Positions 1 to 64,000 of a stretch of DNA of 64,000 bases are shown here, piece by piece; positions within the stretch are counted from its first letter, which is position 1; the number at the start of each line of letters is the position of its first letter. This DNA comes from Candidatus Altimarinota bacterium (GTDB lineage Bacteria > Patescibacteriota > Gracilibacteria > UBA1369 > GCA-2718715): contig JBESAV010000001.1 of assembly GCA_041242255.1 (NCBI GenBank), positions 512,001-576,000 of the forward strand. The letters run 5' to 3'. The translations under genes and the position numbers were made by a program. Below the pieces are notes generated by a model, which was given only the letters and a program-made list of their open reading frames with translations, had not been told where the DNA came from and ran no database searches.

Positions 1-1
1 A

Positions 2-1174
2 AACGCATCTAGTTCTCTAATTGTCTCAACTGACTCAGACTTTATTTCCTCTAATTCAACAGCTAGACCACAGCTAGACGACGGAGATTTCTTAGTTTGG
101 GGTCATAATGGCTCATTAGCAAGCACTTCCACCACTTCAGATCTAGACACTTCTGTTTACCAATCTAGAACCGAAAGAGAATGGAAATTCGAAAACACAG
201 CTGTCACAAGTACAGTAAATCTAAAATTTGAAACTCTACCAACTTTCAACTCAACAGACTACCAAGTCTTACTATCTAGCCCAGATCAAGACTTTAGCAG
301 TGGGTACTCCGTACTAGGTGAGTCTAACAATGGAGAATTTACAGATATCACTATTCCTACCGGAACAAGCTATATGACAGTTGCATCAGCAACAACACTA
401 ATAGAACTTACAAAATCTAGCTACTCAACTGTCGAAGCTGCAAATGATGACCATCCATCAATTTTGATTGATGGACCTATTTTTACCGGAACAACATTAG
501 GTGTAACTATTGATTCTGGAACTGCTACTGAAGATACAGACTTTACAATATCTGGAACGTTTGCAATCCCCGAAGGAGATTATGACGGGAGCACTCCAAT
601 TGATATAAATTTTGAAATAACCGATGACGGGATTCTCGAAGGCACAGAAGATATAGATTTCACAATATCTAACCCATCTAGCCAAACTTACGATTTTGGT
701 GATGTAGACGGAAGCACCACCACTCTAACTTCAGCAAACTACGAAATTACCGACGACGAAACAGCTTCAGTCCAATTCGAAGCCACAACTTCAAATACAT
801 CAGGAGACGAAGACAATGCCCCTACTATCAATCTAGAGCTATCCATCTCCACAACCACAGGATCAGGTACGATAGCCACCGGCGAAACAATCACAGCCCA
901 AGTTTCATACGACGGAAGTTCAACTGCTACCAATGGTTCAGGTGAAGATATAGATTTTACAACACCACAAACCATTACCTTTACAGATAGTCATGCCGAC
1001 GGTGAGCTTCTTCCAATTTCATTTACACTAACTGACGACAATGTATTTGAAGATGATGAAACAGCTATCTTCAATCTCAGTATTGCCGGTCCAGGAACTC
1101 TAAATTCACTATCATCAGTCGGAACCAACAACCAACACACTTTACCATTGAAGACGATGATTCTATTTCTGTAG
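2..1174 (+). CDS. 5' part (partial, begins before the window) of a giant Calx-beta repeat surface protein; frameshifted near 1144
   Basis: The frame is open from base 2 (NASSSLIVSTDSDF...DGDFLVWGHNG) into ORF 374-1174. Calx-beta-like motifs are present (GTATEDTDF, ITDDGILEGTE, ITDDE). Sense continues in the frame of ORF 1219 after 1144. Confidence 0.8.
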   Translation, partial: NASSSLIVSTDSDFISSNSTARPQLDDGDFLVWGHNGSLASTSTTSDLDTSVYQSRTEREWKFENTAVTSTVNLKFETLPTFNSTDYQVLLSSPDQDFSSGYSVLGESNNGEFTDITIPTGTSYMTVASATTLIELTKSSYSTVEAANDDHPSILIDGPIFTGTTLGVTIDSGTATEDTDFTISGTFAIPEGDYDGSTPIDINFEITDDGILEGTEDIDFTISNPSSQTYDFGDVDGSTTTLTSANYEITDDETASVQFEATTSNTSGDEDNAPTINLELSISTTTGSGTIATGETITAQVSYDGSSTATNGSGEDIDFTTPQTITFTDSHADGELLPISFTLTDDNVFEDDETAIFNLSIAGPGTLNSLSSVGTNNQHTLPLKTMILFL

Positions 1175-3040
1175 AGTTCTCACAAGCAACTTATAATTTT
1201 AATGAAGACGAGGGAACGGTGGATATTGAGCTTACTGCTTCAGGTGCTGATGCCTCTTCCGCAGCCGCTCAGAGTATAGAAGTAGCTTTAACCTCTTCTA
1301 CAGCTACTTCAGGAACTGACTTTACCTTTACCTCACCAACCACAGTTAACATTCCAGCTGCAGACTACAGTACTCCACAAACTTTAACCTTTCAGTTAAC
1401 AGTAGTGGATGATGACTTTTTAGAAAACACCGAAAACATTATTTTGGACTTACAAAATCCATCTATCTTAGTAACTGAAGGTCCTGTAAACACAGCAACT
1501 ATCAACATCCTAGATGACGACAACTTGTCAGTAAGCTTTACTGAAACACTTTATACAGAAGATGAAGCTGAAGGATCGGTTGGTGTTACAGTTCAAGTTT
1601 CAGGAGCCGACTCTAGTACCTTCGGAAGTCAGACCATAAACTTAGCAATCCTTACCTCAACTGCAACTAACAATGTAGATTACACTTTTACTGACCCAAC
1701 CACAATCACCATTCCAGCCAGCGATTACACTACACCACAAACCATTTCTACATCTATTACTCTAATAGACGATGGAATTCTTGAAGGAAATGAAGACATA
1801 AATTTCGTACTAAACAATCCTTCTGCCAAAGTTACTCCAACTGGAGATACAAACACAACCGTAACTATATTAGATGACGAGACAGCCTCAGTTCAATTTG
1901 AAACATCTACCTCAAATACAAACGGAGACGAAGACAATGCGCCAGCCATCAACCTGGAGCTATCCATCAGTGCAACTACTGGATCAGGTACGATAGCCAC
2001 CGGCGAAACAATCACCACGCAAGTCGCATATAATGGATCTTCTACCGCCACCAATGGTTCAGGTGAAGATATAGATTTTACTACACCACAAACCATCACC
2101 TTTACAGATAGTCATGCCGACGGTGAACTTCTTCCAATTTCATTCATCCTAAATGACGATAATATGATTGAAGATGCTGAAACAGCAATCTTCAACTTAA
2201 GCCTCGCTGGATCAGGAACATTAAATTCATTCGCCTCTACCGGGACAAACACTCAACACACTTTAACAATCGAGGACGACGATGGTCTTCAAATAGAATT
2301 TGATGAAGCTACATATTCCTTTAGTGAATCAACCGGTACAGCCAGCATAGATCTATCCGCCTTTGGAGCCAACACAACTTTAGCTGGAGATATGACTATA
2401 GATGTTCAAGTTTTATCAAGTACAGCAACTAACACAGCGGATTACACTTTTACCGATCCAACCACAGTAACTATTCCAGCTAACGACTACAGCACAACAC
2501 AAATCATAAGTTTCAATTTACCAATCATAGATGATGGAATCCTAGAAGGTAATGAAAACCTAGTTTTACAACTTACCAATCCAAACGGAATCCTTAGTAT
2601 TGCCACAGTTGATACAACCACAATCACCATTCAAGACGATGAAACTGCAATAGTTCAGTTTGAACAAGCCTCTACTACAATCTCTCAAGCAACAGGTCCT
2701 ACTGACGTTAATGTCCAACTTAACATCATTACAACCACTGGATCGGGTACGATAGCCACAGGTGAAACAATTACAGCTCAAGTCGCTTACAACGGATCTT
2801 CAACAGCTATCAATGGTCCAGGAGAAGATATAGAGTTCACCAGCCCAGAAACTATAACCTTCACTGACTCAAACCTAGATGGTGACCTCATACCAATAAC
2901 TTACACAGTCAACGACGACAACCTTTTAGAAGATACTGAGACTGCAATTTTTGATTTAACAATAGGAGGATCAGGAACATTAAATTCATTCACCTCTACA
3001 ACTGCACCGACACAACATACTCTAAACATTGAAGATGACG
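745..3040 (+). repeat. Three tandem copies of a ~400-nt Calx-beta module (~745-1160, ~1870-2285, ~2630-3040)
   Basis: Near-identical DNA blocks: ggatcaggtacgatagccaccggcgaaacaatcac at 859 and 1981, and ccaatggttcaggtgaagatatagattttac...catgccgacggtga at ~930 and ~2051. The third copy is more diverged. Confidence 0.85.
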
Positions 3041-6000
3041 ATAAACTTCTCGTTGAATTCACCAGTGAAACTTACACTTCACCAGAGAATGTGGGTGATA
3101 ATCACCCAACCATAAATATATTTGGTGCCATCATAGAATCAGATGCTTCAATCGAGATAGCTGACCTTGGTACAGGTACAGCTACAGAGGGAACTGGAAA
3201 TGATTATACATTCACTAGCCCACAAACAATCACAATCCCAGCTGATGACTACACCACACCTCAAACTATTTCCCTTACAGGATTAACAATTTTAGACAAC
3301 GCTGATCCAGATGGAAACAGAACTATAAACTTCGCTCTACAAAACCCATCCATCGTTGAAATAGGAGATGCAAACACTGACACAGAAACCTATTCCTCAA
3401 CAACCTACACAATACTTGATGATGAGCTACTAAACGTTCAAGTAGAACAGGCTCCAGCCCAAGATGACCCTACCAATCAATCACCAGTTTACTTCACTTT
3501 AGAGTTCACTGATCCAATTGATCCTGCCACTTTAGAGATATCAGATCTATCATTGACTGGCTCAACAGCGACCAACCTAACGATCGAATCCATAACCGAA
3601 ATAGCTCCAAATGACGATACAACTTTCCAAGTAGAAATATCATCCGACCTTACTCAAGATGGAGATATAATTCTATCTCTACCAGCAGGAGTAGTTGATA
3701 TTTCAGGAGGAGTCATCCAAAATGAAGCTTCAAACTCAACTGACAATACAATCACAATCGACACAGAAGCGCCAGCTAATCCTTTATCTGCTCCAGATCT
3801 AAGCTCTTCAAGTGATTCCGGCGTTGATGATGATGAAATAACCAATGATAACACCCCAGAAATCTCAGGTACATGTACAGCCGGTGACACAGTTGTTCTT
3901 TATGCCGATGGAAGTCCCACCGGGGATGAAGAAGTATGTGGAGTAGGAGATAGCTTTCAAATTTCTTATTCTACTCTAGCCGAGGGCGATCACGATCTAA
4001 CCTACATTTATAGAGATCCTGCCGGAAATGAATCAGCTCAGTCCCCAATTTTATTTATAACAATTGATACACTTGTAGACCCAGTTGTTATAAATTCTCC
4101 AGTTGATGGATCAGTAGTTTCACAAGGTACGACTTATTCAGGTACATGTGAAACAGATGCCACAATCTACATCGAAAACGCACTACTCGATCCAAACCCT
4201 ACCACCACCGAATGCGAATCAGGTACATATTCTACAACTATAACTTGGGATGAATCAGCTGCAAACTCAACACAGGATATAGAGATTTATCAAATCGATC
4301 TAGCAGGTAATACAAGTGCAATCGAGACTATTCAACTAGATATAGATGTAGACGCTCCTCAAGTCTCATTCTTAAGAGATCAACCACCTACAAAATTTAT
4401 TTTAGGAGGTCCATCCAACTCAGTCTTATTTAATATCATTACAACTGAAGATGTATTCAATGCTGATGCAGATGACTTTGCAATATCCACAACGGTTGAC
4501 TCTTATACTGTTTCAACTTTTACTCAAATCAACAACTCAACATACACTCTTCTTATCGAAAATATATCTGGATTTGGAACTATGGAACTACAAATAGATC
4601 CTGATGAAGACATAACCGACGAAGCTGGAAACCTTTTAGACAGCGACCCAATCACTAGCCAGATATACGAATTTGTCACTAACTCCAAAGACGATGATGG
4701 AGATGGAATTCCTTCATGGCTAGAAAGCTCAAATCTAACAAATGGTGAAAACCCAGATGATCCTACAACATCAGGTGACAACGACGATGATGGAGATCAA
4801 ATGCCAAATGGTTTAGAGGTTTACATAAGTAACCTAGCTTGTTTTGCAGGAACCCCAGGATCTACGACTGAAGCCTCTTATACCTTAGATTCAGACCTAG
4901 ACGGAATACCTGATTGGAATGAAATCTATTACGATTCCGATCCTTGCGACAACCAATCCCCAAATACCACAGGCTCAGATGACACAGACGCAGATGGTAT
5001 AACTGACTCATTTGAGATACAAGTATGTCAAATTTACCCAACACTTGATGACTGTAGTGCCAGCCCAGTAGAAACTCGCATAAATTACACTTCTGACACA
5101 GACGGAGATGGAATACCTGACCAAATAGAAATCCTAGCCAACACTGATCCTACAAATTCATCTGATCCATCTACTGACGATACAGACTCTGACGGTGTAA
5201 CCGATGGTCTAGAAACAATTCTTTGCCGAGTCTATAACCTTTGCCCAGCTCTTACAGCTGTAGATTCTGATACAGATACAGATGGTGGAGGAACACCCGA
5301 CTATTTAGAAATACAATCAGCAACAGATCCAAACGAACCATCAGATGATGTTCAACCTGAATCTAGCTCAAGTTCTTCTGGAGGTGGAAGTTCTTCAAGC
5401 TCATCTGGATCATCTATTTTTAGTATCTTCTCCAATAACAATACCAAAGATCCTCAAACATCTTCTGAGCCAACTATCCAAGAAAATGCTGATAATACTC
5501 CGACTCTAGACCCAACACCTATCACTTCAAACTCAAATAACTCATCTTCTAGTCAAGAAACTATAGTAATGATTCAAGAAATATCCCAAAAAATCGAATC
5601 TCAAGATCTCAACAATTGTATTGCATACAATCAAGACCAAATCTTAAATTCAAATCAAGACTCAATTAAACTACCTCCTGCCATAAGCAATCTTTTGTAT
5701 TCAAACGAAACAATGCAGGGAACTCCTATTATTTCAGGGCAAGCCAATACAGGAGATCTCACTCTAAACCAAGAAATAATCAGAGTTGAACTTGTTAAAA
5801 CAGTTCTAGTTTCAAACTGTCTTCCAATTCTCCCAGCCCCAGATCTACCTGAACTAAATAGATATGGTCAACCAATGCCTGATTTCAAAGATCTTCCAAT
5901 ATCTAATACATGGGTTAGCAACACAATGTATTCTGCTGCTTATTATGGTCTTATCAACGGTGATATGAACCAGAATGCTCGACCAGCTGATGAAATAAAC

Positions 6001-6252
6001 CTAGCTGAATTCATAAAAGTATCGGTCCTAAGCGAAAAAATTATCAACAATCAACCTATCCCTAAGCCAGATATCCAAAACGAAAAATGGTATGAAGTAT
6101 ACATACCTGATGCTCTGAACTCTAAAATCATCACTCCACAAAGATTAGTTACTACCCGAGTAGATCAGCCACTCAAGAGAGAGTTTGTGTTCCAAAAAAT
6201 ATGGAATATGATTATCCAAAGAGGCCTACTCATTACAGATCTCACAAACTAG
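1144..6252 (+). CDS. 3' part of the giant surface protein: Calx-beta repeats, Ig-like domains, DxDGDG Ca-binding repeats, Ser/Gly linker, C-terminal SLH-like domain
   Basis: Repeated DDxxxExxE/TIxDD motifs, Ig-like DPAGNES/DLAGNTS, DTDGDGIPD repeats, SSSSSSGGGSSSSS, and FKDLPISNTW...GLING...RPADEINLAEFIKV (SLH-like). The frame is open upstream of the annotated 1219 start, back to about 1144. Confidence 0.85.
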   Translation, partial: TIEDDDSISVEFSQATYNFNEDEGTVDIELTASGADASSAAAQSIEVALTSSTATSGTDFTFTSPTTVNIPAADYSTPQTLTFQLTVVDDDFLENTENIILDLQNPSILVTEGPVNTATINILDDDNLSVSFTETLYTEDEAEGSVGVTVQVSGADSSTFGSQTINLAILTSTATNNVDYTFTDPTTITIPASDYTTPQTISTSITLIDDGILEGNEDINFVLNNPSAKVTPTGDTNTTVTILDDETASVQFETSTSNTNGDEDNAPAINLELSISATTGSGTIATGETITTQVAYNGSSTATNGSGEDIDFTTPQTITFTDSHADGELLPISFILNDDNMIEDAETAIFNLSLAGSGTLNSFASTGTNTQHTLTIEDDDGLQIEFDEATYSFSESTGTASIDLSAFGANTTLAGDMTIDVQVLSSTATNTADYTFTDPTTVTIPANDYSTTQIISFNLPIIDDGILEGNENLVLQLTNPNGILSIATVDTTTITIQDDETAIVQFEQASTTISQATGPTDVNVQLNIITTTGSGTIATGETITAQVAYNGSSTAINGPGEDIEFTSPETITFTDSNLDGDLIPITYTVNDDNLLEDTETAIFDLTIGGSGTLNSFTSTTAPTQHTLNIEDDDKLLVEFTSETYTSPENVGDNHPTINIFGAIIESDASIEIADLGTGTATEGTGNDYTFTSPQTITIPADDYTTPQTISLTGLTILDNADPDGNRTINFALQNPSIVEIGDANTDTETYSSTTYTILDDELLNVQVEQAPAQDDPTNQSPVYFTLEFTDPIDPATLEISDLSLTGSTATNLTIESITEIAPNDDTTFQVEISSDLTQDGDIILSLPAGVVDISGGVIQNEASNSTDNTITIDTEAPANPLSAPDLSSSSDSGVDDDEITNDNTPEISGTCTAGDTVVLYADGSPTGDEEVCGVGDSFQISYSTLAEGDHDLTYIYRDPAGNESAQSPILFITIDTLVDPVVINSPVDGSVVSQGTTYSGTCETDATIYIENALLDPNPTTTECESGTYSTTITWDESAANSTQDIEIYQIDLAGNTSAIETIQLDIDVDAPQVSFLRDQPPTKFILGGPSNSVLFNIITTEDVFNADADDFAISTTVDSYTVSTFTQINNSTYTLLIENISGFGTMELQIDPDEDITDEAGNLLDSDPITSQIYEFVTNSKDDDGDGIPSWLESSNLTNGENPDDPTTSGDNDDDGDQMPNGLEVYISNLACFAGTPGSTTEASYTLDSDLDGIPDWNEIYYDSDPCDNQSPNTTGSDDTDADGITDSFEIQVCQIYPTLDDCSASPVETRINYTSDTDGDGIPDQIEILANTDPTNSSDPSTDDTDSDGVTDGLETILCRVYNLCPALTAVDSDTDTDGGGTPDYLEIQSATDPNEPSDDVQPESSSSSSGGGSSSSSSGSSIFSIFSNNNTKDPQTSSEPTIQENADNTPTLDPTPITSNSNNSSSSQETIVMIQEISQKIESQDLNNCIAYNQDQILNSNQDSIKLPPAISNLLYSNETMQGTPIISGQANTGDLTLNQEIIRVELVKTVLVSNCLPILPAPDLPELNRYGQPMPDFKDLPISNTWVSNTMYSAAYYGLINGDMNQNARPADEINLAEFIKVSVLSEKIINNQPIPKPDIQNEKWYEVYIPDALNSKIITPQRLVTTRVDQPLKREFVFQKIWNMIIQRGLLITDLTN

Positions 6253-6745
6253 CCAGACACCCATCACCCCACAAACCTTTATCTTCTTCACGAGCAAGTC
6301 GCTCAGCCTCCAAGAACTGATCTTGAAGCTCAATCGGCACACTACTTCTATAAACAGTTGCATACCCCTCACGTAGAAGAGTCTGGTTAAAACTTACAGA
6401 CTCACCATCTAAGAAAATATAAGCCAAAAGCCTCCCATATCTATCGTATTCTGCTTGGGTCCTATCTGTTTCCAAGCTAACTATTTTGCCTAACAAACTC
6501 TCTTCAGTATATCTTGAGGCTTCTTTCCCAAAACATTCCACAGGACTACCAGGGCGAACAGTCTCAGGAGTATCAACTCCCAAAAGCCTTATTCTTGTCT
6601 CATTTCCTCCAAGCCATACATCAATAGTATCACCATCAACTACATTCACAACCTCATACTCATCAGCAATCACACCCTCTTCCGCATAAGCAGTTACCAG
6701 AACCATTAGTATAGCTAAAGCGTAAACAAGAAATTTACTCTTCAT
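6242..6745 (-). CDS. Thermonuclease (staphylococcal nuclease family), secreted
   Basis: VVDGDT, IRLLGVDTPE and DRYGRLLAY motifs; N-terminal signal peptide. Confidence 0.93.
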   Translation of the reverse strand: MKSKFLVYALAILMVLVTAYAEEGVIADEYEVVNVVDGDTIDVWLGGNETRIRLLGVDTPETVRPGSPVECFGKEASRYTEESLLGKIVSLETDRTQAEYDRYGRLLAYIFLDGESVSFNQTLLREGYATVYRSSVPIELQDQFLEAERLAREEDKGLWGDGCLASL

Positions 6746-6861
6746 AATAATTTTTAAACAAATTTATCCTACACTCTTTCTAAAAATAAATCTCACTATG
6801 TCAACTTTTTTAATTCATAAAAAACTCTATAATACCTCCAAGTATTCATTAACTAAAAAAA

Positions 6862-7704
6862 ATGAACAAAAAACTAATAGCTCTTTCCATTATTGCAATG
6901 CTTGCAGTTGCAGGGTGCGGAGGAGACACATCTACTCCAGATTCAGACAGTGGAGGTGGATTACTTTCAAATCTAGGTGGATCTCAGTACCTTGAGTCTG
7001 ACGACTTAGACGATTTAGAAGCATGTGAGCTACTAACTATGGATATAGTTACATCAAATATCTCTAACGTACCAGAAGATATAGAGCCATTTGATTTCTA
7101 TGGATGTATATACGAGTGGCCAAAATCTAACGCAGAAGAAATAGAAGAGGCAAATAGCCAAAAAATCATGGAAGTAGGTTTAAGCAATATTACAAGTCTA
7201 AATCTTCAATCTGAAGATAACATTGTAGGGCTTTCTTACAACACTTTTGCATTACCTCAAAGTGAAGAAGCAATTGATAAAACATACCGAAGTCTCACCA
7301 ATCAACTTACTCAAGAAGAACAAGATCAAGCCAGCCAAGCTCTAAAAGATGCTTTTGATAGCATTGGTTCAGGAGATGAGACTGATCAACAAGTTTCAGA
7401 ACAAGCTGAAGAAATGGGAGTAGGGGACGCGGTTCAAGATAAACTAGAAGAAGGCTTCACTGAGGGTGAAAAAGATCTAGGTAATAGCCTAATTGATTTA
7501 GCTTCTCAAACTTCTGATGAAGATGTTTATGTAGAAGTTGATGGACTAGGGGATAGAGCAGCTTGGAGTGAATACAGCAAAGATCTAGTTGTTCAATACA
7601 AAAACTTTTTCTTCAACCTAAACGTAGATCTTGAAGAATCAAGCCAAGACGCAGCAGTAAACATAGCTAAAGAAGTTCTACAAAATCTAAAATCAGAACT
7701 CTAA
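6862..7704 (+). CDS. Acidic lipoprotein of unknown function
   Basis: Lipobox LAVAG-C after a hydrophobic N-terminus; C-terminal VDGLGDRA motif. Confidence 0.75.
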   Translation: MNKKLIALSIIAMLAVAGCGGDTSTPDSDSGGGLLSNLGGSQYLESDDLDDLEACELLTMDIVTSNISNVPEDIEPFDFYGCIYEWPKSNAEEIEEANSQKIMEVGLSNITSLNLQSEDNIVGLSYNTFALPQSEEAIDKTYRSLTNQLTQEEQDQASQALKDAFDSIGSGDETDQQVSEQAEEMGVGDAVQDKLEEGFTEGEKDLGNSLIDLASQTSDEDVYVEVDGLGDRAAWSEYSKDLVVQYKNFFFNLNVDLEESSQDAAVNIAKEVLQNLKSEL

Positions 7705-7713
7705 GCCCAAAAC

Positions 7714-7744
7714 AAAAACCCCACCTTCACAGATGGGGTTTTTT
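7714..7744. terminator. Bidirectional intrinsic terminator
   Basis: aaaaacccca...tggggtttttt between convergent genes. Confidence 0.75.
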
Positions 7745-7759
7745 AATATTTCCTAATCT

Positions 7760-8083
7760 TTAGTACATTAGCTCTACGTCCACATCTCCATTCTTAGGAG
7801 AACATTGGCAACCAAGCCTGTACTCTGGATGATCACTGTTCATACCCATCATTTCTTCTCTTTCAGTTATCTCAGATAAGTTTTCAGCACCTTCATGAAC
7901 CTTTACCATACATGTTGTACAAGCTCCATTTCCACCGCAGGCATGATCCATTTGAATTCCATTTTCCATAGCAATCTCTAAGAGAGTTGCATCACTTTTG
8001 CAACCCTCTATCTTCACAGCTTTACCATCTTTTTTCATAGTTACAGTTGATTCACCGCAACCACATTTATCTCCACAGTTCAT
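7760..8083 (-). CDS. [2Fe-2S] ferredoxin (adrenodoxin-type)
   Basis: HACGGNGACTTC...RLGCQ cluster-binding motif. Confidence 0.9.
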   Translation of the reverse strand: MNCGDKCGCGESTVTMKKDGKAVKIEGCKSDATLLEIAMENGIQMDHACGGNGACTTCMVKVHEGAENLSEITEREEMMGMNSDHPEYRLGCQCSPKNGDVDVELMY

Positions 8084-8349
8084 TACTTAGCTTCGTTACT
8101 TACAGCTTTTTGAGCTTTAGATTTCATTCTTCCAGCTCTTTTCTTAGGTATGATATTGTTTTTAGCAGACATATCAATTGTCTTGTAAACGTTAGAAAGG
8201 CTTTCTGTAGCTTTCTTCATTTCTCCAGCTTTCACAAGGTTGTAAAAATCTTTCAGAACGTCATGAAGCTTTCTTCTTCTTCTATCATTTCTGAGTTTAT
8301 TTTTTTTATTCTGCCTTGCTGCTTTCTTTGAGGACTTTAAAATTGGCAT
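8083..8349 (-). CDS. rpsT: 30S ribosomal protein S20
   Basis: MPILKSSKKAARQ...YKTIDMSAKNNIIPKKRAGRMKS; the true start is probably the ATG at 8349. Confidence 0.93.
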   Translation of the reverse strand: MPILKSSKKAARQNKKNKLRNDRRRRKLHDVLKDFYNLVKAGEMKKATESLSNVYKTIDMSAKNNIIPKKRAGRMKSKAQKAVSNEAK

Positions 8350-8394
8350 TTTAGTACTTTTTATATAAATTATAAGCGAATCAAACATACAAAT

Positions 8395-9033
8395 ATGTCC
8401 TTAGAAAGTCAACCACAAATCATTTTAGCTACTACCTCAAGCCAACTATCGGCAAATTTCACTACAGCTGAAATACCAGTCACACATCAAGATCAACCAT
8501 ACACCTCTGATTTATTTGACGAACGAAAAGAACCAAAACAGTTAGCCAAAGACATAAGCTTAGAAAAAGCTAATTATTATTCATCCACCAAGCAATCAAT
8601 TGTAATAGCTACCCACTCTCTCATAACTCTCAACAATCAGATCCTCCCAACTCCCCAAAACCAAACTCAAGCCAAGTCTCAACTATCCCAAATCAGTGGT
8701 AAAACCATTCAGATTGTCACTGGTGTAGCAATAATTGATTCCCCTAAAAGCCGAATCATCAACCAAACCCACACTTTGGACGTGCAAATCGCCAATCTAT
8801 CCAAACACGAAAAAGCTTGGTACATAAACCAAAAAGAATTCACCACCCATCCACCAATCAACATTTTCAAAAAAGGCGCATCTCTAATAAAGTCAATCAA
8901 TGGAACACCAACACCATATCGATTTATTTTGGAGCAACTTTTAAATCTAGGTTATGAAGATTTCCTAATGCCATTACCTCAGGATGAGGCTACTCCAAAA
9001 GAGAATACTGGTTCGCATCTACCTTTTTTATGA
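8395..9033 (+). CDS. Maf-like protein, degenerate active site
   Basis: IILAT.S, LEKA, LSQISGK...VTGVAI and YI...E fit the Maf fold, but the SPRR and ADT motifs are altered. Confidence 0.7.
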   Translation: MSLESQPQIILATTSSQLSANFTTAEIPVTHQDQPYTSDLFDERKEPKQLAKDISLEKANYYSSTKQSIVIATHSLITLNNQILPTPQNQTQAKSQLSQISGKTIQIVTGVAIIDSPKSRIINQTHTLDVQIANLSKHEKAWYINQKEFTTHPPINIFKKGASLIKSINGTPTPYRFILEQLLNLGYEDFLMPLPQDEATPKENTGSHLPFL

Positions 9034-9068
9034 TATAATTATATTAGAACAAATAACTAATTATAAGC

Positions 9069-9401
9069 ATGTCAAAAAAGAAAATCGGATTTCTAGCCGG
9101 ACTAGCAGCAGGTATTACTGGAGCCCTACTTTTCGCACCAAAAAAAGGAAAGGAACTCAGAGGTGATATCGACAAAGAATTAAAGAAAAGAAAATTCTAT
9201 GATTCAAAATTCTACAGATTCTTCAAAGACACTTACTCAGAGATCAAAGAAGAAGGTCAAGAATTCGCTGAAGACGCTGAAACAATGCTAAAGAAACAAG
9301 AAGGTAAAATTCTTCCAAAAGGATCAGTAGACAAAGCAAAACAAAAAGTGAAAAACGTAGCAAAGAAAGCATCTAAGAAAACTGCTAGAACTGACGTCTA
9401 G
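9069..9401 (+). CDS. YtxH-domain protein
   Basis: GFLAGLAAGITGALLFAPKKGKELR. Confidence 0.85.
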   Translation: MSKKKIGFLAGLAAGITGALLFAPKKGKELRGDIDKELKKRKFYDSKFYRFFKDTYSEIKEEGQEFAEDAETMLKKQEGKILPKGSVDKAKQKVKNVAKKASKKTARTDV

Positions 9402-9402
9402 T

Positions 9403-9903
9403 TTAGAAGTTGTAGTTTTCAAATATGTATTCAGTGATGTCTTGATTCGGCTCTTCTATCTCAGAAGAGTCGTTTTCAATATCCTCGATAACCATAGTCG
9501 AATCAACTACATCTTCTCGAATAACTTCGTCTGATTCTTCCTCAGTAACTTCAGTATTATTTTCAAAGTTGTTCTCAACCTCTAAGGTTGCATTTAGAGA
9601 TGTGTCACCATCAAAACTCAATCCAGCCACACTCACACCAACATACACCACTAACATGGCTGCCAAGGCAACCGAGGCCATAGTGTACTGTCTTTCATTC
9701 CAGTTTCTCCAAAATCTTAGTTTTTCTAAATTTTGATTAGGAGTTTTAGATTCCTTTAGATCTTCATTATCTCCCAATATACTTTGTTTTTCTTCTGCAC
9801 TAAAAAGCGGTGGCGGAGTCACAGCATCTTCATTATTTTTCTTGATAGGGGAGTTCTTTTTCAGAAACTCGGCTCTCATCAAATCTTTCTCCATTTTGTG
9901 CAA
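9403..9903 (-). CDS. Hypothetical single-pass membrane protein with acidic tail
   Basis: One TM segment, Glu/Asp-rich C-terminus, part of an operon-like run. Confidence 0.65.
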   Translation of the reverse strand: MHKMEKDLMRAEFLKKNSPIKKNNEDAVTPPPLFSAEEKQSILGDNEDLKESKTPNQNLEKLRFWRNWNERQYTMASVALAAMLVVYVGVSVAGLSFDGDTSLNATLEVENNFENNTEVTEEESDEVIREDVVDSTMVIEDIENDSSEIEEPNQDITEYIFENYNF

Positions 9904-9933
9904 TTACATCATATTATAATAGCACAGTTTGCC

Positions 9934-10347
9934 TTAACTTTCTAGATCTACCATCTCTGAAATAGGTTCAATATACCCACTTTTATTTATTTTACGTATT
10001 TGGGCATTAATAACCTCAACAATACCCAAACCAGCTTGGTTCAAGTCTTCATCTAGCCTTCTCACATCTTCACTAGATCTTACATTCAAGCAACCATCAT
10101 CAGTTAAAATACTCAAGGAAAGATCTTTTACAGCTAAAGCTACTTCAAGGTTTTTAACCTGAGAACTATTCCAAACCTCTATTCCACGCCTCATAAACTC
10201 TATGTTTTCTAAAGCCAAACTATCATCACACAAAAGCAGACCCTCCTCATTCTCATCTGCACGAACATTAAAAACAGTCACAAACATCATGATTGTAAGG
10301 AAAATCATCCCAATTTTAACCCAATTTTGTGTCGTTTTTTCTTGCAT
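9934..10347 (-). CDS. Hypothetical secreted protein
   Basis: Signal peptide ending in VRA; two Cys residues. Confidence 0.6.
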   Translation of the reverse strand: MQEKTTQNWVKIGMIFLTIMMFVTVFNVRADENEEGLLLCDDSLALENIEFMRRGIEVWNSSQVKNLEVALAVKDLSLSILTDDGCLNVRSSEDVRRLDEDLNQAGLGIVEVINAQIRKINKSGYIEPISEMVDLES

Positions 10348-11269
10348 AGAATAAACTTATAAAGGAAGCAATCATAACACTTATCCACAATCCAGGTCCA
10401 GTGTCACCTTGTATCTCTTCTGACTCAGTAACCTCTTCCATAACCATTGCTTGGTTGTCATCTTCAGCAACCGTAAAGTCATTCTCAGATGTAGTATCTG
10501 TCTGACTAATAAGTTCATTAGTCACTTCTGCACTACTTTCTAAGTTATATTCCTGAATCACTTCATCTTCACTAACTGGCTCATCAACAGTCTCAACTTC
10601 AGCCACTTCTTGAGATTCCGGTTCGATGATCGAACTTGTATCAATAACAATGCTTTCCGACTCAGGATTCTCTCCTGGAGTTGAAGAAGGAAGTTCATTG
10701 ACTTCACTTTGTGACGCCTGATTATCTTCTGGGCTTTCTACAATGATCTCATCAGTTTCTGGCTCATTATCAACAGTTGTGCTTGCATCCAAGTTATCAT
10801 CTATCTCAACCTGTTCAGTTTCAGGAGCTTGCTGATCAGCTGAATTGCTAAAGTCTTCAGCTAAAATGTCATCAACTATTTGAGTAGAGTTTGTTTGTGG
10901 AAGTTCATTTACAGAACCTTTTAAATTTTGCGACTCAGAGTTTAGTAAAAATAAAAGCACCCCAGCCCCAATCATTAACAGTACAATTATCCCAGCAACA
11001 ATTTTAATAGAGTTACTATCACTTGAGCTACCTGAAGTAGCTTTTGATACCTTGATGTCTTCCGGAACCTTTACTTTAATCTCTTTCACTTCACTAACTT
11101 TTTTGTCCATGTCATCATTTCCTAATACAGGCTTTTCTTCCACTTGCTTATTATCATCAGAAGCCTTACTGGAATCTTTTTTTTCTAAAGTTAGGTCAAT
11201 TTTATTCGGACCCTTTTTTTTCTCATTATCATCTCCATCAATTCTTCCTGCCATTAGGTTAACAGACAT
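10316..11269 (-). CDS. Acidic low-complexity membrane protein with C-terminal TGP-TM-basic tail
   Basis: Internal TM segment, E/D/S/T-rich stalk, ends GDTGPGLWISVMIASFISLFYARK. Confidence 0.7.
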   Translation of the reverse strand: MSVNLMAGRIDGDDNEKKKGPNKIDLTLEKKDSSKASDDNKQVEEKPVLGNDDMDKKVSEVKEIKVKVPEDIKVSKATSGSSSDSNSIKIVAGIIVLLMIGAGVLLFLLNSESQNLKGSVNELPQTNSTQIVDDILAEDFSNSADQQAPETEQVEIDDNLDASTTVDNEPETDEIIVESPEDNQASQSEVNELPSSTPGENPESESIVIDTSSIIEPESQEVAEVETVDEPVSEDEVIQEYNLESSAEVTNELISQTDTTSENDFTVAEDDNQAMVMEEVTESEEIQGDTGPGLWISVMIASFISLFYARKNDTKLG

Positions 11270-11311
11270 TTCTCAAAAATTAATATTCATATAATTATAC
11301 CATACATACCT

Positions 11312-11335
11312 AAAACAAGACCTTCATAGGTCTTG
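11312..11335 (-). terminator. Intrinsic terminator after the 30-aa ORF
   Basis: caagacct-tcat-aggtcttg stem, followed by a U-tract on the minus strand. Confidence 0.65.
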
Positions 11336-11342
11336 CTCTAGT

Positions 11343-11435
11343 TTAAACTTGTGTTGTGAAAACAGATAGTGCTGGTAGAAGTGCAGTAACTATTAATCCT
11401 AAAATCAATAACACTCCAAGAATTTTCTTCGCCAT
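11343..11435 (-). CDS. 30-aa membrane miniprotein (not in the ORF track)
   Basis: Translated by hand as MAKKILGVLLILGLIVTALLPALSVFTTQV*. An extended -10-like TGGTATATT lies upstream and a terminator downstream. Confidence 0.65.
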   Translation of the reverse strand: MAKKILGVLLILGLIVTALLPALSVFTTQV

Positions 11436-11476
11436 AGTTTTAAACTTTATTCAACTACGACTAATATACCAGAAAT

Positions 11477-13573
11477 CTATTCTACAACAATTGTGTTTTC
11501 GAATATGCTGATATCATTCTCGTTACTAACTACTTCAAGTTGAACGGTATATTCTCCAGCTCCTCTGAAGGTATGGACAGGTTTTCTCTCAATACTAGTT
11601 TCACCATCTCCAAAGTCCCAATTAAATCTTGTAGCCGGTCCTGTAGTACAACTAGGATCAAATGAAACTGTAACTTCATCTACACCTGAATCTCTACTTG
11701 TTTCAAAACAAGCTTGCAACGGTACAGGGTTCACAAATACTAACATTTCTGACGAAGCAGTTTCGTTTGTATCTGTTATTGCCGTAACTGTCACTGTAAA
11801 GTCTCCAACTTTATCATATCTATGAGTCATAACAGGTAGACCTCTTCTGATTGGAGTTCCATCTCCAAAGTCCCATCTAAAGCTCACAATATTTGAGTCA
11901 GAAGCCTCTCTAGTAGCAGTAGCATCAAATTCTACAGTAAGCGGAACTTGCCCCACATTCGGAGTAGCAGTTACAACTGGATTCACACCTCTTCCACCAA
12001 CTGATACATCAATTAGTTTAGAAGCAGTTCTACCGTCAGATGAAGTAATACTTAGCTTAACTTCGTATTCTCCAGCTTCAGTAAACACATGCTCTACGAT
12101 CTGACCATTATCATCCACAACTCCATCATTCTCAAAATCCCATTTATATTCAACAATATTTGCTCCTGAAGAGCTTCCTCCATCAAACTCAACTCTCAAC
12201 GGAGCTTGCCCAGTAGGTAGCTCAGGTGTTGTCTGGATCATTGCAAATAGCCCAGAAGGGGAATTACTTACAATATATTCTTTCTCAAGATTTACTTCAT
12301 TTCCAGCAGAGTCATTCATTCTCAATCGAACAATATAAACTCCTTCTTCTTCAAAGCTATAAGAAACTCGATTTCCAGTTCTAGTTACTCCATCTCCAAA
12401 GTCCCATTCAAAACTATCAATTGTTCCTTCATCACTTTCACTAGTACTCGCATCAAATGTATAACTTCTTTCTGGAGTCAGAACTTCATCCTCAGGAATA
12501 TTTCTAATTTCTCCTTTAATGATTTCAGAATCAAGCACATCAACCACGATCATCCCTTCCACAGTCTCACCATTGTTATCCACTAAGAATAATTTCACTT
12601 CATATTCCCCAGCTTCTTCAAAGGTATAAGTTGCAGTGGTACCTTCTTCATCTGTAATATCATCTCCATTGAAATCCCATTCATAACTAACAATGTTCCC
12701 ATCCTGATCAATACTTTCACTCGCGTCAAAAGTGACAGTCAGCGGAGCTCGTCCTCTCTCAGGCGTTGCTGAGATAACCGGAGTAACTCTTTGGTTTTCA
12801 ATTCCAATAGTCTTTTTAAATTCATAAGCTTCAATTTCAGCTTGTGGATCATCAGCTCTTTGAACATTAACTCTCAAAGTCACTTCATGGAAACCACTAT
12901 CTGGCTTAACAAGATATTCATGTTCAACCACAGGTCCAGTCGCAGTTTCACCATCTCCAAAGTCCCATCTATAAGAAACGACTCTGTAAGTCACAGTGTC
13001 AATTGGCAACTGACTAGCGTCAAACCTAATATTCACAGGCGCACTCAAACCAGTTACAATTTCAGGATCAGTTATTATCCCTGATTCTTGAACTTCACCT
13101 CCAAAGTCTCCACCAGAATAAACAAGGCTCAAAGTTCCAAGTCCACTGGTTATAATTAATGCAATCAACGCAATCAATAGTCTCTTAAAATAAACTCTTT
13201 TTCTCTCGGGTTGAGAGTTACTAGCAGTCATAAACTTAAACAGGGAAGCAACAAAAACCAGTAAACTTACCAAAGCACCAACAATCAGTGTGATACCAAG
13301 TCCAAGCAAAACAAAATTCAAAACACTAGTGTTCGCTCCAATCAAACTCTCTTCACTACCTTGGGAGCTCAAGTATAAAAACAAAGAAAATAAACCAACT
13401 AAGACAAAAATCCCAAATCCACCAAGTCCAGCAATAGCCATACCTCGGCTAGATTTTTTCTTTTTCTTCACAGGTTTACCTACTGACTCATCAGATGTAA
13501 ATCCTTGATCAGCCGTATAGAAGTTTTCCCTTGTTTCAGGGGTCTCTATGTTTTTATTTTCTTCTGGTTTCAT
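11477..13573 (-). CDS. Membrane-anchored protein with about six PKD domains
   Basis: Three N-terminal TM segments, then repeated FDAS...WDFGDG...H.Y...G.Y.V.L motifs. Confidence 0.9.
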   Translation of the reverse strand: MKPEENKNIETPETRENFYTADQGFTSDESVGKPVKKKKKSSRGMAIAGLGGFGIFVLVGLFSLFLYLSSQGSEESLIGANTSVLNFVLLGLGITLIVGALVSLLVFVASLFKFMTASNSQPERKRVYFKRLLIALIALIITSGLGTLSLVYSGGDFGGEVQESGIITDPEIVTGLSAPVNIRFDASQLPIDTVTYRVVSYRWDFGDGETATGPVVEHEYLVKPDSGFHEVTLRVNVQRADDPQAEIEAYEFKKTIGIENQRVTPVISATPERGRAPLTVTFDASESIDQDGNIVSYEWDFNGDDITDEEGTTATYTFEEAGEYEVKLFLVDNNGETVEGMIVVDVLDSEIIKGEIRNIPEDEVLTPERSYTFDASTSESDEGTIDSFEWDFGDGVTRTGNRVSYSFEEEGVYIVRLRMNDSAGNEVNLEKEYIVSNSPSGLFAMIQTTPELPTGQAPLRVEFDGGSSSGANIVEYKWDFENDGVVDDNGQIVEHVFTEAGEYEVKLSITSSDGRTASKLIDVSVGGRGVNPVVTATPNVGQVPLTVEFDATATREASDSNIVSFRWDFGDGTPIRRGLPVMTHRYDKVGDFTVTVTAITDTNETASSEMLVFVNPVPLQACFETSRDSGVDEVTVSFDPSCTTGPATRFNWDFGDGETSIERKPVHTFRGAGEYTVQLEVVSNENDISIFENTIVVE

Positions 13574-13574
13574 A

Positions 13575-16500
13575 CTAGTAAAGTTTACGTTTATTTTTGT
13601 TTTGAATATCTAGTTTTCTCAATATTATACCACTAAACAGTCCTAATAGCGATACAATTACAACATACACAAAGATAGGAATATTATTCTCAATATCAAA
13701 GCTTAGTGAAGCATTGTAATCCAGTCCTACAAATCGAATATCAATGAAATCTGTATAAATATTACCCTGATCATCAGTAATAGTAACTAGTGTTCTAGTT
13801 GGACTAAACGCAGAACTATATCTCGTAGTGAAATCTTCTCTTTGAGTAGAGGAGTAATCCACATCATTATTTCTTACCCCATCTCGACCAGAGTCTAAAT
13901 ATGTATTCTTATCTACTTTTATCTCCACAACTGATTCAGGCAGTTTGCTAAATTCAAAAGTTACATCAATAACTCCATCCTCCACAATCACAGCATCTTC
14001 ATTTAAATCATAAGGAGGTCTAGTCACAATAAATCCATTATCTCTAAGCGAAACTTCTCCTATGCTTGGTGCAGATGGGTAAGTATCAACCTCTTCACCA
14101 TCTATATTCAAGGTAGGGAAGCCTAGATTGTCAGTATTGGCTTGATTGTTTCTAGGTGTCTGTCCAGAAGAAGCTACCTCATTCACCACCCCACCTTGGG
14201 CAGAAATAGTGAAGCTATTAGTGATTTCATCCACATTTCCTTCGTTATCTACAACTGTAAGCTTAACCCCATATACTCCAGATCTATCATAGCTAAAGCT
14301 TGGGCTGTACTCGGTTGAATCTACATCATTCAATGGGTTCCCATCTCCATCACTATCCAGTTGAGTATCAAAGTCCCACAAAGTCTGATCAATAAACCCT
14401 CCATTCACACTGTCAACTCTAGAATTATTAGTAAAGCTTACATCACCACCACTAGACCGAGCCGTAAATGCAGCTACAGGCGGATCCAAATTAGAATCTA
14501 CAAAGATAGGTATAATTCCAGAAACAGTTCTTCCACCTTTGTCATCAGTGACTTCCATTCTTACTTTAAACCCATCAACCGGGGAAGCTTTCTCAAAAGT
14601 TTTTTCTACAGTTGAAGTTTCATAAATATCCTCATCTGCAAAACTCCCATCTCCATCAAAGTCATATCTCCATTGAACGATCTCACCATCAGGATCTGTT
14701 GATTCATCAATAAAGTTAATACTTTCTCCTACACTTATAGAAGTTCTATCAACTCTAAACTTAGCCGTAGGTAAATCATTTTTCCCATTCACAACAGTTA
14801 CAATAGCAGCAGCTCCTTCATTAAATATATCTCTACACTTAACTTCATTTCCATCATCATCAATCAAGTCTAAACAAATTCCGTATTGAACCTCTTCTCC
14901 TTCACGACCCATTGTCCCAATCTGCATTGTCGCTCTAGGCGAACCAGAGGCTATCACACCAATCTGTTCATCTGACCGACTCAAAGGGTAATAATAATAT
15001 CTAAATGTCCTAATATTACCATCTGGATCATTTGCTCCAACTGCCTCTACTTCTATATCAAACGGTGTAGTTGGCCCACCTCTAGGTGTTACAATTACAT
15101 TTTGAACAGTAGGGAAGGCTTGCACTACTGGAAGCCTGATTGTTCGAGTATTTGTTTGAGTTCTATCATTTAGATTCGTAACAGTTAGGTTGATCTCAAA
15201 TGTACCTCTTGGATTTGACGGAAGATCCCTGTAAGAATAAGTAAATGTTCTCTGTGTAAACTTACCTCCATCTCCAGTATCCCAAGAATATAGCAGGTTA
15301 TCATTCGTCCCATCAATATTTAAAGATTCACTCGCATCAAAAGTCAGCAATGTATCTCTATATATAGCTGGCATTTCATCAATCTTAGTATAAGTATTAC
15401 CAAATGCCTCCAAGGTAATCACAGCAATCGGAGAACTTCCAGCTCCAACCAAGAAAGTCTCATTGATTGTTTTCTTTGTTCCATCCTTCTCAGCCTCAAC
15501 TCGTACATCAAATGCACCAGCTTGCTCATAGTTATGTTCAAATCTTATTCTTCCATTCTCATCAAATCTTGCTGTCTGATTATCACCATCTCCAAAGAAA
15601 ATAGTAGCAGTATCAGCCACATTAGATTCAACAAAGAAATTAACAACTGAGTCATCGTCTAACTGAGTAGCATATTGCTGCTCCTCACCAAACCTCAAGT
15701 CAATAATGTTGTTCACAACAATTTCAACTTCATCTTCTGCAACTTTCCCTTGAGGGTCAACCACAGTAAGTTTAGCTCTATATGTTCCTTTCTTTAAGAA
15801 TTGAACTTCTAATCTTCTCTGATCATCAGAATTAATGACAGTATAATCAACCCCTTCGATTTTACCTGGAAAACTCCAAGAATATTTCAGGCTCTCTATG
15901 TCACCAGCATCAGGATCGCTACTTTGTGAAGCATCTAAAGTTATTAGTGATGGATTATTCTTATCTAAAGAGTTAGCAATAGCTACTGCCGTTGGAGGCC
16001 TAGATTCTACGTTTACATTAACCTGCACAGTCGCTTCATTTCCTTCTCCATCTCTAACCTTTAGTCCTATACTTTTCGAACCAGGATTCTCAAAGCTCAC
16101 AGTTATTCTTTCTTCAGAACCAAAGTCAGTTGCAGTATCATCCACAGTCCACTCTCTCGATACAATTGGCCCAAAGTCACTCTGAGAATTCGAAGAATCT
16201 AAAACAATTTCTTCACCAGGAATAACATTCGTCTTATCAGCATTCACCCTAGCTACAATAGTGTTCACATTTACGTAGAACACCTTTCGGTCTGTCTGCC
16301 CTTGAGCATCAGTTACTGAAAGCACACCTGAGTATCTCCCTCTAGAGTTAAAGGTTTTTCTAATTGTTTTTACATCATCCTGAACTCCACCAATATCCGT
16401 TTCTTCATCTTCATTACCAGAAAGAATCGGATCACCAGATCCAGATATAGAACCTTGCTCATCTGAAAATCTCCAAGCATACTCCTGTATACTATTCCCA

Positions 16501-18449
16501 GTCGCATCTGCTTCAAATAGTAGCCCTTGTTGAGCTTGATTTAAAGTAACTGTAAATTCATCTCTATTCAGAAGAATAGTACCATCCTCCTGATTATATC
16601 TTTGTAAAATAATCGAACTATCATTCTCAGGTGTAACCTGAAGATCTATTTTAGTATTTGGAGGAGTCACTCTTATAGTTTTGTAAGCAAGTCCCGGTAG
16701 TACTTCTTGATCTTCTTCAGCTGAGCTAGTTAGTCTAAGGCCAACTCTATATGTTCCTGGTCTTTTATATGTACAAGTCACTGAAGCTAAGTTAATCGGT
16801 CCAGAAGTGATCCCTTCACAAGTAACTAAGTCAGATTGACTAGTATAATCATTAAAATCTCCATCACCATCCACATCCCATTCAAAATTTTGATCATTTA
16901 AGCTAAGTTCAGCCGGATCATAACTCTTACTCCCATCAAAAGTCACAACTAGAGGAGAACTTCCTCGGGCTACATTCGTTACTATCACTGGAGCCGTAAA
17001 TCGTACATTAATCAACGCATTATATACCGCTTCAAGATTTCTAACTGCTTCCACAACATCGTTCGACCTAGCTAAATCCTCAAAGTTAACTGAGTCAGTA
17101 CTAAACCCAATCTCAAAACTATCACCACTTGTTGATGAAGATCCAAGGTCAGAGAAAGGATCTAAAACATCTTCTATGTCATATAGGTTTCCACCTTGTG
17201 AAAATGAATCTATCAAATCATCAATAGTCTGACTCAACGTCTGACCATTCTGCAAATTAATTGTCACAAAGTAAGGAGAAGAAGCATCGTTCAATGTATC
17301 CAAGGTTTCTCTCACATTATTAGCAACTCTCTGGTAGTCAGCAATCAAACCTCTTCTATAAACCACTTCATTTATGTAAGTTCTAAGGTCACTAGTGATC
17401 TCAGAACCAATATTTGAGTTTCCACCATTCACAATAACTTCTTCACAATCAGAAACATTGAAGTTCACAGGACGTTCACTTGGAGGAAGGTTACAAACAA
17501 GTTGTCTAAACTTAGCATCTCCACCAGAAAGGTTTTCATCAACCCATCCAAGCACTCCTCCACCAACATCATCTAAAAGATTTTCTAGATTAGAGTCCTG
17601 TGATTCGTTTGCAATAGCGTTTATCTCTTCCTGAGTAATTTGGTTTTGTATCACCAGCTTAGCAGGAGTTATAGCTCTATCTATCACGTATTGTGTAGCT
17701 AAGCTTGTATTACTCACCGCATCATACTGGTTCCCAATATCCTCAAGGGTGTCTTCAACCTGATTTAAATAATTCACAAATTCGCTTCTCGAAGTAAATT
17801 CAGAAGGCTCAAAAGATTTAATCAAAGCTAGTTGTCTAGTATTCTCCAAAAGCTGATCGTAAGCTTGTACATATCCCAATGCCGCAATTCTAACTTCAGT
17901 CGCCGCAGAGTTGTAGTTTGCTAGTTGAGCCCTATTTGTCCCGTCAACATTTGTTCCAAGTTCACCACCTTGAGGGATACTCAGGGCAGTATTTACAATC
18001 GCATACGAAGCAAAGATAACTATAATCCCAATAAACACATTTTTGATGTTCGTCTTAGCTTTACTCATCTGCTCATCATTGTCCAAAGCCGTCACATATT
18101 GGAATCCAGAGTAAATCACAATTATCAAAGCAATAAACCCAAGGAAGCTCAAAGCAAAATTAACTATCCTCAAAATGAAATCACGAATATTATCATCCTG
18201 AGTCAGTGTTGGATTCAAAGTATCATTAGGTAGTTCCAACCTACCATCAAAGTCTGAAAAAGAAGTTATCTGACTTCCACAATCAGCAAAACCAGAAAAC
18301 TGATCAGAAATTCCTCCACAAAAAACACTACTTTGTGCCCCAGTGATATCAGGCATTCCAAACATAAAAATCCCAAATAGAAGGGCAAAAATAGACATTG
18401 AAACGATTTTTCTTGTGATCTTTAGCATTTGATAAACATATTTAATCAT
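13575..18449 (-). CDS. Giant surface protein: N-terminal VirB2/TrbC-like pilin domain, helical region, many PKD domains, C-terminal TM
   Basis: IVNFALSFLGFIALIIVIYSGFQYVTA...KAK...IGIIVIFASYAIVN pilin pattern; many FDAS/WDFDGDG repeats. Confidence 0.85.
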   Translation of the reverse strand: MIKYVYQMLKITRKIVSMSIFALLFGIFMFGMPDITGAQSSVFCGGISDQFSGFADCGSQITSFSDFDGRLELPNDTLNPTLTQDDNIRDFILRIVNFALSFLGFIALIIVIYSGFQYVTALDNDEQMSKAKTNIKNVFIGIIVIFASYAIVNTALSIPQGGELGTNVDGTNRAQLANYNSAATEVRIAALGYVQAYDQLLENTRQLALIKSFEPSEFTSRSEFVNYLNQVEDTLEDIGNQYDAVSNTSLATQYVIDRAITPAKLVIQNQITQEEINAIANESQDSNLENLLDDVGGGVLGWVDENLSGGDAKFRQLVCNLPPSERPVNFNVSDCEEVIVNGGNSNIGSEITSDLRTYINEVVYRRGLIADYQRVANNVRETLDTLNDASSPYFVTINLQNGQTLSQTIDDLIDSFSQGGNLYDIEDVLDPFSDLGSSSTSGDSFEIGFSTDSVNFEDLARSNDVVEAVRNLEAVYNALINVRFTAPVIVTNVARGSSPLVVTFDGSKSYDPAELSLNDQNFEWDVDGDGDFNDYTSQSDLVTCEGITSGPINLASVTCTYKRPGTYRVGLRLTSSAEEDQEVLPGLAYKTIRVTPPNTKIDLQVTPENDSSIILQRYNQEDGTILLNRDEFTVTLNQAQQGLLFEADATGNSIQEYAWRFSDEQGSISGSGDPILSGNEDEETDIGGVQDDVKTIRKTFNSRGRYSGVLSVTDAQGQTDRKVFYVNVNTIVARVNADKTNVIPGEEIVLDSSNSQSDFGPIVSREWTVDDTATDFGSEERITVSFENPGSKSIGLKVRDGEGNEATVQVNVNVESRPPTAVAIANSLDKNNPSLITLDASQSSDPDAGDIESLKYSWSFPGKIEGVDYTVINSDDQRRLEVQFLKKGTYRAKLTVVDPQGKVAEDEVEIVVNNIIDLRFGEEQQYATQLDDDSVVNFFVESNVADTATIFFGDGDNQTARFDENGRIRFEHNYEQAGAFDVRVEAEKDGTKKTINETFLVGAGSSPIAVITLEAFGNTYTKIDEMPAIYRDTLLTFDASESLNIDGTNDNLLYSWDTGDGGKFTQRTFTYSYRDLPSNPRGTFEINLTVTNLNDRTQTNTRTIRLPVVQAFPTVQNVIVTPRGGPTTPFDIEVEAVGANDPDGNIRTFRYYYYPLSRSDEQIGVIASGSPRATMQIGTMGREGEEVQYGICLDLIDDDGNEVKCRDIFNEGAAAIVTVVNGKNDLPTAKFRVDRTSISVGESINFIDESTDPDGEIVQWRYDFDGDGSFADEDIYETSTVEKTFEKASPVDGFKVRMEVTDDKGGRTVSGIIPIFVDSNLDPPVAAFTARSSGGDVSFTNNSRVDSVNGGFIDQTLWDFDTQLDSDGDGNPLNDVDSTEYSPSFSYDRSGVYGVKLTVVDNEGNVDEITNSFTISAQGGVVNEVASSGQTPRNNQANTDNLGFPTLNIDGEEVDTYPSAPSIGEVSLRDNGFIVTRPPYDLNEDAVIVEDGVIDVTFEFSKLPESVVEIKVDKNTYLDSGRDGVRNNDVDYSSTQREDFTTRYSSAFSPTRTLVTITDDQGNIYTDFIDIRFVGLDYNASLSFDIENNIPIFVYVVIVSLLGLFSGIILRKLDIQNKNKRKLY

Positions 18450-18503
18450 TTAATTATACCAAAAAAACACCTAAAGATAAACCCATACACAACATGTTAT
18501 TCT

Positions 18504-19520
18504 TTAAAAGTTACTCTCCAAAATTTCATCTTGAAGGGGACTCAATTCTATACCACTTCCTTCACTTTCCTCTAAGTCAATCACAGTATTTACAACTGCA
18601 AAAGCCCCAGCCGCAATTATGATACCAACCACAGCCCCAATGATTGCATTCTTAACTCTTCCAGCATTATCTTCATTACTAGGTTGAAATATATACATAA
18701 ACCCAGCGTATAACAGAGACAAAAGCGCAGCAATTGCGATAAACCCAGAAACAAAGTTTGTAAATGTAACTATCAGTCTATTAGCAGCAGTCACATCAAA
18801 CTGAGCACCATCTCTAGCAAAGAAAATCTCTCTTACCAAGCTCTCCGAAATAAGAACCAAAATAATCCCAGCAATCGAGTATTTAATCTGATTTTTAGCT
18901 ACATCCATAACTTCCTCATTTCCAGCGTTCGATACAAGTCTCATACCAGCAATGATCAAGAACAATAAAGCCACAGCCCCAATCATAGCCTCTACAACTC
19001 TTACTATCCCAAGTATTTCAGCTGCCCCAATTCGCGCAGCTTCCTGAGCAGCTTGCTCATTTTCAAGGAAACCACCTCCGCTTAAATCTAGTACTTGTAA
19101 AAACAAAATGTCAGCCGTCAAAACTATCACAATCGCTACAACCAAGTATCCCACATACTTTTTAAGCTTATCCAGGTCTTCATCCACATCTTGTTTCCCA
19201 ACTAGTCTCACTAAAGATATTGTCAGGTACAAAATAGTAATCCCTAAGATCACATACTTAGCTACAGACAAAGCTGAAAAAGCCAAACTAACAATTCTAT
19301 TTACTCCCGGTTGATCAAATCTACCAGGCGCCTCCTCAAACCCCATCACTGGAAGTCCAGTTGCATCTTGAATGTTTTCTAAGACACTTCTTGTGTCGTC
19401 ATTTATAAATCCATCTCTATCAGCTGCACTTTGTCCTTCCTGGGCGTTAGTAACACCACCAAACATTAGTACACTCAGCAATCCAATTGTCAGTAAAACT
19501 TTTTTCATAATTTTTATCAT
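18504..19520 (-). CDS. Membrane protein with tandem VirB2/TrbC-like pilin repeats
   Basis: Three repeats of the IxxGxxxxxxxGxEE...AK...GIII pilin-like hairpin; signal peptide. Confidence 0.75.
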   Translation of the reverse strand: MIKIMKKVLLTIGLLSVLMFGGVTNAQEGQSAADRDGFINDDTRSVLENIQDATGLPVMGFEEAPGRFDQPGVNRIVSLAFSALSVAKYVILGITILYLTISLVRLVGKQDVDEDLDKLKKYVGYLVVAIVIVLTADILFLQVLDLSGGGFLENEQAAQEAARIGAAEILGIVRVVEAMIGAVALLFLIIAGMRLVSNAGNEEVMDVAKNQIKYSIAGIILVLISESLVREIFFARDGAQFDVTAANRLIVTFTNFVSGFIAIAALLSLLYAGFMYIFQPSNEDNAGRVKNAIIGAVVGIIIAAGAFAVVNTVIDLEESEGSGIELSPLQDEILESNF

Positions 19521-20413
19521 AATCTTCCAGCTATTACAGTAGAAACAAGCGCAAATGCTCCATAAACCATGATTATCCCAAGTAGGGAAACACCAATCAT
19601 CTTTCGTGCCTTGCCTTGAGTTTCTTCATTTCCACCACTTGCAGCGTACATAAGGCCTCCTGCCACAAGAGTCAGCATGCTAATAGGTCCCATAAACGCC
19701 ACAATAAGGTTTATAAATCCTACTAGTTCCTCCATACCTTGACCAAGATCAACTCTTGGCTCTGAAAGGGGAGTATCAACCCTATAGAACACTCTTCGTA
19801 TCAGCCCATCTGCAAAGATAAGCCCCACTAAGGCCGCTAATGTAACTCCAAAGTTCTTCTTAGCTTTACTGACCTGCTCTTCACTATTAGCCGAAGCAAT
19901 CATCTGTCCACCAGAGAAAACAAGCGAAGCTGTCGCCACAGCAGTTAGAATATATTTAAAGAAAGTAATAATAACTCTTACTCCATTATCAAACACCAAT
20001 AGTCTTTCCTGGACCACATCCCTAGTCCCAAGTAATCCACCATCATTCGCTGCAAAAAGTTTTCCAAGATCTGGAGATATAGCCATGATAATTATTCCAG
20101 TCACACTATATAAGAGAGTTTTACCAGCAGATTCCATCGCTTCAGAGTCACCTTGAGAGAAGGCAAGTCTCATTGCAGAAATGATTGCAAAAATAGTAGC
20201 AATCAAACCAACACCAAGCCTCACCAGATTCACAAACTGCTCGATAACAAATTCAGCCTGCTCCAAACCAGTATCACCTTCAGGCCTAAAAAAGAATCTT
20301 TCAAAAGGAGAAGTATTGAAGTCCAAAAACTGAGCTGAAGCCACTCCAGCATCAATACAAACCATCATCCCCAGCAACCCACCGATCAAACCAACTTTCC
20401 AATTAAGCTTCAT
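19517..20413 (-). CDS. Membrane protein with tandem VirB2/TrbC-like pilin repeats
   Basis: Repeats SQGDSEAMESAGK, SANSEEQVSKAKK and SGGNEETQGKARK, each flanked by TM helices; ATGA overlap with the next gene. Confidence 0.75.
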   Translation of the reverse strand: MKLNWKVGLIGGLLGMMVCIDAGVASAQFLDFNTSPFERFFFRPEGDTGLEQAEFVIEQFVNLVRLGVGLIATIFAIISAMRLAFSQGDSEAMESAGKTLLYSVTGIIIMAISPDLGKLFAANDGGLLGTRDVVQERLLVFDNGVRVIITFFKYILTAVATASLVFSGGQMIASANSEEQVSKAKKNFGVTLAALVGLIFADGLIRRVFYRVDTPLSEPRVDLGQGMEELVGFINLIVAFMGPISMLTLVAGGLMYAASGGNEETQGKARKMIGVSLLGIIMVYGAFALVSTVIAGRL

Positions 20414-20525
20414 AAATAAATTTATTTCTCTCTATTATACAACAAAATCTCTTGATTTTCCAACTATACTAATTCATACTTCAAATATACAAATCAACCC
20501 GGACCGGGTTTTTAACTGTGAAATT

Positions 20526-20837
20526 ATGATTAAATATTTTAAGAACAGCATAAAGGAGATCCAAAAGGTAACTTGGCCCTCTAAGGAAGACTCACTCAAG
20601 CTCACTATTATTACCTTGATTTTTACAGCACTTACAACTCTTGGACTTACACTTGTAGACCAAGTTTTCAATGCTGGATATCAAACTCTTGTAGATCTTA
20701 GCCCTGAGACTATCAATACTGAAGCTCCTCAATTCGATCTAAATGCAGTTGATGTACAAACAGCACCGGTAACAGGAGAATCAACAGAAGTTCAAATTAA
20801 CGAAGCTCCAGATACAGAAACAACCGAAACAGAATAA
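20526..20837 (+). CDS. secE: Preprotein translocase subunit SecE with acidic C-terminal extension
   Basis: EIQKVTWPS motif, one TM segment, immediately upstream of nusG. Confidence 0.93.
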   Translation: MIKYFKNSIKEIQKVTWPSKEDSLKLTIITLIFTALTTLGLTLVDQVFNAGYQTLVDLSPETINTEAPQFDLNAVDVQTAPVTGESTEVQINEAPDTETTETE

Positions 20838-20849
20838 CCCAACTAAATC

Positions 20850-21395
20850 ATGGCAAAACAAGTAGCAAACACCGGTAAGCAGTGGTATGTGATCCACACC
20901 TATTCCGGATATGAAGACGCAGTTAAAGACAACCTTCTACAGAGAATCGACAGTCTTAACATGCAAGATTACATTTTCGACGTAGTTGTTCCAAAAGAGA
21001 AACAAATCGTAATGAAAAAAGGACAACCAGTAGAAGAAGACAAAAAAATCTTTCCAGGATACGTATTAGTACAAATGGTTGTAACAGACGAATCATGGTA
21101 TGTAGTTAGAAATACTCCAAACGTAACAGGTTTCGTAGGTTCAGGGAATATCCCAGTTCCAGTATCTCCAGAAGAATGGAATATAGTAGAAAAACAAATG
21201 GGTAAATCCGAAGCCAAATTCGACATCTCAGTTTCAGTTGGAGATCCAGTTACAGTACTTGAAGGACCATTCGCCAACTACGAAGCCATAGTTGAAGAAA
21301 TCGACGAAGAGAAAGGTAAGGTTAAAGTCCTCATCACAATCTTCGGTCGTGAAACACCAGTTGAACTAGACTTCAATCAAGTTAAAAAACGATAA
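20850..21395 (+). CDS. nusG: Transcription termination/antitermination factor NusG
   Basis: WYVIHTYSGYE, FPGYVLV, VRNTPNVTGFVG, IFGRETPVEL. Confidence 0.98.
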   Translation: MAKQVANTGKQWYVIHTYSGYEDAVKDNLLQRIDSLNMQDYIFDVVVPKEKQIVMKKGQPVEEDKKIFPGYVLVQMVVTDESWYVVRNTPNVTGFVGSGNIPVPVSPEEWNIVEKQMGKSEAKFDISVSVGDPVTVLEGPFANYEAIVEEIDEEKGKVKVLITIFGRETPVELDFNQVKKR

Positions 21396-21400
21396 ACTCA

Positions 21401-22291
21401 ATGAATCTTCAATATTCAAATCAAGAGTTTAGCGATTTGTTCAACTTAGAAAAAATAGGTTTTACCAATCTTAAACACTTTGAGGATGGTTTAGGTTTTA
21501 GCGCTATTCAAAAAGTACCAAATACAGGCTTGATGTCTTTGATTAAAGTTGGAGTGAAAAAAGAAACTAAAGAAGGTAGGGCGCCTCTCTTTATAACTAT
21601 ATCTTTAGTTAAAGACGATTGTAACGAGAATGGGTATTTACAATATCATGATGAAGATCTAAATCCACTTAGCACTTTACCAATTTCTCTCAAATCAGAC
21701 GAAGATTATTTTATTAGTAATGGTACTTTTGAAAGAGAAGATGGCAGCACAATTGATACTGAATCAATTATAAGAGAAGTTTACGATTTACATTTAAAAA
21801 GAACAAAAGGTATCGTAAGTATACCTTTAAGATTTAAATTAATGTTTAATTTCATACTTAGATCTTATAATGAGGCCTTATACAATAGAACGAAATGTCT
21901 TTTAGAGTATCTAACAAATAAGCAGTTCGTATACCCTTACTATCCTGACTTATATTTAGATTCAAGCTATCATATGAGCAAAAGTTTACATAAAAAAGAA
22001 GGCGAAGGCAGAGGAGAGGAAATTGACTTTTACAAATACAAAGTTCTTAAATCAACATTATTTCTTTATAGTTTTTTTAGCTTGATATCTTTATATATTT
22101 TCCATCATTATAATTATTATCCAGAATTCCTAACGGTTATTTCTAAACACCCACTTACTACCGCGTTATATGTTATATTATCTCTATATTTATTCGAGAT
22201 TATAGCAGAGGAGTTTATCCCAAAAATACTAAAAAAAGATTTAGATCGAATTTATAAACGAATACAAAAAAACATATATATCAATTTTTAA
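21401..22291 (+). CDS. Hypothetical protein with two C-terminal TM helices, AT-rich insertion
   Basis: 296-aa ORF with visibly more AT-rich codon usage than its neighbours. Confidence 0.65.
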   Translation: MNLQYSNQEFSDLFNLEKIGFTNLKHFEDGLGFSAIQKVPNTGLMSLIKVGVKKETKEGRAPLFITISLVKDDCNENGYLQYHDEDLNPLSTLPISLKSDEDYFISNGTFEREDGSTIDTESIIREVYDLHLKRTKGIVSIPLRFKLMFNFILRSYNEALYNRTKCLLEYLTNKQFVYPYYPDLYLDSSYHMSKSLHKKEGEGRGEEIDFYKYKVLKSTLFLYSFFSLISLYIFHHYNYYPEFLTVISKHPLTTALYVILSLYLFEIIAEEFIPKILKKDLDRIYKRIQKNIYINF

Positions 22292-22953
22292 TGCCTCGCA
22301 AAAAACTAAAAAGATTCAAAGAAATAAACAGCTTCCCAAACGTCTTCCAAGACCGGGAGGCTTTTCAAAATTTCTCGCTACCACCTCACAAGAAACTCAT
22401 CTTAGAGTTAGGGTGTGGGAAAGGGGACTATACCATCCAATTGGCTCAAAGGTATCCTGATAACTTCTACCTAGGTTTCGAGAAAAAAGGTGAAAGAATC
22501 TGGCGAGGAGCAAAAACATGCTTAGACAAAGATATCCAAAACACAGCTTTCATCCGTTCAGATATTGCTCACATCAATGATTTTTTCCCAAACCAAATTA
22601 TCGATGAGATTTGGATAACTTTCCCCGGTCCATTCCCAAAAGACAAACATGAAAACCGCCGCCTAACCGCACCCCCATTCCTGGAAAGATACGCAAAGCT
22701 TCTGAAGTCAGATCACATTATCCATTTGAAAACTGATCACAAGGGATTATTTGAGTACACGCTTGATCTCATATCTCACAACCCTAAGCTTCAACTACTT
22801 CAGTCCCAAAAAGACATCCACAATACTAGTCATCAGATCCCAGACATGGACATTCAAACAGACTTCGAAAAAAAACATTTGAAAAGGGGAGAGACCATAA
22901 ATTACTTGGCTTTCAAGATAAAAGATTCCACTTTCCAGTCCTCTCCACTATAA
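22291..22953 (+). CDS. trmB: tRNA (guanine-N7)-methyltransferase
   Basis: LELGCGKG, ITFPGPFPKDKH..RRL, LKTD, TDFEKK. Confidence 0.92.
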   Translation: MPRKKLKRFKEINSFPNVFQDREAFQNFSLPPHKKLILELGCGKGDYTIQLAQRYPDNFYLGFEKKGERIWRGAKTCLDKDIQNTAFIRSDIAHINDFFPNQIIDEIWITFPGPFPKDKHENRRLTAPPFLERYAKLLKSDHIIHLKTDHKGLFEYTLDLISHNPKLQLLQSQKDIHNTSHQIPDMDIQTDFEKKHLKRGETINYLAFKIKDSTFQSSPL

Positions 22954-22983
22954 TTTGCACAAACAAAATTAAGAACACCTAAA

Positions 22984-23658
22984 GTGCAAAAAATTACCAT
23001 CATTGCTATCCTCCTATCAGCAATCGTCCTTACAATAGCCGCCGAGCTTGTTTCCCAAGACTACATCCAGAAAGTTCGTCCTGAGATAGAAGATCAAGTT
23101 GAAGCCAACGTCCTCAAGTTAGGTTCTTTTACTGATTACATTCAACAAAAAGAACTCATTGAAAACGCAGAAGAAGCTCAAGAAATCATAGACGAAGCAG
23201 CCCCAGAGCAACCCTCTGACTCTAATGAGGCCCTTGAAAGTGTCCGCCTAAATACACTAATTTTAGAGCTAGACATCCCTAGGCTACAGTTAAGATTCCA
23301 GGAAATCCCAGAAAGACTTTTTGATTCATTTCAAATATCCAAAGATCTAGTAAATAAAGAGGTTTACGCCATAGTTTCATCTGATCAGCAAACCATTGCT
23401 TCTATTCAAGAAATTGTCACAGACGACGAAAAAAAATCTCAACAAATCTTCGAAGAGATTAAAGCCATTTCAAGTTCAGTTCCAAGTTTTTCCATCAACC
23501 AAACCAACGAATTCGGTGATCGCTCATTCTATATCAACCCCAACCAAGATTCCGATAGCGCCTTTCTAATCAACCAAAAAGGAACCCTGATCTACGCTGT
23601 TGCATACCAAAAACAATATCACGATCAGTTCAAGGATTGGTTCGAACTTCTACTCTAG
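22984..23658 (+). CDS. Hypothetical exported/membrane-anchored protein
   Basis: N-terminal hydrophobic helix; host-like codon usage. Confidence 0.65.
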   Translation: MQKITIIAILLSAIVLTIAAELVSQDYIQKVRPEIEDQVEANVLKLGSFTDYIQQKELIENAEEAQEIIDEAAPEQPSDSNEALESVRLNTLILELDIPRLQLRFQEIPERLFDSFQISKDLVNKEVYAIVSSDQQTIASIQEIVTDDEKKSQQIFEEIKAISSSVPSFSINQTNEFGDRSFYINPNQDSDSAFLINQKGTLIYAVAYQKQYHDQFKDWFELLL

Positions 23659-23659
23659 T

Positions 23660-23687
23660 TTGACAAAATTCCAGCCAGGGTTAATCT
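23660..23687 (+). promoter_or_regulatory. Sigma70-type promoter
   Basis: TTGACA-16 nt-TAATCT. Confidence 0.55.
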
Positions 23688-23755
23688 AGCCTTAGATCAT
23701 TACACAATAGCCTAAGATCTCTTTCCGAGAGTGTCTTAAACTAAAAGGAGTAAAA

Positions 23756-23869
23756 GTGAAAAAATTAGTAGGACTATTGATTCTTATGATTCTAGTAATT
23801 TCTGCACAAGTAGGACTGTACCTATCCTACAAAGACAGCAATATTTTATACTTTGTTTTAACTCCATAG
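23756..23869 (+). CDS. 37-aa hydrophobic miniprotein (not in the ORF track)
   Basis: SD AAGGAG at 23745-23750, GTG start, MKKLVGLLILMILVISAQVGLYLSYKDSNILYFVLTP*, with its own promoter and terminator. Confidence 0.65.
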   Translation: MKKLVGLLILMILVISAQVGLYLSYKDSNILYFVLTP

Positions 23870-23878
23870 GTCATGATC

Positions 23879-23911
23879 TGAGAAGAGGTTTTTATTCCTC
23901 TTCTCATTTTT
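23879..23911 (+). terminator. Intrinsic terminator
   Basis: Perfect 10-bp stem tgagaagagg/cctcttctca plus ttttt. Confidence 0.8.
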
Positions 23912-23992
23912 CGACAATCCAAATAGTAGTTCTAAACTTGACTCAAGCCCTCAAAAAAGGTAAAAAGTGTATACTTTATTTAAATAAACACG

Positions 23993-24418
23993 ATGCCAAA
24001 ACAAGTGCAAACTGTCATCAAGTTACAGATCCCTGCTGGTAAAGCAAATCCTGCTCCTCCAGTTGGTCCTGCTCTAGGGCAACACGGGATTCCGATCCAA
24101 GATTTCTGTACGCAATTCAATAATGCTACAAGAGAACAAGGAGACGCAATCATCCCTGTAGAGATTACTGTTTACGATGATCGTTCATTCGAATTTATCA
24201 CCAAAAAACCACCAGCGGCTTATCTTATCAAGAAAGAAGTTGGAATTCCAAAAGGTTCAGGTGAACCAAATACAAAAAAAGTTGGAACTATTACAAGAGC
24301 TCAACTTGAAAACGTTGCTAAGATCAAAATGGAAGATCTTAACGCTAACGATATGGACGCAGCTGTAAAGATTCTTGCAGGAACTGCAAAACAAATGGGA
24401 CTAGAAGTAAAACTTTAA
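23993..24418 (+). CDS. rplK: 50S ribosomal protein L11
   Basis: [23 protein letters not shown]. Confidence 0.99.
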
Positions 24419-24427
24419 TTAACTTAA

Positions 24428-24826
24428 ATGTCTAATTTCAAATCATACCTAAAAGCCGGTTACCTATATGTAGTAGCTGGGATAACACTAGTAATGATTC
24501 TTATCGGTTCAACGATGATCATCCAAAATGTCATCACCTATAATATCTTAGACATTAAGCAAGAACGTTGGGGGCAATCTCCAGAAGTTACATGTGAATG
24601 GAAATATCAAGAACCATCCACTGAAACAACAGAGACCTCAGTTCCAAGGCCTTCTGAATCCAACTATGATTCACTCGACGAGTGCATAGAAGCAGAAACA
24701 AAAGCCATCGAAGAGCAAGCTAAAATTAGATATGCTTATGACATGGCTCAAGCCGTAGCAATGCTACTAATAGCCATTCCAGTATGGGCTTATCACTGGA
24801 GACTTATCAGAAGAGAAGATAAGTAA
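24428..24826 (+). CDS. Two-TM membrane protein (DUF5671-like)
   Basis: YLYVVAGITL...AMLLIAIPVWAYHWR pattern. Confidence 0.6.
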   Translation: MSNFKSYLKAGYLYVVAGITLVMILIGSTMIIQNVITYNILDIKQERWGQSPEVTCEWKYQEPSTETTETSVPRPSESNYDSLDECIEAETKAIEEQAKIRYAYDMAQAVAMLLIAIPVWAYHWRLIRREDK

Positions 24827-24838
24827 AACAATTCTCAA

Positions 24839-24874
24839 GTGGGACTTAAGCCATGAGCTTAAGGCTCGAACCAC
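24839..24874 (+). promoter_or_regulatory. Ribosomal protein L1 autoregulatory mRNA element
   Basis: GTGGGA-[cttaagc catga gcttaag]-GCTCGAA-CCAC directly upstream of rplA, matching the kink-turn-like L1-binding leader architecture. Confidence 0.7.
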
Positions 24875-24892
24875 AATTTAAACAAAACAAAA

Positions 24893-25576
24893 ATGAAAAG
24901 ATCAAAAAACTATACAGCCTCAAAGGCTCAGATCATAAAAGATCAATATACCCTTGCTGAAGCACTTGAATTGCTTCCAAAAACTTCAACTGTTAAATTT
25001 GACGCATCAGTTGAGCTTCACGTAAACACAGGTCTAGACCCAAAACATGCTGACCAAATCCTACGTGTTGCCACAACTCTTCCTCATGGAACTGGTAAAA
25101 AGTTCAAAGTAGTAGCTTTCGTACCAGAAGAAATGGCAGATGAAGCTAAAAAAGCTGGAGCAATTGAAGCAGGGCTAGACGATCTAGTTGCAAAAGTTGC
25201 AGGTGGATGGATGGATTTTGACATCGCAGTAGCTCACCCGACAGTAATGAAAAACCTAGGTAAAGTTGCAAAACAACTAGGACAAGCTAGAAAAATGCCA
25301 TCACCAAAATCAGGAACTGTTACAGACAAACCAGCTGAAACAATCAAAAACATCATGAATGGTAAAATCGAAATCAGAACTGACAAATACGGATGCCTTC
25401 ACAACATCGTTGGAAAACTTTCTTTCGGTCCAGAAAAACTCCAAGAAAACATCCAAACAATGATGAACGCCGTAAAAGAAAACAAACCATCAGGATCAAA
25501 AGGAACTTACTTGAAGTCTGTTTACCTAACAACTTCAATGGGTCCAAGCCTACCTCTAAGCATCTCTGACCTATAG
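24893..25576 (+). CDS. rplA: 50S ribosomal protein L1
   Basis: KFDASVELH, LPHGTGK, MPSPKSGTVT, TSMGPS. Confidence 0.99.
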   Translation: MKRSKNYTASKAQIIKDQYTLAEALELLPKTSTVKFDASVELHVNTGLDPKHADQILRVATTLPHGTGKKFKVVAFVPEEMADEAKKAGAIEAGLDDLVAKVAGGWMDFDIAVAHPTVMKNLGKVAKQLGQARKMPSPKSGTVTDKPAETIKNIMNGKIEIRTDKYGCLHNIVGKLSFGPEKLQENIQTMMNAVKENKPSGSKGTYLKSVYLTTSMGPSLPLSISDL

Positions 25577-25598
25577 TCAAAACTTAGAAGGCTAAAAC

Positions 25599-25629
25599 AA
25601 ACCTTACTTTAAAAAAAAGTGAGGTTTTT
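25599..25629 (+). terminator. Intrinsic terminator after rplA
   Basis: aaccttacttt...aaagtgaggtt plus tttt. Confidence 0.7.
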
Positions 25630-25667
25630 AATTAACGGTTTTATATAAAATCTCAGCATATAAATAC

Positions 25668-25695
25668 TTGACAAAATTACATTAGGCACTATAGT
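25668..25695 (+). promoter_or_regulatory. Sigma70-type promoter
   Basis: TTGACA-16 nt-TATAGT. Confidence 0.65.
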
Positions 25696-25701
25696 ATATT
25701 C

Positions 25702-25930
25702 GTGTTAGAGCAACTTATGATCTTTTAATTAAAGTTTAGTAGGTATTGATCTGTATTTTATTTAATAGAATATAAGTAATCTAGTTTAAACTAGTGTTGT
25801 TTATATCTTCTATAAAATTCAGATGTTCTGCCTACTATGAACCAAGTTTATTGAGTTACCAACTTAGATATAAAACTTGTATCTAGCTTGGTGACTCAAT
25901 TCCGAGCTCATCAATTCATTCAAAAGGAAC
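25702..25930 (+). ncRNA. Candidate highly structured RNA or 5' leader
   Basis: A ~110-nt imperfect rod hairpin (25734-25842) and a ~50-nt hairpin (25851-25899), both with G-U pairs, lie between a promoter and an SD-led ORF. Confidence 0.5.
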
Positions 25931-25934
25931 AACA

Positions 25935-26177
25935 ATGAGTAATGAAAAAGCCTCAAAAAGTCTATGTATCATGTGTAATGACACATATCAAATGACTTGG
26001 CTAACAAAGGTCTTGATTAAAGAAATAAGCAGTTTAGGAGGAGAGGTTCTATTTACATGTCGCCCTATGGACGGATTTCGAGACACTGATCCTCATAAAT
26101 TGAACAATACTGAGCAAATGCTCATTGAACTTCTAAATGATCTCATGGCAGAACAGTCCGGTCAATCAAATAGTTGA
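25935..26177 (+). CDS. Hypothetical 80-aa protein
   Basis: SD-like AAAGGA upstream, terminator downstream. Confidence 0.6.
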   Translation: MSNEKASKSLCIMCNDTYQMTWLTKVLIKEISSLGGEVLFTCRPMDGFRDTDPHKLNNTEQMLIELLNDLMAEQSGQSNS

Positions 26178-26190
26178 TCGGGCAACACCC

Positions 26191-26225
26191 AAGCGCCCCC
26201 ATACTTAATGGTGGCGCTTTATTTT
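26191..26225 (+). terminator. Intrinsic terminator
   Basis: aagcgcc...ggcgcttt atttt between convergent ORFs. Confidence 0.65.
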
Positions 26226-26467
26226 TAGTTAGTTTCCCAAGCACTACAGCCATACATCATCTTAAGTAAGACTAGTATCTCTTCGTCACTCTTTTCTATC
26301 ATTTCGTTATCTGATTCTCTTACAAGCTTTATAATTCTTAAAACCTCAGGACTTAAATTATCTTTATTATTCTCTACTGTAATCTTAATCTGGTGCTCAT
26401 TATCCTTTTTACTATCTAAGTTACTCTGAGTATTATTTTTATTTAAATCAATACTATCTTGGCTCAT
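26225..26467 (-). CDS. Hypothetical 80-aa protein
   Basis: ORF bounded by hairpins; no recognisable motif. Confidence 0.5.
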   Translation of the reverse strand: MSQDSIDLNKNNTQSNLDSKKDNEHQIKITVENNKDNLSPEVLRIIKLVRESDNEMIEKSDEEILVLLKMMYGCSAWETN

Positions 26468-26490
26468 AAATTTTAAAGATTACATAATAG

Positions 26491-26519
26491 AAAAGACTCA
26501 TACGGTTAGTATGAGTCTT
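26491..26519 (-). terminator. Intrinsic terminator
   Basis: Perfect 11-bp stem aagactcatac/gtatgagtctt, with a U-tract on the minus strand. Confidence 0.75.
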
Positions 26520-26539
26520 ATTGAATCAATACACAAACT

Positions 26540-26866
26540 TTACAAGTTAGAGCAATAGGTTCTTGCGAACTCCAGATCAGCAATTTTAAGGCTAATCTGT
26601 CGTGTAAAACCAACACTCATTTTCTTTTGATTTTCGATGAAGTAAGCAACTGCAGACCTGATTTGATCCTTATCAAGGAAAGCAACATGAATACAGATAT
26701 TCTGTATAAAGACATTGCTATCAAGAGAGTATGAATTTACTTCATATTCTTCAAGCAAATCCTTATTCAGTTGGATTGCTTTCATGATGTCTCCCACACC
26801 TGCATTTTCAAAGAAAATTTCGAGTGGTTTCTTAGGTTTCGCTTCTGCTTCTTTAGATTCAGACAT
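26540..26866 (-). CDS. Hypothetical 108-aa protein
   Basis: Strong SD AGAGGAG; own promoter (TTGACA at 26965-26970) and terminator. Confidence 0.65.
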   Translation of the reverse strand: MSESKEAEAKPKKPLEIFFENAGVGDIMKAIQLNKDLLEEYEVNSYSLDSNVFIQNICIHVAFLDKDQIRSAVAYFIENQKKMSVGFTRQISLKIADLEFARTYCSNL

Positions 26867-27093
26867 TTTGTCTCCTCTATGGTTTGTGGAATGAACAATT
26901 CAGAGTGCTGAATTCCTAAGTAGGATTCAGTACTACTATCTTATTAAATACTAATTCCTGGTAATGTCAAGCTAAAGTTGTATTCACTACTAGTAATTGG
27001 TATTTCTCAATTAGTTTCTAAATAATAAAATTTATTCTAAGTAGCAAAATCCTCCAAAAACCACTATATTTTACCCACTAATAATTCAACAAC

Positions 27094-28050
27094 ATGAACA
27101 CTAAACCAAAGTTTGATTTCGCCGTGGGTGGGCAAGCCCTAATTGAAGGTGTAATGATGCGCTCCCAAAACTACGTAGCCTGGGCCGTTCGAAAAGCCGA
27201 TGGATCAATCAAGATAAAAGACTTCCATTACAATAGCCTCGCTCAAAAATACAAATTCTTCAACCTACCTTTCCTAAGAGGAGTAATAAGCATGTTCGAG
27301 ATGATGGCCCTTGGTATAAGAGCCTTAAATTTCTCAGCAGATGAATTCATCATGGATGAAGATCCAAAAGAAGCTAAAAAGAAAGCTGAACAAAAACCAA
27401 TCCCAAAATGGCAAAGTAATTTATTCTTATTCTTCAATGTTATTTTTTCACTAGGTTTCACCATAGTTCTGTTCAAATATCTACCTCTCCAGCTCACTGA
27501 ATGGATCTTCCAGTACACAACTTATGATCCAACTACCAACTACATAGCTTACAACTTCCTAGATGGTATTCTTAAACTCTCTATCTTCCTATGTTACATA
27601 TTATTGATAAGCATGTTCAAGGATATTAAAAGAGTATTCCAATACCACGGTGCTGAACACATGGCAGTATTTAACTACGAAGAGGGAACCAACCTAACTG
27701 CAGAAAACTCAGCTAAACAGTCCAGATTCCACCCAAGATGTGGAACTAGCTTCATCATATTTGTATTCTTGATAAGCATCCTAGTTTATTCACTTATTCC
27801 TCGAGATCCCAATTTCTTCATACACTTAGCCAAAAGATTAGCTCTACTTCCTGTGATTGCCGGAGTTTCATTTGAAGCTCTCAAGCTCAGCGGTAAGTAT
27901 GCCAGCAATCCTGTTGTTAAACTTCTTATTCAACCAGGTCTAGCCTTCCAAAGGTTAACAACTCGAGAGCCAGATCACTCACAACTTGAAGTAGCTGTAG
28001 CAGCACTTCAAAGAACATTAGACAGAGAAGCCACAGCTAAAAATACCTAA
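27094..28050 (+). CDS. DUF1385 family membrane protein
   Basis: GGQALIEGVMMR, FQYHGAEH, HPRCGTSF, LTTREP. Confidence 0.93.
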   Translation: MNTKPKFDFAVGGQALIEGVMMRSQNYVAWAVRKADGSIKIKDFHYNSLAQKYKFFNLPFLRGVISMFEMMALGIRALNFSADEFIMDEDPKEAKKKAEQKPIPKWQSNLFLFFNVIFSLGFTIVLFKYLPLQLTEWIFQYTTYDPTTNYIAYNFLDGILKLSIFLCYILLISMFKDIKRVFQYHGAEHMAVFNYEEGTNLTAENSAKQSRFHPRCGTSFIIFVFLISILVYSLIPRDPNFFIHLAKRLALLPVIAGVSFEALKLSGKYASNPVVKLLIQPGLAFQRLTTREPDHSQLEVAVAALQRTLDREATAKNT

Positions 28051-28064
28051 ACTTAAATTTAGAA

Positions 28065-28517
28065 ATGCACGACCAATCCAATCTACCAAAAGTCAGAATT
28101 AAACGAATCGATAAATCCCTACCAATCCCTGAATACAAAACCAAAGGTAGCATCGGCTTTGATCTATATTCCAGAGTCGATATTACGATCCCACCTGGAA
28201 AGATTGAAAGAGTTCCAGCCAATATTGTCATCGAAACACCACCAGGTTACCTACTTATGTTAGCCTCCAGAAGCTCAACTCCAGTTAAAAAAGGTTTAAC
28301 CAAACCACACGGCGTGGGAATAATCGATCAAGATTATTCAGGAGACAATGACGAATTACTCATCCAACTCTACAATTTCACAGATCAACCTTCCGTCATC
28401 AAAAAAGGTGAAAGAATAGCTCAGGCCGTTTTCATCCAAGCAGATCGCTTAGCTTTTCAAGAAGTAGAATCAATGAACAATCAAGACCGCGGAGGCTTCG
28501 GTTCAACATCATCTTAA
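28065..28517 (+). CDS. dut: dUTP diphosphatase
   Basis: GFDL, RSS, GIIDQDYSG, GERIAQ, RGGFGST. Confidence 0.95.
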   Translation: MHDQSNLPKVRIKRIDKSLPIPEYKTKGSIGFDLYSRVDITIPPGKIERVPANIVIETPPGYLLMLASRSSTPVKKGLTKPHGVGIIDQDYSGDNDELLIQLYNFTDQPSVIKKGERIAQAVFIQADRLAFQEVESMNNQDRGGFGSTSS

Positions 28518-28525
28518 TCAATCAC

Positions 28526-29125
28526 ATGGGAAAATTTATTACAATTTATGGAGTAAACAATATCGGTAAAACCACCCAAACCAAACTCCTAGCAGAAAGG
28601 CTCACACAGGATGGCTACAAAGTTAAAACTCTAAAGTACCCGATCTACACTGCAGAACCAACTGGACCACGTATCAGTTCAATCCTCAGAGATAAGGCAG
28701 AGCCAGACATTTCTCAAGAGCATTTCCAGCTACTTTACTGCCTCAATCGTTTTGATACAGAGTCTCAACTCAAACAACTTATCCAAGAAAACGACATCGT
28801 AATCGCAGAAGATTACACCTACACATCGGTAGCCTGGGGTTCTGCTCAAGGGGCAAGTAAAGAATGGTTAAAGACAGTAAACTCTCCACTTTTGGAACCA
28901 GACTTCACCCTTATGCTTGATGGGGATAGGGGATTAGGCTCAATAGAAAAAGGTCATCGTCACGAAGACAACAACCAATTAGCTCAAAAAGTAAAAAAGA
29001 TCTTCCAAGAACTCCAGAAAGAAAACAACTGGACTTTAGTAACCAGACAAGAAAAAATAGAAGATACCAACCAACTCATGTATAATGAAGTGATCCAATA
29101 CCTAAATTCTCAAAATAATGAATAA
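28526..29125 (+). CDS. tmk: Thymidylate kinase (CPR-type)
   Basis: FITIYGVNNIGKTTQ P-loop, KYP, EDY, PD motifs; lies between dut and folD. Confidence 0.85.
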   Translation: MGKFITIYGVNNIGKTTQTKLLAERLTQDGYKVKTLKYPIYTAEPTGPRISSILRDKAEPDISQEHFQLLYCLNRFDTESQLKQLIQENDIVIAEDYTYTSVAWGSAQGASKEWLKTVNSPLLEPDFTLMLDGDRGLGSIEKGHRHEDNNQLAQKVKKIFQELQKENNWTLVTRQEKIEDTNQLMYNEVIQYLNSQNNE

Positions 29126-29981
29126 TCCTGAATATATAGATATAAACGGTCGAGAGGTTCGCAATCAGATGTTTCAAGAGCTTCAAGCCGAAGTCCAAAA
29201 CATCAAAAGCGACATCAAACCAAAACTTGCATTTATATTAGTCGGAAGCAACCCAGCTTCACTCTCATACATCAATCAAAAGCAAAAAGCCTGCCGACAA
29301 ATTGGCTTTGAATATGATTTTTTACAATTCCCAGAAGAAACTCCAGAGCATAAACTTCTGCAAGAAATTTTCGAACTCAACGAAAACCCAGAGGTTCATG
29401 GAGTAATGGTTCAATTACCTTTACCCGCTCATATTTCCGCAGATACAATCAGCTCAAGTATATCTCCAGAAAAAGACGTTGATGGCTTTCATCCTTTCAA
29501 TCAAGGTCTTGTCTTCACAAATTCTGCCACTGAAAATACCTTAGTACCGTGCACCCCAAAAGGAATAATGAAACTTCTAGACTTCTACCAAATTCCTCTA
29601 ACTGGATCAAATGCTGTAGTTGTAGGTAGAAGCCAAATTGTAGGTAGACCTATTTCATCTATGCTCCTCAATCATGGTGCAACAGTAACCACATGTCATA
29701 GTAAAACCAAAGACCTCAAATCACACACACAAGAGGCTGACATACTTGTAGTAGCCACAGGTTTCAAACACTTAATCAAAGCAGATATGGTCAAGCAAGG
29801 TGCTGTGGTAATAGATGTAGGTTTCTCCAAAGTGGAGGACGACATTTACGGAGATGTTGATTACCAAGATGTAGCTCCTAAGACTTCATACATCACCCCA
29901 GTTCCTGGAGGAGTAGGCCCAATGACAGTAGCTTGCTTAATGGAGAACCTACTTATCGCATATAGAAACCAAAATTCTTAA
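29118..29981 (+). CDS. folD: Methylenetetrahydrofolate dehydrogenase/cyclohydrolase
   Basis: VQLPLP, KDVDGFHP, PCTPKGI, GRSQIVGRP, TPVPGGVGPMT. Confidence 0.98.
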   Translation: MNNPEYIDINGREVRNQMFQELQAEVQNIKSDIKPKLAFILVGSNPASLSYINQKQKACRQIGFEYDFLQFPEETPEHKLLQEIFELNENPEVHGVMVQLPLPAHISADTISSSISPEKDVDGFHPFNQGLVFTNSATENTLVPCTPKGIMKLLDFYQIPLTGSNAVVVGRSQIVGRPISSMLLNHGATVTTCHSKTKDLKSHTQEADILVVATGFKHLIKADMVKQGAVVIDVGFSKVEDDIYGDVDYQDVAPKTSYITPVPGGVGPMTVACLMENLLIAYRNQNS

Positions 29982-30041
29982 ACACAGCTAGCTTTAGAAA
30001 AAATCTATTTTATGATAAAATAAATAGATTAATATCAATTT

Positions 30042-31478
30042 ATGAAGCTATCAAGAATAATAGTCGCAGTCCTGATCATACTAGGTGCATATTTTTTCTA
30101 TCAGAATTATCAAGAGCAAAACGACTATTCAAGTTCTGAAGCAGTTTATTCAACCACAATTAGCTCACTTGATCCAACCACTCAACCTTTCCACAATAGC
30201 CGTCTAACTCTTATTTACGAAAGCCTTATTAAAGTTGATGCTAACCTACAATTCCAGCCACAGTTAGCTGTAAGTTTTGGACAGATCGACGAAACAACAT
30301 GGCAATTCACACTCAAAGAAAATGTTAAGTTTCACAATGGAGAAGATCTATCCCCAGAGATAATACTCACAAACTTCCAAGACTATAGTTCAGATAAACT
30401 AAACCTAAACTCTGTAACTCAGTCAGAAAATTCACCAAATCAAATTATATTCAATCTTTCTCAACCAGACCCATTATTCCTTCAAAAAGTATCTGAAGTC
30501 CCAATTCTTTTCTCTAATCAAAACTTAGAATCAGAAGCTATAGGGACAGGTCCTTATCAAGTAGTAAACTACAGTCCAAGTCTACTTAGACTTGAAAGGT
30601 TTGCAGACTATCATTCTCAAAAACCACCTTTCCAAGAGTTAAGATTATCCACTATTTCAAACAACCTTGAACGAATTTCTCACGCCAATGATGATCCAAA
30701 AGTTGTAGTAGTAGAAAACCTATCACCAAGCTTCATAGACCGTCTTAACACTAGAAAATTCAGACTTCAAGAAACTACAGATTTATCCCTCAACTTCTTT
30801 CTATTCAACACTAACAAATTAAACCTAAATCAAAGAAAGGCTTTATCAAGATCCATCCCAGCTGACCTTCTAAGCCAGTACACTGAAAACCTAGGAACTC
30901 CAACCAACCAGTTCTTATCCCAAGGGGTACTAGGATATAACTCAGAGATACCACCTCAAGCCCAAAACTTAGAAGAAGCTAAACAAATCATTCAAAACGC
31001 AGGACTACAAGGGCGAACTCTCAAAATCATGCTTCCAACTTCAGCTGAAAAATTCACCCTTTTCCTGCAAGAAACATACCAACAGCTAGGCCTAACAGCT
31101 CAAGTAGACTTATATAATTATGCTGATGAAAACCTAAAAACTAGAGCCACATCCTACGACCTAATCTTCCTCGGATGGAGGACAGAATTTGGAGATGGAC
31201 AAAATTTCTTCCAAGAAATAGTCCAATCAGGAAGCACGTACAATTTAGGTTTTTACTCAAATAGTCAAGCAAATCAACTAATCCAAGAAGTTTCGACTCT
31301 TACTGATCCCCAAGAACGCTCTCAAAAACTTCAAGAGCTATCTAAGTTAGTAAGCCAAGATAATCCAATTGGAATGCCACTTTTCGAAAACAAAGTTTTC
31401 TACGCAATCAACAAAGACTTCTCTTACAATGATCGTTTAGACGGCTTCATCGATATCAGTTCACTCACCCAAAATTAA
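30042..31478 (+). CDS. Family 5 (peptide/nickel-type) solute-binding protein, orphan
   Basis: IYESL...PQLA...W.FTLKENVKFHNG and IGTGPY; no permease or ATPase gene nearby. Confidence 0.85.
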   Translation: MKLSRIIVAVLIILGAYFFYQNYQEQNDYSSSEAVYSTTISSLDPTTQPFHNSRLTLIYESLIKVDANLQFQPQLAVSFGQIDETTWQFTLKENVKFHNGEDLSPEIILTNFQDYSSDKLNLNSVTQSENSPNQIIFNLSQPDPLFLQKVSEVPILFSNQNLESEAIGTGPYQVVNYSPSLLRLERFADYHSQKPPFQELRLSTISNNLERISHANDDPKVVVVENLSPSFIDRLNTRKFRLQETTDLSLNFFLFNTNKLNLNQRKALSRSIPADLLSQYTENLGTPTNQFLSQGVLGYNSEIPPQAQNLEEAKQIIQNAGLQGRTLKIMLPTSAEKFTLFLQETYQQLGLTAQVDLYNYADENLKTRATSYDLIFLGWRTEFGDGQNFFQEIVQSGSTYNLGFYSNSQANQLIQEVSTLTDPQERSQKLQELSKLVSQDNPIGMPLFENKVFYAINKDFSYNDRLDGFIDISSLTQN

Positions 31479-31479
31479 A

Positions 31480-33051
31480 ATGAAAGTTAAAAAATCACTA
31501 AAGAAAAAATTCGCCCAAAGTATATCCCTACTCATTCTAGTAGTGATTATTGCCATCGGAACTATCTTGACTCTTCAGGCCAAAAAGCAAATTGAAAGTG
31601 ACATTTACTTTCAGGTCAGAAGTCTAGCCGAGCTAACAGCACCAGAGATCACCCAAGCTACCAACGAGTTCCTTCTCCAAGACAACAATATCCCATTTGA
31701 AAGGGTAATCTCAGAGACTTTAAGTAAGCTACCGGACGTTTACAGCATTGAGGTGTATAGCTTTGACAATACCAAGCTCTACCAATCTTCAGACGTTGTT
31801 ACTGACTCTGATCAGTCCCGAGTCCAAGCAAACTTACCATCTATTCTTACAACAGAAGGAAATGTTTACTTCTTACAAAAAGAAGCTGCCGGAGAGTTTA
31901 ATTTTGTAAACCAAAATCTTAATCCAATACCTGAAGAACAACTTCAAGACCATATTGTTATCCAAAATATCTACTACCCAGTAGATCAAACCAATACGGT
32001 TATCTATAGAGTAAATTATGACAACCTCCAACAAAGACTAATCACCCAAGCTCTCACACTCTTAGGGCTTCTAGTAGGTGCCTTGTTGGTTAGTATTTTT
32101 GTCGCTTACATTCTTGCACTTATTGTTACAAAACCAATTATCAAACTAAATGAAATCGTAAAAGAAATCGCAGCCGGTAACTTCGACAAAAGAGTCAAAG
32201 TAAAATCCAAGGATGAAGTAGGGGAGCTAGCTGGATCTGTAAATCAAATGGCCGAAGACCTTACCAAAGCCGTTGAAGCCAAAATTTATAAATCCAGAGT
32301 CGAAAAAGAGCTAGAGTTAGCACAAAAAATCCAAGAAAATCTACTTCCAAAATCAGTCCCTGAAGTTAAAGGAATCGACCTTTCTGGTCACGTAATTCCT
32401 GCCACTGAGATAGGTGGTGATGTATACGATACTCTGATTGATGAAAAAGGTAATCTACTTACATATGTAGGAGACGTAACCGGTCATGGTGTTCCAGCTG
32501 GGATCCTGTCTGCAATTTCCAATTCGATAATCGTCAGCCTCCACGATGGAAAGCTTATTGATATAGCCAATAACCTCAATAAGATCCTTAAAACCAAGGC
32601 AACTCCAAACATGTTCATCACTGCAGCTTTCACTAGATATGAACCTTCAAAACCAGATAAACTTACATATCTTTCAGCCGGTCACGAGCAACTCATTCAT
32701 TTCAAAGCCTCAACTCAAAAAGCCCAAATGCTCCCAAGCGGAGGTATTGCCCTAGGAATGTTCCCTGATGTATCGAAATTACTCAAAACTCAAGAAGTAA
32801 AAGACTTCCAAGAAGGGGATGTAATCATACTTTACTCAGATGGTATTCCAGAGGCCTGGAAAAATGACACTGAAACCTTCGGCTTCGACCAATTAGTTCA
32901 AAGCCTTGAGCAAAACTCCAAAGACAAGTCAGCCACCGCAGAACAAATCAGAGACGGAATCCTTAAAGACATTAAAGACTTCACAGGCGACTACGAACAG
33001 AAGGATGATATCACTATTTTAGTCATCAAGAGGGTTGACAAAAATAAGTAA
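31480..33051 (+). CDS. Membrane HAMP-domain PP2C/SpoIIE (RsbU-type) phosphatase
   Basis: Two TM segments, HAMP (DEVGELA), AQKIQENLLP, GGDVYD, GDVTGHG, YSDGIPE, DDIT. Confidence 0.93.
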   Translation: MKVKKSLKKKFAQSISLLILVVIIAIGTILTLQAKKQIESDIYFQVRSLAELTAPEITQATNEFLLQDNNIPFERVISETLSKLPDVYSIEVYSFDNTKLYQSSDVVTDSDQSRVQANLPSILTTEGNVYFLQKEAAGEFNFVNQNLNPIPEEQLQDHIVIQNIYYPVDQTNTVIYRVNYDNLQQRLITQALTLLGLLVGALLVSIFVAYILALIVTKPIIKLNEIVKEIAAGNFDKRVKVKSKDEVGELAGSVNQMAEDLTKAVEAKIYKSRVEKELELAQKIQENLLPKSVPEVKGIDLSGHVIPATEIGGDVYDTLIDEKGNLLTYVGDVTGHGVPAGILSAISNSIIVSLHDGKLIDIANNLNKILKTKATPNMFITAAFTRYEPSKPDKLTYLSAGHEQLIHFKASTQKAQMLPSGGIALGMFPDVSKLLKTQEVKDFQEGDVIILYSDGIPEAWKNDTETFGFDQLVQSLEQNSKDKSATAEQIRDGILKDIKDFTGDYEQKDDITILVIKRVDKNK

Positions 33052-33087
33052 AATGTTAAAGTTGGTGCACAATTTTAACAAACAAAC

Positions 33088-33732
33088 ATGTCAAATAAAC
33101 CTAACGAAACAACTACAGTTGAGACAAGGTCAGTAGAAGCACCTAAATCTTCAAACACTGTTAGAAACTCCCTTATTGCAGGAGTTGGACTTACCACTTT
33201 ACTATCTGTACTAGCTTGTATAGGTGGAAAAGAAGCTATTCAAAATGGTTCATTTTCTGAAATAGCAGGGAAGATAGTTTCAGAATCAAACACTAAACCA
33301 TCTGAAAAGCATCCATGTTCTAGTATAGCTCCTGAATTTCAAGCAGTTTGCTTACAACAACATTATGCAAAAGATTCTTCAGATAATATTCTTTACGTTG
33401 GAAAAGAAGCTAAATATGAGTCTGTAGCTCCAACAACTTCTAAAATCAACCAAGTAATACTAGGTGAAGCAAAATTTGAAAGCAACAACACTGAATTATT
33501 AAAAGAAGTTAATTCAATCAAAGCCCAAATCGAAGTAATTAACTCAAAAGAAGTTAAATCCAAAGAAGATTTAGTTAAACTAAAATCTTTGATAGAAGAT
33601 CTAAAATCAAAAACTGACAAAAACCATAAAAGATCTCGAAGAAATTCAAGAAAACTTTCAAACAAAACACAGTTAGATCCAGCGAGTTTCACAATTTCAG
33701 GAACTTTCAATGGTAATGGAACTTACAACTAA
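33088..33732 (+). CDS. Hypothetical membrane-anchored protein
   Basis: Hydrophobic segment ending LAC, coiled-coil-like C-terminal half; promoter TTGACA at 33035. Confidence 0.6.
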   Translation: MSNKPNETTTVETRSVEAPKSSNTVRNSLIAGVGLTTLLSVLACIGGKEAIQNGSFSEIAGKIVSESNTKPSEKHPCSSIAPEFQAVCLQQHYAKDSSDNILYVGKEAKYESVAPTTSKINQVILGEAKFESNNTELLKEVNSIKAQIEVINSKEVKSKEDLVKLKSLIEDLKSKTDKNHKRSRRNSRKLSNKTQLDPASFTISGTFNGNGTYN

Positions 33733-33767
33733 TACAAAGTCAAAGGTCACATTTAACTCCCATATTT

Positions 33768-34235
33768 ATGAAAAATTTAGAAATATTAAGATCATCATCT
33801 CTAGCCCAATTTCCAAAGGCTATTCTCCCAATCTTACTACTAGCCCTCACAGCTTGTGAACAGAGTAGTGATAAAGCTCCTGCTGTTTTCAATTGCAATG
33901 TAAAACATGCCTGTATCACAGGAGGTTCAGTCCAAGATGGCGTAACAAACATCAATTACGGACAACCAGACCAATCCCCAGATGCTTCCCAAGAAAACAA
34001 AACTAATGAGTCTAACAATAAATGTGATGATTTAACTATTAAAGTTCAAGAACTCATAAACAAAGAGCAACAAGCAGTCCTACACAAAAAATGTAATGAA
34101 ATCTACAAGACAAAAAATACTAAAGTAGGTGGTTACGAATCAAAGTGTATTGAAATGGTTAAGCCTGTAAATCCATCTAAAAATAGTGGAGATATAAAAA
34201 ATCAAATATATAATGTTTGTGCAGAACTGTTTTAG
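33768..34235 (+). CDS. Cys-rich lipoprotein
   Basis: Lipobox LTA-C plus six further Cys residues. Confidence 0.65.
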   Translation: MKNLEILRSSSLAQFPKAILPILLLALTACEQSSDKAPAVFNCNVKHACITGGSVQDGVTNINYGQPDQSPDASQENKTNESNNKCDDLTIKVQELINKEQQAVLHKKCNEIYKTKNTKVGGYESKCIEMVKPVNPSKNSGDIKNQIYNVCAELF

Positions 34236-34285
34236 TTTACAAAATAAGCTAAATGGTTTAATATATAGAGAAATAACTTTATATC

Positions 34286-37042
34286 ATGTCATCTCCCAAC
34301 AATCTTAACAACATTCATAGGGCAGTCCATCTAGCTAAACCAGTAATTCCAGAACTAGATCAAGACATCAAAGACGCCCTGCCTGGCTTTGAGAATATCG
34401 ACAAGTATCAGAGAAACACTGTTATATCTGATACCCCTGGTTCAGTCCTAAGCGTAGATTCAGATTTAAATATCAATAGGCCTGGTTTTACCATAAACGA
34501 GGGGTCACAGTTTCAACAAGGAACAGAAACTGATTTTCTACTTAGATTAAAGCCAGAAACAATTCCTGCAGGAACTGAAGTACCATCAGGAGTTTACATT
34601 GAACCAAGTTCAAGTCTTCAGATTGCTGAAGAAATAATTCTTCCCCCAACTTATTCTCCAAACCAGAAAATTAAAGTAGAGCATAATGGTTCAACTTTCG
34701 AAGTACAACCTGGATATACTTTGCCAGTAGGGACTATTTTTAAGAATTCATTCGTTAATAATATCCCAGGGCTAAAGCTAACAGCAGATATAGAAAACCC
34801 TCCATACTTAAGAGCAGGACAGACTCTTGAAGGTCCTTTCTCATGTAATACAGCTATTGAAGCTGAAGTAGCAGGTACGCCAACGGTCATTCCTGCAAGG
34901 CAACACATACCACAAGGTACAAGTGTTACCCTTACTAAAGATTTAGTGTTACACACTGGAGACATTTTAGGTGGTAAACTTCCTTTTACTGTTAGAACAG
35001 ATAGCTTTCAAGCTACCCGTGCAGCAAGACCAACCGCCACGATTCCAGCTGGAACAAAACTTGTTGGTAAAACTCAAGTTGAAACCTCCGATTTATCTAC
35101 TTTACCATCAATAATTGGATTAAATGCTATGCCTACTGCTGACATAACAACTCAAAATCCAATTACCCTTTTCCAAAACCTATTCTTAAGTGGACAATCA
35201 GATTCAGTTTATGATTCTGATACTTACACTCAAGTTGAAAGTTTTTTCCAAAGTTTAGATAACGAAACAGGAACAATAAGTGAAACTTTAAGACTTACAA
35301 AGCTTAAAGCCATCCTACATTTACTAAGAAAACTAAAAGTTTTCAATGATAATAGTTCTACAAAATTTACAGATACAAATCTATTAGCATTTATAGCGCA
35401 TACCAGAGATACAGTTCAGCAACTAGAAGATGAATTAGGTGATTCAACAAATGCTGAGTACAACGAAGACTTTGGTGGATATGTAGAAAGAGAACAAGGG
35501 CTTAGTAAATATATTTTTCATAGGGAGAAGTCCAATGACGAAATCAAAAACGAAATTCAAGCAACTACAAACAGAGTACGCCAATCAGTAAGTTCAAGCA
35601 TAAACAACAGTCTTCAAATTTCCGATGATATCGATGCTAATCAAGCAGAGTATGAAAAATTTAAAAACGAATACGCCAAAGAAGCCCTTTCTAAAGGAAT
35701 GGATACTATTCTAGATAGATTAGATACAATTTTTGAACAATCCGTAACTGCAAGGGAAGAATACCTAAATAAAAGCATTTCTGGAAGACTACAGAAACTT
35801 GGCTCTCACTTTAAAAAGATGAGCTTCTTAAATAAAACGCTAATTTTTGCAGGTATAGGAGCCGCAGGTGTTGGAGTTGGAGCACTTACAGGTTTTAGTG
35901 GTGCGGCTATAGTAACACCACTAATTATGAAATCATACGCTGCTTACGGATTCGGTGGTTTCGCCAAAGATATGAATAAAAAATTCAGAGGCTTCCTAAA
36001 TCAAAAATCTGGAAAACTAGGTAAAGCCAATGCCGTAGAGATGGATTACTTCCTAAGATCTCTTCCAGACACAAAAGAAGGAGAGCATAAAGCAGAGTAT
36101 GACAAAAATGTAGCTTCAAACCGCCTTCAGCAAAGAAGAGCTATGAATCAAAAAGTTAAAACATCACTACAAAGTGCTAAATATAAAAGTCGAATTCAAG
36201 CTCTTAAAAATGGAGTAGAGGCAGCCGATACACCAGAAGAAAGTAGAGCAGCACTTGTAACACTCAGGTTAGCTTACACGGAAATCATTACAGAGATATT
36301 GGAAGAATTTTACACTGAACAAATCGAAGCTATGATTAAAGCTAGAAGGTTTAGAACAGTAGCTAGAGGTCTTGAGTATGGAGCCGGTGCAGGATTTGTG
36401 TATGGACTACCATTAATACCTAAAGCTATCATGGGACTCGCTGAGTACGTTCAAGGTATTGAACCACCAACCGAGTTACTAGAGAATTTATCACTCAAAG
36501 ACAGATGGGCTGTTACTAAGGACACTACAAGTAACATATTTAGTATCTTTACTGGTAATGAAGCGGTAGCAAATGATTTACCAACCGGAACTGAAACTCC
36601 TTCTACAGGAGGTCCATTCAACAAAGACGGAAGTTATACCGGACCAAGCTCTGATCCAAGCGAAGCTATTTCAAAAGCAAATTCTACTGTAAATGAAAGC
36701 ATTAGTTCAGCTGCATCTGAAGCTGCTTCACAAACAACAAGTTCAACCCTTACTGATCAATCTATCAGAGTTCCTTCTGATGAACTTGCTACCAAACTTT
36801 TCAATGGTGATAAAGATCCTGGATTAACATCTATGCTCAACATGATAGGTGGTAAAGATATTCCATACAGCCAAGCTAAGCCAATCATCGAGCAAATTGT
36901 CGCGGACAATAAAATTTCCAATCCAAACTTAATTTTTGATGGTCAGAAACTAGATTTCTCATCAAAAACTTTATCTATGCTTCAAGAAGCAACTAAAAGT
37001 TCACCTGAAGCTATCTTAGAAAACCTCAAAAAATTTAAATAA
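34286..37042 (+). CDS. Large protein with beta-repeat N-terminus, central hydrophobic Gly-rich helices and C-terminal LysM-like motif
   Basis: TIPAGT/LPVGT/IPQGT repeats; IFAGIGAAGVGVGALTGFSGAA; IVADNKISNPNLIFDGQKL. Confidence 0.7.
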   Translation: MSSPNNLNNIHRAVHLAKPVIPELDQDIKDALPGFENIDKYQRNTVISDTPGSVLSVDSDLNINRPGFTINEGSQFQQGTETDFLLRLKPETIPAGTEVPSGVYIEPSSSLQIAEEIILPPTYSPNQKIKVEHNGSTFEVQPGYTLPVGTIFKNSFVNNIPGLKLTADIENPPYLRAGQTLEGPFSCNTAIEAEVAGTPTVIPARQHIPQGTSVTLTKDLVLHTGDILGGKLPFTVRTDSFQATRAARPTATIPAGTKLVGKTQVETSDLSTLPSIIGLNAMPTADITTQNPITLFQNLFLSGQSDSVYDSDTYTQVESFFQSLDNETGTISETLRLTKLKAILHLLRKLKVFNDNSSTKFTDTNLLAFIAHTRDTVQQLEDELGDSTNAEYNEDFGGYVEREQGLSKYIFHREKSNDEIKNEIQATTNRVRQSVSSSINNSLQISDDIDANQAEYEKFKNEYAKEALSKGMDTILDRLDTIFEQSVTAREEYLNKSISGRLQKLGSHFKKMSFLNKTLIFAGIGAAGVGVGALTGFSGAAIVTPLIMKSYAAYGFGGFAKDMNKKFRGFLNQKSGKLGKANAVEMDYFLRSLPDTKEGEHKAEYDKNVASNRLQQRRAMNQKVKTSLQSAKYKSRIQALKNGVEAADTPEESRAALVTLRLAYTEIITEILEEFYTEQIEAMIKARRFRTVARGLEYGAGAGFVYGLPLIPKAIMGLAEYVQGIEPPTELLENLSLKDRWAVTKDTTSNIFSIFTGNEAVANDLPTGTETPSTGGPFNKDGSYTGPSSDPSEAISKANSTVNESISSAASEAASQTTSSTLTDQSIRVPSDELATKLFNGDKDPGLTSMLNMIGGKDIPYSQAKPIIEQIVADNKISNPNLIFDGQKLDFSSKTLSMLQEATKSSPEAILENLKKFK

Positions 37043-37047
37043 AATCC

Positions 37048-37371
37048 ATGTCTAACATTAGTGAAAATTTTTATAAAGAATTAGGACTTCAAGATTTACC
37101 TGAAGACAAAAAAGAAGAGCTTTCAGAAAGACTAGAAACTACTTTCCAAAAGTTTTTCCTTCTAGAACTAGCCAATCTTCTTTCAGACGAAGATATTACT
37201 CATATTGAGTCTCTAGACAAACCTGAGGAAGTTGAATCTTTCTTAGAGAGTAAAAACATTGACCATGAACAAATCGGACTAGCCGTATCAGAGCAAATGC
37301 GATCTTTCATTAAAGAGCAAATGACCTATCTTCAAGGATACATTGATGGAACAATTGATAAAAACGCTTAA
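37048..37371 (+). CDS. Small acidic protein (DUF5663-like)
   Basis: ELGLQDLPEDKKEEL...LSDED...FLE pattern typical of this CPR family. Confidence 0.7.
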   Translation: MSNISENFYKELGLQDLPEDKKEELSERLETTFQKFFLLELANLLSDEDITHIESLDKPEEVESFLESKNIDHEQIGLAVSEQMRSFIKEQMTYLQGYIDGTIDKNA

Positions 37372-37373
37372 CA

Positions 37374-38138
37374 ATGGAAAACGATAGCCGATTTTCACCA
37401 GATAGTTTTACCGAAAGAATCGTCCGAGGTTCCAATAAAGGCTTAAGTAAACTAGCATTATCAGCCAAAGAGCTTGTAGACCCAGTCTATACTTCCAGTA
37501 GTCGAGAATCAGCCAGATTTAAAAAGGAAATTGATGCTTTAAGATCTAATTATAAAGGGTCGTTACTAAAGACTATCGCATTGGCCCCAGAGGAACTATC
37601 ACTAGGTTTACAAAAGGCAGTTTATGGATCACTAGCAACTGCTGGATCCATAGTAAATCTACCATTCTCCATCACTGGAGAAAGAGAAAGTTGGTATAAT
37701 TACGAAATCAAAAGAGCTCAAGAGTTTACTACCAAAAGTAGTTATGCATCAGCTGTTTTATCTCAACTGTCAGAAACATTTATAGGATATGGTTGGAGAG
37801 AAGATGCTCAAAACGGACAAGCTGGTCTAGTTTCAACTATACCTTGGTTTTTCAAGTCAGTTAAAGAAGTGGGGAAAAACGCACTTAGTCTTAGACCAGT
37901 AAAAACCCTCAATTCTGGCCTAGAAGCAGTCTCAAACCTTGGTTCATTGGGAGCAAACACTGTTAAGTCAGCTCTTAGCACAATAAACACTGCTACCTTT
38001 GGTTTTGCCAAGTACCTCACCAGAGACAAGTCACAAGACCCTGAAAAGGAAGTTGAAAGCACTCCAACAGCTTCTCCCAACCAAACAACCCAACCAGAAC
38101 CAACTGAGGAAGACTTTAACCCAGGAAGTGTATTTTAA
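37374..38138 (+). CDS. Hypothetical protein
   Basis: 254-aa ORF tightly coupled to the upstream genes. Confidence 0.6.
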   Translation: MENDSRFSPDSFTERIVRGSNKGLSKLALSAKELVDPVYTSSSRESARFKKEIDALRSNYKGSLLKTIALAPEELSLGLQKAVYGSLATAGSIVNLPFSITGERESWYNYEIKRAQEFTTKSSYASAVLSQLSETFIGYGWREDAQNGQAGLVSTIPWFFKSVKEVGKNALSLRPVKTLNSGLEAVSNLGSLGANTVKSALSTINTATFGFAKYLTRDKSQDPEKEVESTPTASPNQTTQPEPTEEDFNPGSVF

Positions 38139-38199
38139 TCACTTCATATAAAAGATCCTAAATGCTAGAATCAACCCAACTAGATTCTAACTTTTTGCT

Positions 38200-39471
38200 A
38201 TGTCTCTTACACCTCATACACATTCAAACCATTTAAACAACACTCTTCAGCAAACAGACCCAACTATCCACAAACTAATCCAAGAAGAAGAACAAAGGCA
38301 AAAAGACACCCTCCGCATGATTCCATCAGAAAATTACGCCTCAAAAGCTGTAATGGAAGCCACAGGCTCAGTTTTAACCAATAAATATTCCGAGGGATAC
38401 CCAGGAAAACGTTACTACGAAGGGCAGGGGATAGTAGACCAAGTTGAAAACCTAGCCATAGATAGAGCAAAAAAGTTATTCAACGCTGAACATGCCAACG
38501 TACAACCATATTCTGGAAGTCCTGCAAACCAAGCAGCCTTCTATGCTCTACTAGAACCAGGAAACAAGATAATGGGACTAAACCTCCTCGAAGGAGGACA
38601 CTTAACCCACGGCTGGAAGGCTAACTTCTCAGCAAGATTCTATAAATCTTCAAGCTATGGAGTCGACAAAGACTCAGAGACTTTGAATTACGACAAAATC
38701 GAAGCTCAAGTAGCCCTCGAAAAACCAGACTTAATCATAGCTGGAGCCACAGCTTACCCTAGGGAAGTAGACTTCCAAAAATTCCACCAAATTGCAAAGT
38801 CACACAATGCACTCTTACTAGCTGACATATCACACATCAATGGTCTCATAGTAGCAGGGGAGCACTCAGACCCAGTTCCATACGCTGACGTAGTAACATC
38901 AACTTCTCACAAGGCAATTAGGGGACCAAGAGGTGGGTTTATTTTAAGTAAAGCTAAGCACGCTAAAAAAATTGACAAAGCTATCATGCCGGGTAATCAA
39001 GGAGGCCCGCACAATCATACGACCGCAGCCATGGCCGTAGCATTCCACGAAGCATCCCAACCAGAGTTCAAAACTTACGCACAGCAGATCAAAGCCAATG
39101 CCAAAAGACTTTCTGAAGAACTATTAAAGCTTAACTTCTCACTCGTCACAGGCGGAACTGACAATCATCTCATCTTACTAAACACTATAAGAAGCCACGA
39201 TATACCTGGTAAAAAGTTTTCTAGAGCTCTATACCATGCAGGAATAGAAACCAACTACAACATGGTTCCTTTTGACACTCGAACCCCTATGGATCCATCT
39301 GGTGTAAGAATAGGAACACCTGCTCTAACTAGTCGCGGCATGCAGCCAAACGACATGGAACAAGTTGCAAAATTTTTCCATAAAGTTTCCCAAAATATCA
39401 ACGACGAACAAGAACTATCCGAAATCAAAAAAGAAGTTTTAGCCTTCTGCAATCATTTCCCAATTTACTAA
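38200..39471 (+). CDS. glyA: Serine hydroxymethyltransferase
   Basis: NKYSEGYPGKRYY, NVQPYSGS, TSTSHK..RGPRGG, GGTDNH, SGVRIGT. Confidence 0.98.
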   Translation: MSLTPHTHSNHLNNTLQQTDPTIHKLIQEEEQRQKDTLRMIPSENYASKAVMEATGSVLTNKYSEGYPGKRYYEGQGIVDQVENLAIDRAKKLFNAEHANVQPYSGSPANQAAFYALLEPGNKIMGLNLLEGGHLTHGWKANFSARFYKSSSYGVDKDSETLNYDKIEAQVALEKPDLIIAGATAYPREVDFQKFHQIAKSHNALLLADISHINGLIVAGEHSDPVPYADVVTSTSHKAIRGPRGGFILSKAKHAKKIDKAIMPGNQGGPHNHTTAAMAVAFHEASQPEFKTYAQQIKANAKRLSEELLKLNFSLVTGGTDNHLILLNTIRSHDIPGKKFSRALYHAGIETNYNMVPFDTRTPMDPSGVRIGTPALTSRGMQPNDMEQVAKFFHKVSQNINDEQELSEIKKEVLAFCNHFPIY

Positions 39472-39476
39472 ATAAA

Positions 39477-39504
39477 TAGCCCCATACTGAATTGTGCGGG
39501 GCTA
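39477..39504. terminator. Hairpin terminator between convergent genes
   Basis: tagcccc-atac...gtgc-ggggcta. Confidence 0.55.
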
Positions 39505-39532
39505 CCCTAGAAACTACTAATAAAATCCTAAA

Positions 39533-40714
39533 TTAATTTTTAGGTTTTATTCTATGAAGGTCAGCAGTTTCAACTTCTGATTCGTATTCTGTTTCTTGGA
39601 TTTCACTTTTATCCTTCCCTCCATACAGAACTTTTATTGTCGGTTTATCTGCAAAACGCATACCATTGCTAGCTTTAGCATCTTCAGTGTCAAGACTATG
39701 TTTTACTGGATCAAATTGTTCGTATACGATATTACTTTCCAAAAGACGAACTTGCCTATCAATGTATTGGGCTAGATTAAAACTCTGATTGAATTTAATT
39801 TTTGAAATCTCATCATACAATTCTCCAAACTCCTCATTACTTGTTTCCTCAGAGCTAATTAATTTAATTAGTTTATTAACCTTAACTTGTAGCTCCCCCA
39901 ATCTTTTTAAATTCTCTTCAATAAAAGCTTCTGCTTCATAAATACCAACCTTAGCCATAAGTTCTCCCGAAGAGTTCCTTCCCCACTGAACTGCAGTAGG
40001 TCCAAAATTTACCATATCCTGTTTTGCAATCTCTTCACATTCTCTCTCCATCTCTACAGTTTCAACTTCCGAGAATCTATCAGTAGGTTCTGGATCAATT
40101 TTATCTAAAGTAGTAGACACAAACCCATCATATAGATCAATTACTGTTCCGTGTGGAGGAGTAATAAAATTATCTATAAAAGTGTACCCCACAGTACTAA
40201 CCTTAGCTTCAACATTAGAATTAATATGAGGGATTACATGTGCAATCAAATTTATAAGCTCTTTTCTATGCTGATCAAAAATTCTAAACTCTGAGTAATA
40301 TTTATGAGCCGCTTTAACCTTAGCTTCTTGGGTTTCAAAAGATCCAACCTGAAGAAATGACCTCAAACTTGTTTCATTGATATAGTTTTCAACAGTTTGA
40401 TCGACATCTAAATTTGCAATCATTTTATCGAAACACAGTCTCAAAAAAACATTAGCAAAATATTGGGGACATTCATTCACCAAATCCTTTAAAAATTTTT
40501 TATAAATACGAAACACACCTAGCTCCAGAGTTAGCTTTCTCATCAAACCTTTATCTGGACTCACTGCAGCCTCATTCAGAAATTTTACCGCTAGTTTTTT
40601 TAAAATCTCTTCCTTAGATTCCTCCTCTAGTTCATCAACTTTCGACTCATTATATTGTGGCAAAAAATTATCATTTTCATCTTCAAACCACGATTTTCCT
40701 TTTAACAATCCCAT
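39533..40714 (-). CDS. Hypothetical helical acidic protein
   Basis: 393-aa ORF; no recognisable domain. Confidence 0.65.
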   Translation of the reverse strand: MGLLKGKSWFEDENDNFLPQYNESKVDELEEESKEEILKKLAVKFLNEAAVSPDKGLMRKLTLELGVFRIYKKFLKDLVNECPQYFANVFLRLCFDKMIANLDVDQTVENYINETSLRSFLQVGSFETQEAKVKAAHKYYSEFRIFDQHRKELINLIAHVIPHINSNVEAKVSTVGYTFIDNFITPPHGTVIDLYDGFVSTTLDKIDPEPTDRFSEVETVEMERECEEIAKQDMVNFGPTAVQWGRNSSGELMAKVGIYEAEAFIEENLKRLGELQVKVNKLIKLISSEETSNEEFGELYDEISKIKFNQSFNLAQYIDRQVRLLESNIVYEQFDPVKHSLDTEDAKASNGMRFADKPTIKVLYGGKDKSEIQETEYESEVETADLHRIKPKN

Positions 40715-40814
40715 TTTTCATAATTATAATTCTGCCACAATTATAAATACAGATTGACAAAAAAATCTACCAACTACCCTTTACAACATTAAAACTTAGT
40801 AAACTAATCACAAA

Positions 40815-41135
40815 TTAGTTTCTTTTCTTACGTTTCCTTTTTGGTTTATGGTCACTGTAAAAAAAAGAAATAGATATTTCTGGAAGATCAAACTGATCTA
40901 CAGCTTTTCGATATCTACCAACAACATTAAGACTATCAGTGCTGTCCATACCAAACTCTACAAAATTTTCTCCCAAAACCATATCTCTAGGCGTACTTGC
41001 AAGGCAGTTCAAAATTCTCGAAAAATGATCCATTTGAACATTTTCAATTCTAACTCGATTGAGCTCTACATTATCATTTGCTGCCTCAGCAATGTTTCTA
41101 TCCTCTGGACTTGGAAAATTTACTAATACACCCAT
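40815..41135 (-). CDS. Hypothetical protein with an AANDN motif and a basic tail
   Basis: MGVLVNFP...EAANDN...KPKRKRKKRN. Confidence 0.6.
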   Translation of the reverse strand: MGVLVNFPSPEDRNIAEAANDNVELNRVRIENVQMDHFSRILNCLASTPRDMVLGENFVEFGMDSTDSLNVVGRYRKAVDQFDLPEISISFFYSDHKPKRKRKKRN

Positions 41136-41210
41136 ATAACTTTTTAATACATTATCAAATTATACCATAAAAGCTTGCTAAGCAAAATATCCATTGATTC
41201 GTCAAACCAA

Positions 41211-41528
41211 CTACACAAAGCTCAAAGAGTCAGGATCCATATAGACATTATCTCCGGTGACCTCAGATTCTACTATCTTGATATCACTTACCCTATCTCG
41301 AATCAGATCACATAGAGTCAAAACATTCTCTATATCTTGACAATAATTATCAGATACAAACTCAAATTCATAATCCATTATGCACATAACAACTTTTTGT
41401 ACTAATGGCTTCTGTCTAAGCAAAAAATCTAACTCCTGTTTATTGTTCTCAAGAAATTCTCTTAGAATACATAACCTTCCGATCCAGTCTTCTCCATATA
41501 TTTCTTTAGATTTAGTCTTCAACAACAT
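41211..41528 (-). CDS. Hypothetical protein
   Basis: 105-aa ORF co-oriented with its neighbours. Confidence 0.55.
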   Translation of the reverse strand: MLLKTKSKEIYGEDWIGRLCILREFLENNKQELDFLLRQKPLVQKVVMCIMDYEFEFVSDNYCQDIENVLTLCDLIRDRVSDIKIVESEVTGDNVYMDPDSLSFV

Positions 41529-41634
41529 TCATCATTAATTAAACCACAAAAAACTTACAGAACTAAAAACTATTAATCAAACCAAAATATAATTTTAAAA
41601 CGTTTTTATACTTTGTAAATAAGGTGGAGGAGTC

Positions 41635-42843
41635 TTACTCCTCCAGTCTATCTAGTTCAACTTCAACTTCTTCAAGCTCACCATCCCTATAATATTTCAC
41701 AATTATCTCATCACCAATTGAAAGCCCACTTACTATCTGCTGAAGTCCAACATCCTCACTTATTGATATCCCATCTACTTCAACAATCAAATCCCCAGAT
41801 TGAAGCCCAGCTTGATCAGCAGGGCCATCAGGAACAACAGCTAAAACTCGATTACTTATATCATCTTGTAGGTATGCTCCGTAGTCAGAAGGAAGGTCAA
41901 ACTCATTAGCAATTTCTGGATTCACATCAATAAACCTAACCCCCAAGAAAGGCCTAACAATTTCTCCATATTCCTCATAACTCTCCAAAACCTTCTTTAC
42001 ATCATTCACAGGGATAGCAAATCCAATCCCATTAGCTTCAGCGACAGCTGTATTCATACCAATTACTTCACCAAAAATATTAATCAATGGCCCTCCAGAG
42101 TTACCTGGGTTAATTGAAGCATCTGTTTGAATTAACCCAGAAAGTCTCGAAGCAGTTCCACCACCAAACGGCCCACCTCTTGAACCAGCCAAAATCTGCC
42201 TCCCTTTACCACTTACAATTCCTGCAGTGGTAGTGTTGTCAAACTCTGACAAAGCATTACCAATTGCCACAACTCTAGCTCCAACCCTTAATTCGTCTGA
42301 ATCACCTAAATCAGCAAAAGGTAAGTCAGTCGCTTCATCCTCCATTTCTGCATCTTCAAAAAGTTGAATCAAAGCGATGTCGTTCAGAGTATCTTTAGCC
42401 AAAACCTTTGCGTAATATTGACTTCCATCAGGTAAAAACACGCTGTATTCAGCTTCTTCGTCAGCCACCACGTGCTTATTTGTTACAGCCACACCATTCT
42501 CACTTACAATAAATCCTGTTCCTCCACCAATCTCAAGACGTTCAGTAACCACCTCCGGCTCTTCATATCTCAGTCCACCCGGTAAACCAAACAATCCAAA
42601 CGGATTTCCTCCTACATACCTCTCTAATTCTTTTGTAGCAATAATACTAACTACTGAAGGGTTAGCTTTATCAATCGCATCAATTAAAGGAGATTCTTCC
42701 ACATACTCAGTCAATATCCTAACATCCCCATCGGAACTATTAAGGTTTTCATTGAACGCATAAAAAGTTGCAGCTCCTCCAGCAGCACCAAACAGAATTG
42801 AAGAAACTAAAATCAATCCAAAATACTTAGCTTGATTCACCAT
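41635..42843 (-). CDS. htrA: HtrA/DegP-family serine protease with PDZ domain
   Basis: GTGFIV, TNKHVV, DIA, IQTDASINPGNSGGPL, C-terminal PDZ. Confidence 0.95.
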   Translation of the reverse strand: MVNQAKYFGLILVSSILFGAAGGAATFYAFNENLNSSDGDVRILTEYVEESPLIDAIDKANPSVVSIIATKELERYVGGNPFGLFGLPGGLRYEEPEVVTERLEIGGGTGFIVSENGVAVTNKHVVADEEAEYSVFLPDGSQYYAKVLAKDTLNDIALIQLFEDAEMEDEATDLPFADLGDSDELRVGARVVAIGNALSEFDNTTTAGIVSGKGRQILAGSRGGPFGGGTASRLSGLIQTDASINPGNSGGPLINIFGEVIGMNTAVAEANGIGFAIPVNDVKKVLESYEEYGEIVRPFLGVRFIDVNPEIANEFDLPSDYGAYLQDDISNRVLAVVPDGPADQAGLQSGDLIVEVDGISISEDVGLQQIVSGLSIGDEIIVKYYRDGELEEVEVELDRLEE

Positions 42844-42897
42844 TGGTAATAATTAAATCCACTTAATATTTTAAAACTTTATCCAAAAATATCAAAT

Positions 42898-44328
42898 CTA
42901 CAGTTCAATTATTTCAACATCATTTCTTTTTATAAAGCCTCTTAATAACTTATATTTATCCAAATCAAAGTTCTCAGACTTAGCTTCATTCAAAGCCTCA
43001 TTCATTTCATCCATACCTTGAAATGTCCCTATCAAACACCAGTTGTTGACAAGATGTAGTTCCATTGTTCCTGTTTCCTGGTTGAATTCTTTTATAACGA
43101 TAGGGGAGCCAAAAGGCCATTTTTCATACTTCTCCCTCTCTAAAGCCGCTCTCAAAAGTAGATTATGTTTTTCTATCAACTTCTCTCTCTTTTTCTCATC
43201 CATTTCCATATCACAAACACCTATACATTTTCCGAGCTCATAATTAAAGCATGGCTGCTCATCTTTATACACATTCTCTAATCCCAAAGTTTTTCTACAC
43301 AATTTGTATTCTTTCACAATCGACTCAAGAAATCCTTCTACCTCTGCTTTACCTCTGAAAGGCCCATATGAACTCTCTAGGTCATCATAACTAGGATTGA
43401 CCAGCTTTCTGTAGTTAACTGTCAGCAGCCCACTCATCAAATCTTTTTGCGTAAGATCTAATAAATACAAAACTTTATTTTTTCTCAAGCGTTTATTGTA
43501 AATCGGCAAATGTTGCTTAACCATATCACTTTCATACAGTAAGGCCGAAAGTTCTCCAGGCTTTTTCACAAAATCAATCTTCCTGATCTGATTTACCATT
43601 CTAGATTTTCGAAAGGAATTATAACTTTCCGTAAAATGACTCAACACTCTTTCCCGAATATTTCTACTTTTTCCAATATAAATAGGCCTCTCCTCATCGT
43701 CTCCGTAGAAGAAATACACCCCTGTGCTCTCTGGTAGTTTATCAAACTGTTCTTGTTGCAATTTAGAAGGAATTCTTACATTCCCTTTTTGAGCAGAAAT
43801 CGCCTCATTAATGCGCTCAATATCAAACTCATCGTGAATTTTATCCCAGAACTGATAAAGCAAATCTGCATCACCCATCGCTCTGTGTCGATCTGTTACA
43901 GGCTCAAGCTCCAGTCTATTCATTACCGCATCTAAATTGTGTTTTCTGAAATCTGTGTAAAGTTTACGAGAAAGTTTCACAGTACATAATCTTCTTGATT
44001 TAAATTCTTTACCAATTCTTTTAAACTCATTCCTCAAGAAATTATAGTCAAAACTAACGTTGTGAGCCACAAACACATAACCCTCCAACCTTTCCAATAT
44101 TTCATCAGCCACCTCTTCAAAAATTGGCTTATCCAAAAGCATCTCTTCGTTAATTCCAGTAAATTTTCTAATAAATGAAGGAATCGGCATCCCAGGATTA
44201 ACAAGTGTAGACCAACGATCAACGAGTTGATTTGACTCAACTCGAACAATAGCAACCTCAATCACCCTGTTTTTTACAGGGTTTGAACCAGTTGTCTCAA
44301 TATCTACAAATGCAAATCTTTGGTCCAT
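42898..44328 (-). CDS. DEDDh 3'-5' exonuclease (DnaQ-like) fused to a GIY-YIG UvrC/Cho-like endonuclease
   Basis: DIETTG, AHNVSFD, HRAMGDA; GVYFF...IYIGKS.NIRERV.SHF; C-terminal Cys cluster. Confidence 0.92.
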   Translation of the reverse strand: MDQRFAFVDIETTGSNPVKNRVIEVAIVRVESNQLVDRWSTLVNPGMPIPSFIRKFTGINEEMLLDKPIFEEVADEILERLEGYVFVAHNVSFDYNFLRNEFKRIGKEFKSRRLCTVKLSRKLYTDFRKHNLDAVMNRLELEPVTDRHRAMGDADLLYQFWDKIHDEFDIERINEAISAQKGNVRIPSKLQQEQFDKLPESTGVYFFYGDDEERPIYIGKSRNIRERVLSHFTESYNSFRKSRMVNQIRKIDFVKKPGELSALLYESDMVKQHLPIYNKRLRKNKVLYLLDLTQKDLMSGLLTVNYRKLVNPSYDDLESSYGPFRGKAEVEGFLESIVKEYKLCRKTLGLENVYKDEQPCFNYELGKCIGVCDMEMDEKKREKLIEKHNLLLRAALEREKYEKWPFGSPIVIKEFNQETGTMELHLVNNWCLIGTFQGMDEMNEALNEAKSENFDLDKYKLLRGFIKRNDVEIIEL

Positions 44329-44390
44329 TCTAAGAGGTTAGTCAGCCTTAAGATACCTTTAAAACTTTAAAAAAGACAGTAAAAACTTTT

Positions 44391-44840
44391 TTAGGCAATA
44401 TCTTTTAATATATCTTCAGCGTGAGTAGCAGTATTTACTTTCGGATATACTTTTTCAATCAATCCTTTCTCATCAATCACATAAGTAATTCTTTTTACAA
44501 ATCTTTTGCCAGCATCATTCGGTTCTTTCAAAGCTTCATAATCTTCAATCACAATCTGTTCAGGATCAGACAACAACGTAAATGGAAGCTCATACTTTGA
44601 TTTAAAATTCAAATGACTCTTTTGACCATCTTTGCTTACACCAAAAACCTTAATTCCAAATTTCTCTAAATCAGAGAAATTATCCCTAAAACTACAAGCT
44701 TCTTTAGTACAACCAGGTGTATTGTCTTTAGGATAAAAATAAAGCACCACCTTCTGCCCCTTGTAGTCTGACAACTTATGAATTGTTCCATTTTCATCAA
44801 CAAGATCAAAGTCCGGCGCCAAAGTTCCAACTTTCAACAT
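44391..44840 (-). CDS. bcp: Peroxiredoxin (BCP/PrxQ)
   Basis: YFYPKDNTPGCTKEAC. Confidence 0.95.
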   Translation of the reverse strand: MLKVGTLAPDFDLVDENGTIHKLSDYKGQKVVLYFYPKDNTPGCTKEACSFRDNFSDLEKFGIKVFGVSKDGQKSHLNFKSKYELPFTLLSDPEQIVIEDYEALKEPNDAGKRFVKRITYVIDEKGLIEKVYPKVNTATHAEDILKDIA

Positions 44841-44896
44841 ATTTATAATTCTATTAAACTAACGATACTATTATACAAGATATATCATCCTCATAA

Positions 44897-45613
44897 ATGC
44901 CAAAACCAATCAAACTTAGTCGTACCAGTGTCCAGCTTTTCCTTGAATGTCCAAAATGTTTTTACAAAAAGATAGTTCATAAAGTTTCCAGACCAAACCC
45001 AGCTAGATATTCTCTAAATCTAGAAATAGACAAGCTTCTCAAGCAGGAATTTGATCACTACCGCCACCAAAAAAAGCAACACCCCATCCAAAAAAAACAC
45101 AATCTACCTCACTTCCCTGCTCTCAATACTAACTTAAACAAGTGGCGCCACAATTTCACTGGTGCTCAGCACCAGTACAAAAACCTTCTTTTGTACGGGA
45201 GCTTAGACGACTTGTGGTTTAACCCAGCGACAGGGGAGCACAGCATTGTTGACTACAAAGCTACTAGCTCACACTATCAGCCCAGCCAAACCAGATTAGA
45301 TTCATACAATACCCAGCTATCATTCTATAGCTGGCTACTTCAACACAACGGATTAAAAATGTCTGATACCAATTACATTCTCTTATGCAACGCCTACCAA
45401 GCTTCTCCTGATACGCACTTAGAGGGATCTCTTAGCCTTCAGCAAGATCTTATCCAAATTCCTAATCAACCCCATTGGATAACTGATACTCTCGAGCAAA
45501 TCATCCAAACCCTTACAAACCTAGAATCACCCAGCTCAAACCCTGAGTGTCTCTATTGCTCCTACCTTGAAAAATCAAACAATCTTAACAAAGCTGTCAC
45601 TTTGCCTTTTTAA
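44897..45613 (+). CDS. PD-(D/E)XK (RecB/Cas4-like) nuclease
   Basis: CPKCFY, GSLDDL, IVDYKAT, QLSFY, C-terminal C.YC. Confidence 0.85.
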   Translation: MPKPIKLSRTSVQLFLECPKCFYKKIVHKVSRPNPARYSLNLEIDKLLKQEFDHYRHQKKQHPIQKKHNLPHFPALNTNLNKWRHNFTGAQHQYKNLLLYGSLDDLWFNPATGEHSIVDYKATSSHYQPSQTRLDSYNTQLSFYSWLLQHNGLKMSDTNYILLCNAYQASPDTHLEGSLSLQQDLIQIPNQPHWITDTLEQIIQTLTNLESPSSNPECLYCSYLEKSNNLNKAVTLPF

Positions 45614-45691
45614 TAAGCCCTTGATCAAACTTCTAAATCATATATCATACTTCCATCTTAACGTATGCACACACGTTAAGTTGAATAAACA

Positions 45692-45722
45692 ACCCTCCAA
45701 AACTTAGTTTTGGAGGGTGTTT
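45692..45722. terminator. Bidirectional terminator
   Basis: Perfect 12-bp stem accctccaaaac/gttttggagggt. Confidence 0.8.
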
Positions 45723-46473
45723 AGCTATCCAACTTAGAAAAAAGAACGTTGAATATATTCTTATGAAAATTTGCTAGCTTTTCTGATTTTACCTTTATTG
45801 CCATCCTATCTTTCCAAGATACAAATAATATGTTGTCATCATAGATAGTTGTTTCTGTATCAAAGGAATATTTAGAATCTATAAATCTAATCTCTCTTTG
45901 CTCATGCGCATCAAGCTCAGAGCGATTAATAGACTCTAAATTACTTGGGCAAATCGTTTTTAAAAAGATCCCCTTTTCTTTTCTAACTTTATAGTAACTT
46001 GGTAGTTTTTTAATAAAACTATCTCGCATTTCTTTGATATTTACATATGAGTATATGGTCTTATCTTTACAGTTTAATGTATCTATATATGCTTCAATAA
46101 TTGATCTCTCTCCTTCGTAATACTTAATTAATGGTTGCGATTTCTTTTTATCTTTATTTAAAAACTTTTTTTTATATTTTCTATTTAGGTCTCTTGCTAT
46201 CTTTAATTTTAACTCTTGTTTTCTTTTTTCTTCCATGAGAATTTTTACTACTCTATCAGGACTTTCAGGAATAAAAACATTCACCCCATCCTTGAGTGTT
46301 TTACTTACTAGGCCTTTTTCTACTAAAGCAGCAACATATGAATAACATGAGCTTCTAACTAGCTTTGTTTCAATTGCAATCTCAGAAGCTGTCATAGGTC
46401 CAACTTCAAGAAGCCTTTTATATATTAAAGAACTTTCTTTACCTAAGTTTATTAAATTAAGAAATTCATACAT
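45721..46473 (-). CDS. TrmB-family transcriptional regulator
   Basis: N-terminal wHTH (ASEIA...RSSCY..V..L.EKGLV), P.IKYYEG, IYDD.I. Confidence 0.88.
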   Translation of the reverse strand: MYEFLNLINLGKESSLIYKRLLEVGPMTASEIAIETKLVRSSCYSYVAALVEKGLVSKTLKDGVNVFIPESPDRVVKILMEEKRKQELKLKIARDLNRKYKKKFLNKDKKKSQPLIKYYEGERSIIEAYIDTLNCKDKTIYSYVNIKEMRDSFIKKLPSYYKVRKEKGIFLKTICPSNLESINRSELDAHEQREIRFIDSKYSFDTETTIYDDNILFVSWKDRMAIKVKSEKLANFHKNIFNVLFSKLDS

Positions 46474-47228
46474 TATTCATTCAAATCTGAACTGATAACA
46501 CAATGTCCTTCCATAAAATCTGAGAAGTTACTAGGTTGAATTGAGTTAAAATAAATCCTTATAATATCAAAGTCTTCAGTGTCATTATTTAATAGTTCTT
46601 TACGAAGAGTACTATCAGAAAACATACTTACCGCTGATTCTATAGCATCCATACAAAAGCTAGGCATAAAACCTATAAATTGTGTGTACTCTCTACTAAT
46701 TATATCTAACATCATAAGTACTTCTGTTGCACAAACTGGGTTAGAGTGTATCTCTCTATCGATCTGAAGCAATTCGTAATTATCATGACCTTTTACCTTT
46801 CTTCTAGCAGAGTTGAATTGATTTTGAAGATATTTTTCACTAATTAACCCTAGATTATTATTATGTCCATGTGTCCCATATCCGGACATTAGCTTATCTT
46901 TTGGTATATTAAAAAATGATTGTTTGGTTGCATTAAACCAAAACTTTTCTCTTACTGACGTCCCTTTATTTCCATTCGATCTTAGTTTTGACCAATCGTT
47001 AACCATTGTAAAAGCATAAGTGTTTTCTGGGTTTGCGCTCATTACAGATTCAACCATTAATTTAGTATATTGCGTAAATACTCCCATAATTGTATTGTCG
47101 CAATTCCCATCTGCATCAAGAATAAAGTGACCACCCATTAAGGCTGTTTTCTCATCTTCAGATATCATCTCATAAGTTTCTAAAACAACATCATTCATAC
47201 CGGTCAGAATATCATTACCTGGCTTCAT
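46473..47228 (-). CDS. Hypothetical protein, possibly an enzyme
   Basis: GGHF, MVNDW, SEKYLQN, PVCA and PSFC motifs; AT-rich; coupled to the TrmB gene. Confidence 0.65.
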   Translation of the reverse strand: MKPGNDILTGMNDVVLETYEMISEDEKTALMGGHFILDADGNCDNTIMGVFTQYTKLMVESVMSANPENTYAFTMVNDWSKLRSNGNKGTSVREKFWFNATKQSFFNIPKDKLMSGYGTHGHNNNLGLISEKYLQNQFNSARRKVKGHDNYELLQIDREIHSNPVCATEVLMMLDIISREYTQFIGFMPSFCMDAIESAVSMFSDSTLRKELLNNDTEDFDIIRIYFNSIQPSNFSDFMEGHCVISSDLNE

Positions 47229-47297
47229 TATTTGTATTGTTTATAATTTGATTAAATGTAAAATATATATATTAGACTATAAAGTCAATTTTTATAA

Positions 47298-48059
47298 ATG
47301 GAATTTAAAGATTTAGGTACACTTTTTACAAAACTAGATCTCAGTAAGAATGAAACAGATATTTTTATTAAGTACTATGAGTATGGATTACAGCAACCCA
47401 GTGTCATTGCTAGAAAAATTGGTATGAATAGAGTAACAGTCTATCACGCATGTGAGAGATTGCACAAAAAAGGTTTTTTAAACAAGGTACCCGGAAGTCA
47501 TGCTGTTAAATACTCCCCAAAGAGTCTGGTAGAAATTAAAGAGGTTTTTTTAGATGAAAAGATTGACAAGGATAAAGAAATTAATGAGAAACTCCAAGTT
47601 GTTGATCAGATTAGTCAACAAATATCTAGTTTAGCATCAAAAGATTATAAAAAACCATACACAAAAGTGTTTCAGGGTGAAAATGCGTTAAAAGAAATTT
47701 ATAAGCTATCATTAGAGGGGGATGAGATTCTTGCTTATTTTAACCCATGGAAGGCCAATAGTCCTCATGCTGAAGTTGATGAATGGCACACCAAGGAAAG
47801 AAAAAAACTTAAGATTGCATTAAAGTTAATAGTCCCCAGTATAACAGATCAAAGTATAATTGATCTCAAAGTTTCAGAGTCATTAACGCAAGTTAAGGTT
47901 ATAGAAGAAGAAAATTTTGATTTCGAGGATTTTACCATAATAACAAATACAAGACTTTTAATATACTCTTCATCAGACTCATTAGGAGTAGCAATTGAAA
48001 GTAAAAGAATTGCAAATAATCAACGAGCATTATTTAAACTAATATGGAAATCACTTTAA
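47298..48059 (+). CDS. TrmB-family transcriptional regulator
   Basis: LSKNE..IF, IARKIGMNRVTVY...L..KG, P.TKVFQG, F.LIW. Confidence 0.88.
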   Translation: MEFKDLGTLFTKLDLSKNETDIFIKYYEYGLQQPSVIARKIGMNRVTVYHACERLHKKGFLNKVPGSHAVKYSPKSLVEIKEVFLDEKIDKDKEINEKLQVVDQISQQISSLASKDYKKPYTKVFQGENALKEIYKLSLEGDEILAYFNPWKANSPHAEVDEWHTKERKKLKIALKLIVPSITDQSIIDLKVSESLTQVKVIEEENFDFEDFTIITNTRLLIYSSSDSLGVAIESKRIANNQRALFKLIWKSL

Positions 48060-48145
48060 ATGTATTGTTGAAGTATCATCAACACCCCTATTTTACCTTT
48101 AATTAAAGGTAAAAGGAAGCTTATTTTGTCAACTGTTGGTCTTCA

Positions 48146-48173
48146 TTGACTGTTTTAAACAATGCTTTACAAT
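48146..48173 (+). promoter_or_regulatory. Sigma70-type promoter
   Basis: TTGACT-16 nt-TACAAT; implies a start at ATG 48216 rather than 48162. Confidence 0.55.
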
Positions 48174-48215
48174 TTTGTTGTTTATTCAACAATTACAAAT
48201 TTAACTTGTGTGCAT

Positions 48216-49283
48216 ATGTCAATTAAGACTTTAGTGAAATTTCTATCTAAGGAAAAAATCAAACAAGAACTTGATCAACTCCTTAGTTATTTAACGAAAA
48301 AAGAGAAAGAAGTAGTCATCAAAAGGTACGGAATCAATGGTGAAGAGATAACAACCTTAGCTGCAATCGGTGACAAAATGTCCCTGACTAGAGAGAGAAT
48401 TAGACAGATTCAAGTCCAAGCAATTAAAAAACTTCAAAGAGCTGTCAAATCTTCTGATATTCTTCTTTTAAATGAACAAATAAGTGATTTCATTGAAGCT
48501 TCTGGAGGAATAGTAAATGAAGAAGATTTATTCAAGTACGTTGATGAGATTTTCCCAGATGACCTTTCAAGCATCAAAAACGAAATTCTACTAATAACAG
48601 AATTTGATAAAGACATAAGACACGAGCATAACAAAGTTGATTTTCGACCCCATTTTAGATCAAAAAAGATAAAGTTCAGACAGATAAAAGAAACTAGCTA
48701 TTTGGCAATAAAAGCTCTAAAAGCAGAAAAAAACGTAATTTCAAAAGATGAGTTGTGTCAGCATATTCAAGATAAATACTCTGATACCTATGACCTTAAT
48801 GACAACCAAACCATAATAGCTTCATTGAAGTTAGACAGAAGGCTTAGAGATCATGGTGATTGCTTTAGTTTATTAGCATGGCGACACGTAAACCCAAGAA
48901 CTCTATTTGATAAAATAGTGTTTGTCTTAAACGAAAAAAATAAGCCAATGCATTTCCGTGATATTGCCGATGCTATGGTTCAAAAATCTCTAAGAAAAAA
49001 GAACTCATCCATCCAAGCTATCCATAATGAATTAATTGGTAACTCAATGTTTGTCCTAATCGGAAGAGGAACTTACGCTCTCAAAGACTGGGGATACAAA
49101 GAAGGAACAGTTTCTGAAGTAATCGAAAGCATTCTTGCCGAAGAAGGACCATTGTCACTTAATGACCTAACAGAAAAAGTCCTTCAAAGAAGAAAAGTTA
49201 AAGAGGTTACAGTTCAAGTAAACTTAAACTCAAAAAAAGAAATCTTCAAAAAGAATTCTGACGGCCACTACGAGTTAGCATAA
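48216..49283 (+). CDS. Sigma70 region-4-like HTH plus HARE-HTH (RNA polymerase delta-like) protein common in CPR
   Basis: TLAAIG..MSLTRERIRQIQ; KPMHFRDIA...HNELI...FVLIGRGTYALKDWGY. Confidence 0.85.
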   Translation: MSIKTLVKFLSKEKIKQELDQLLSYLTKKEKEVVIKRYGINGEEITTLAAIGDKMSLTRERIRQIQVQAIKKLQRAVKSSDILLLNEQISDFIEASGGIVNEEDLFKYVDEIFPDDLSSIKNEILLITEFDKDIRHEHNKVDFRPHFRSKKIKFRQIKETSYLAIKALKAEKNVISKDELCQHIQDKYSDTYDLNDNQTIIASLKLDRRLRDHGDCFSLLAWRHVNPRTLFDKIVFVLNEKNKPMHFRDIADAMVQKSLRKKNSSIQAIHNELIGNSMFVLIGRGTYALKDWGYKEGTVSEVIESILAEEGPLSLNDLTEKVLQRRKVKEVTVQVNLNSKKEIFKKNSDGHYELA

Positions 49284-49294
49284 ATAGAAAACAT

Positions 49295-49320
49295 AAGCCT
49301 CATTCACTTGAGGCTTTTTT
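49295..49320 (+). terminator. Intrinsic terminator
   Basis: aagcctca/tgaggctt plus tttt. Confidence 0.8.
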
Positions 49321-49374
49321 AATTTATTGAAATTATTAATTTTGTTATAATCAAACCAAATTCACCACAATAAT

Positions 49375-49740
49375 TTGGTTTATAAAAGATTCAAAAAGAG
49401 TTTAATAACTGCTTTAGTTCTTACGCTAGTTGCAACTTTCAACTGCTGTTTACCAAAGACACTAGCCTACCACGAGAATCCATCACACAGTGTAAGTGAG
49501 TCTGAGGCCTGTCCTGTATCAGAAAAACCAGATTTAGATGCTATACAATCATCAACTTTAAGCTCAACTGAAAAAGAAAAAGTTGCACTTCAAGATTTCT
49601 GCAAAAATAAGCTAGAAAGGTCACTCGCATTTCCTCTTAAAGTTCAAGCCACACAATACCACAAGACAGTAGCCCCTACTATTAAAGTAATTCTATGGGG
49701 TTCAAACTCATCTCAATCCTCCAATGTGTACAGATTGTGA
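49375..49740 (+). CDS. Secreted Cys/His-containing leader ORF of the copper operon (CutF/CruR-like candidate)
   Basis: Signal-like N-terminus, NCC, YHENPSH..EAC; the stop codon is embedded in the hairpin at 49737-49767. Confidence 0.55.
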   Translation: MVYKRFKKSLITALVLTLVATFNCCLPKTLAYHENPSHSVSESEACPVSEKPDLDAIQSSTLSSTEKEKVALQDFCKNKLERSLAFPLKVQATQYHKTVAPTIKVILWGSNSSQSSNVYRL

Positions 49741-49767
49741 TATCTCCTTTTTAAAAAGAAATATCAC
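49737..49767 (+). promoter_or_regulatory. Stem-loop between the leader ORF and the multicopper oxidase
   Basis: gtgatat-ctccttttt/aaaaagaa-atatcac, ending 13 nt before the ATG at 49781. Confidence 0.55.
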
Positions 49768-49780
49768 TTAATTACAGCAA

Positions 49781-51367
49781 ATGAAATACATACAAATTTT
49801 ATTTGTATCAATTCTTTTAGTGGGATGTGCATCCACAGCAGCCCAAGATTTACCAGAGTATTCAAATCAAACAAAAAGAATTGTATTACAAGACGGCGAC
49901 ACAATTGATCTAGTTGCAGACGAGGTAGAGATGAAAGTTAAAGATACACCATCCAAAATGCTAGCATACAATGGCACAATTCCTGGTCCAGTTATAACTG
50001 TAAAACAGGGAAGTACCATAAATCTAAACTTCATAAACAACCTAGAGGTTGACTCCTCTCTTCATTCACATGGGCTCAGGCTTAGAAATAAGTATGATGG
50101 AGTCCCAGGAGTGACCCAGGACGAAGTAAAGCCAGGCGAGACCTTTCGATATGAATTAGACTTCCCAGATGCTGGAGTATATTTTTACCATCCACATACA
50201 AGAGAAGACGTCCAACAAGATGCTGGACTATACGGGGCATTTCTGGTCCTTCCTTCTGAAAATGAATCAAATGAATTTGGTGTAAATCTTCAGGAGAATC
50301 ATCAGATAATTTTCCTCGATGATATTGAAGTAAGTTATAAAAACCAGATCATTAGGCAGGAATCTAAACCATACAAAACTTTAATGGGAAATTATGGTAA
50401 TCGCATGTTTATAAATGGAAAGTTAGACTCACCCGTAAACTTGCAGCCTTCAAACCTAAATTCAGAACAGATTTTAACCTTTGTAAACTCAGCAAACGCA
50501 AGACCGTATAAACTAAAGTCATCCTCAGGAATTCAAATGACACTCCTATCAGATGACGCAAGTGCCTATCAAAATGAGGAATTCATCCAGGAATTGGTCG
50601 TAGCCCCATCAGAAAGATACACTGTTCGTTTAAAATACATTCAGGAAGGACCTCAACAGATTTTCTCAGAAACTCCTAATAACTCTTTCCCAATAGCAAA
50701 AGTAGATGTATTGGGGCAATCTTTAGGGTCTACAAACACTGAACCAACTAATTTTACAGGTTTACAAATAGATCAATCACTAGTTAGTCAGTTCCAAACC
50801 ATGCCAATTAGCAAAACTTTAAGTCTCGATATGCTAATGGATACAAAATCAATGCGATCTGGAGGTATGTGGGAGATGCCATGCCACCAAATGCCAGATG
50901 GATCATGGATGGGAGACTGCGACGAGTCACTTCTAGAAAACTTATCAGCTGATCACCACCCAGATGGGATAGAATGGGAAGATGGTATGCGTGATATGAA
51001 TTCTAAATCAGGCCTACATAATGTATGGTGGGATTTAGTCGACAAAGACACAGGCCTTACAAATATGGATATTGAGTGGAATTTCCAAAAAGATGAGGTG
51101 GTAAAAATCCGTATAGAAAACAAAGCTGATTCAGCCCATCCAATGCAACACCCTATTCATCTTCATGGTCAAAGGTTTCTAGTTCTAAGCAAAGACAACC
51201 AACCTCAGACAAACCTGGCCTGGAACGATACAGTACTCGTACCAGCAGGAAGCACCTATGATATAGTTGTGGAGATGAGTAATCCAGGTACATGGATGAT
51301 CCATTGCCATATTCCAGAACACATGGAAGCTGGAATGATGATGACATTTGAAGTTCAAGAAAATTAA
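49781..51367 (+). CDS. Multicopper oxidase lipoprotein with a Met-rich insert
   Basis: HSHG, YHPH, HPIHLHG and HCHIPEHMEAGMM copper motifs; lipobox LVG-C; MPCHQMPDGSWMG insert. Confidence 0.96.
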   Translation: MKYIQILFVSILLVGCASTAAQDLPEYSNQTKRIVLQDGDTIDLVADEVEMKVKDTPSKMLAYNGTIPGPVITVKQGSTINLNFINNLEVDSSLHSHGLRLRNKYDGVPGVTQDEVKPGETFRYELDFPDAGVYFYHPHTREDVQQDAGLYGAFLVLPSENESNEFGVNLQENHQIIFLDDIEVSYKNQIIRQESKPYKTLMGNYGNRMFINGKLDSPVNLQPSNLNSEQILTFVNSANARPYKLKSSSGIQMTLLSDDASAYQNEEFIQELVVAPSERYTVRLKYIQEGPQQIFSETPNNSFPIAKVDVLGQSLGSTNTEPTNFTGLQIDQSLVSQFQTMPISKTLSLDMLMDTKSMRSGGMWEMPCHQMPDGSWMGDCDESLLENLSADHHPDGIEWEDGMRDMNSKSGLHNVWWDLVDKDTGLTNMDIEWNFQKDEVVKIRIENKADSAHPMQHPIHLHGQRFLVLSKDNQPQTNLAWNDTVLVPAGSTYDIVVEMSNPGTWMIHCHIPEHMEAGMMMTFEVQEN

Positions 51368-51378
51368 CCCACCAAACT

Positions 51379-52113
51379 ATGAAACACACATATAAAATCA
51401 ACGGAGCAACTTGCCAAAGCTGTGGAGAAAAAGTCTCAAAAGTTCTTACTCAGATTGATGGGATTTCCAAAGCAGATTCACCAGAAACAGGAATAGTTAT
51501 AGTAGAAATGACTAAGCATATCACTACAAAAGATATGAACAAAGCCTTGAAAGACTCTGGTCATGGTAAGTACTCACTTGAGATGACCCAGCACGAGCAG
51601 ACCTCCAGTCCAGACAACACAGATCAAGCCAAGTCATGGAAAGACTACTGGCCACTTATTCTAGTGTTAGGTTATGTACTCTTAGGAACAACCCTGGGTA
51701 TGTATCTCACAACAGATTGGTCACTAATGATGGGAATGAGGCTATTCATGGGACTGTTTTTCCTAGCTTTCTCATTCTTCAAGATTTTAGACATTCCCGG
51801 TTTTGCAATGAGCTACATGTCTTACGACATAGTCGCAGCTAAGTGGATGAAGTGGGGTTATATTTATCCATTCTTTGAGTTAGCCTTCGGAATAGGTTAC
51901 CTAGTTGGATGGCAACTTTTATACCTCAACATAATAGTTGCTATAGTCATGGCCATAAGCTTAGTCGGAGTAGTTAAATCAGTCCTAAACAAAAAACAAA
52001 TCCAATGCGCCTGCCTCGGAACAGGATTCGATCTTCCAATGAGCACAGTAACAATAGTTGAAGACGGAGCCATGGTCCTTATGGCGATTTGGATGATACT
52101 TAACCTAATATAA
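51379..52113 (+). CDS. Heavy-metal-associated (HMA) domain plus MauE/DoxX-like membrane domain
   Basis: GATCQSC; FMGLFFLAFSFFK, YPFFE, CACLG. Confidence 0.9.
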   Translation: MKHTYKINGATCQSCGEKVSKVLTQIDGISKADSPETGIVIVEMTKHITTKDMNKALKDSGHGKYSLEMTQHEQTSSPDNTDQAKSWKDYWPLILVLGYVLLGTTLGMYLTTDWSLMMGMRLFMGLFFLAFSFFKILDIPGFAMSYMSYDIVAAKWMKWGYIYPFFELAFGIGYLVGWQLLYLNIIVAIVMAISLVGVVKSVLNKKQIQCACLGTGFDLPMSTVTIVEDGAMVLMAIWMILNLI

Positions 52114-52115
52114 AA

Positions 52116-52628
52116 ATGAAAAAACTAATCTTACCACTAATTTTAATAGCAATCGTAATTGGAATACCATTCCTAACAATGCAAGAGAGTAAACTTCCTC
52201 CTGAAGTCCTCGAAGCAAATGCTGAAGTTAAAGTTCCAATAATGGAAAATAGCGGACATCAGTCTGATGTAAGCGGTATTCAATATAATTCTAACCCACC
52301 TACTTCTGGGCCACATTTTGCTGATTGGCACACAGAATGGACCTTTTATGAAGAAGAGCAGCCAATGGGTGGTTTAATTCACAATATGGAACATGGAGGA
52401 ATTGTTCTATTCTACGACCCAAGTATTTCAGATGAACAAAAGCAACTTTTATCAGATTACGTAGATGATACTTTTAAGATAATAGCCTCGCCTTACGAGA
52501 GACTTGAGGCTCCAATAGTTTTGGCAGCTTGGGGTGTCTATGAAGAGTTTGATGCCTTTGACTCAGATAGATTTGAGAGATTCTATAGGTTCAATCTAAA
52601 TAATGCCCCAGAAAACGTTTACCCTTAA
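52116..52628 (+). CDS. DUF3105-family protein
   Basis: YNSNPPTSGPH, IHNMEHGGI, AAWG. Confidence 0.9.
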   Translation: MKKLILPLILIAIVIGIPFLTMQESKLPPEVLEANAEVKVPIMENSGHQSDVSGIQYNSNPPTSGPHFADWHTEWTFYEEEQPMGGLIHNMEHGGIVLFYDPSISDEQKQLLSDYVDDTFKIIASPYERLEAPIVLAAWGVYEEFDAFDSDRFERFYRFNLNNAPENVYP

Positions 52629-52631
52629 GCC

Positions 52632-52955
52632 ATGAACTGGTTCTTCCCAATCCATTATTTCCTACACTTAATTTTCCCTGGAGTAGTTGCATACGCAGCT
52701 ACTCCTAAGCTTCCTCATAAATGGTGGAAAGTTTACATGGTTTTACTAGCAACAATGATCATCGACTTAGACCATCTCCTAGCGACACCAATCTTCGATC
52801 CAAATAGGTGCAGTATAGGTTTCCACCCACTTCATAGCCCAATAGCCATCGGAGTTTATGTCCTGATGATTTTCATCCCAAACTTCTGGGTTAGGGTAAT
52901 TGCCACAGGACTAATCTGGCATATTTTAGTCGACTTATTAGACTGCATGATATAA
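52632..52955 (+). CDS. DUF6122-like small membrane protein
   Basis: HY.LH, TMIIDLDHLLA.PIFDPNRCSIGFHPLHS. Confidence 0.8.
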   Translation: MNWFFPIHYFLHLIFPGVVAYAATPKLPHKWWKVYMVLLATMIIDLDHLLATPIFDPNRCSIGFHPLHSPIAIGVYVLMIFIPNFWVRVIATGLIWHILVDLLDCMI

Positions 52956-52979
52956 TTTAAATAAATTTAAAAATAAATA

Positions 52980-53429
52980 ATGAACAATTACAAAAAATTC
53001 GCTCTCATGATACTAAGCTCAAGCATTTTTATGTTTCTTGTAATGTATCTAAATATCTTCCAGTTATCTCATTTCTCGATAGGTCTAACACGAATCTACA
53101 TGACTCTCTTAATGGTAGCTCCTATGGTTTTAATCATGTTATTTTTCATGAAAGATATGTACAACAACAGCAAGTTTAATATAGCCATTATTTCAGGATC
53201 TATCGCCATCTTTATCATTAGCTTAATAGGTTTAAGGTCTCAGGTTTTAATAGGCGACATTCAGTGGATGAAAGCTATGATACCTCACCATTCTTCTGCC
53301 ATTCTAACAAGTTCTTACGCTAACCTAAAAGATCCAGAAGTCCAAGAATTAGCTCAAGAAATAATCCAAGCCCAAGAAAGAGAAATAGCAGAAATGAAAT
53401 CAATGATCGAACGACTTGAAGCAAAATAA
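52980..53429 (+). CDS. DUF305 (ferritin-like, CopM-related) membrane protein
   Basis: MIPHHSSAI...LAQEIIQAQEREIAEM. Confidence 0.9.
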   Translation: MNNYKKFALMILSSSIFMFLVMYLNIFQLSHFSIGLTRIYMTLLMVAPMVLIMLFFMKDMYNNSKFNIAIISGSIAIFIISLIGLRSQVLIGDIQWMKAMIPHHSSAILTSSYANLKDPEVQELAQEIIQAQEREIAEMKSMIERLEAK

Positions 53430-53438
53430 ATATTGAAA

Positions 53439-53464
53439 AACCCTTTAATAGAAATTAAAGGGTT
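53439..53464. terminator. Hairpin terminator between convergent genes
   Basis: aaccctttaat/attaaagggtt 11-bp stem. Confidence 0.7.
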
Positions 53465-53481
53465 GGTGTCTTCATCGACGA

Positions 53482-53814
53482 TCAATTAGAGAGATAAATT
53501 ATAAATTCTTGTTTAAGGAGCTCCAGCCTAGTACAAAGTATATTATGTTGACTAGATAAATCTCCATATGCAAGAATTGACTTAATGAAGGACAAATAAT
53601 CCAATAAATAATCATATGCATGGGCATATTTATTTGAAATTTCTTCATCATCTTTCATTAGTTCTGTTAACTCAATGATGAAGTCATTTCCAAGGTACTT
53701 GCTTGCTTCCTCGACAGTTAGTGCAGTAACCTTGAGATCCAAGTCACTTGTAAGTTTTTCCATTATGCTTCTGCCTTCACGAATTATAACTTCAAGATTC
53801 CTTTCCTCAGTCAC
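53482..53814 (-). CDS. Hypothetical 110-aa protein
   Basis: SD GAGAGG before a GTG start; consensus promoter upstream. Confidence 0.65.
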   Translation of the reverse strand: MTEERNLEVIIREGRSIMEKLTSDLDLKVTALTVEEASKYLGNDFIIELTELMKDDEEISNKYAHAYDYLLDYLSFIKSILAYGDLSSQHNILCTRLELLKQEFIIYLSN

Positions 53815-53905
53815 TTTAAACCTCTCTTGTTGATGTAAATGAACTTAACAGTTGTAGTTTAAGCACGGCTCACCGACTTAATCTAATCAATCTGTTAACA
53901 TTTCG

Positions 53906-53933
53906 ATTATACAAGCCTGTGTAAGTTTGTCAA
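53906..53933 (-). promoter_or_regulatory. Perfect consensus sigma70 promoter
   Basis: Minus strand TTGACA-16 nt-TATAAT. Confidence 0.8.
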
Positions 53934-54004
53934 GTAATGTGTTTATCTAAATAACTTACATGAGTTTTATCAAAGAATTAAGATTAGCACCTGAGAAAGG
54001 CTAA

Positions 54005-54265
54005 ATGGATTGGTTAAATATAGAAAAGAACATATATTGATGAGTAAGAAGTAATTCTTGGGAGCAAGTCGAATCTTTAATTGTTAGTCCAGAAGCTGAC
54101 CTTTCAGCTAGTATCTATGTAGATGAACAAGAATTTATACAAAGCTATATTTCAGAGGATGTATTTGAAGACTCAGTTGTTAATTACGGTGACTGCACTA
54201 GGTCACAATTAAATGCCCTAGGAAGTAGGTTAGAATCAATCGTCAACAGCACTTTAGACAAATAG
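54005..54265 (+). pseudogene. 86-codon ORF interrupted by in-frame TGA-TGA
   Basis: SD-like GAAAGG, ATG at 54005, TGA TGA at 54038-54043, then open in the same frame to TAG at 54265. Confidence 0.4.
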
Positions 54266-54354
54266 ATCTTTTGCTAGATGAGATTCAATACTAAGTAAAC
54301 CTAGTGTAGTATGTGTTTACTTTATTTCAAAATACGTATTCTCACCCAACAACT

Positions 54355-55566
54355 ATGACCAAAGCAAACCTATTCTCTCTAACAATCACATTAATTCTTT
54401 TCAGCATATCAGGCTGCACTTTTCAAGACCAAACCTCCAACACAAATGAAATCAACAAAAATCAGCCAGAGCTAACCAGCGAAATCACAACTCAAGAAAT
54501 AGATAGCATAAGCGCTGAGAAACCTGAAGAAACAGTAGAAGATTCAGATCAAAATCAAGAGCCAGAAGAGCCAGAATTTATTCTTCCTGACGTAGACTAC
54601 ACATCCCTACCAACCAAAGATGTGACTGTTGATTCTGTAAAGTTTTTCCAAGAACCAATAGAATTAGAAAGTATCGATGGATTAGAAAATACTGAGTTTG
54701 GTTATGTGACTGAGGGCAAATATAAAGATTATATTTTTGGTAATTCAAGAGAGTACTATCAGTTCAGTGATGCTCTGACTATGTTCTACTTGAGACCTCC
54801 AGATCAAAAGACTTTATATTACATTTCTGAATACCCTAGGTTTCAAGAAGAAAATCAAAGTATTTCAGATTTTAGTATTCCAAGTCTTGAGTTCCAAGAA
54901 GAAAGCATTACTGCCAAAGGTAACCAAATAACAACAGATGGTAGATTGTATTATGACAAGTATATAATAGATGAAATTCAAGATTATGAGACTGTAAGTG
55001 CAGAAGACACAGGTTACACCCTATACAAAGATGGTTGGGCCTTTTACAGAATCATTCAAGATGACTTTTATATTCTTTACCAATACATCCCTCAAGATGA
55101 AGAGCTAAAAAGCCTAATCGAATCTATGTCTAGCTTCGAAAACAAAAACCATTGGAGATACTTTTTAATGCAAAGGTATGACGATGGATATATCACAACA
55201 GTTAACACCGGATACATGGGACTATTTGATGACCAAGGTCTAATTCAAGGCAAAGAGAGTACTCTCAATTTCGATAACCTAGAGCTAATCCATGATGGTC
55301 CAGAACTAAATTTATACACAGTAAAAGAATTCCTAGATAATGAGGATTATGAGTCTCAACTTTTGCAAGAATTGTGGACAACATATCAAGATGATTTAGC
55401 ATCTATTTCAGCAAGTATAGCAAATGGAGAACAAAACATAAGAAATATTCCAAATGTACCAAAAGATGAATTCCTAACCATTAACCCTATGTTAATCCAA
55501 ACAGACAATATGGGTGAATTCTCAGTATACATACGCTCCGACATAGTTCAGCCATTTGAGGCTTAA
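54355..55566 (+). CDS. Acidic lipoprotein of unknown function
   Basis: Lipobox ISG-C; the likely start is ATG 54355 (MTKANLF). Confidence 0.7.
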   Translation: MTKANLFSLTITLILFSISGCTFQDQTSNTNEINKNQPELTSEITTQEIDSISAEKPEETVEDSDQNQEPEEPEFILPDVDYTSLPTKDVTVDSVKFFQEPIELESIDGLENTEFGYVTEGKYKDYIFGNSREYYQFSDALTMFYLRPPDQKTLYYISEYPRFQEENQSISDFSIPSLEFQEESITAKGNQITTDGRLYYDKYIIDEIQDYETVSAEDTGYTLYKDGWAFYRIIQDDFYILYQYIPQDEELKSLIESMSSFENKNHWRYFLMQRYDDGYITTVNTGYMGLFDDQGLIQGKESTLNFDNLELIHDGPELNLYTVKEFLDNEDYESQLLQELWTTYQDDLASISASIANGEQNIRNIPNVPKDEFLTINPMLIQTDNMGEFSVYIRSDIVQPFEA

Positions 55567-55609
55567 AATCAACGAATATACGACAAACGATACTTATTAA
55601 TCTAATTAG

Positions 55610-56287
55610 ATGAATATAATCAAACGATATTTGTACATAGCCATAGGCTTATGTACATATTCCTTGCTAGCAATACTAATTCCCAACTTTTTAGGTATAG
55701 AAACTAGTTCTCATGGAATAACTTTTGATGATTTTGATTTTTCCACTTTCTTATTAGTTTTTTTGGTTTTTATAATTTTGATATACAAAGCAATCTACAC
55801 TAAGTCAGAATACAAATACATTATTCTAATAACTTTTATGTATGCATTTTTGTTTGTTTCATATAGCACTCCTCGATTTCAAGTTATTGAATTATCCGAT
55901 CAACATAAAGATCGTAAGGTAAACGTGAATGGATCAGAGTCAGGTGCAATGAGTTATAGTTTCACTAATTTATATCCTGCAAATGATCAATATATAGTTA
56001 CTCATGAACCACCATTTACATTAATACATTCAAAAGTCGATCAACCATATAATCATGATTTAGAAGCTCAACCACACTGGTTAAATTCAAGGGTCTCAGG
56101 CTTTCCCTTTTTATGGTTCTTAGACCCGATTGGAGCTAGCGTACGTGCATCTATAAATTACCTACATTTCTTATTAAACATGATTGTTTATTTCATAGTC
56201 TTTTTAATTCCAAATCTTTTAACCAAGCTAATATTCCAAAAATTTACACCTTTAGTTTTTGGAGACCAAGATATAGAACATTCTTGA
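55610..56287 (+). CDS. Hypothetical multi-pass membrane protein
   Basis: About four TM segments; AT-rich. Confidence 0.6.
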   Translation: MNIIKRYLYIAIGLCTYSLLAILIPNFLGIETSSHGITFDDFDFSTFLLVFLVFIILIYKAIYTKSEYKYIILITFMYAFLFVSYSTPRFQVIELSDQHKDRKVNVNGSESGAMSYSFTNLYPANDQYIVTHEPPFTLIHSKVDQPYNHDLEAQPHWLNSRVSGFPFLWFLDPIGASVRASINYLHFLLNMIVYFIVFLIPNLLTKLIFQKFTPLVFGDQDIEHS

Positions 56288-56687
56288 TATTTTCTAATTT
56301 TTTTAGATAAGGCAAAACTTCCTTAGGAAACAAATTTATTTCTTCGACTTGATTTAAATCTATAATCTTAATATCAGTCAAAACTTGTTGCTTTTTTTCA
56401 GGATCAAAACCAAGCTTATAATTTTCATCGAGCGTTTTACAAAGTATATAAACTTCCAAACCAAAGCTTCCTTTATATTCTGTTTCTCTAACAAATACAA
56501 TTCTCTCAGCTTTAGCTTTTACATTTATTTCCTCATCGATTTCTCTCTCTATTGCTTCAAATAAAGATTCATTTCCTTCAACACCTCCTCCCGGAAAAAC
56601 ATAATTTGTACCAAAGGTATCGCTATCATGCCTCACCAAAACAATTTTATTTTCATTGATAATTATACCTCTTACTCCAACTTTCAT
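56244..56687 (-). CDS. NUDIX hydrolase
   Basis: FPGGGVEGNESLFEAIEREIDEE Nudix box. Confidence 0.92.
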   Translation of the reverse strand: MKVGVRGIIINENKIVLVRHDSDTFGTNYVFPGGGVEGNESLFEAIEREIDEEINVKAKAERIVFVRETEYKGSFGLEVYILCKTLDENYKLGFDPEKKQQVLTDIKIIDLNQVEEINLFPKEVLPYLKKLENIKNVLYLGLQKLKV

Positions 56688-56714
56688 TTTCTAATTTAAA
56701 TTACATTAATCTTC

Positions 56715-56900
56715 TCAACCCCCAAACAAACTCATCCATAAATTTATCTTTCTTCATATCATTTTGAAAAACAGAAAAGTAGTATCAATAATTTAGAAAG
56801 AGACCTTCGCAAGTATAAAAAACATTTAAATCCAAACTCGGTTCACCAAAGTAGACACATTTCGAACTGAATATTATGAAGAAATTATTAATTTACAAAA
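56715..56900 (+). pseudogene. Possible degraded C-terminal tail of a large serine recombinase
   Basis: Broken frames read LIHKFIFLHIILKNRKVVSII*KETFASI and FTKVDTFRTEYYEEI; pattern recognition only. Confidence 0.3.
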
Positions 56901-56975
56901 GCTAACTTTAGAAAAATACAAAGTAATTAAATTAAAAAGTACTATCAGAGCTAACTTGTACATTTATTATTTCAA

Positions 56976-57524
56976 ATGCTAGACTGCAGTCAAATAAAAA
57001 ATGAAAAAATGAGAGTTGGAGTAGGATTACTTTTAGACGAAGATTGTCATAATTCGATTAGAGAATTGCAAATAAACCTTTTAAGTAGAGGTCTTATTAA
57101 GAGTCCATTTATTCAGGAACCACATATAACAATCAAGTCACCTTTCGAGATTTCTACTATTCAAAATTTAGCTAACTACTTAGATGAAAAATTTGATAAT
57201 ACAAAAGAGATCATTGTAAAAACAAGTTCTTTAGATTTATTTGATAAAAATATTTTATATCAAGCGGTATCAAAAAACAAAATTCTACTAGATTTACATT
57301 ATGATCTGATCAAGTTTTGTAATGATAAAGGTGAATATGAAGGAGAAAATAAAGTTTTTCACATAACGATAGGGAGATCATTATCGAAGCAAATATTAGA
57401 GGAACAGATTAAATTTAAAAAAAATACCTGCAGTTTAATAGGGGTCGGTATTTTTTTATATAACGAAGAAACTAAATCTTGGATTGTAGTTTACAAAAAA
57501 AAGTTTATTGATTCTGACAATTAA
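56976..57524 (+). CDS. 2H phosphoesterase (2'-5' RNA ligase superfamily)
   Basis: Two HxT motifs: EPHITIK and FHITIGR. Confidence 0.88.
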   Translation: MLDCSQIKNEKMRVGVGLLLDEDCHNSIRELQINLLSRGLIKSPFIQEPHITIKSPFEISTIQNLANYLDEKFDNTKEIIVKTSSLDLFDKNILYQAVSKNKILLDLHYDLIKFCNDKGEYEGENKVFHITIGRSLSKQILEEQIKFKKNTCSLIGVGIFLYNEETKSWIVVYKKKFIDSDN

Positions 57525-57569
57525 CAATAATATCATCATAGAGATTTAAATATATTTTTAAGAAAAAAG

Positions 57570-59348
57570 ATGAAGTTACAAGAAATTTTACAAGTTGAAG
57601 AGAGTTTAAGCATACCTGAACAAGTTAATCGTGGAGATTTAGAATCAATTCAATCAAAAATACATGAAAGGGTAAGGCTTGTTACGGCAGCACTACCGTA
57701 TATAAACAACGTACCTCATTTAGGGCATATGGCAGGGAGTCATATTCCAGCTGATATTTTTGCCAGGTTTTCAAGAATGAAAGGCTATAATACTAAATTT
57801 ATAGGTGGTTCAGATGAGCATGGAACACCATCTGAGTTGGCTGCTGATTCATTAGGTCTTAATCCTGAAATCTTTTGTGACAAACTCCATGAGGTACATA
57901 AACAAGTTTATGATTGGTTTGATATATCTTATGATTACTATGGTAGAACATCAGAGTATAGGCATAGTCAAATAGTTGAATCATTTTTTTTAGGTTTACT
58001 AGATAATGATTTTATAGCAGAGAGAGAAGAACATATGTTTTTTGATATAGAAAAAGATAGATTTTTACCTGGAAGATACGTTTTAGGTACATGTTCCAAT
58101 TGTGCCAGCACAAATATGCCATATGATCAATGTGATAACTGTGGGGTTCTTTTTAATACTGATAACTTCCTCGATCCAGTTTCAACCTTATCTAACAGTA
58201 CTCCTGAGATTAGAAGCACTAAGCATTTATTTATTGATTTACCACTTCTACAGCCAGTAATTGAAGATTGGTTTAAGAGTAAAAAAGACTGGAATACTCT
58301 AACAAGAGGAATTACAAGCTCCTGGCTTAATCAAGGTCTTGAGCAAAGAAGCATAACAAGGGACTTGAACAGAGGGGTTCATGTCAATTATCCAGGTTAT
58401 GAAGATAAAGTTTTTTATGTATGGTTTGAGGCTCCAATTGCATATGTTTCTTTTTCAGATTCAGTTGGTGAAATTCAAGAATTTTGGGAGTCCAATCAAA
58501 GTGAAGTTTTTCACTTTTTAGGCAAAGATAATATACCTTTTCATACTATAATATGGCCTTCTATTATAGAGGGTTCTAATATTGGAATAAATAAGCCTGA
58601 AAAAGTTATTGGTTATTCTTATCTGAATTATGAAGGAGAAAAATTCTCGAAGAGCAGAAATGTAGGAGTCTTTTGTGATAAGCTCTTAGAATCCGACTTC
58701 CCAGTTGATGTATTAAGAGCATATATAACGCTTATTTTACCTGAATCTTCAGACGCAAATTTTAACTGGGAAGATTTAGTTTCCAAAATTAACAATGAGG
58801 TAATAGCAAACTTTGGTAATTATATTAATAGAGTCTTATCCTTTTTATTTAAGAAAAAAGGGGGGCAGTTAGATTCAATCCAAGCAGAGGATTTTGATGA
58901 CTTAGATAGGAATTTTATACAAGATATTTTCAACCTATTTTTAGAAATTGATGCAGATTTAGAAGACTGTAATTTTAAAAAAGCATTTAAAGGTGTTTTA
59001 AGCTTATCCTCATTAGGAAATAAGTTTTTCCAAGATTCCAAACCTTGGAAATTTATTTCTGAAAATCCTGATTACGTAAATAGAAAATTATTTTTATGCG
59101 TTTATTTAATAAAGGTACTAGGAATTGTTTCATCCCCTTTTATACCAGAAACATCTAACACAATCATGAAAATGTTAGGGAAAGCAAATAGTAATTGGAT
59201 GGACGCCTTAGATTACAGTGATATCAGTGGTATAAAGATAGACAAAAACCCAGAGTTGCTCTTTAAAAGATTAGAAGATGATTTTATAGAGAGTATGAAA
59301 GATTCAACTGAAGGTCATACAAACCTAGCTAGCTATTTCTATGAATGA
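57570..59348 (+). CDS. metG: Methionyl-tRNA synthetase (island-borne, probably a second copy)
   Basis: ALPYINNVPHLGH (HIGH), DEHG, Zn knuckle CSNC/CDNC, YVWFEAP, GKDNIPFH, KFSKS (KMSKS), GNYINR, PWK. Confidence 0.93.
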   Translation: MKLQEILQVEESLSIPEQVNRGDLESIQSKIHERVRLVTAALPYINNVPHLGHMAGSHIPADIFARFSRMKGYNTKFIGGSDEHGTPSELAADSLGLNPEIFCDKLHEVHKQVYDWFDISYDYYGRTSEYRHSQIVESFFLGLLDNDFIAEREEHMFFDIEKDRFLPGRYVLGTCSNCASTNMPYDQCDNCGVLFNTDNFLDPVSTLSNSTPEIRSTKHLFIDLPLLQPVIEDWFKSKKDWNTLTRGITSSWLNQGLEQRSITRDLNRGVHVNYPGYEDKVFYVWFEAPIAYVSFSDSVGEIQEFWESNQSEVFHFLGKDNIPFHTIIWPSIIEGSNIGINKPEKVIGYSYLNYEGEKFSKSRNVGVFCDKLLESDFPVDVLRAYITLILPESSDANFNWEDLVSKINNEVIANFGNYINRVLSFLFKKKGGQLDSIQAEDFDDLDRNFIQDIFNLFLEIDADLEDCNFKKAFKGVLSLSSLGNKFFQDSKPWKFISENPDYVNRKLFLCVYLIKVLGIVSSPFIPETSNTIMKMLGKANSNWMDALDYSDISGIKIDKNPELLFKRLEDDFIESMKDSTEGHTNLASYFYE

Positions 59349-60795
59349 TGTTTTAAGTAATAATTATAGAAAATGGCTTCACGAAGTTTTAGACTTATCT
59401 ATAGATTTCAAATTAGATAGTAGAGTTAACAAAAAAATAATATCCAATAGTGACATTAAAAAACTTTTAGCAAGAAAGTTACCATTTGAAGGAATAGATC
59501 TTGATGATATTTTAGATAGTTTTAAAACAGAAGTTATGCCATTTTGCACCAACTTTTCATCTAAAAACTTTATGGGATTCCCAGATTCAGGAAACTCTGT
59601 TGCAGCATTGGGAGCTTCAATTATAAAAGATTTTTTTCAACAAAATATAATAAATCAATCTTTTTGTTCACCCTCGGGAACATTTATAGAGATAAATGTT
59701 ATAAACTGGTTAAGAGATTTAATTGGTTATGAAACGAAAGATAACATATCAAGTATTATGGATGTGGGAGGTATTATCACAAACGGTGGAACTATGAGTA
59801 ATGCTATAGGTATTATGTTAGCACGTGAAAATAAGTCTCCCAATACACTTGCTAACGGCGTAAAGGCACCATCAAGATATAAGATAATTGTTCCAAAAGG
59901 TATTGGTCACTACAGTGTCAAATCCGCTCAGATGTGGCTTGGATGTGGTAACAATTTAATTGAAGTTCCAACTATCAATTTCAAATATGACTTAGAAAAA
60001 CTCAAAGAGGCACTTAATAATAATAAGGGTAATGTAATGGGGTTAGTAGCTTATGCTGGAGATAGTAGAACAATGACATGCGATGATTTTGATGAAATTT
60101 ACAACCTTGTGAAATCTATTGATGAAAATATATGGTTGCATGCTGATGCATGTCATGGGTTTTCCTTAAGTTTTAGCGAGCAGTTAAAAGAGAAAATTAA
60201 AGGTATCAATAAATTTGATAGTATAACAATTGATCCTCATAAGGTTATGTTAACTCCATATGTAATTAGTGCCATTTTAGTTAAAGATCCTGCTAAACTT
60301 AAAAGTGTTTCCTCTATATCTGACTTAATAATGAAGGAGCAATTCGCATTTGGTCAAATAACTCCATTCATAGGAAGTAAGTCTTGGGAGTCATTAAAGT
60401 TATGGTTTATGATGTTAAATTATGGAAAAGAAGGTTTACAAAATATGGTAAATGAAAGACACAATAGGGCAAAGTACTTACATGAAAAAATTAAAGAAAA
60501 TGAGAATTATATAACTCTTAATGAAGTAGACATTAATTCAGTAATGTTTATGGTTAAACCAAGTAAATGGGATGGTGATATTATTAAACTAAATAATTTT
60601 AATAGAAAAATTTACGACAAAATAATAGAAGATGGTTTATATTATTTACATACATTTCCAATTGAAGATTCAGGCGTTATATCTAAAGGAGAAACTCTAA
60701 AACCTCTAAGATATATGTCTGGAAATCCAAATTTAAAAGAAAAAGATATAGATGATATGATTAATTACATTGAAAAAATAAGTAAAAGTTTATAA
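59341..60795 (+). CDS. PLP-dependent group II amino-acid decarboxylase
   Basis: GGTMSN, HYSV, WLHADACHG, DSITIDPHK, SLKLW. Confidence 0.93.
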   Translation: MNDVLSNNYRKWLHEVLDLSIDFKLDSRVNKKIISNSDIKKLLARKLPFEGIDLDDILDSFKTEVMPFCTNFSSKNFMGFPDSGNSVAALGASIIKDFFQQNIINQSFCSPSGTFIEINVINWLRDLIGYETKDNISSIMDVGGIITNGGTMSNAIGIMLARENKSPNTLANGVKAPSRYKIIVPKGIGHYSVKSAQMWLGCGNNLIEVPTINFKYDLEKLKEALNNNKGNVMGLVAYAGDSRTMTCDDFDEIYNLVKSIDENIWLHADACHGFSLSFSEQLKEKIKGINKFDSITIDPHKVMLTPYVISAILVKDPAKLKSVSSISDLIMKEQFAFGQITPFIGSKSWESLKLWFMMLNYGKEGLQNMVNERHNRAKYLHEKIKENENYITLNEVDINSVMFMVKPSKWDGDIIKLNNFNRKIYDKIIEDGLYYLHTFPIEDSGVISKGETLKPLRYMSGNPNLKEKDIDDMINYIEKISKSL

Positions 60796-61508
60796 TGTTA
60801 GAATCTATAATAGATACGTTAGAAACGCAGCCCTTCCCTACTATTATATATGGCTCTTTTGCAACAGATAACAATACACAAAAATCAGATTTAGATTTAT
60901 TCTTTATAGATGATACAACAGACTCAGACGAAAACTTTGAATCTTTACTTTGCCTAGTTTTAGATATTCATTCTCGTCATGGCCTAAAAATAGACAATGA
61001 GGTACCTTATAAAAATAAACTAATAGTAAATAGTTTAGATTTAAGAAAATCTTTAAGGAGCGAAGGATTTAACATTTCTAATGATGATTTATACATCCCA
61101 GAAATAGAAAAAAGTCATACTTTTTTAAATTCTTATAAAGTAAGATTAAGATTAATATTTAATGCTTTTACAACTCCACACATTATATTAAATTGTTTGG
61201 ACGAGAGCTTATCTGAAATGAGAAGTAGTTTTGAAATTAAATTAGTCTTAATTCTATTAGCGCTACACTCATCACAAGAAAAAATTACTTTTTCTTCTCT
61301 ATTGCATAAAGCTTTATATTCGGAAGCAGGAGCATCTGAAGACATGTATTTAGGCTATAAAATCAATGAAACTGTAATTAATAATCTAAAGATGATAATT
61401 TCAAGCACATTAAAAAAACTTGAAAATACTGGGATTGTTTGTTTGACGAAAAATCAAATAGTACTTACAGTTGATAAGGAAGAATTACTCTCTATTATAA
61501 AAAGTTAA
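60795..61508 (+). CDS. Pol-beta-superfamily nucleotidyltransferase-domain protein
   Basis: IYGSFA.....SDLDL motif; D.EVPY..KL and YLGYK motifs downstream. Confidence 0.8.
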   Translation: MLESIIDTLETQPFPTIIYGSFATDNNTQKSDLDLFFIDDTTDSDENFESLLCLVLDIHSRHGLKIDNEVPYKNKLIVNSLDLRKSLRSEGFNISNDDLYIPEIEKSHTFLNSYKVRLRLIFNAFTTPHIILNCLDESLSEMRSSFEIKLVLILLALHSSQEKITFSSLLHKALYSEAGASEDMYLGYKINETVINNLKMIISSTLKKLENTGIVCLTKNQIVLTVDKEELLSIIKS

Positions 61509-61512
61509 TATT

Positions 61513-62412
61513 ATGGAAAGACCTTTTGATTATTCTATATCTAGTGAAGGAATAGTAAAATCATTCGATTTTGATTATGATTTAATCCAAAGTAGGGGTG
61601 ATCAAATTGGGGTTAGTAAATTGATAAGTAATCCAGTATTTGTAGTGGGATCACCAAGGTCAGGCACAACGGTTTTAGGAAATGTATTATCTTTACATGA
61701 CAGGATAGGTACTGGGGAAGAATCTTTATTTTTACTTCATCTTTTTAGAATTTTTTCAGATCTTCACAAAGGAGATAATAGAAGAAAAACCAGAAATCTA
61801 TCTGAATATATCGAAGAAGATGATTTATTATTAAATATGCAAGAATTTTCAGATAGGATAATGGGTAGTTTACTCCAAAGAAAAAACAAAGATATTTATC
61901 TTGATCATACTCCTTGGTATGGATCAATTTCTGGATTTATAAAATTATTGTATTCTGATTCAAAATTTATACATATAATTAGAGACGGACGTCAAGTGGT
62001 ACGCTCTTTAGGAGAATCATACAACAAAGGTTTTTCGTGGGCTGGTAAAAGTTTTGAGCATAGAGTAAAGATTTGGGTTTCTCAAGTTCAAAATTGTTCC
62101 AAAATGCAGCAACATTTTGAAAGTGATTATTTAGAAGTTTATTATAATACACTTCATGATACTCCTCTTAGTTTATTCAACAGTATATTTTGTTTTTTAG
62201 GTTTAGAAAATAATGATGAAATATTAGATGGGCTATCCGTTAGCTATGCCACTCCAGTTTCAGGAATTACTAAAGAAGAGATGAGTGTTGGTTATGACAA
62301 TAATGGATGGCCTCAGAATTGGACTAGTGAAGAAATAGATACATTTTATTGCTTAGCCTCTGATTTAATGGAAGAAAAGTTTGGTGACAAATGGGATACC
62401 ATCTATATATAA
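61513..62412 (+). CDS. PAPS-dependent sulfotransferase
   Basis: VFVVGSPRSGTT (5'-PSB), DHTP, KFIHIIRDGRQVVRS (3'-PB). Confidence 0.92.
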   Translation: MERPFDYSISSEGIVKSFDFDYDLIQSRGDQIGVSKLISNPVFVVGSPRSGTTVLGNVLSLHDRIGTGEESLFLLHLFRIFSDLHKGDNRRKTRNLSEYIEEDDLLLNMQEFSDRIMGSLLQRKNKDIYLDHTPWYGSISGFIKLLYSDSKFIHIIRDGRQVVRSLGESYNKGFSWAGKSFEHRVKIWVSQVQNCSKMQQHFESDYLEVYYNTLHDTPLSLFNSIFCFLGLENNDEILDGLSVSYATPVSGITKEEMSVGYDNNGWPQNWTSEEIDTFYCLASDLMEEKFGDKWDTIYI

Positions 62413-62530
62413 GTTTCAAAAAACTTTTAACTAGTTATTATTTCTATTTAATAACACACAAGTATTCACTATATTGTTATTAAATCATACTCTAACTTTA
62501 TATTTTTATAATCTGTATTTAAACTTTTAA

Positions 62531-62762
62531 ATAGAATTACACAGTGTTTATGACGAAAAAGTTTTGTACATAGCCAAAAAACCGTTCTGCTACATCATCA
62601 AATGTAACAACATGTCGGACTGGTGCTCAGAAACTCATCTCTCTTGAACCAATGATAAAGCACTTAATCACCACAGATATGACAGAGTTTATGTCTGTAG
62701 ATACTAGCAAATGCTATGCATTAATAGAGGACCACCAAAAAGAATTAGAGGTAATATTTTAG
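62531..62762 (+). pseudogene. Possible second degraded recombinase-like C-terminal tail
   Basis: IELHSVYDEKVLYIAKKPFCYIIKCNNMSDWCSETHLS*, then a shifted frame MIKHLITT...; pattern recognition only. Confidence 0.3.
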
Positions 62763-62829
62763 ATAGCATAGAGGAATAGTCATTATTATCTTCTAAGTAG
62801 GCATTAATAAGCAGGGGTATTCTTAAACC

Positions 62830-64000
62830 TTATAGTCTCTTATTCACTTTATTAAATATTTCTTGACTATATTTATTTGTAGATTTTAGTTTAGAGAGGT
62901 AGTAAACATATTTTGTAGTGTATTCTTGTATATGAAATTTATATGCATATTCTTTTACTAAGACATACAAGTCACTAGTTAATGAATTAATTTTATCACA
63001 ATCACTTAACGCTCTTATAGTATCTTGATGGTTAATGATTGTATCCATAATTTCTTTAGTAACTGTATATAGTGAATTATATTCATCATTAAAAAATTTT
63101 TCAGTACTGCTGACACTTGATTCTACTAGATTATTTAGATGTACATGCATTATTTTCCATATACCTTCACCTAGTGATATTAAGTATCCAGAAGTATTAT
63201 TATTTACACTCTTTAACATTTGTTTATAGATATCTAAAAATCTAATAAAATGTAATGTATCACTAAAGACAGCATATTGGCTATCATGTATTGAGGAATA
63301 TATTTCATGCTTTAGAAATCGTGGGCCTAGTAGAAATTCTTTTGCATAAATATCATCATTATCGAATAGTATAGAGTCTTCATTTAATATAGATCGATGT
63401 ACAATTGATATAACAAGATTATCAATTGGGTCAGTATATCTTAAATCAGGATTACATTCTAATCCCATATATATAGAAAATATGAATTCTTGTGAGTCAA
63501 CTACTACATAATCCATAAATTTTTCATTACTTGGTATTACCCAAGATAGAATTGAATACAAGTTATCTTCTGTAGAGTTAACAACAATTTGATCTATGTT
63601 GAAAATAAATAAATCTACTACATTTAAGAATCTATTTTTAGATTTATAACTAATTTCATCAAATATAAAACGCTTAAGTTTATCTTTATCTATAAAGTTA
63701 AAATCCAAATGCCTGGTAGTAGAAAAGTGAATGAAAATAATTAACCCAATGATTAAAAATAAGAAAATGATCATATCCAATACAACTATAAATAATGGAT
63801 TTATAACTAAGGCATACAAATTTTCATATCTTAAAATTATAAACGGAAAAAACAATGCTAGGTACTTAAAAATTAGAACAATTAGGGCCATGCCTGTCCA
63901 AAAAAATAAAGCTTGGTTTATTAGCTTCTTATATAGACTCATCCTAAATTTCCACTCATTAGTTCTAAGCTGATATGCTGCTAATACAATACCAATAACT
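62830..64000 (-). CDS. Hypothetical AT-rich membrane protein, 5' end beyond the window
   Basis: The frame stays open upstream of 63942 to the window edge (VIGIVLAAYQLRTNEWKFR-MSLYK); N-terminal TM segments. Confidence 0.65.
   Translation of the reverse strand, partial: VIGIVLAAYQLRTNEWKFRMSLYKKLINQALFFWTGMALIVLIFKYLALFFPFIILRYENLYALVINPLFIVVLDMIIFLFLIIGLIIFIHFSTTRHLDFNFIDKDKLKRFIFDEISYKSKNRFLNVVDLFIFNIDQIVVNSTEDNLYSILSWVIPSNEKFMDYVVVDSQEFIFSIYMGLECNPDLRYTDPIDNLVISIVHRSILNEDSILFDNDDIYAKEFLLGPRFLKHEIYSSIHDSQYAVFSDTLHFIRFLDIYKQMLKSVNNNTSGYLISLGEGIWKIMHVHLNNLVESSVSSTEKFFNDEYNSLYTVTKEIMDTIINHQDTIRALSDCDKINSLTSDLYVLVKEYAYKFHIQEYTTKYVYYLSKLKSTNKYSQEIFNKVNKRL

Follow-up and report, generated by a model that had tools for sequence, protein, structure and literature searches.

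A possible biosynthetic cassette with an extra methionyl-tRNA synthetase on a foreign, low-GC island of a marine Candidatus Altimarinota bacterium

Examination of a 64,000-nucleotide stretch of the genome of a Candidatus Altimarinota bacterium (henceforth, the window) revealed a gene cluster in which a methionyl-tRNA synthetase (MetRS), a group II PLP-dependent decarboxylase and a Tam41-like Pol-beta nucleotidyltransferase, and only these three, form a unit conserved in widely different genomes. We tentatively regard this unit as a conserved, horizontally mobile, biosynthetic cassette, of which the operon in the window would be one local version. No published account of it was found in the literature.

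The gene cluster and the island that carries it

The genome of this marine bacterium is 1.0 Mb in size, and the cassette genes are carried on its lowest-GC 14 kb. The 5.5-kb cassette has a GC content of 0.297 versus a genome mean of 0.364 (sd 0.017), bearing out the foreign base composition claimed in the initial annotation; values as low were found in 0.6% of the 1990 windows of a genome scan, and the 14-kb stretch around the cassette (GC 0.300) is the lowest among 987 such windows. The cassette sits on a foreign gene island that ends at a large serine recombinase adjoining a tRNA-Leu(gag). A search for an att direct repeat of the island found none, and no synteny was found between this region and relatives at their tRNA-Leu. 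Other cargo includes a 417-aa protein with a single N-terminal hydrophobic segment followed by SGC, and a 225-aa protein, neither with a match in Pfam, NCBIfam, PADLOC or PHROG. On the other side of the cluster, a 409-aa membrane protein and, after it and beyond the window end, an OLD/GajA-like ATPase are separate defence-type cargo.

All six ORFs of the cluster were confirmed. The initial annotation had described five tightly spaced, co-directional genes with intact catalytic motifs; the 8-nt overlap, the 1-nt TAATG overlap and the 4-nt gap stand, with the first gap corrected from 46 to 45 nt, and the motifs are indeed intact in the translations of all genes, whose families pass the Pfam cut-offs (barely for the nucleotidyltransferase, at 27.1 bits against a cut-off of 26.9). 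These comprise the Nudix box G-x5-E-x7-REIDEE, two HxT motifs in the 2H phosphoesterase, HLGH, KFSKS and CxxC...CxxC in a complete MetRS with its anticodon-binding domain, the DPHK lysine of the decarboxylase, GS...DxD...D in the nucleotidyltransferase (invariant in the alignment), and GSPRSGTT and RDGR..S in the sulfotransferase. Neither promoter-like sites (36 found, 44.4 expected) nor terminator-like sites (2 found, 2.2 expected) exceeded the numbers in shuffled sequences, and the genes are called a putative operon solely on the basis of their spacing.

Features of the island and of the host genome. Positions are those of the window unless prefixed; an L009 coordinate equals the window coordinate minus 50000.
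Feature	Position	Strand	Evidence or remark
Low-GC genomic island	53430..64000	.	GC profile; left edge approximate; continues beyond the window to ~69374 (window-equivalent)
Island cargo, 417 aa, lipoprotein-like signal, family without match	54313..55566	+	Hydropathy scan
Island cargo, 225 aa, three predicted membrane segments	55610..56287	+	Hydropathy scan
NUDIX hydrolase, divergent from operon	56244..56687	-	Pfam, 45.2 bits
2H phosphoesterase	56976..57524	+	Pfam 2_5_RNA_ligase2, 35.3 bits
MetRS, MetRS2-type by sequence, foreign, second copy	57570..59348	+	tRNA-synt_1g, 432.9 bits; Anticodon_3, 63.5 bits
Group II PLP-dependent decarboxylase	59341..60795	+	Pyridoxal_deC, 162 bits
Pol-beta nucleotidyltransferase, C-terminal winged helix	60795..61508	+	Polbeta, 27.1 bits
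PAPS-type sulfotransferase	61513..62412	+	Sulfotransfer_3, 88.1 bits
Membrane-anchored protein, 409 aa	62830..64000	-	Only its start inside the window (cut by window end)
Large serine recombinase	L009:17765-19309		Outside the window
tRNA-Leu(gag)	L009:19288-19374		Outside the window; island end
Host MetRS, MetRS1-type	G000:C1 ~858437-859975		Separate copy

A conserved trio with variable companions

Relatives of the decarboxylase (35–60% identical) were present in 79 of the 80 loci fetched, spread over 18 phylum labels of Bacteria and Archaea. The nucleotidyltransferase accompanied it in 73 of these 79 loci and MetRS in 54, rising to 27 and 25, respectively, of the 29 whose flanks extend 7 kb or more on each side. 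Few genomes of the phylum to which the window belongs have the decarboxylase (4 of 401), and one of the four (G136) repeats the complete trio. Identity matrices of the core proteins co-vary across 48 cassettes (r 0.76–0.80, 999 permutations, p 0.001), host relatedness being included in the correlation.

The nucleotidyltransferase is the hub of the cassette. It is found fused to MetRS (L029), to the decarboxylase (L038, L078, L092), to a CobD/HisC-like PLP enzyme (13 loci) and to a HAD hydrolase, and, independently of the loci, a library of 1.84 billion proteins contained fusions to MetRS (P0127 and P0136), to the decarboxylase (P0260, P0233, P0231), to an aminotransferase fold (P0138, P0183, P0129) and to HAD (P0221). 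The recurrent fusions with MetRS would be explained by enzymatic cooperation no less well than by immunity. The CobD/HisC-like enzyme is the usual fourth member (45/79 loci) and is absent from the genome studied here; the nearest enzymes are threonine-phosphate decarboxylase and histidinol-phosphate aminotransferase, both of which use phosphorylated substrates. The initial annotation put forward a route from Met through an amine to a non-hydrolysable Met-AMP mimic, which is not supported as such. The solved relatives closest to the group II decarboxylase have DABA, Glu, cysteine sulfinate and Lys as substrates rather than Met, and no methionine decarboxylase appears by name among the matches listed. 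Over its whole length the nucleotidyltransferase model (pLDDT 95) matches Tam41 with Z scores of 10.0 (185 residues aligned, rmsd 3.9) and 9.0. This CTP:phosphatidate cytidylyltransferase, which is the CDP-diacylglycerol synthase of mitochondria and bacteria (PDB 6ig2, 7ecd), likewise has a winged helix after its nucleotidyltransferase domain, and we describe the cassette enzyme as Tam41-like in predicted architecture, the sequence identity being 12–14% and the Foldseek E-value only 3e-3; it also differs in showing no sign of a lipid substrate.

The co-occurrence anticipated in the initial annotation therefore holds widely for MetRS, decarboxylase and nucleotidyltransferase, fusions included, and fails for the combination of all five families. 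The 2H enzyme, sulfotransferase and NUDIX are variable accessories. The first, present in 10 of 79 loci, is an accessory of CPR-type cassettes, and relatives of the island-type NUDIX occur in two of the 79, six loci having a NUDIX of a second family. The sulfotransferase is an occasional tailoring accessory, with a relative in one of 79 loci and in one of the 10 loci found via the sulfotransferase itself, L083 and L135 being the only loci where it is linked to the cassette; among PDB entries it is related to PKS/CurM sulfotransferase domains and to TPST. APS kinase is absent from the genome, which would leave this enzyme without home-made PAPS. Elsewhere the variable neighbours are B12- and SPASM-radical SAM enzymes, a MiaB-like enzyme, a methyltransferase, PAPS synthesis, sulfotransferase, a RimL-like GNAT, CAT, amidohydrolase, NPP, NUDIX, HAD, 2H and ABC ATPases, matching those expected of a small-molecule pathway; a version on a plasmid of Bacillus cereus has, in addition, an ACP, an ABC exporter and an adenylate-forming enzyme. 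In the island itself no exporter was recognised by Pfam and hydropathy.

The extra methionyl-tRNA synthetase

The checks proposed in the initial annotation went in its favour: a separate metG of host type lies elsewhere in the genome, and both tree and sequence comparison place the island MetRS outside the host-lineage group. By its sequence it is a foreign, archaeal-type enzyme of the MetRS2 type, with a best identity of 45% to DPANN archaeal and Gracilibacteria sequences; the nearest structures are the human cytosolic (5gl7) and P. abyssi (1rqg) enzymes, those nearest to the host copy being from A. aeolicus, Thermus, S. aureus and M. tuberculosis. In a quick LG+G4 search, a single clade held all 57 cassette-linked MetRS and excluded both the host-type copies and two E. 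coli-like housekeeping enzymes, the branch separating it from the latter having an SH-aLRT of 87 (unstarred). Nine of the 10 cassette genomes checked have another MetRS besides that of the cassette. Conversely, five of five genomes in which the cassette has no linked MetRS show only the host-type enzyme (all drafts, three of the five loci short-flanked), so the core can exist without an extra synthetase. The window MetRS also looks exchangeable, since its nearest relatives (L099, L063, L097, L040) are not those of the neighbouring decarboxylase and nucleotidyltransferase (L033, L030, L037, L026, L035, L031).

All 34 aligned cassette MetRS retain the HIGH motif, the four Cys, the W/A/Y of the Met pocket, KDN..FH and the residues N, R and W for the anticodon, which indicates selection for tRNA charging, as a replacement target would require. 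None of them shows an alteration of the active site that could account for insensitivity. There is precedent in that a horizontally acquired MetRS2 renders MetRS1 hosts insensitive to MetRS1 inhibitors (PMC8165550, PMC9071491).

A possible pathway and its alternatives

Our favoured reading, possible though held with some doubt, is that the cassette makes a nucleotide-tethered amine or amino-acid compound and that the extra MetRS is an insensitive replacement target. We infer the chemical steps, the target and the immunity role as follows. The core would consist of the group II decarboxylase and the Tam41-like nucleotidyltransferase, mostly joined by the CobD/HisC-like enzyme and regularly accompanied by a presumably fully functional MetRS2-type synthetase. 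The nucleotidyltransferase would attach NMP to an amino-acid-derived substrate, at a phosphate or hydroxyl group, making the intermediates nucleotide-tethered; the amino acid on this tether would be converted to an amine by the PLP enzyme or enzymes, through decarboxylation or transamination; and tailoring enzymes that differ between lineages, together with hydrolases of nucleotides or phosphoesters (here sulfotransferase, 2H phosphoesterase and NUDIX), would finish, trim or detoxify the compound. The Tam41 match of the nucleotidyltransferase and the kinship of the CobD/HisC-like enzyme with enzymes of phosphorylated substrates speak for such a tether. The product would disturb methionine activation, and the cassette MetRS, structurally unlike the host MetRS1, would sustain translation.

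Second synthetases confer self-resistance in the clusters of mupirocin (IleRS), albomycin (SerRS) and agrocin 84 (LeuRS). Like these, the cassette has a divergent, complete second synthetase beside biosynthetic-type genes, with a housekeeping copy of another type elsewhere and the whole on mobile DNA; unlike them, it has different biosynthetic enzymes and a synthetase sometimes fused to a nucleotidyltransferase. No natural product targeting MetRS was found in the literature searched. Microcin C (MccB, MccD, MccE), which offers a further parallel, is an aminoacyl-adenylate mimic that targets AspRS, in whose synthesis a PLP decarboxylase works on a nucleotide-bound amino-carboxypropyl group and for which immunity is given by a RimL-like acetyltransferase fused to a biosynthetic domain; its decarboxylase is of another fold type, and neither an adenylating enzyme of the MccB type nor a precursor peptide was seen in the cassettes. 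FrbH of FR-900098 biosynthesis has a fused CobD-like decarboxylase domain, and that pathway includes a Nudix release step. The reaction of the FrbH nucleotidyltransferase is cytidylyl transfer to L-2-amino-4-phosphonobutyrate (PMC6697681). The cassette is similar in coupling or fusing a nucleotidyltransferase to a CobD/HisC-type PLP enzyme, with the nucleotide as a putative transient handle, and in having nucleotide hydrolases in the cluster; however, the FrbH nucleotidyltransferase is MobA-like (PF12804), not Pol-beta/Tam41-like, and FR-900098 biosynthesis has no MetRS.

Another relevant case is ascamycin, an alanyl-capped sulfamoyl-adenosine of the aminoacyl-adenylate mimic class, whose cluster (with dealanylascamycin) in Streptomyces sp. 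JCM9888 contains two AlaRS-like genes, APS kinase, sulfate adenylyltransferase, sulfotransferase, a B12-radical SAM enzyme and a methyltransferase (PMC4257720). The cassette likewise has aaRS-like genes among sulfation, B12-radical SAM and methyltransferase genes, but sulfation genes are confined to a few of its versions, and the ascamycin cluster has AlaRS-like genes rather than MetRS, with no group II decarboxylase or Pol-beta nucleotidyltransferase listed for it. By this analogy MetRS could be a working pathway enzyme and not an immunity gene, supplying Met-AMP or Met-tRNA to be joined to the amine or nucleotide. The nucleotidyltransferase–MetRS fusions, the conserved Met pocket and the recurrence of sulfation and radical-SAM themes are all in keeping with such a role, which we consider rather unlikely because the host MetRS could provide Met-tRNA without a second gene, the core has no tRNA-dependent transferase (GNAT is present in six loci only), the invariant anticodon residues would be unneeded by an adenylate-only enzyme, some cassettes have no extra MetRS and that of the window appears exchangeable.

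We think it improbable that the cassette is a tRNA-directed or anti-phage/antagonism module in which tRNA-Met or its 3' end is the substrate of nucleotidyltransferase and 2H enzyme, with MetRS recognising or rescuing the tRNA. Several features point that way: the nucleotidyltransferase ends in a winged helix, 10 loci have the 2H enzyme, 14 loci of gut Bacilli have a RelA/SpoT-type gene immediately upstream, the island holds the OLD/GajA-like ATPase, and there are weak PADLOC matches to candidate families, of the nucleotidyltransferase (PDC-M05A, E 1.4e-5; PDC-S09, E 1.9e-4) and of the NUDIX (PDC-S07, E 1e-13). However, the PADLOC matches extend no further than the generic nucleotidyltransferase core, the commonest partners and fusion mates are PLP enzymes without a role on tRNA, none of the 60 loci scanned has a tRNA gene travelling with the cassette, the decarboxylase was absent from the viral contigs searched, and the genome has TilS, so that no new tRNA-Ile2 route is needed.

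Equally doubtful to us is an NDP-amino-alcohol or head-group pathway (CDP-ethanolamine-like) that decorates the cell surface with MetRS as a frequent passenger. It would suit the Tam41-like fold, i.e. NMP transfer to phosphate, the CobD/HisC-like partner and one genome (G240) that has no extra MetRS and whose decarboxylase is accompanied by GT2/GT4 glycosyltransferases and by two each of nucleotidyltransferases and APH-family kinases; yet that decarboxylase is a distant relative (38% identity), those nucleotidyltransferases have no blastp match to the island one, glycosyltransferases are not among the recurrent neighbours, and MetRS in 25 of 29 full-flank loci and its fusion to the nucleotidyltransferase are left unexplained. 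That unrelated cargo came together by chance on a mobile island is highly improbable: the inconstancy of sulfotransferase, 2H and NUDIX and the lack of promoter or terminator evidence for a single transcript would fit, but linkage, co-variation and fusions across 18 phylum labels contradict it for the core trio, leaving it possible for the accessories only.

Returning to the replacement-target proposal, the version carried by this bacterium may be incomplete, dependent on a host cell or decaying, given the absence of both the CobD/HisC-like enzyme and APS kinase. For the cassette as a whole, the logic of in-cluster aminoacyl-tRNA synthetases, whether as self-resistance genes or as suppliers, is the best frame.

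Operon genes and a recurring core

All six ORFs lie exactly where the initial annotation had placed them, and the signatures of the intact catalytic motifs that it described were found in every product, all of which exceed their Pfam cut-offs. Successive genes of the operon are separated by a 45-nt gap, an 8-nt overlap, a 1-nt TAATG overlap and a 4-nt gap. Promoter and terminator scans did not rise above shuffled sequence and, since Rfam at gathering scores returned nothing over the window, a T-box or riboswitch does not appear to precede the operon.

The group II PLP decarboxylase (PF00282, 162 bits, cut-off 27) has the DPHK motif with the PLP lysine K301, invariant in its alignment. It falls far below the cut-offs of the NCBIfam equivalogs (PanP 95 vs 606, MfnA 92 vs 299, RhbB 89 vs 900), and neither these nor its best PDB relatives (E 2e-26) assigned it to a substrate subfamily. 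A search of viral contigs with the decarboxylase alignment gave 381 pattern matches and no relatives. The nucleotidyltransferase is barely above the Pfam Polbeta cut-off (27.1 vs 26.9 bits) and had no sequence match in the PDB; its residues G20, S21, D32, D34 and D67 (GS, DxD and the third carboxylate) are invariant across 34 sequences. Its AlphaFold model (pLDDT 95) comprises a nucleotidyltransferase domain and a winged helix and matches Tam41, a CTP:phosphatidate cytidylyltransferase, over the whole length (Z 10.0, 185 residues at 3.9 A; second Z 9.0), with a weak Foldseek match (E 3e-3, TM 0.41). We take this modelled likeness as a resemblance in architecture that does not imply family membership.

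Among the accessory enzymes, the 2H phosphoesterase (PF13563, 35.3 bits, cut-off 27) retains both HxT/S motifs as PHITIK and FHITIG. The sulfotransferase (PF13469, 88.1 bits, cut-off 27) has the PAPS-binding loops GSPRSGTT and RDGR..S, and in the PDB it is related to CurM/PKS sulfotransferase domains and TPST. APS kinase (PF01583) was not found in the genome holding the window (98.5% complete, single contig), and a control search of 14 reference genomes recovered it from 11.

Within the phylum of the window, few genomes have the decarboxylase, 4 of 401 sampled with the window's own counted. In another of these four (G136) the MetRS, decarboxylase and nucleotidyltransferase are again together, with an APS kinase and a gene of the class I/II aminotransferase fold, and a second MetRS of host type is present too. 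A scan with one genome per species gave 209 decarboxylase relatives, of which the best 80 loci were fetched, and linkage was counted from six-frame ORFs with blastp at E <= 1e-5. Many contigs are short, which depresses the counts over the 79 loci that hold the decarboxylase; loci with at least 7 kb on both sides (full-flank) were counted as well. The proposal that five gene families of the operon co-occur stood for the MetRS, the decarboxylase and the nucleotidyltransferase, henceforth the core, and failed for the 2H enzyme and the sulfotransferase, as well as for the divergent NUDIX. The decarboxylases of the two full-flank loci without a nucleotidyltransferase are the most divergent ones (41% and 35% identity).

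Genes near relatives of the decarboxylase
Gene	Loci	Full-flank loci
Nucleotidyltransferase	73/79	27/29
MetRS	54/79	25/29
2H phosphoesterase	10/79	2/29
Island-type NUDIX	2/79	
Sulfotransferase	1/79	
Type I phosphodiesterase/nucleotide pyrophosphatase	12	
HAD	7	
Serine recombinases	7	
Second NUDIX family	6	
B12-radical SAM	6	
RimL-like GNAT	6	
Another radical SAM	5	
ATP sulfurylase/APS kinase	3	
Other neighbours: SPASM and MiaB-like radical SAM, SAM methyltransferase, amidohydrolase, CAT-like acetyltransferase, ABC ATPases		

The loci carry 18 phylum labels, including several CPR lineages, animal and human gut Bacillota, Pseudomonadota, Myxococcota, Elusimicrobiota, Bdellovibrionota, Chloroflexota, Melainabacteria and two DPANN archaeal groups. 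Of the 79, 45 share a fourth gene, encoding about 340 aa, with CobD (threonine-phosphate decarboxylase) and histidinol-phosphate aminotransferase as the nearest solved structures. This CobD/HisC-like enzyme was not found in the window's genome. Fused forms of the nucleotidyltransferase occur within the loci, joined to MetRS in L029, to the decarboxylase in L038, L078 and L092, and to the CobD/HisC-like enzyme in 13 loci. A profile of 34 nucleotidyltransferases run against 1.84 billion representative proteins identified 246 family members at E <= 1e-30 and 359 at E <= 1e-10; the long members of this small family include, by Pfam, fusions to MetRS (P0127, P0136), to the decarboxylase in either order (P0260, P0233, P0231), to an aminotransferase fold (P0138, P0183, P0129) and to a HAD hydrolase (P0221). 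These fusions indicate that the linkage of the core is functional and not only positional, and the range of partners makes the nucleotidyltransferase the hub of the set. Over 48 cassettes, the identity matrices of the three core proteins are also correlated (r 0.76 to 0.80, p 0.001, with host relatedness left in). The three genes very probably form one functional, mobile unit.

The neighbours of the core vary by lineage. Sulfation is best regarded as an occasional add-on, since in metagenomic loci chosen by the sulfotransferase the cassette adjoined it in only 1 of 10 (L135); the enzyme accompanies cassettes in the window, L083 and L135, and PAPS genes do so in L030, L047 and L094. Immediately upstream of the decarboxylase, 14 loci of gut Bacilli and Clostridia (among them L039, L047, L056, L058, L059, L064, L067, L072, L075, L081, L088 and L089) have a RelA/SpoT-type gene. 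Its product, of about 485 aa, has HD, synthetase and TGS domains and lacks the C-terminal regulatory part; the position may reflect shared ancestry and conserved host synteny, or the gene may be a cassette member. A cultured carrier is Bacillus cereus HN001, whose plasmid pRML02 has an enlarged cassette in the order metG, DUF6005, nucleotidyltransferase relative, aminotransferase-fold gene, CatA-like acetyltransferase, ACP, decarboxylase (51.5% identical to that of the island), adenylate-forming enzyme and three-gene ABC transporter (exporter), followed by an integrase. A separate locus, L024, has a distant decarboxylase relative (38% identity) and no extra MetRS; its neighbours are two other nucleotidyltransferases, two APH-family kinases, GT2 and GT4 glycosyltransferases and a weak arylsulfotransferase-like propeller, and it may represent a different pathway, aimed at the cell surface.

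An additional methionyl-tRNA synthetase

The island MetRS is by all appearances a complete enzyme. It scores 432.9 bits with PF09334 (cut-off 20.1) and 500.4 with TIGR00398 (cut-off 336.35), and slightly below the cut-off of the full-length equivalog PRK00133 (554.7 vs 587). Its HLGH, KFSKS and CxxC...CxxC motifs align with the human (5gl7) and Pyrococcus abyssi (1rqg) enzymes, and these motifs (HIGH, KMSKS and the four zinc-knuckle cysteines) are kept, like the Met-pocket residues, in 34 of 34 aligned cassette MetRS, in all of which N417, R421 and W493 of the anticodon-binding part (Anticodon_3, 63.5 bits in the island enzyme) are likewise invariant. A MetRS-like domain of the hydrazine-synthetase type was set aside given this full length and the invariant anticodon residues, and a new amine modification of tRNA-Ile2 replacing TilS was dropped because TilS is present in the genome.

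A separate housekeeping metG, for which the initial annotation had suggested looking, does exist: the genome has two MetRS genes, one of them outside the island. The latter encodes 512 aa, and since its nearest solved structures are the Aquifex, Thermus, Staphylococcus aureus and Mycobacterium tuberculosis enzymes it belongs to the MetRS1 type, as the term is used in PMC9071491. The island copy, nearest to human cytosolic and P. abyssi MetRS, is of the MetRS2 type, that of E. coli, archaea and the eukaryotic cytosol. The two are about 24% identical, and the best non-self match of the island enzyme among 5.8 billion clustered proteins is only 45% identical, its named matches being from DPANN archaea and Gracilibacteria. 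With a host-type copy elsewhere and relatives so distant and foreign, the island MetRS is neither the sole copy nor vertically inherited. Nine of 10 genomes examined carry the cassette MetRS as an additional copy (G000, which holds the window, and G136, G427, G428, G429, G431, G434, G435 and G436); the tenth, G430, is a 0.8-Mb archaeal draft.

A quick maximum-likelihood tree (84 rows) grouped all 57 cassette-linked MetRS in one clade with DPANN database matches, apart from the host-type copies (100, starred). The split from two E. coli-like housekeeping enzymes had an SH-aLRT of 87, unstarred, and a subclade of 47 rows (99, starred) consists exclusively of cassette MetRS. The phylogeny places the island enzyme with cassette MetRS of Peregrinibacteria and Gracilibacteria, in a DPANN-containing clade (98, starred), and not with the host type.

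MetRS is missing from 2 of 27 full-flank cassettes, and all five genomes examined in which the decarboxylase and nucleotidyltransferase have no linked MetRS possess only the host type, which counts against an obligatory role. For the window cassette the nearest MetRS are in L099, L063, L097 and L040, and the nearest decarboxylases and nucleotidyltransferases in L033, L030, L037, L026, L035 and L031. As the relatives of MetRS sit in other cassettes than those of its partners, it has evidently been swapped. Some cassettes (L030, L095, L096, L060) carry two MetRS2-type genes, the second in L060 being a 375-aa fragment.

The island and its edges

The operon lies in a genomic island. The GC content of the cassette is 0.297, compared with a mean of 0.364 (sd 0.017) in 5.5-kb windows of the genome, and only 0.6% of 1990 such windows are as low; the 14 kb around it have the lowest GC among 987 windows of that size in this 1,000,477-bp single-contig genome. 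The low-GC block begins after copper-homeostasis genes and extends beyond the right end of the window to the gene of a large serine recombinase (514 aa), which overlaps tRNA-Leu(gag) with its 3' end.

Coordinates of the features discussed (L009 is the locus spanning the island, its coordinates being those of the window less 50000; G000:C1 is the contig holding the window)
Feature	Position	Remarks
Copper set directly left of the island	window 50111-53429	multicopper oxidase, HMA-MauE fusion, DUF3105, DUF6122, DUF305
Start of low-GC block	window ~53,400	
Divergent NUDIX gene	window 56244-56687 (-)	
Cassette operon	window 56976-62412	
ATPase with adjoining 409-aa protein	window 62830-64000, on to L009:12830-15815	
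~80-nt intergenic element	L009:15914-15996 (window-equivalent 65914-65996)	between the ATPase gene and the next gene
Further copies of the element	G000:C1:635070-635151; 86623-86691	82% and 73% identity
Host MetRS gene	~G000:C1:858437-859975	
pRML02 cassette (L124)	record 99718-115042	
L024	G240:C1:44500-64499	

The 20 largest direct-repeat families in L009:2500-19600 include none involving tRNA-Leu, none of the flank proteins matched at the tRNA-Leu of seven relatives (loci of only about 3 kb), and an empty site was not found among the relatives examined, so the left edge is defined by composition only. When the 20-kb locus was compared as DNA with 30 relatives, nearly all of the matches listed were to tRNA-Leu, with a few short weak others and none to the cassette genes. 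The block recurs (L009 3811 to 12625) on contigs of sequencing run X5, which comes from a second study, with 195 of 7381 letters different over most of the cassette. In this related strain one contig joins L009 12620 to 19288, the tRNA-Leu edge (weak, the shorter side being 30 letters), and another returns from 12625 to 6844 (weak, 72 letters); these joints could mean that different cargo flanks the cassette, or that the five-gene block is duplicated or circular. A joint from 1503 to 14947 in two further runs (X2, X3) was discarded, its shorter side having only 23 letters.

Besides the operon, the cargo includes two uncharacterised envelope proteins, an OLD/GajA-like ATPase with an uncharacterised membrane-anchored neighbour, and one more uncharacterised protein. 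The 553-aa AAA ATPase matches AriA (E 9e-19) and GajA (E 5e-16) in PADLOC, and the adjoining 409-aa protein has three N-terminal membrane segments and no family; the pair could form a defence unit of two genes within the island. The ~80-nt element beside the ATPase gene had no Rfam match.

A possible pathway and its rivals

We tentatively read the whole as a mobile biosynthetic cassette that may well hold its intermediates on a nucleotide and use the extra MetRS as a replacement target. In such a small-molecule pathway the Tam41-like nucleotidyltransferase would move an NMP onto a phosphate or hydroxyl, the CobD/HisC-like enzyme, whose relatives use phosphorylated amino compounds, would take part, the decarboxylase would yield an amine, and the varying nucleotide and phosphoester hydrolases would free or disarm the product. 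The extra MetRS would substitute for the targeted host enzyme. A replacement target is the best reading of a synthetase that is complete, conserves its tRNA-recognition residues and is of a structural type unlike that of the host, and a divergent second MetRS in the cluster with a housekeeping copy elsewhere, as in 9 of 10 cassette genomes, is the pattern expected of self-resistance.

The main rival, that MetRS feeds activated methionine into the product, is favoured by the nucleotidyltransferase-MetRS fusions and has a precedent in the ascamycin cluster, where, according to PMC4257720, AlaRS-like genes occur with an APS kinase, a sulfotransferase, a B12-radical SAM and a methyltransferase. 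We nevertheless consider it unlikely, given anticodon residues that stay invariant, a MetRS that can be exchanged between cassettes and cassettes that do without one. A tRNA-directed or defence role is improbable and explains fewer facts. In PADLOC-DB 2.0 the decarboxylase, 2H enzyme and sulfotransferase had no match, the nucleotidyltransferase matched the candidate family PDC-M05A through its generic core only (E 1.4e-5) and the NUDIX matched PDC-S07 (E 1e-13). A surface head-group pathway, which likewise accounts for fewer facts, is equally improbable.

A cluster with its own aminoacyl-tRNA synthetase is a known kind of system. In a self-resistance cluster the extra synthetase would be expected to accompany the biosynthetic genes always, and here it does not. 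Another comparison is FrbH, which reportedly carries a fused decarboxylase domain. The logic of a nucleotide handle is common to the FrbH pathway and the one proposed here, but the FrbH type combines a MobA-like nucleotidyltransferase with a fused CobD-like decarboxylase in a phosphonate (PEP mutase) cluster, whereas the cassette enzyme is of the Pol-beta type, and a CobD/HisC-like partner of that sort occurs in cassette relatives and not in the window's genome. FrbH cytidylylates L-2-amino-4-phosphonobutyrate, according to PMC6697681. A full-text search of the main text of openly accessible articles gave no description of the cassette, and for MetRS self-resistance in biosynthetic gene clusters it gave unrelated work only. 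Not known from earlier work are the enzyme set, the specificity for MetRS and the distribution across CPR, DPANN and gut bacteria.

That the cassette is a widespread lateral pathway for a natural nucleotide-linked inhibitor or methionyl conjugate directed against methionine activation, with a complete MetRS built in and sometimes fused, we regard as a possibility on the unlikely side. The MetRS offers a resistance-guided handle towards the product, and the Bacillus cereus plasmid and the compact versions of 3-5 genes make the cassette directly testable. If this reading is true, MetRS, an essential enzyme and already a drug target, would for the first time have a natural-product family directed against it, and the carriers would be CPR bacteria, DPANN archaea, gut Firmicutes and a Bacillus cereus plasmid. 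It would explain the wandering of drug-insensitive MetRS2 genes among MetRS1 hosts and give horizontally transferred MetRS2 resistance a natural origin. It would also represent a new enzyme logic, in which a Tam41-like nucleotidyltransferase hub joins two PLP enzymes and an aminoacyl-tRNA synthetase, and a mobile chemical weapon or signal, based on nucleotide-tethered amine chemistry, that is common to tiny-genome symbionts and gut bacteria.
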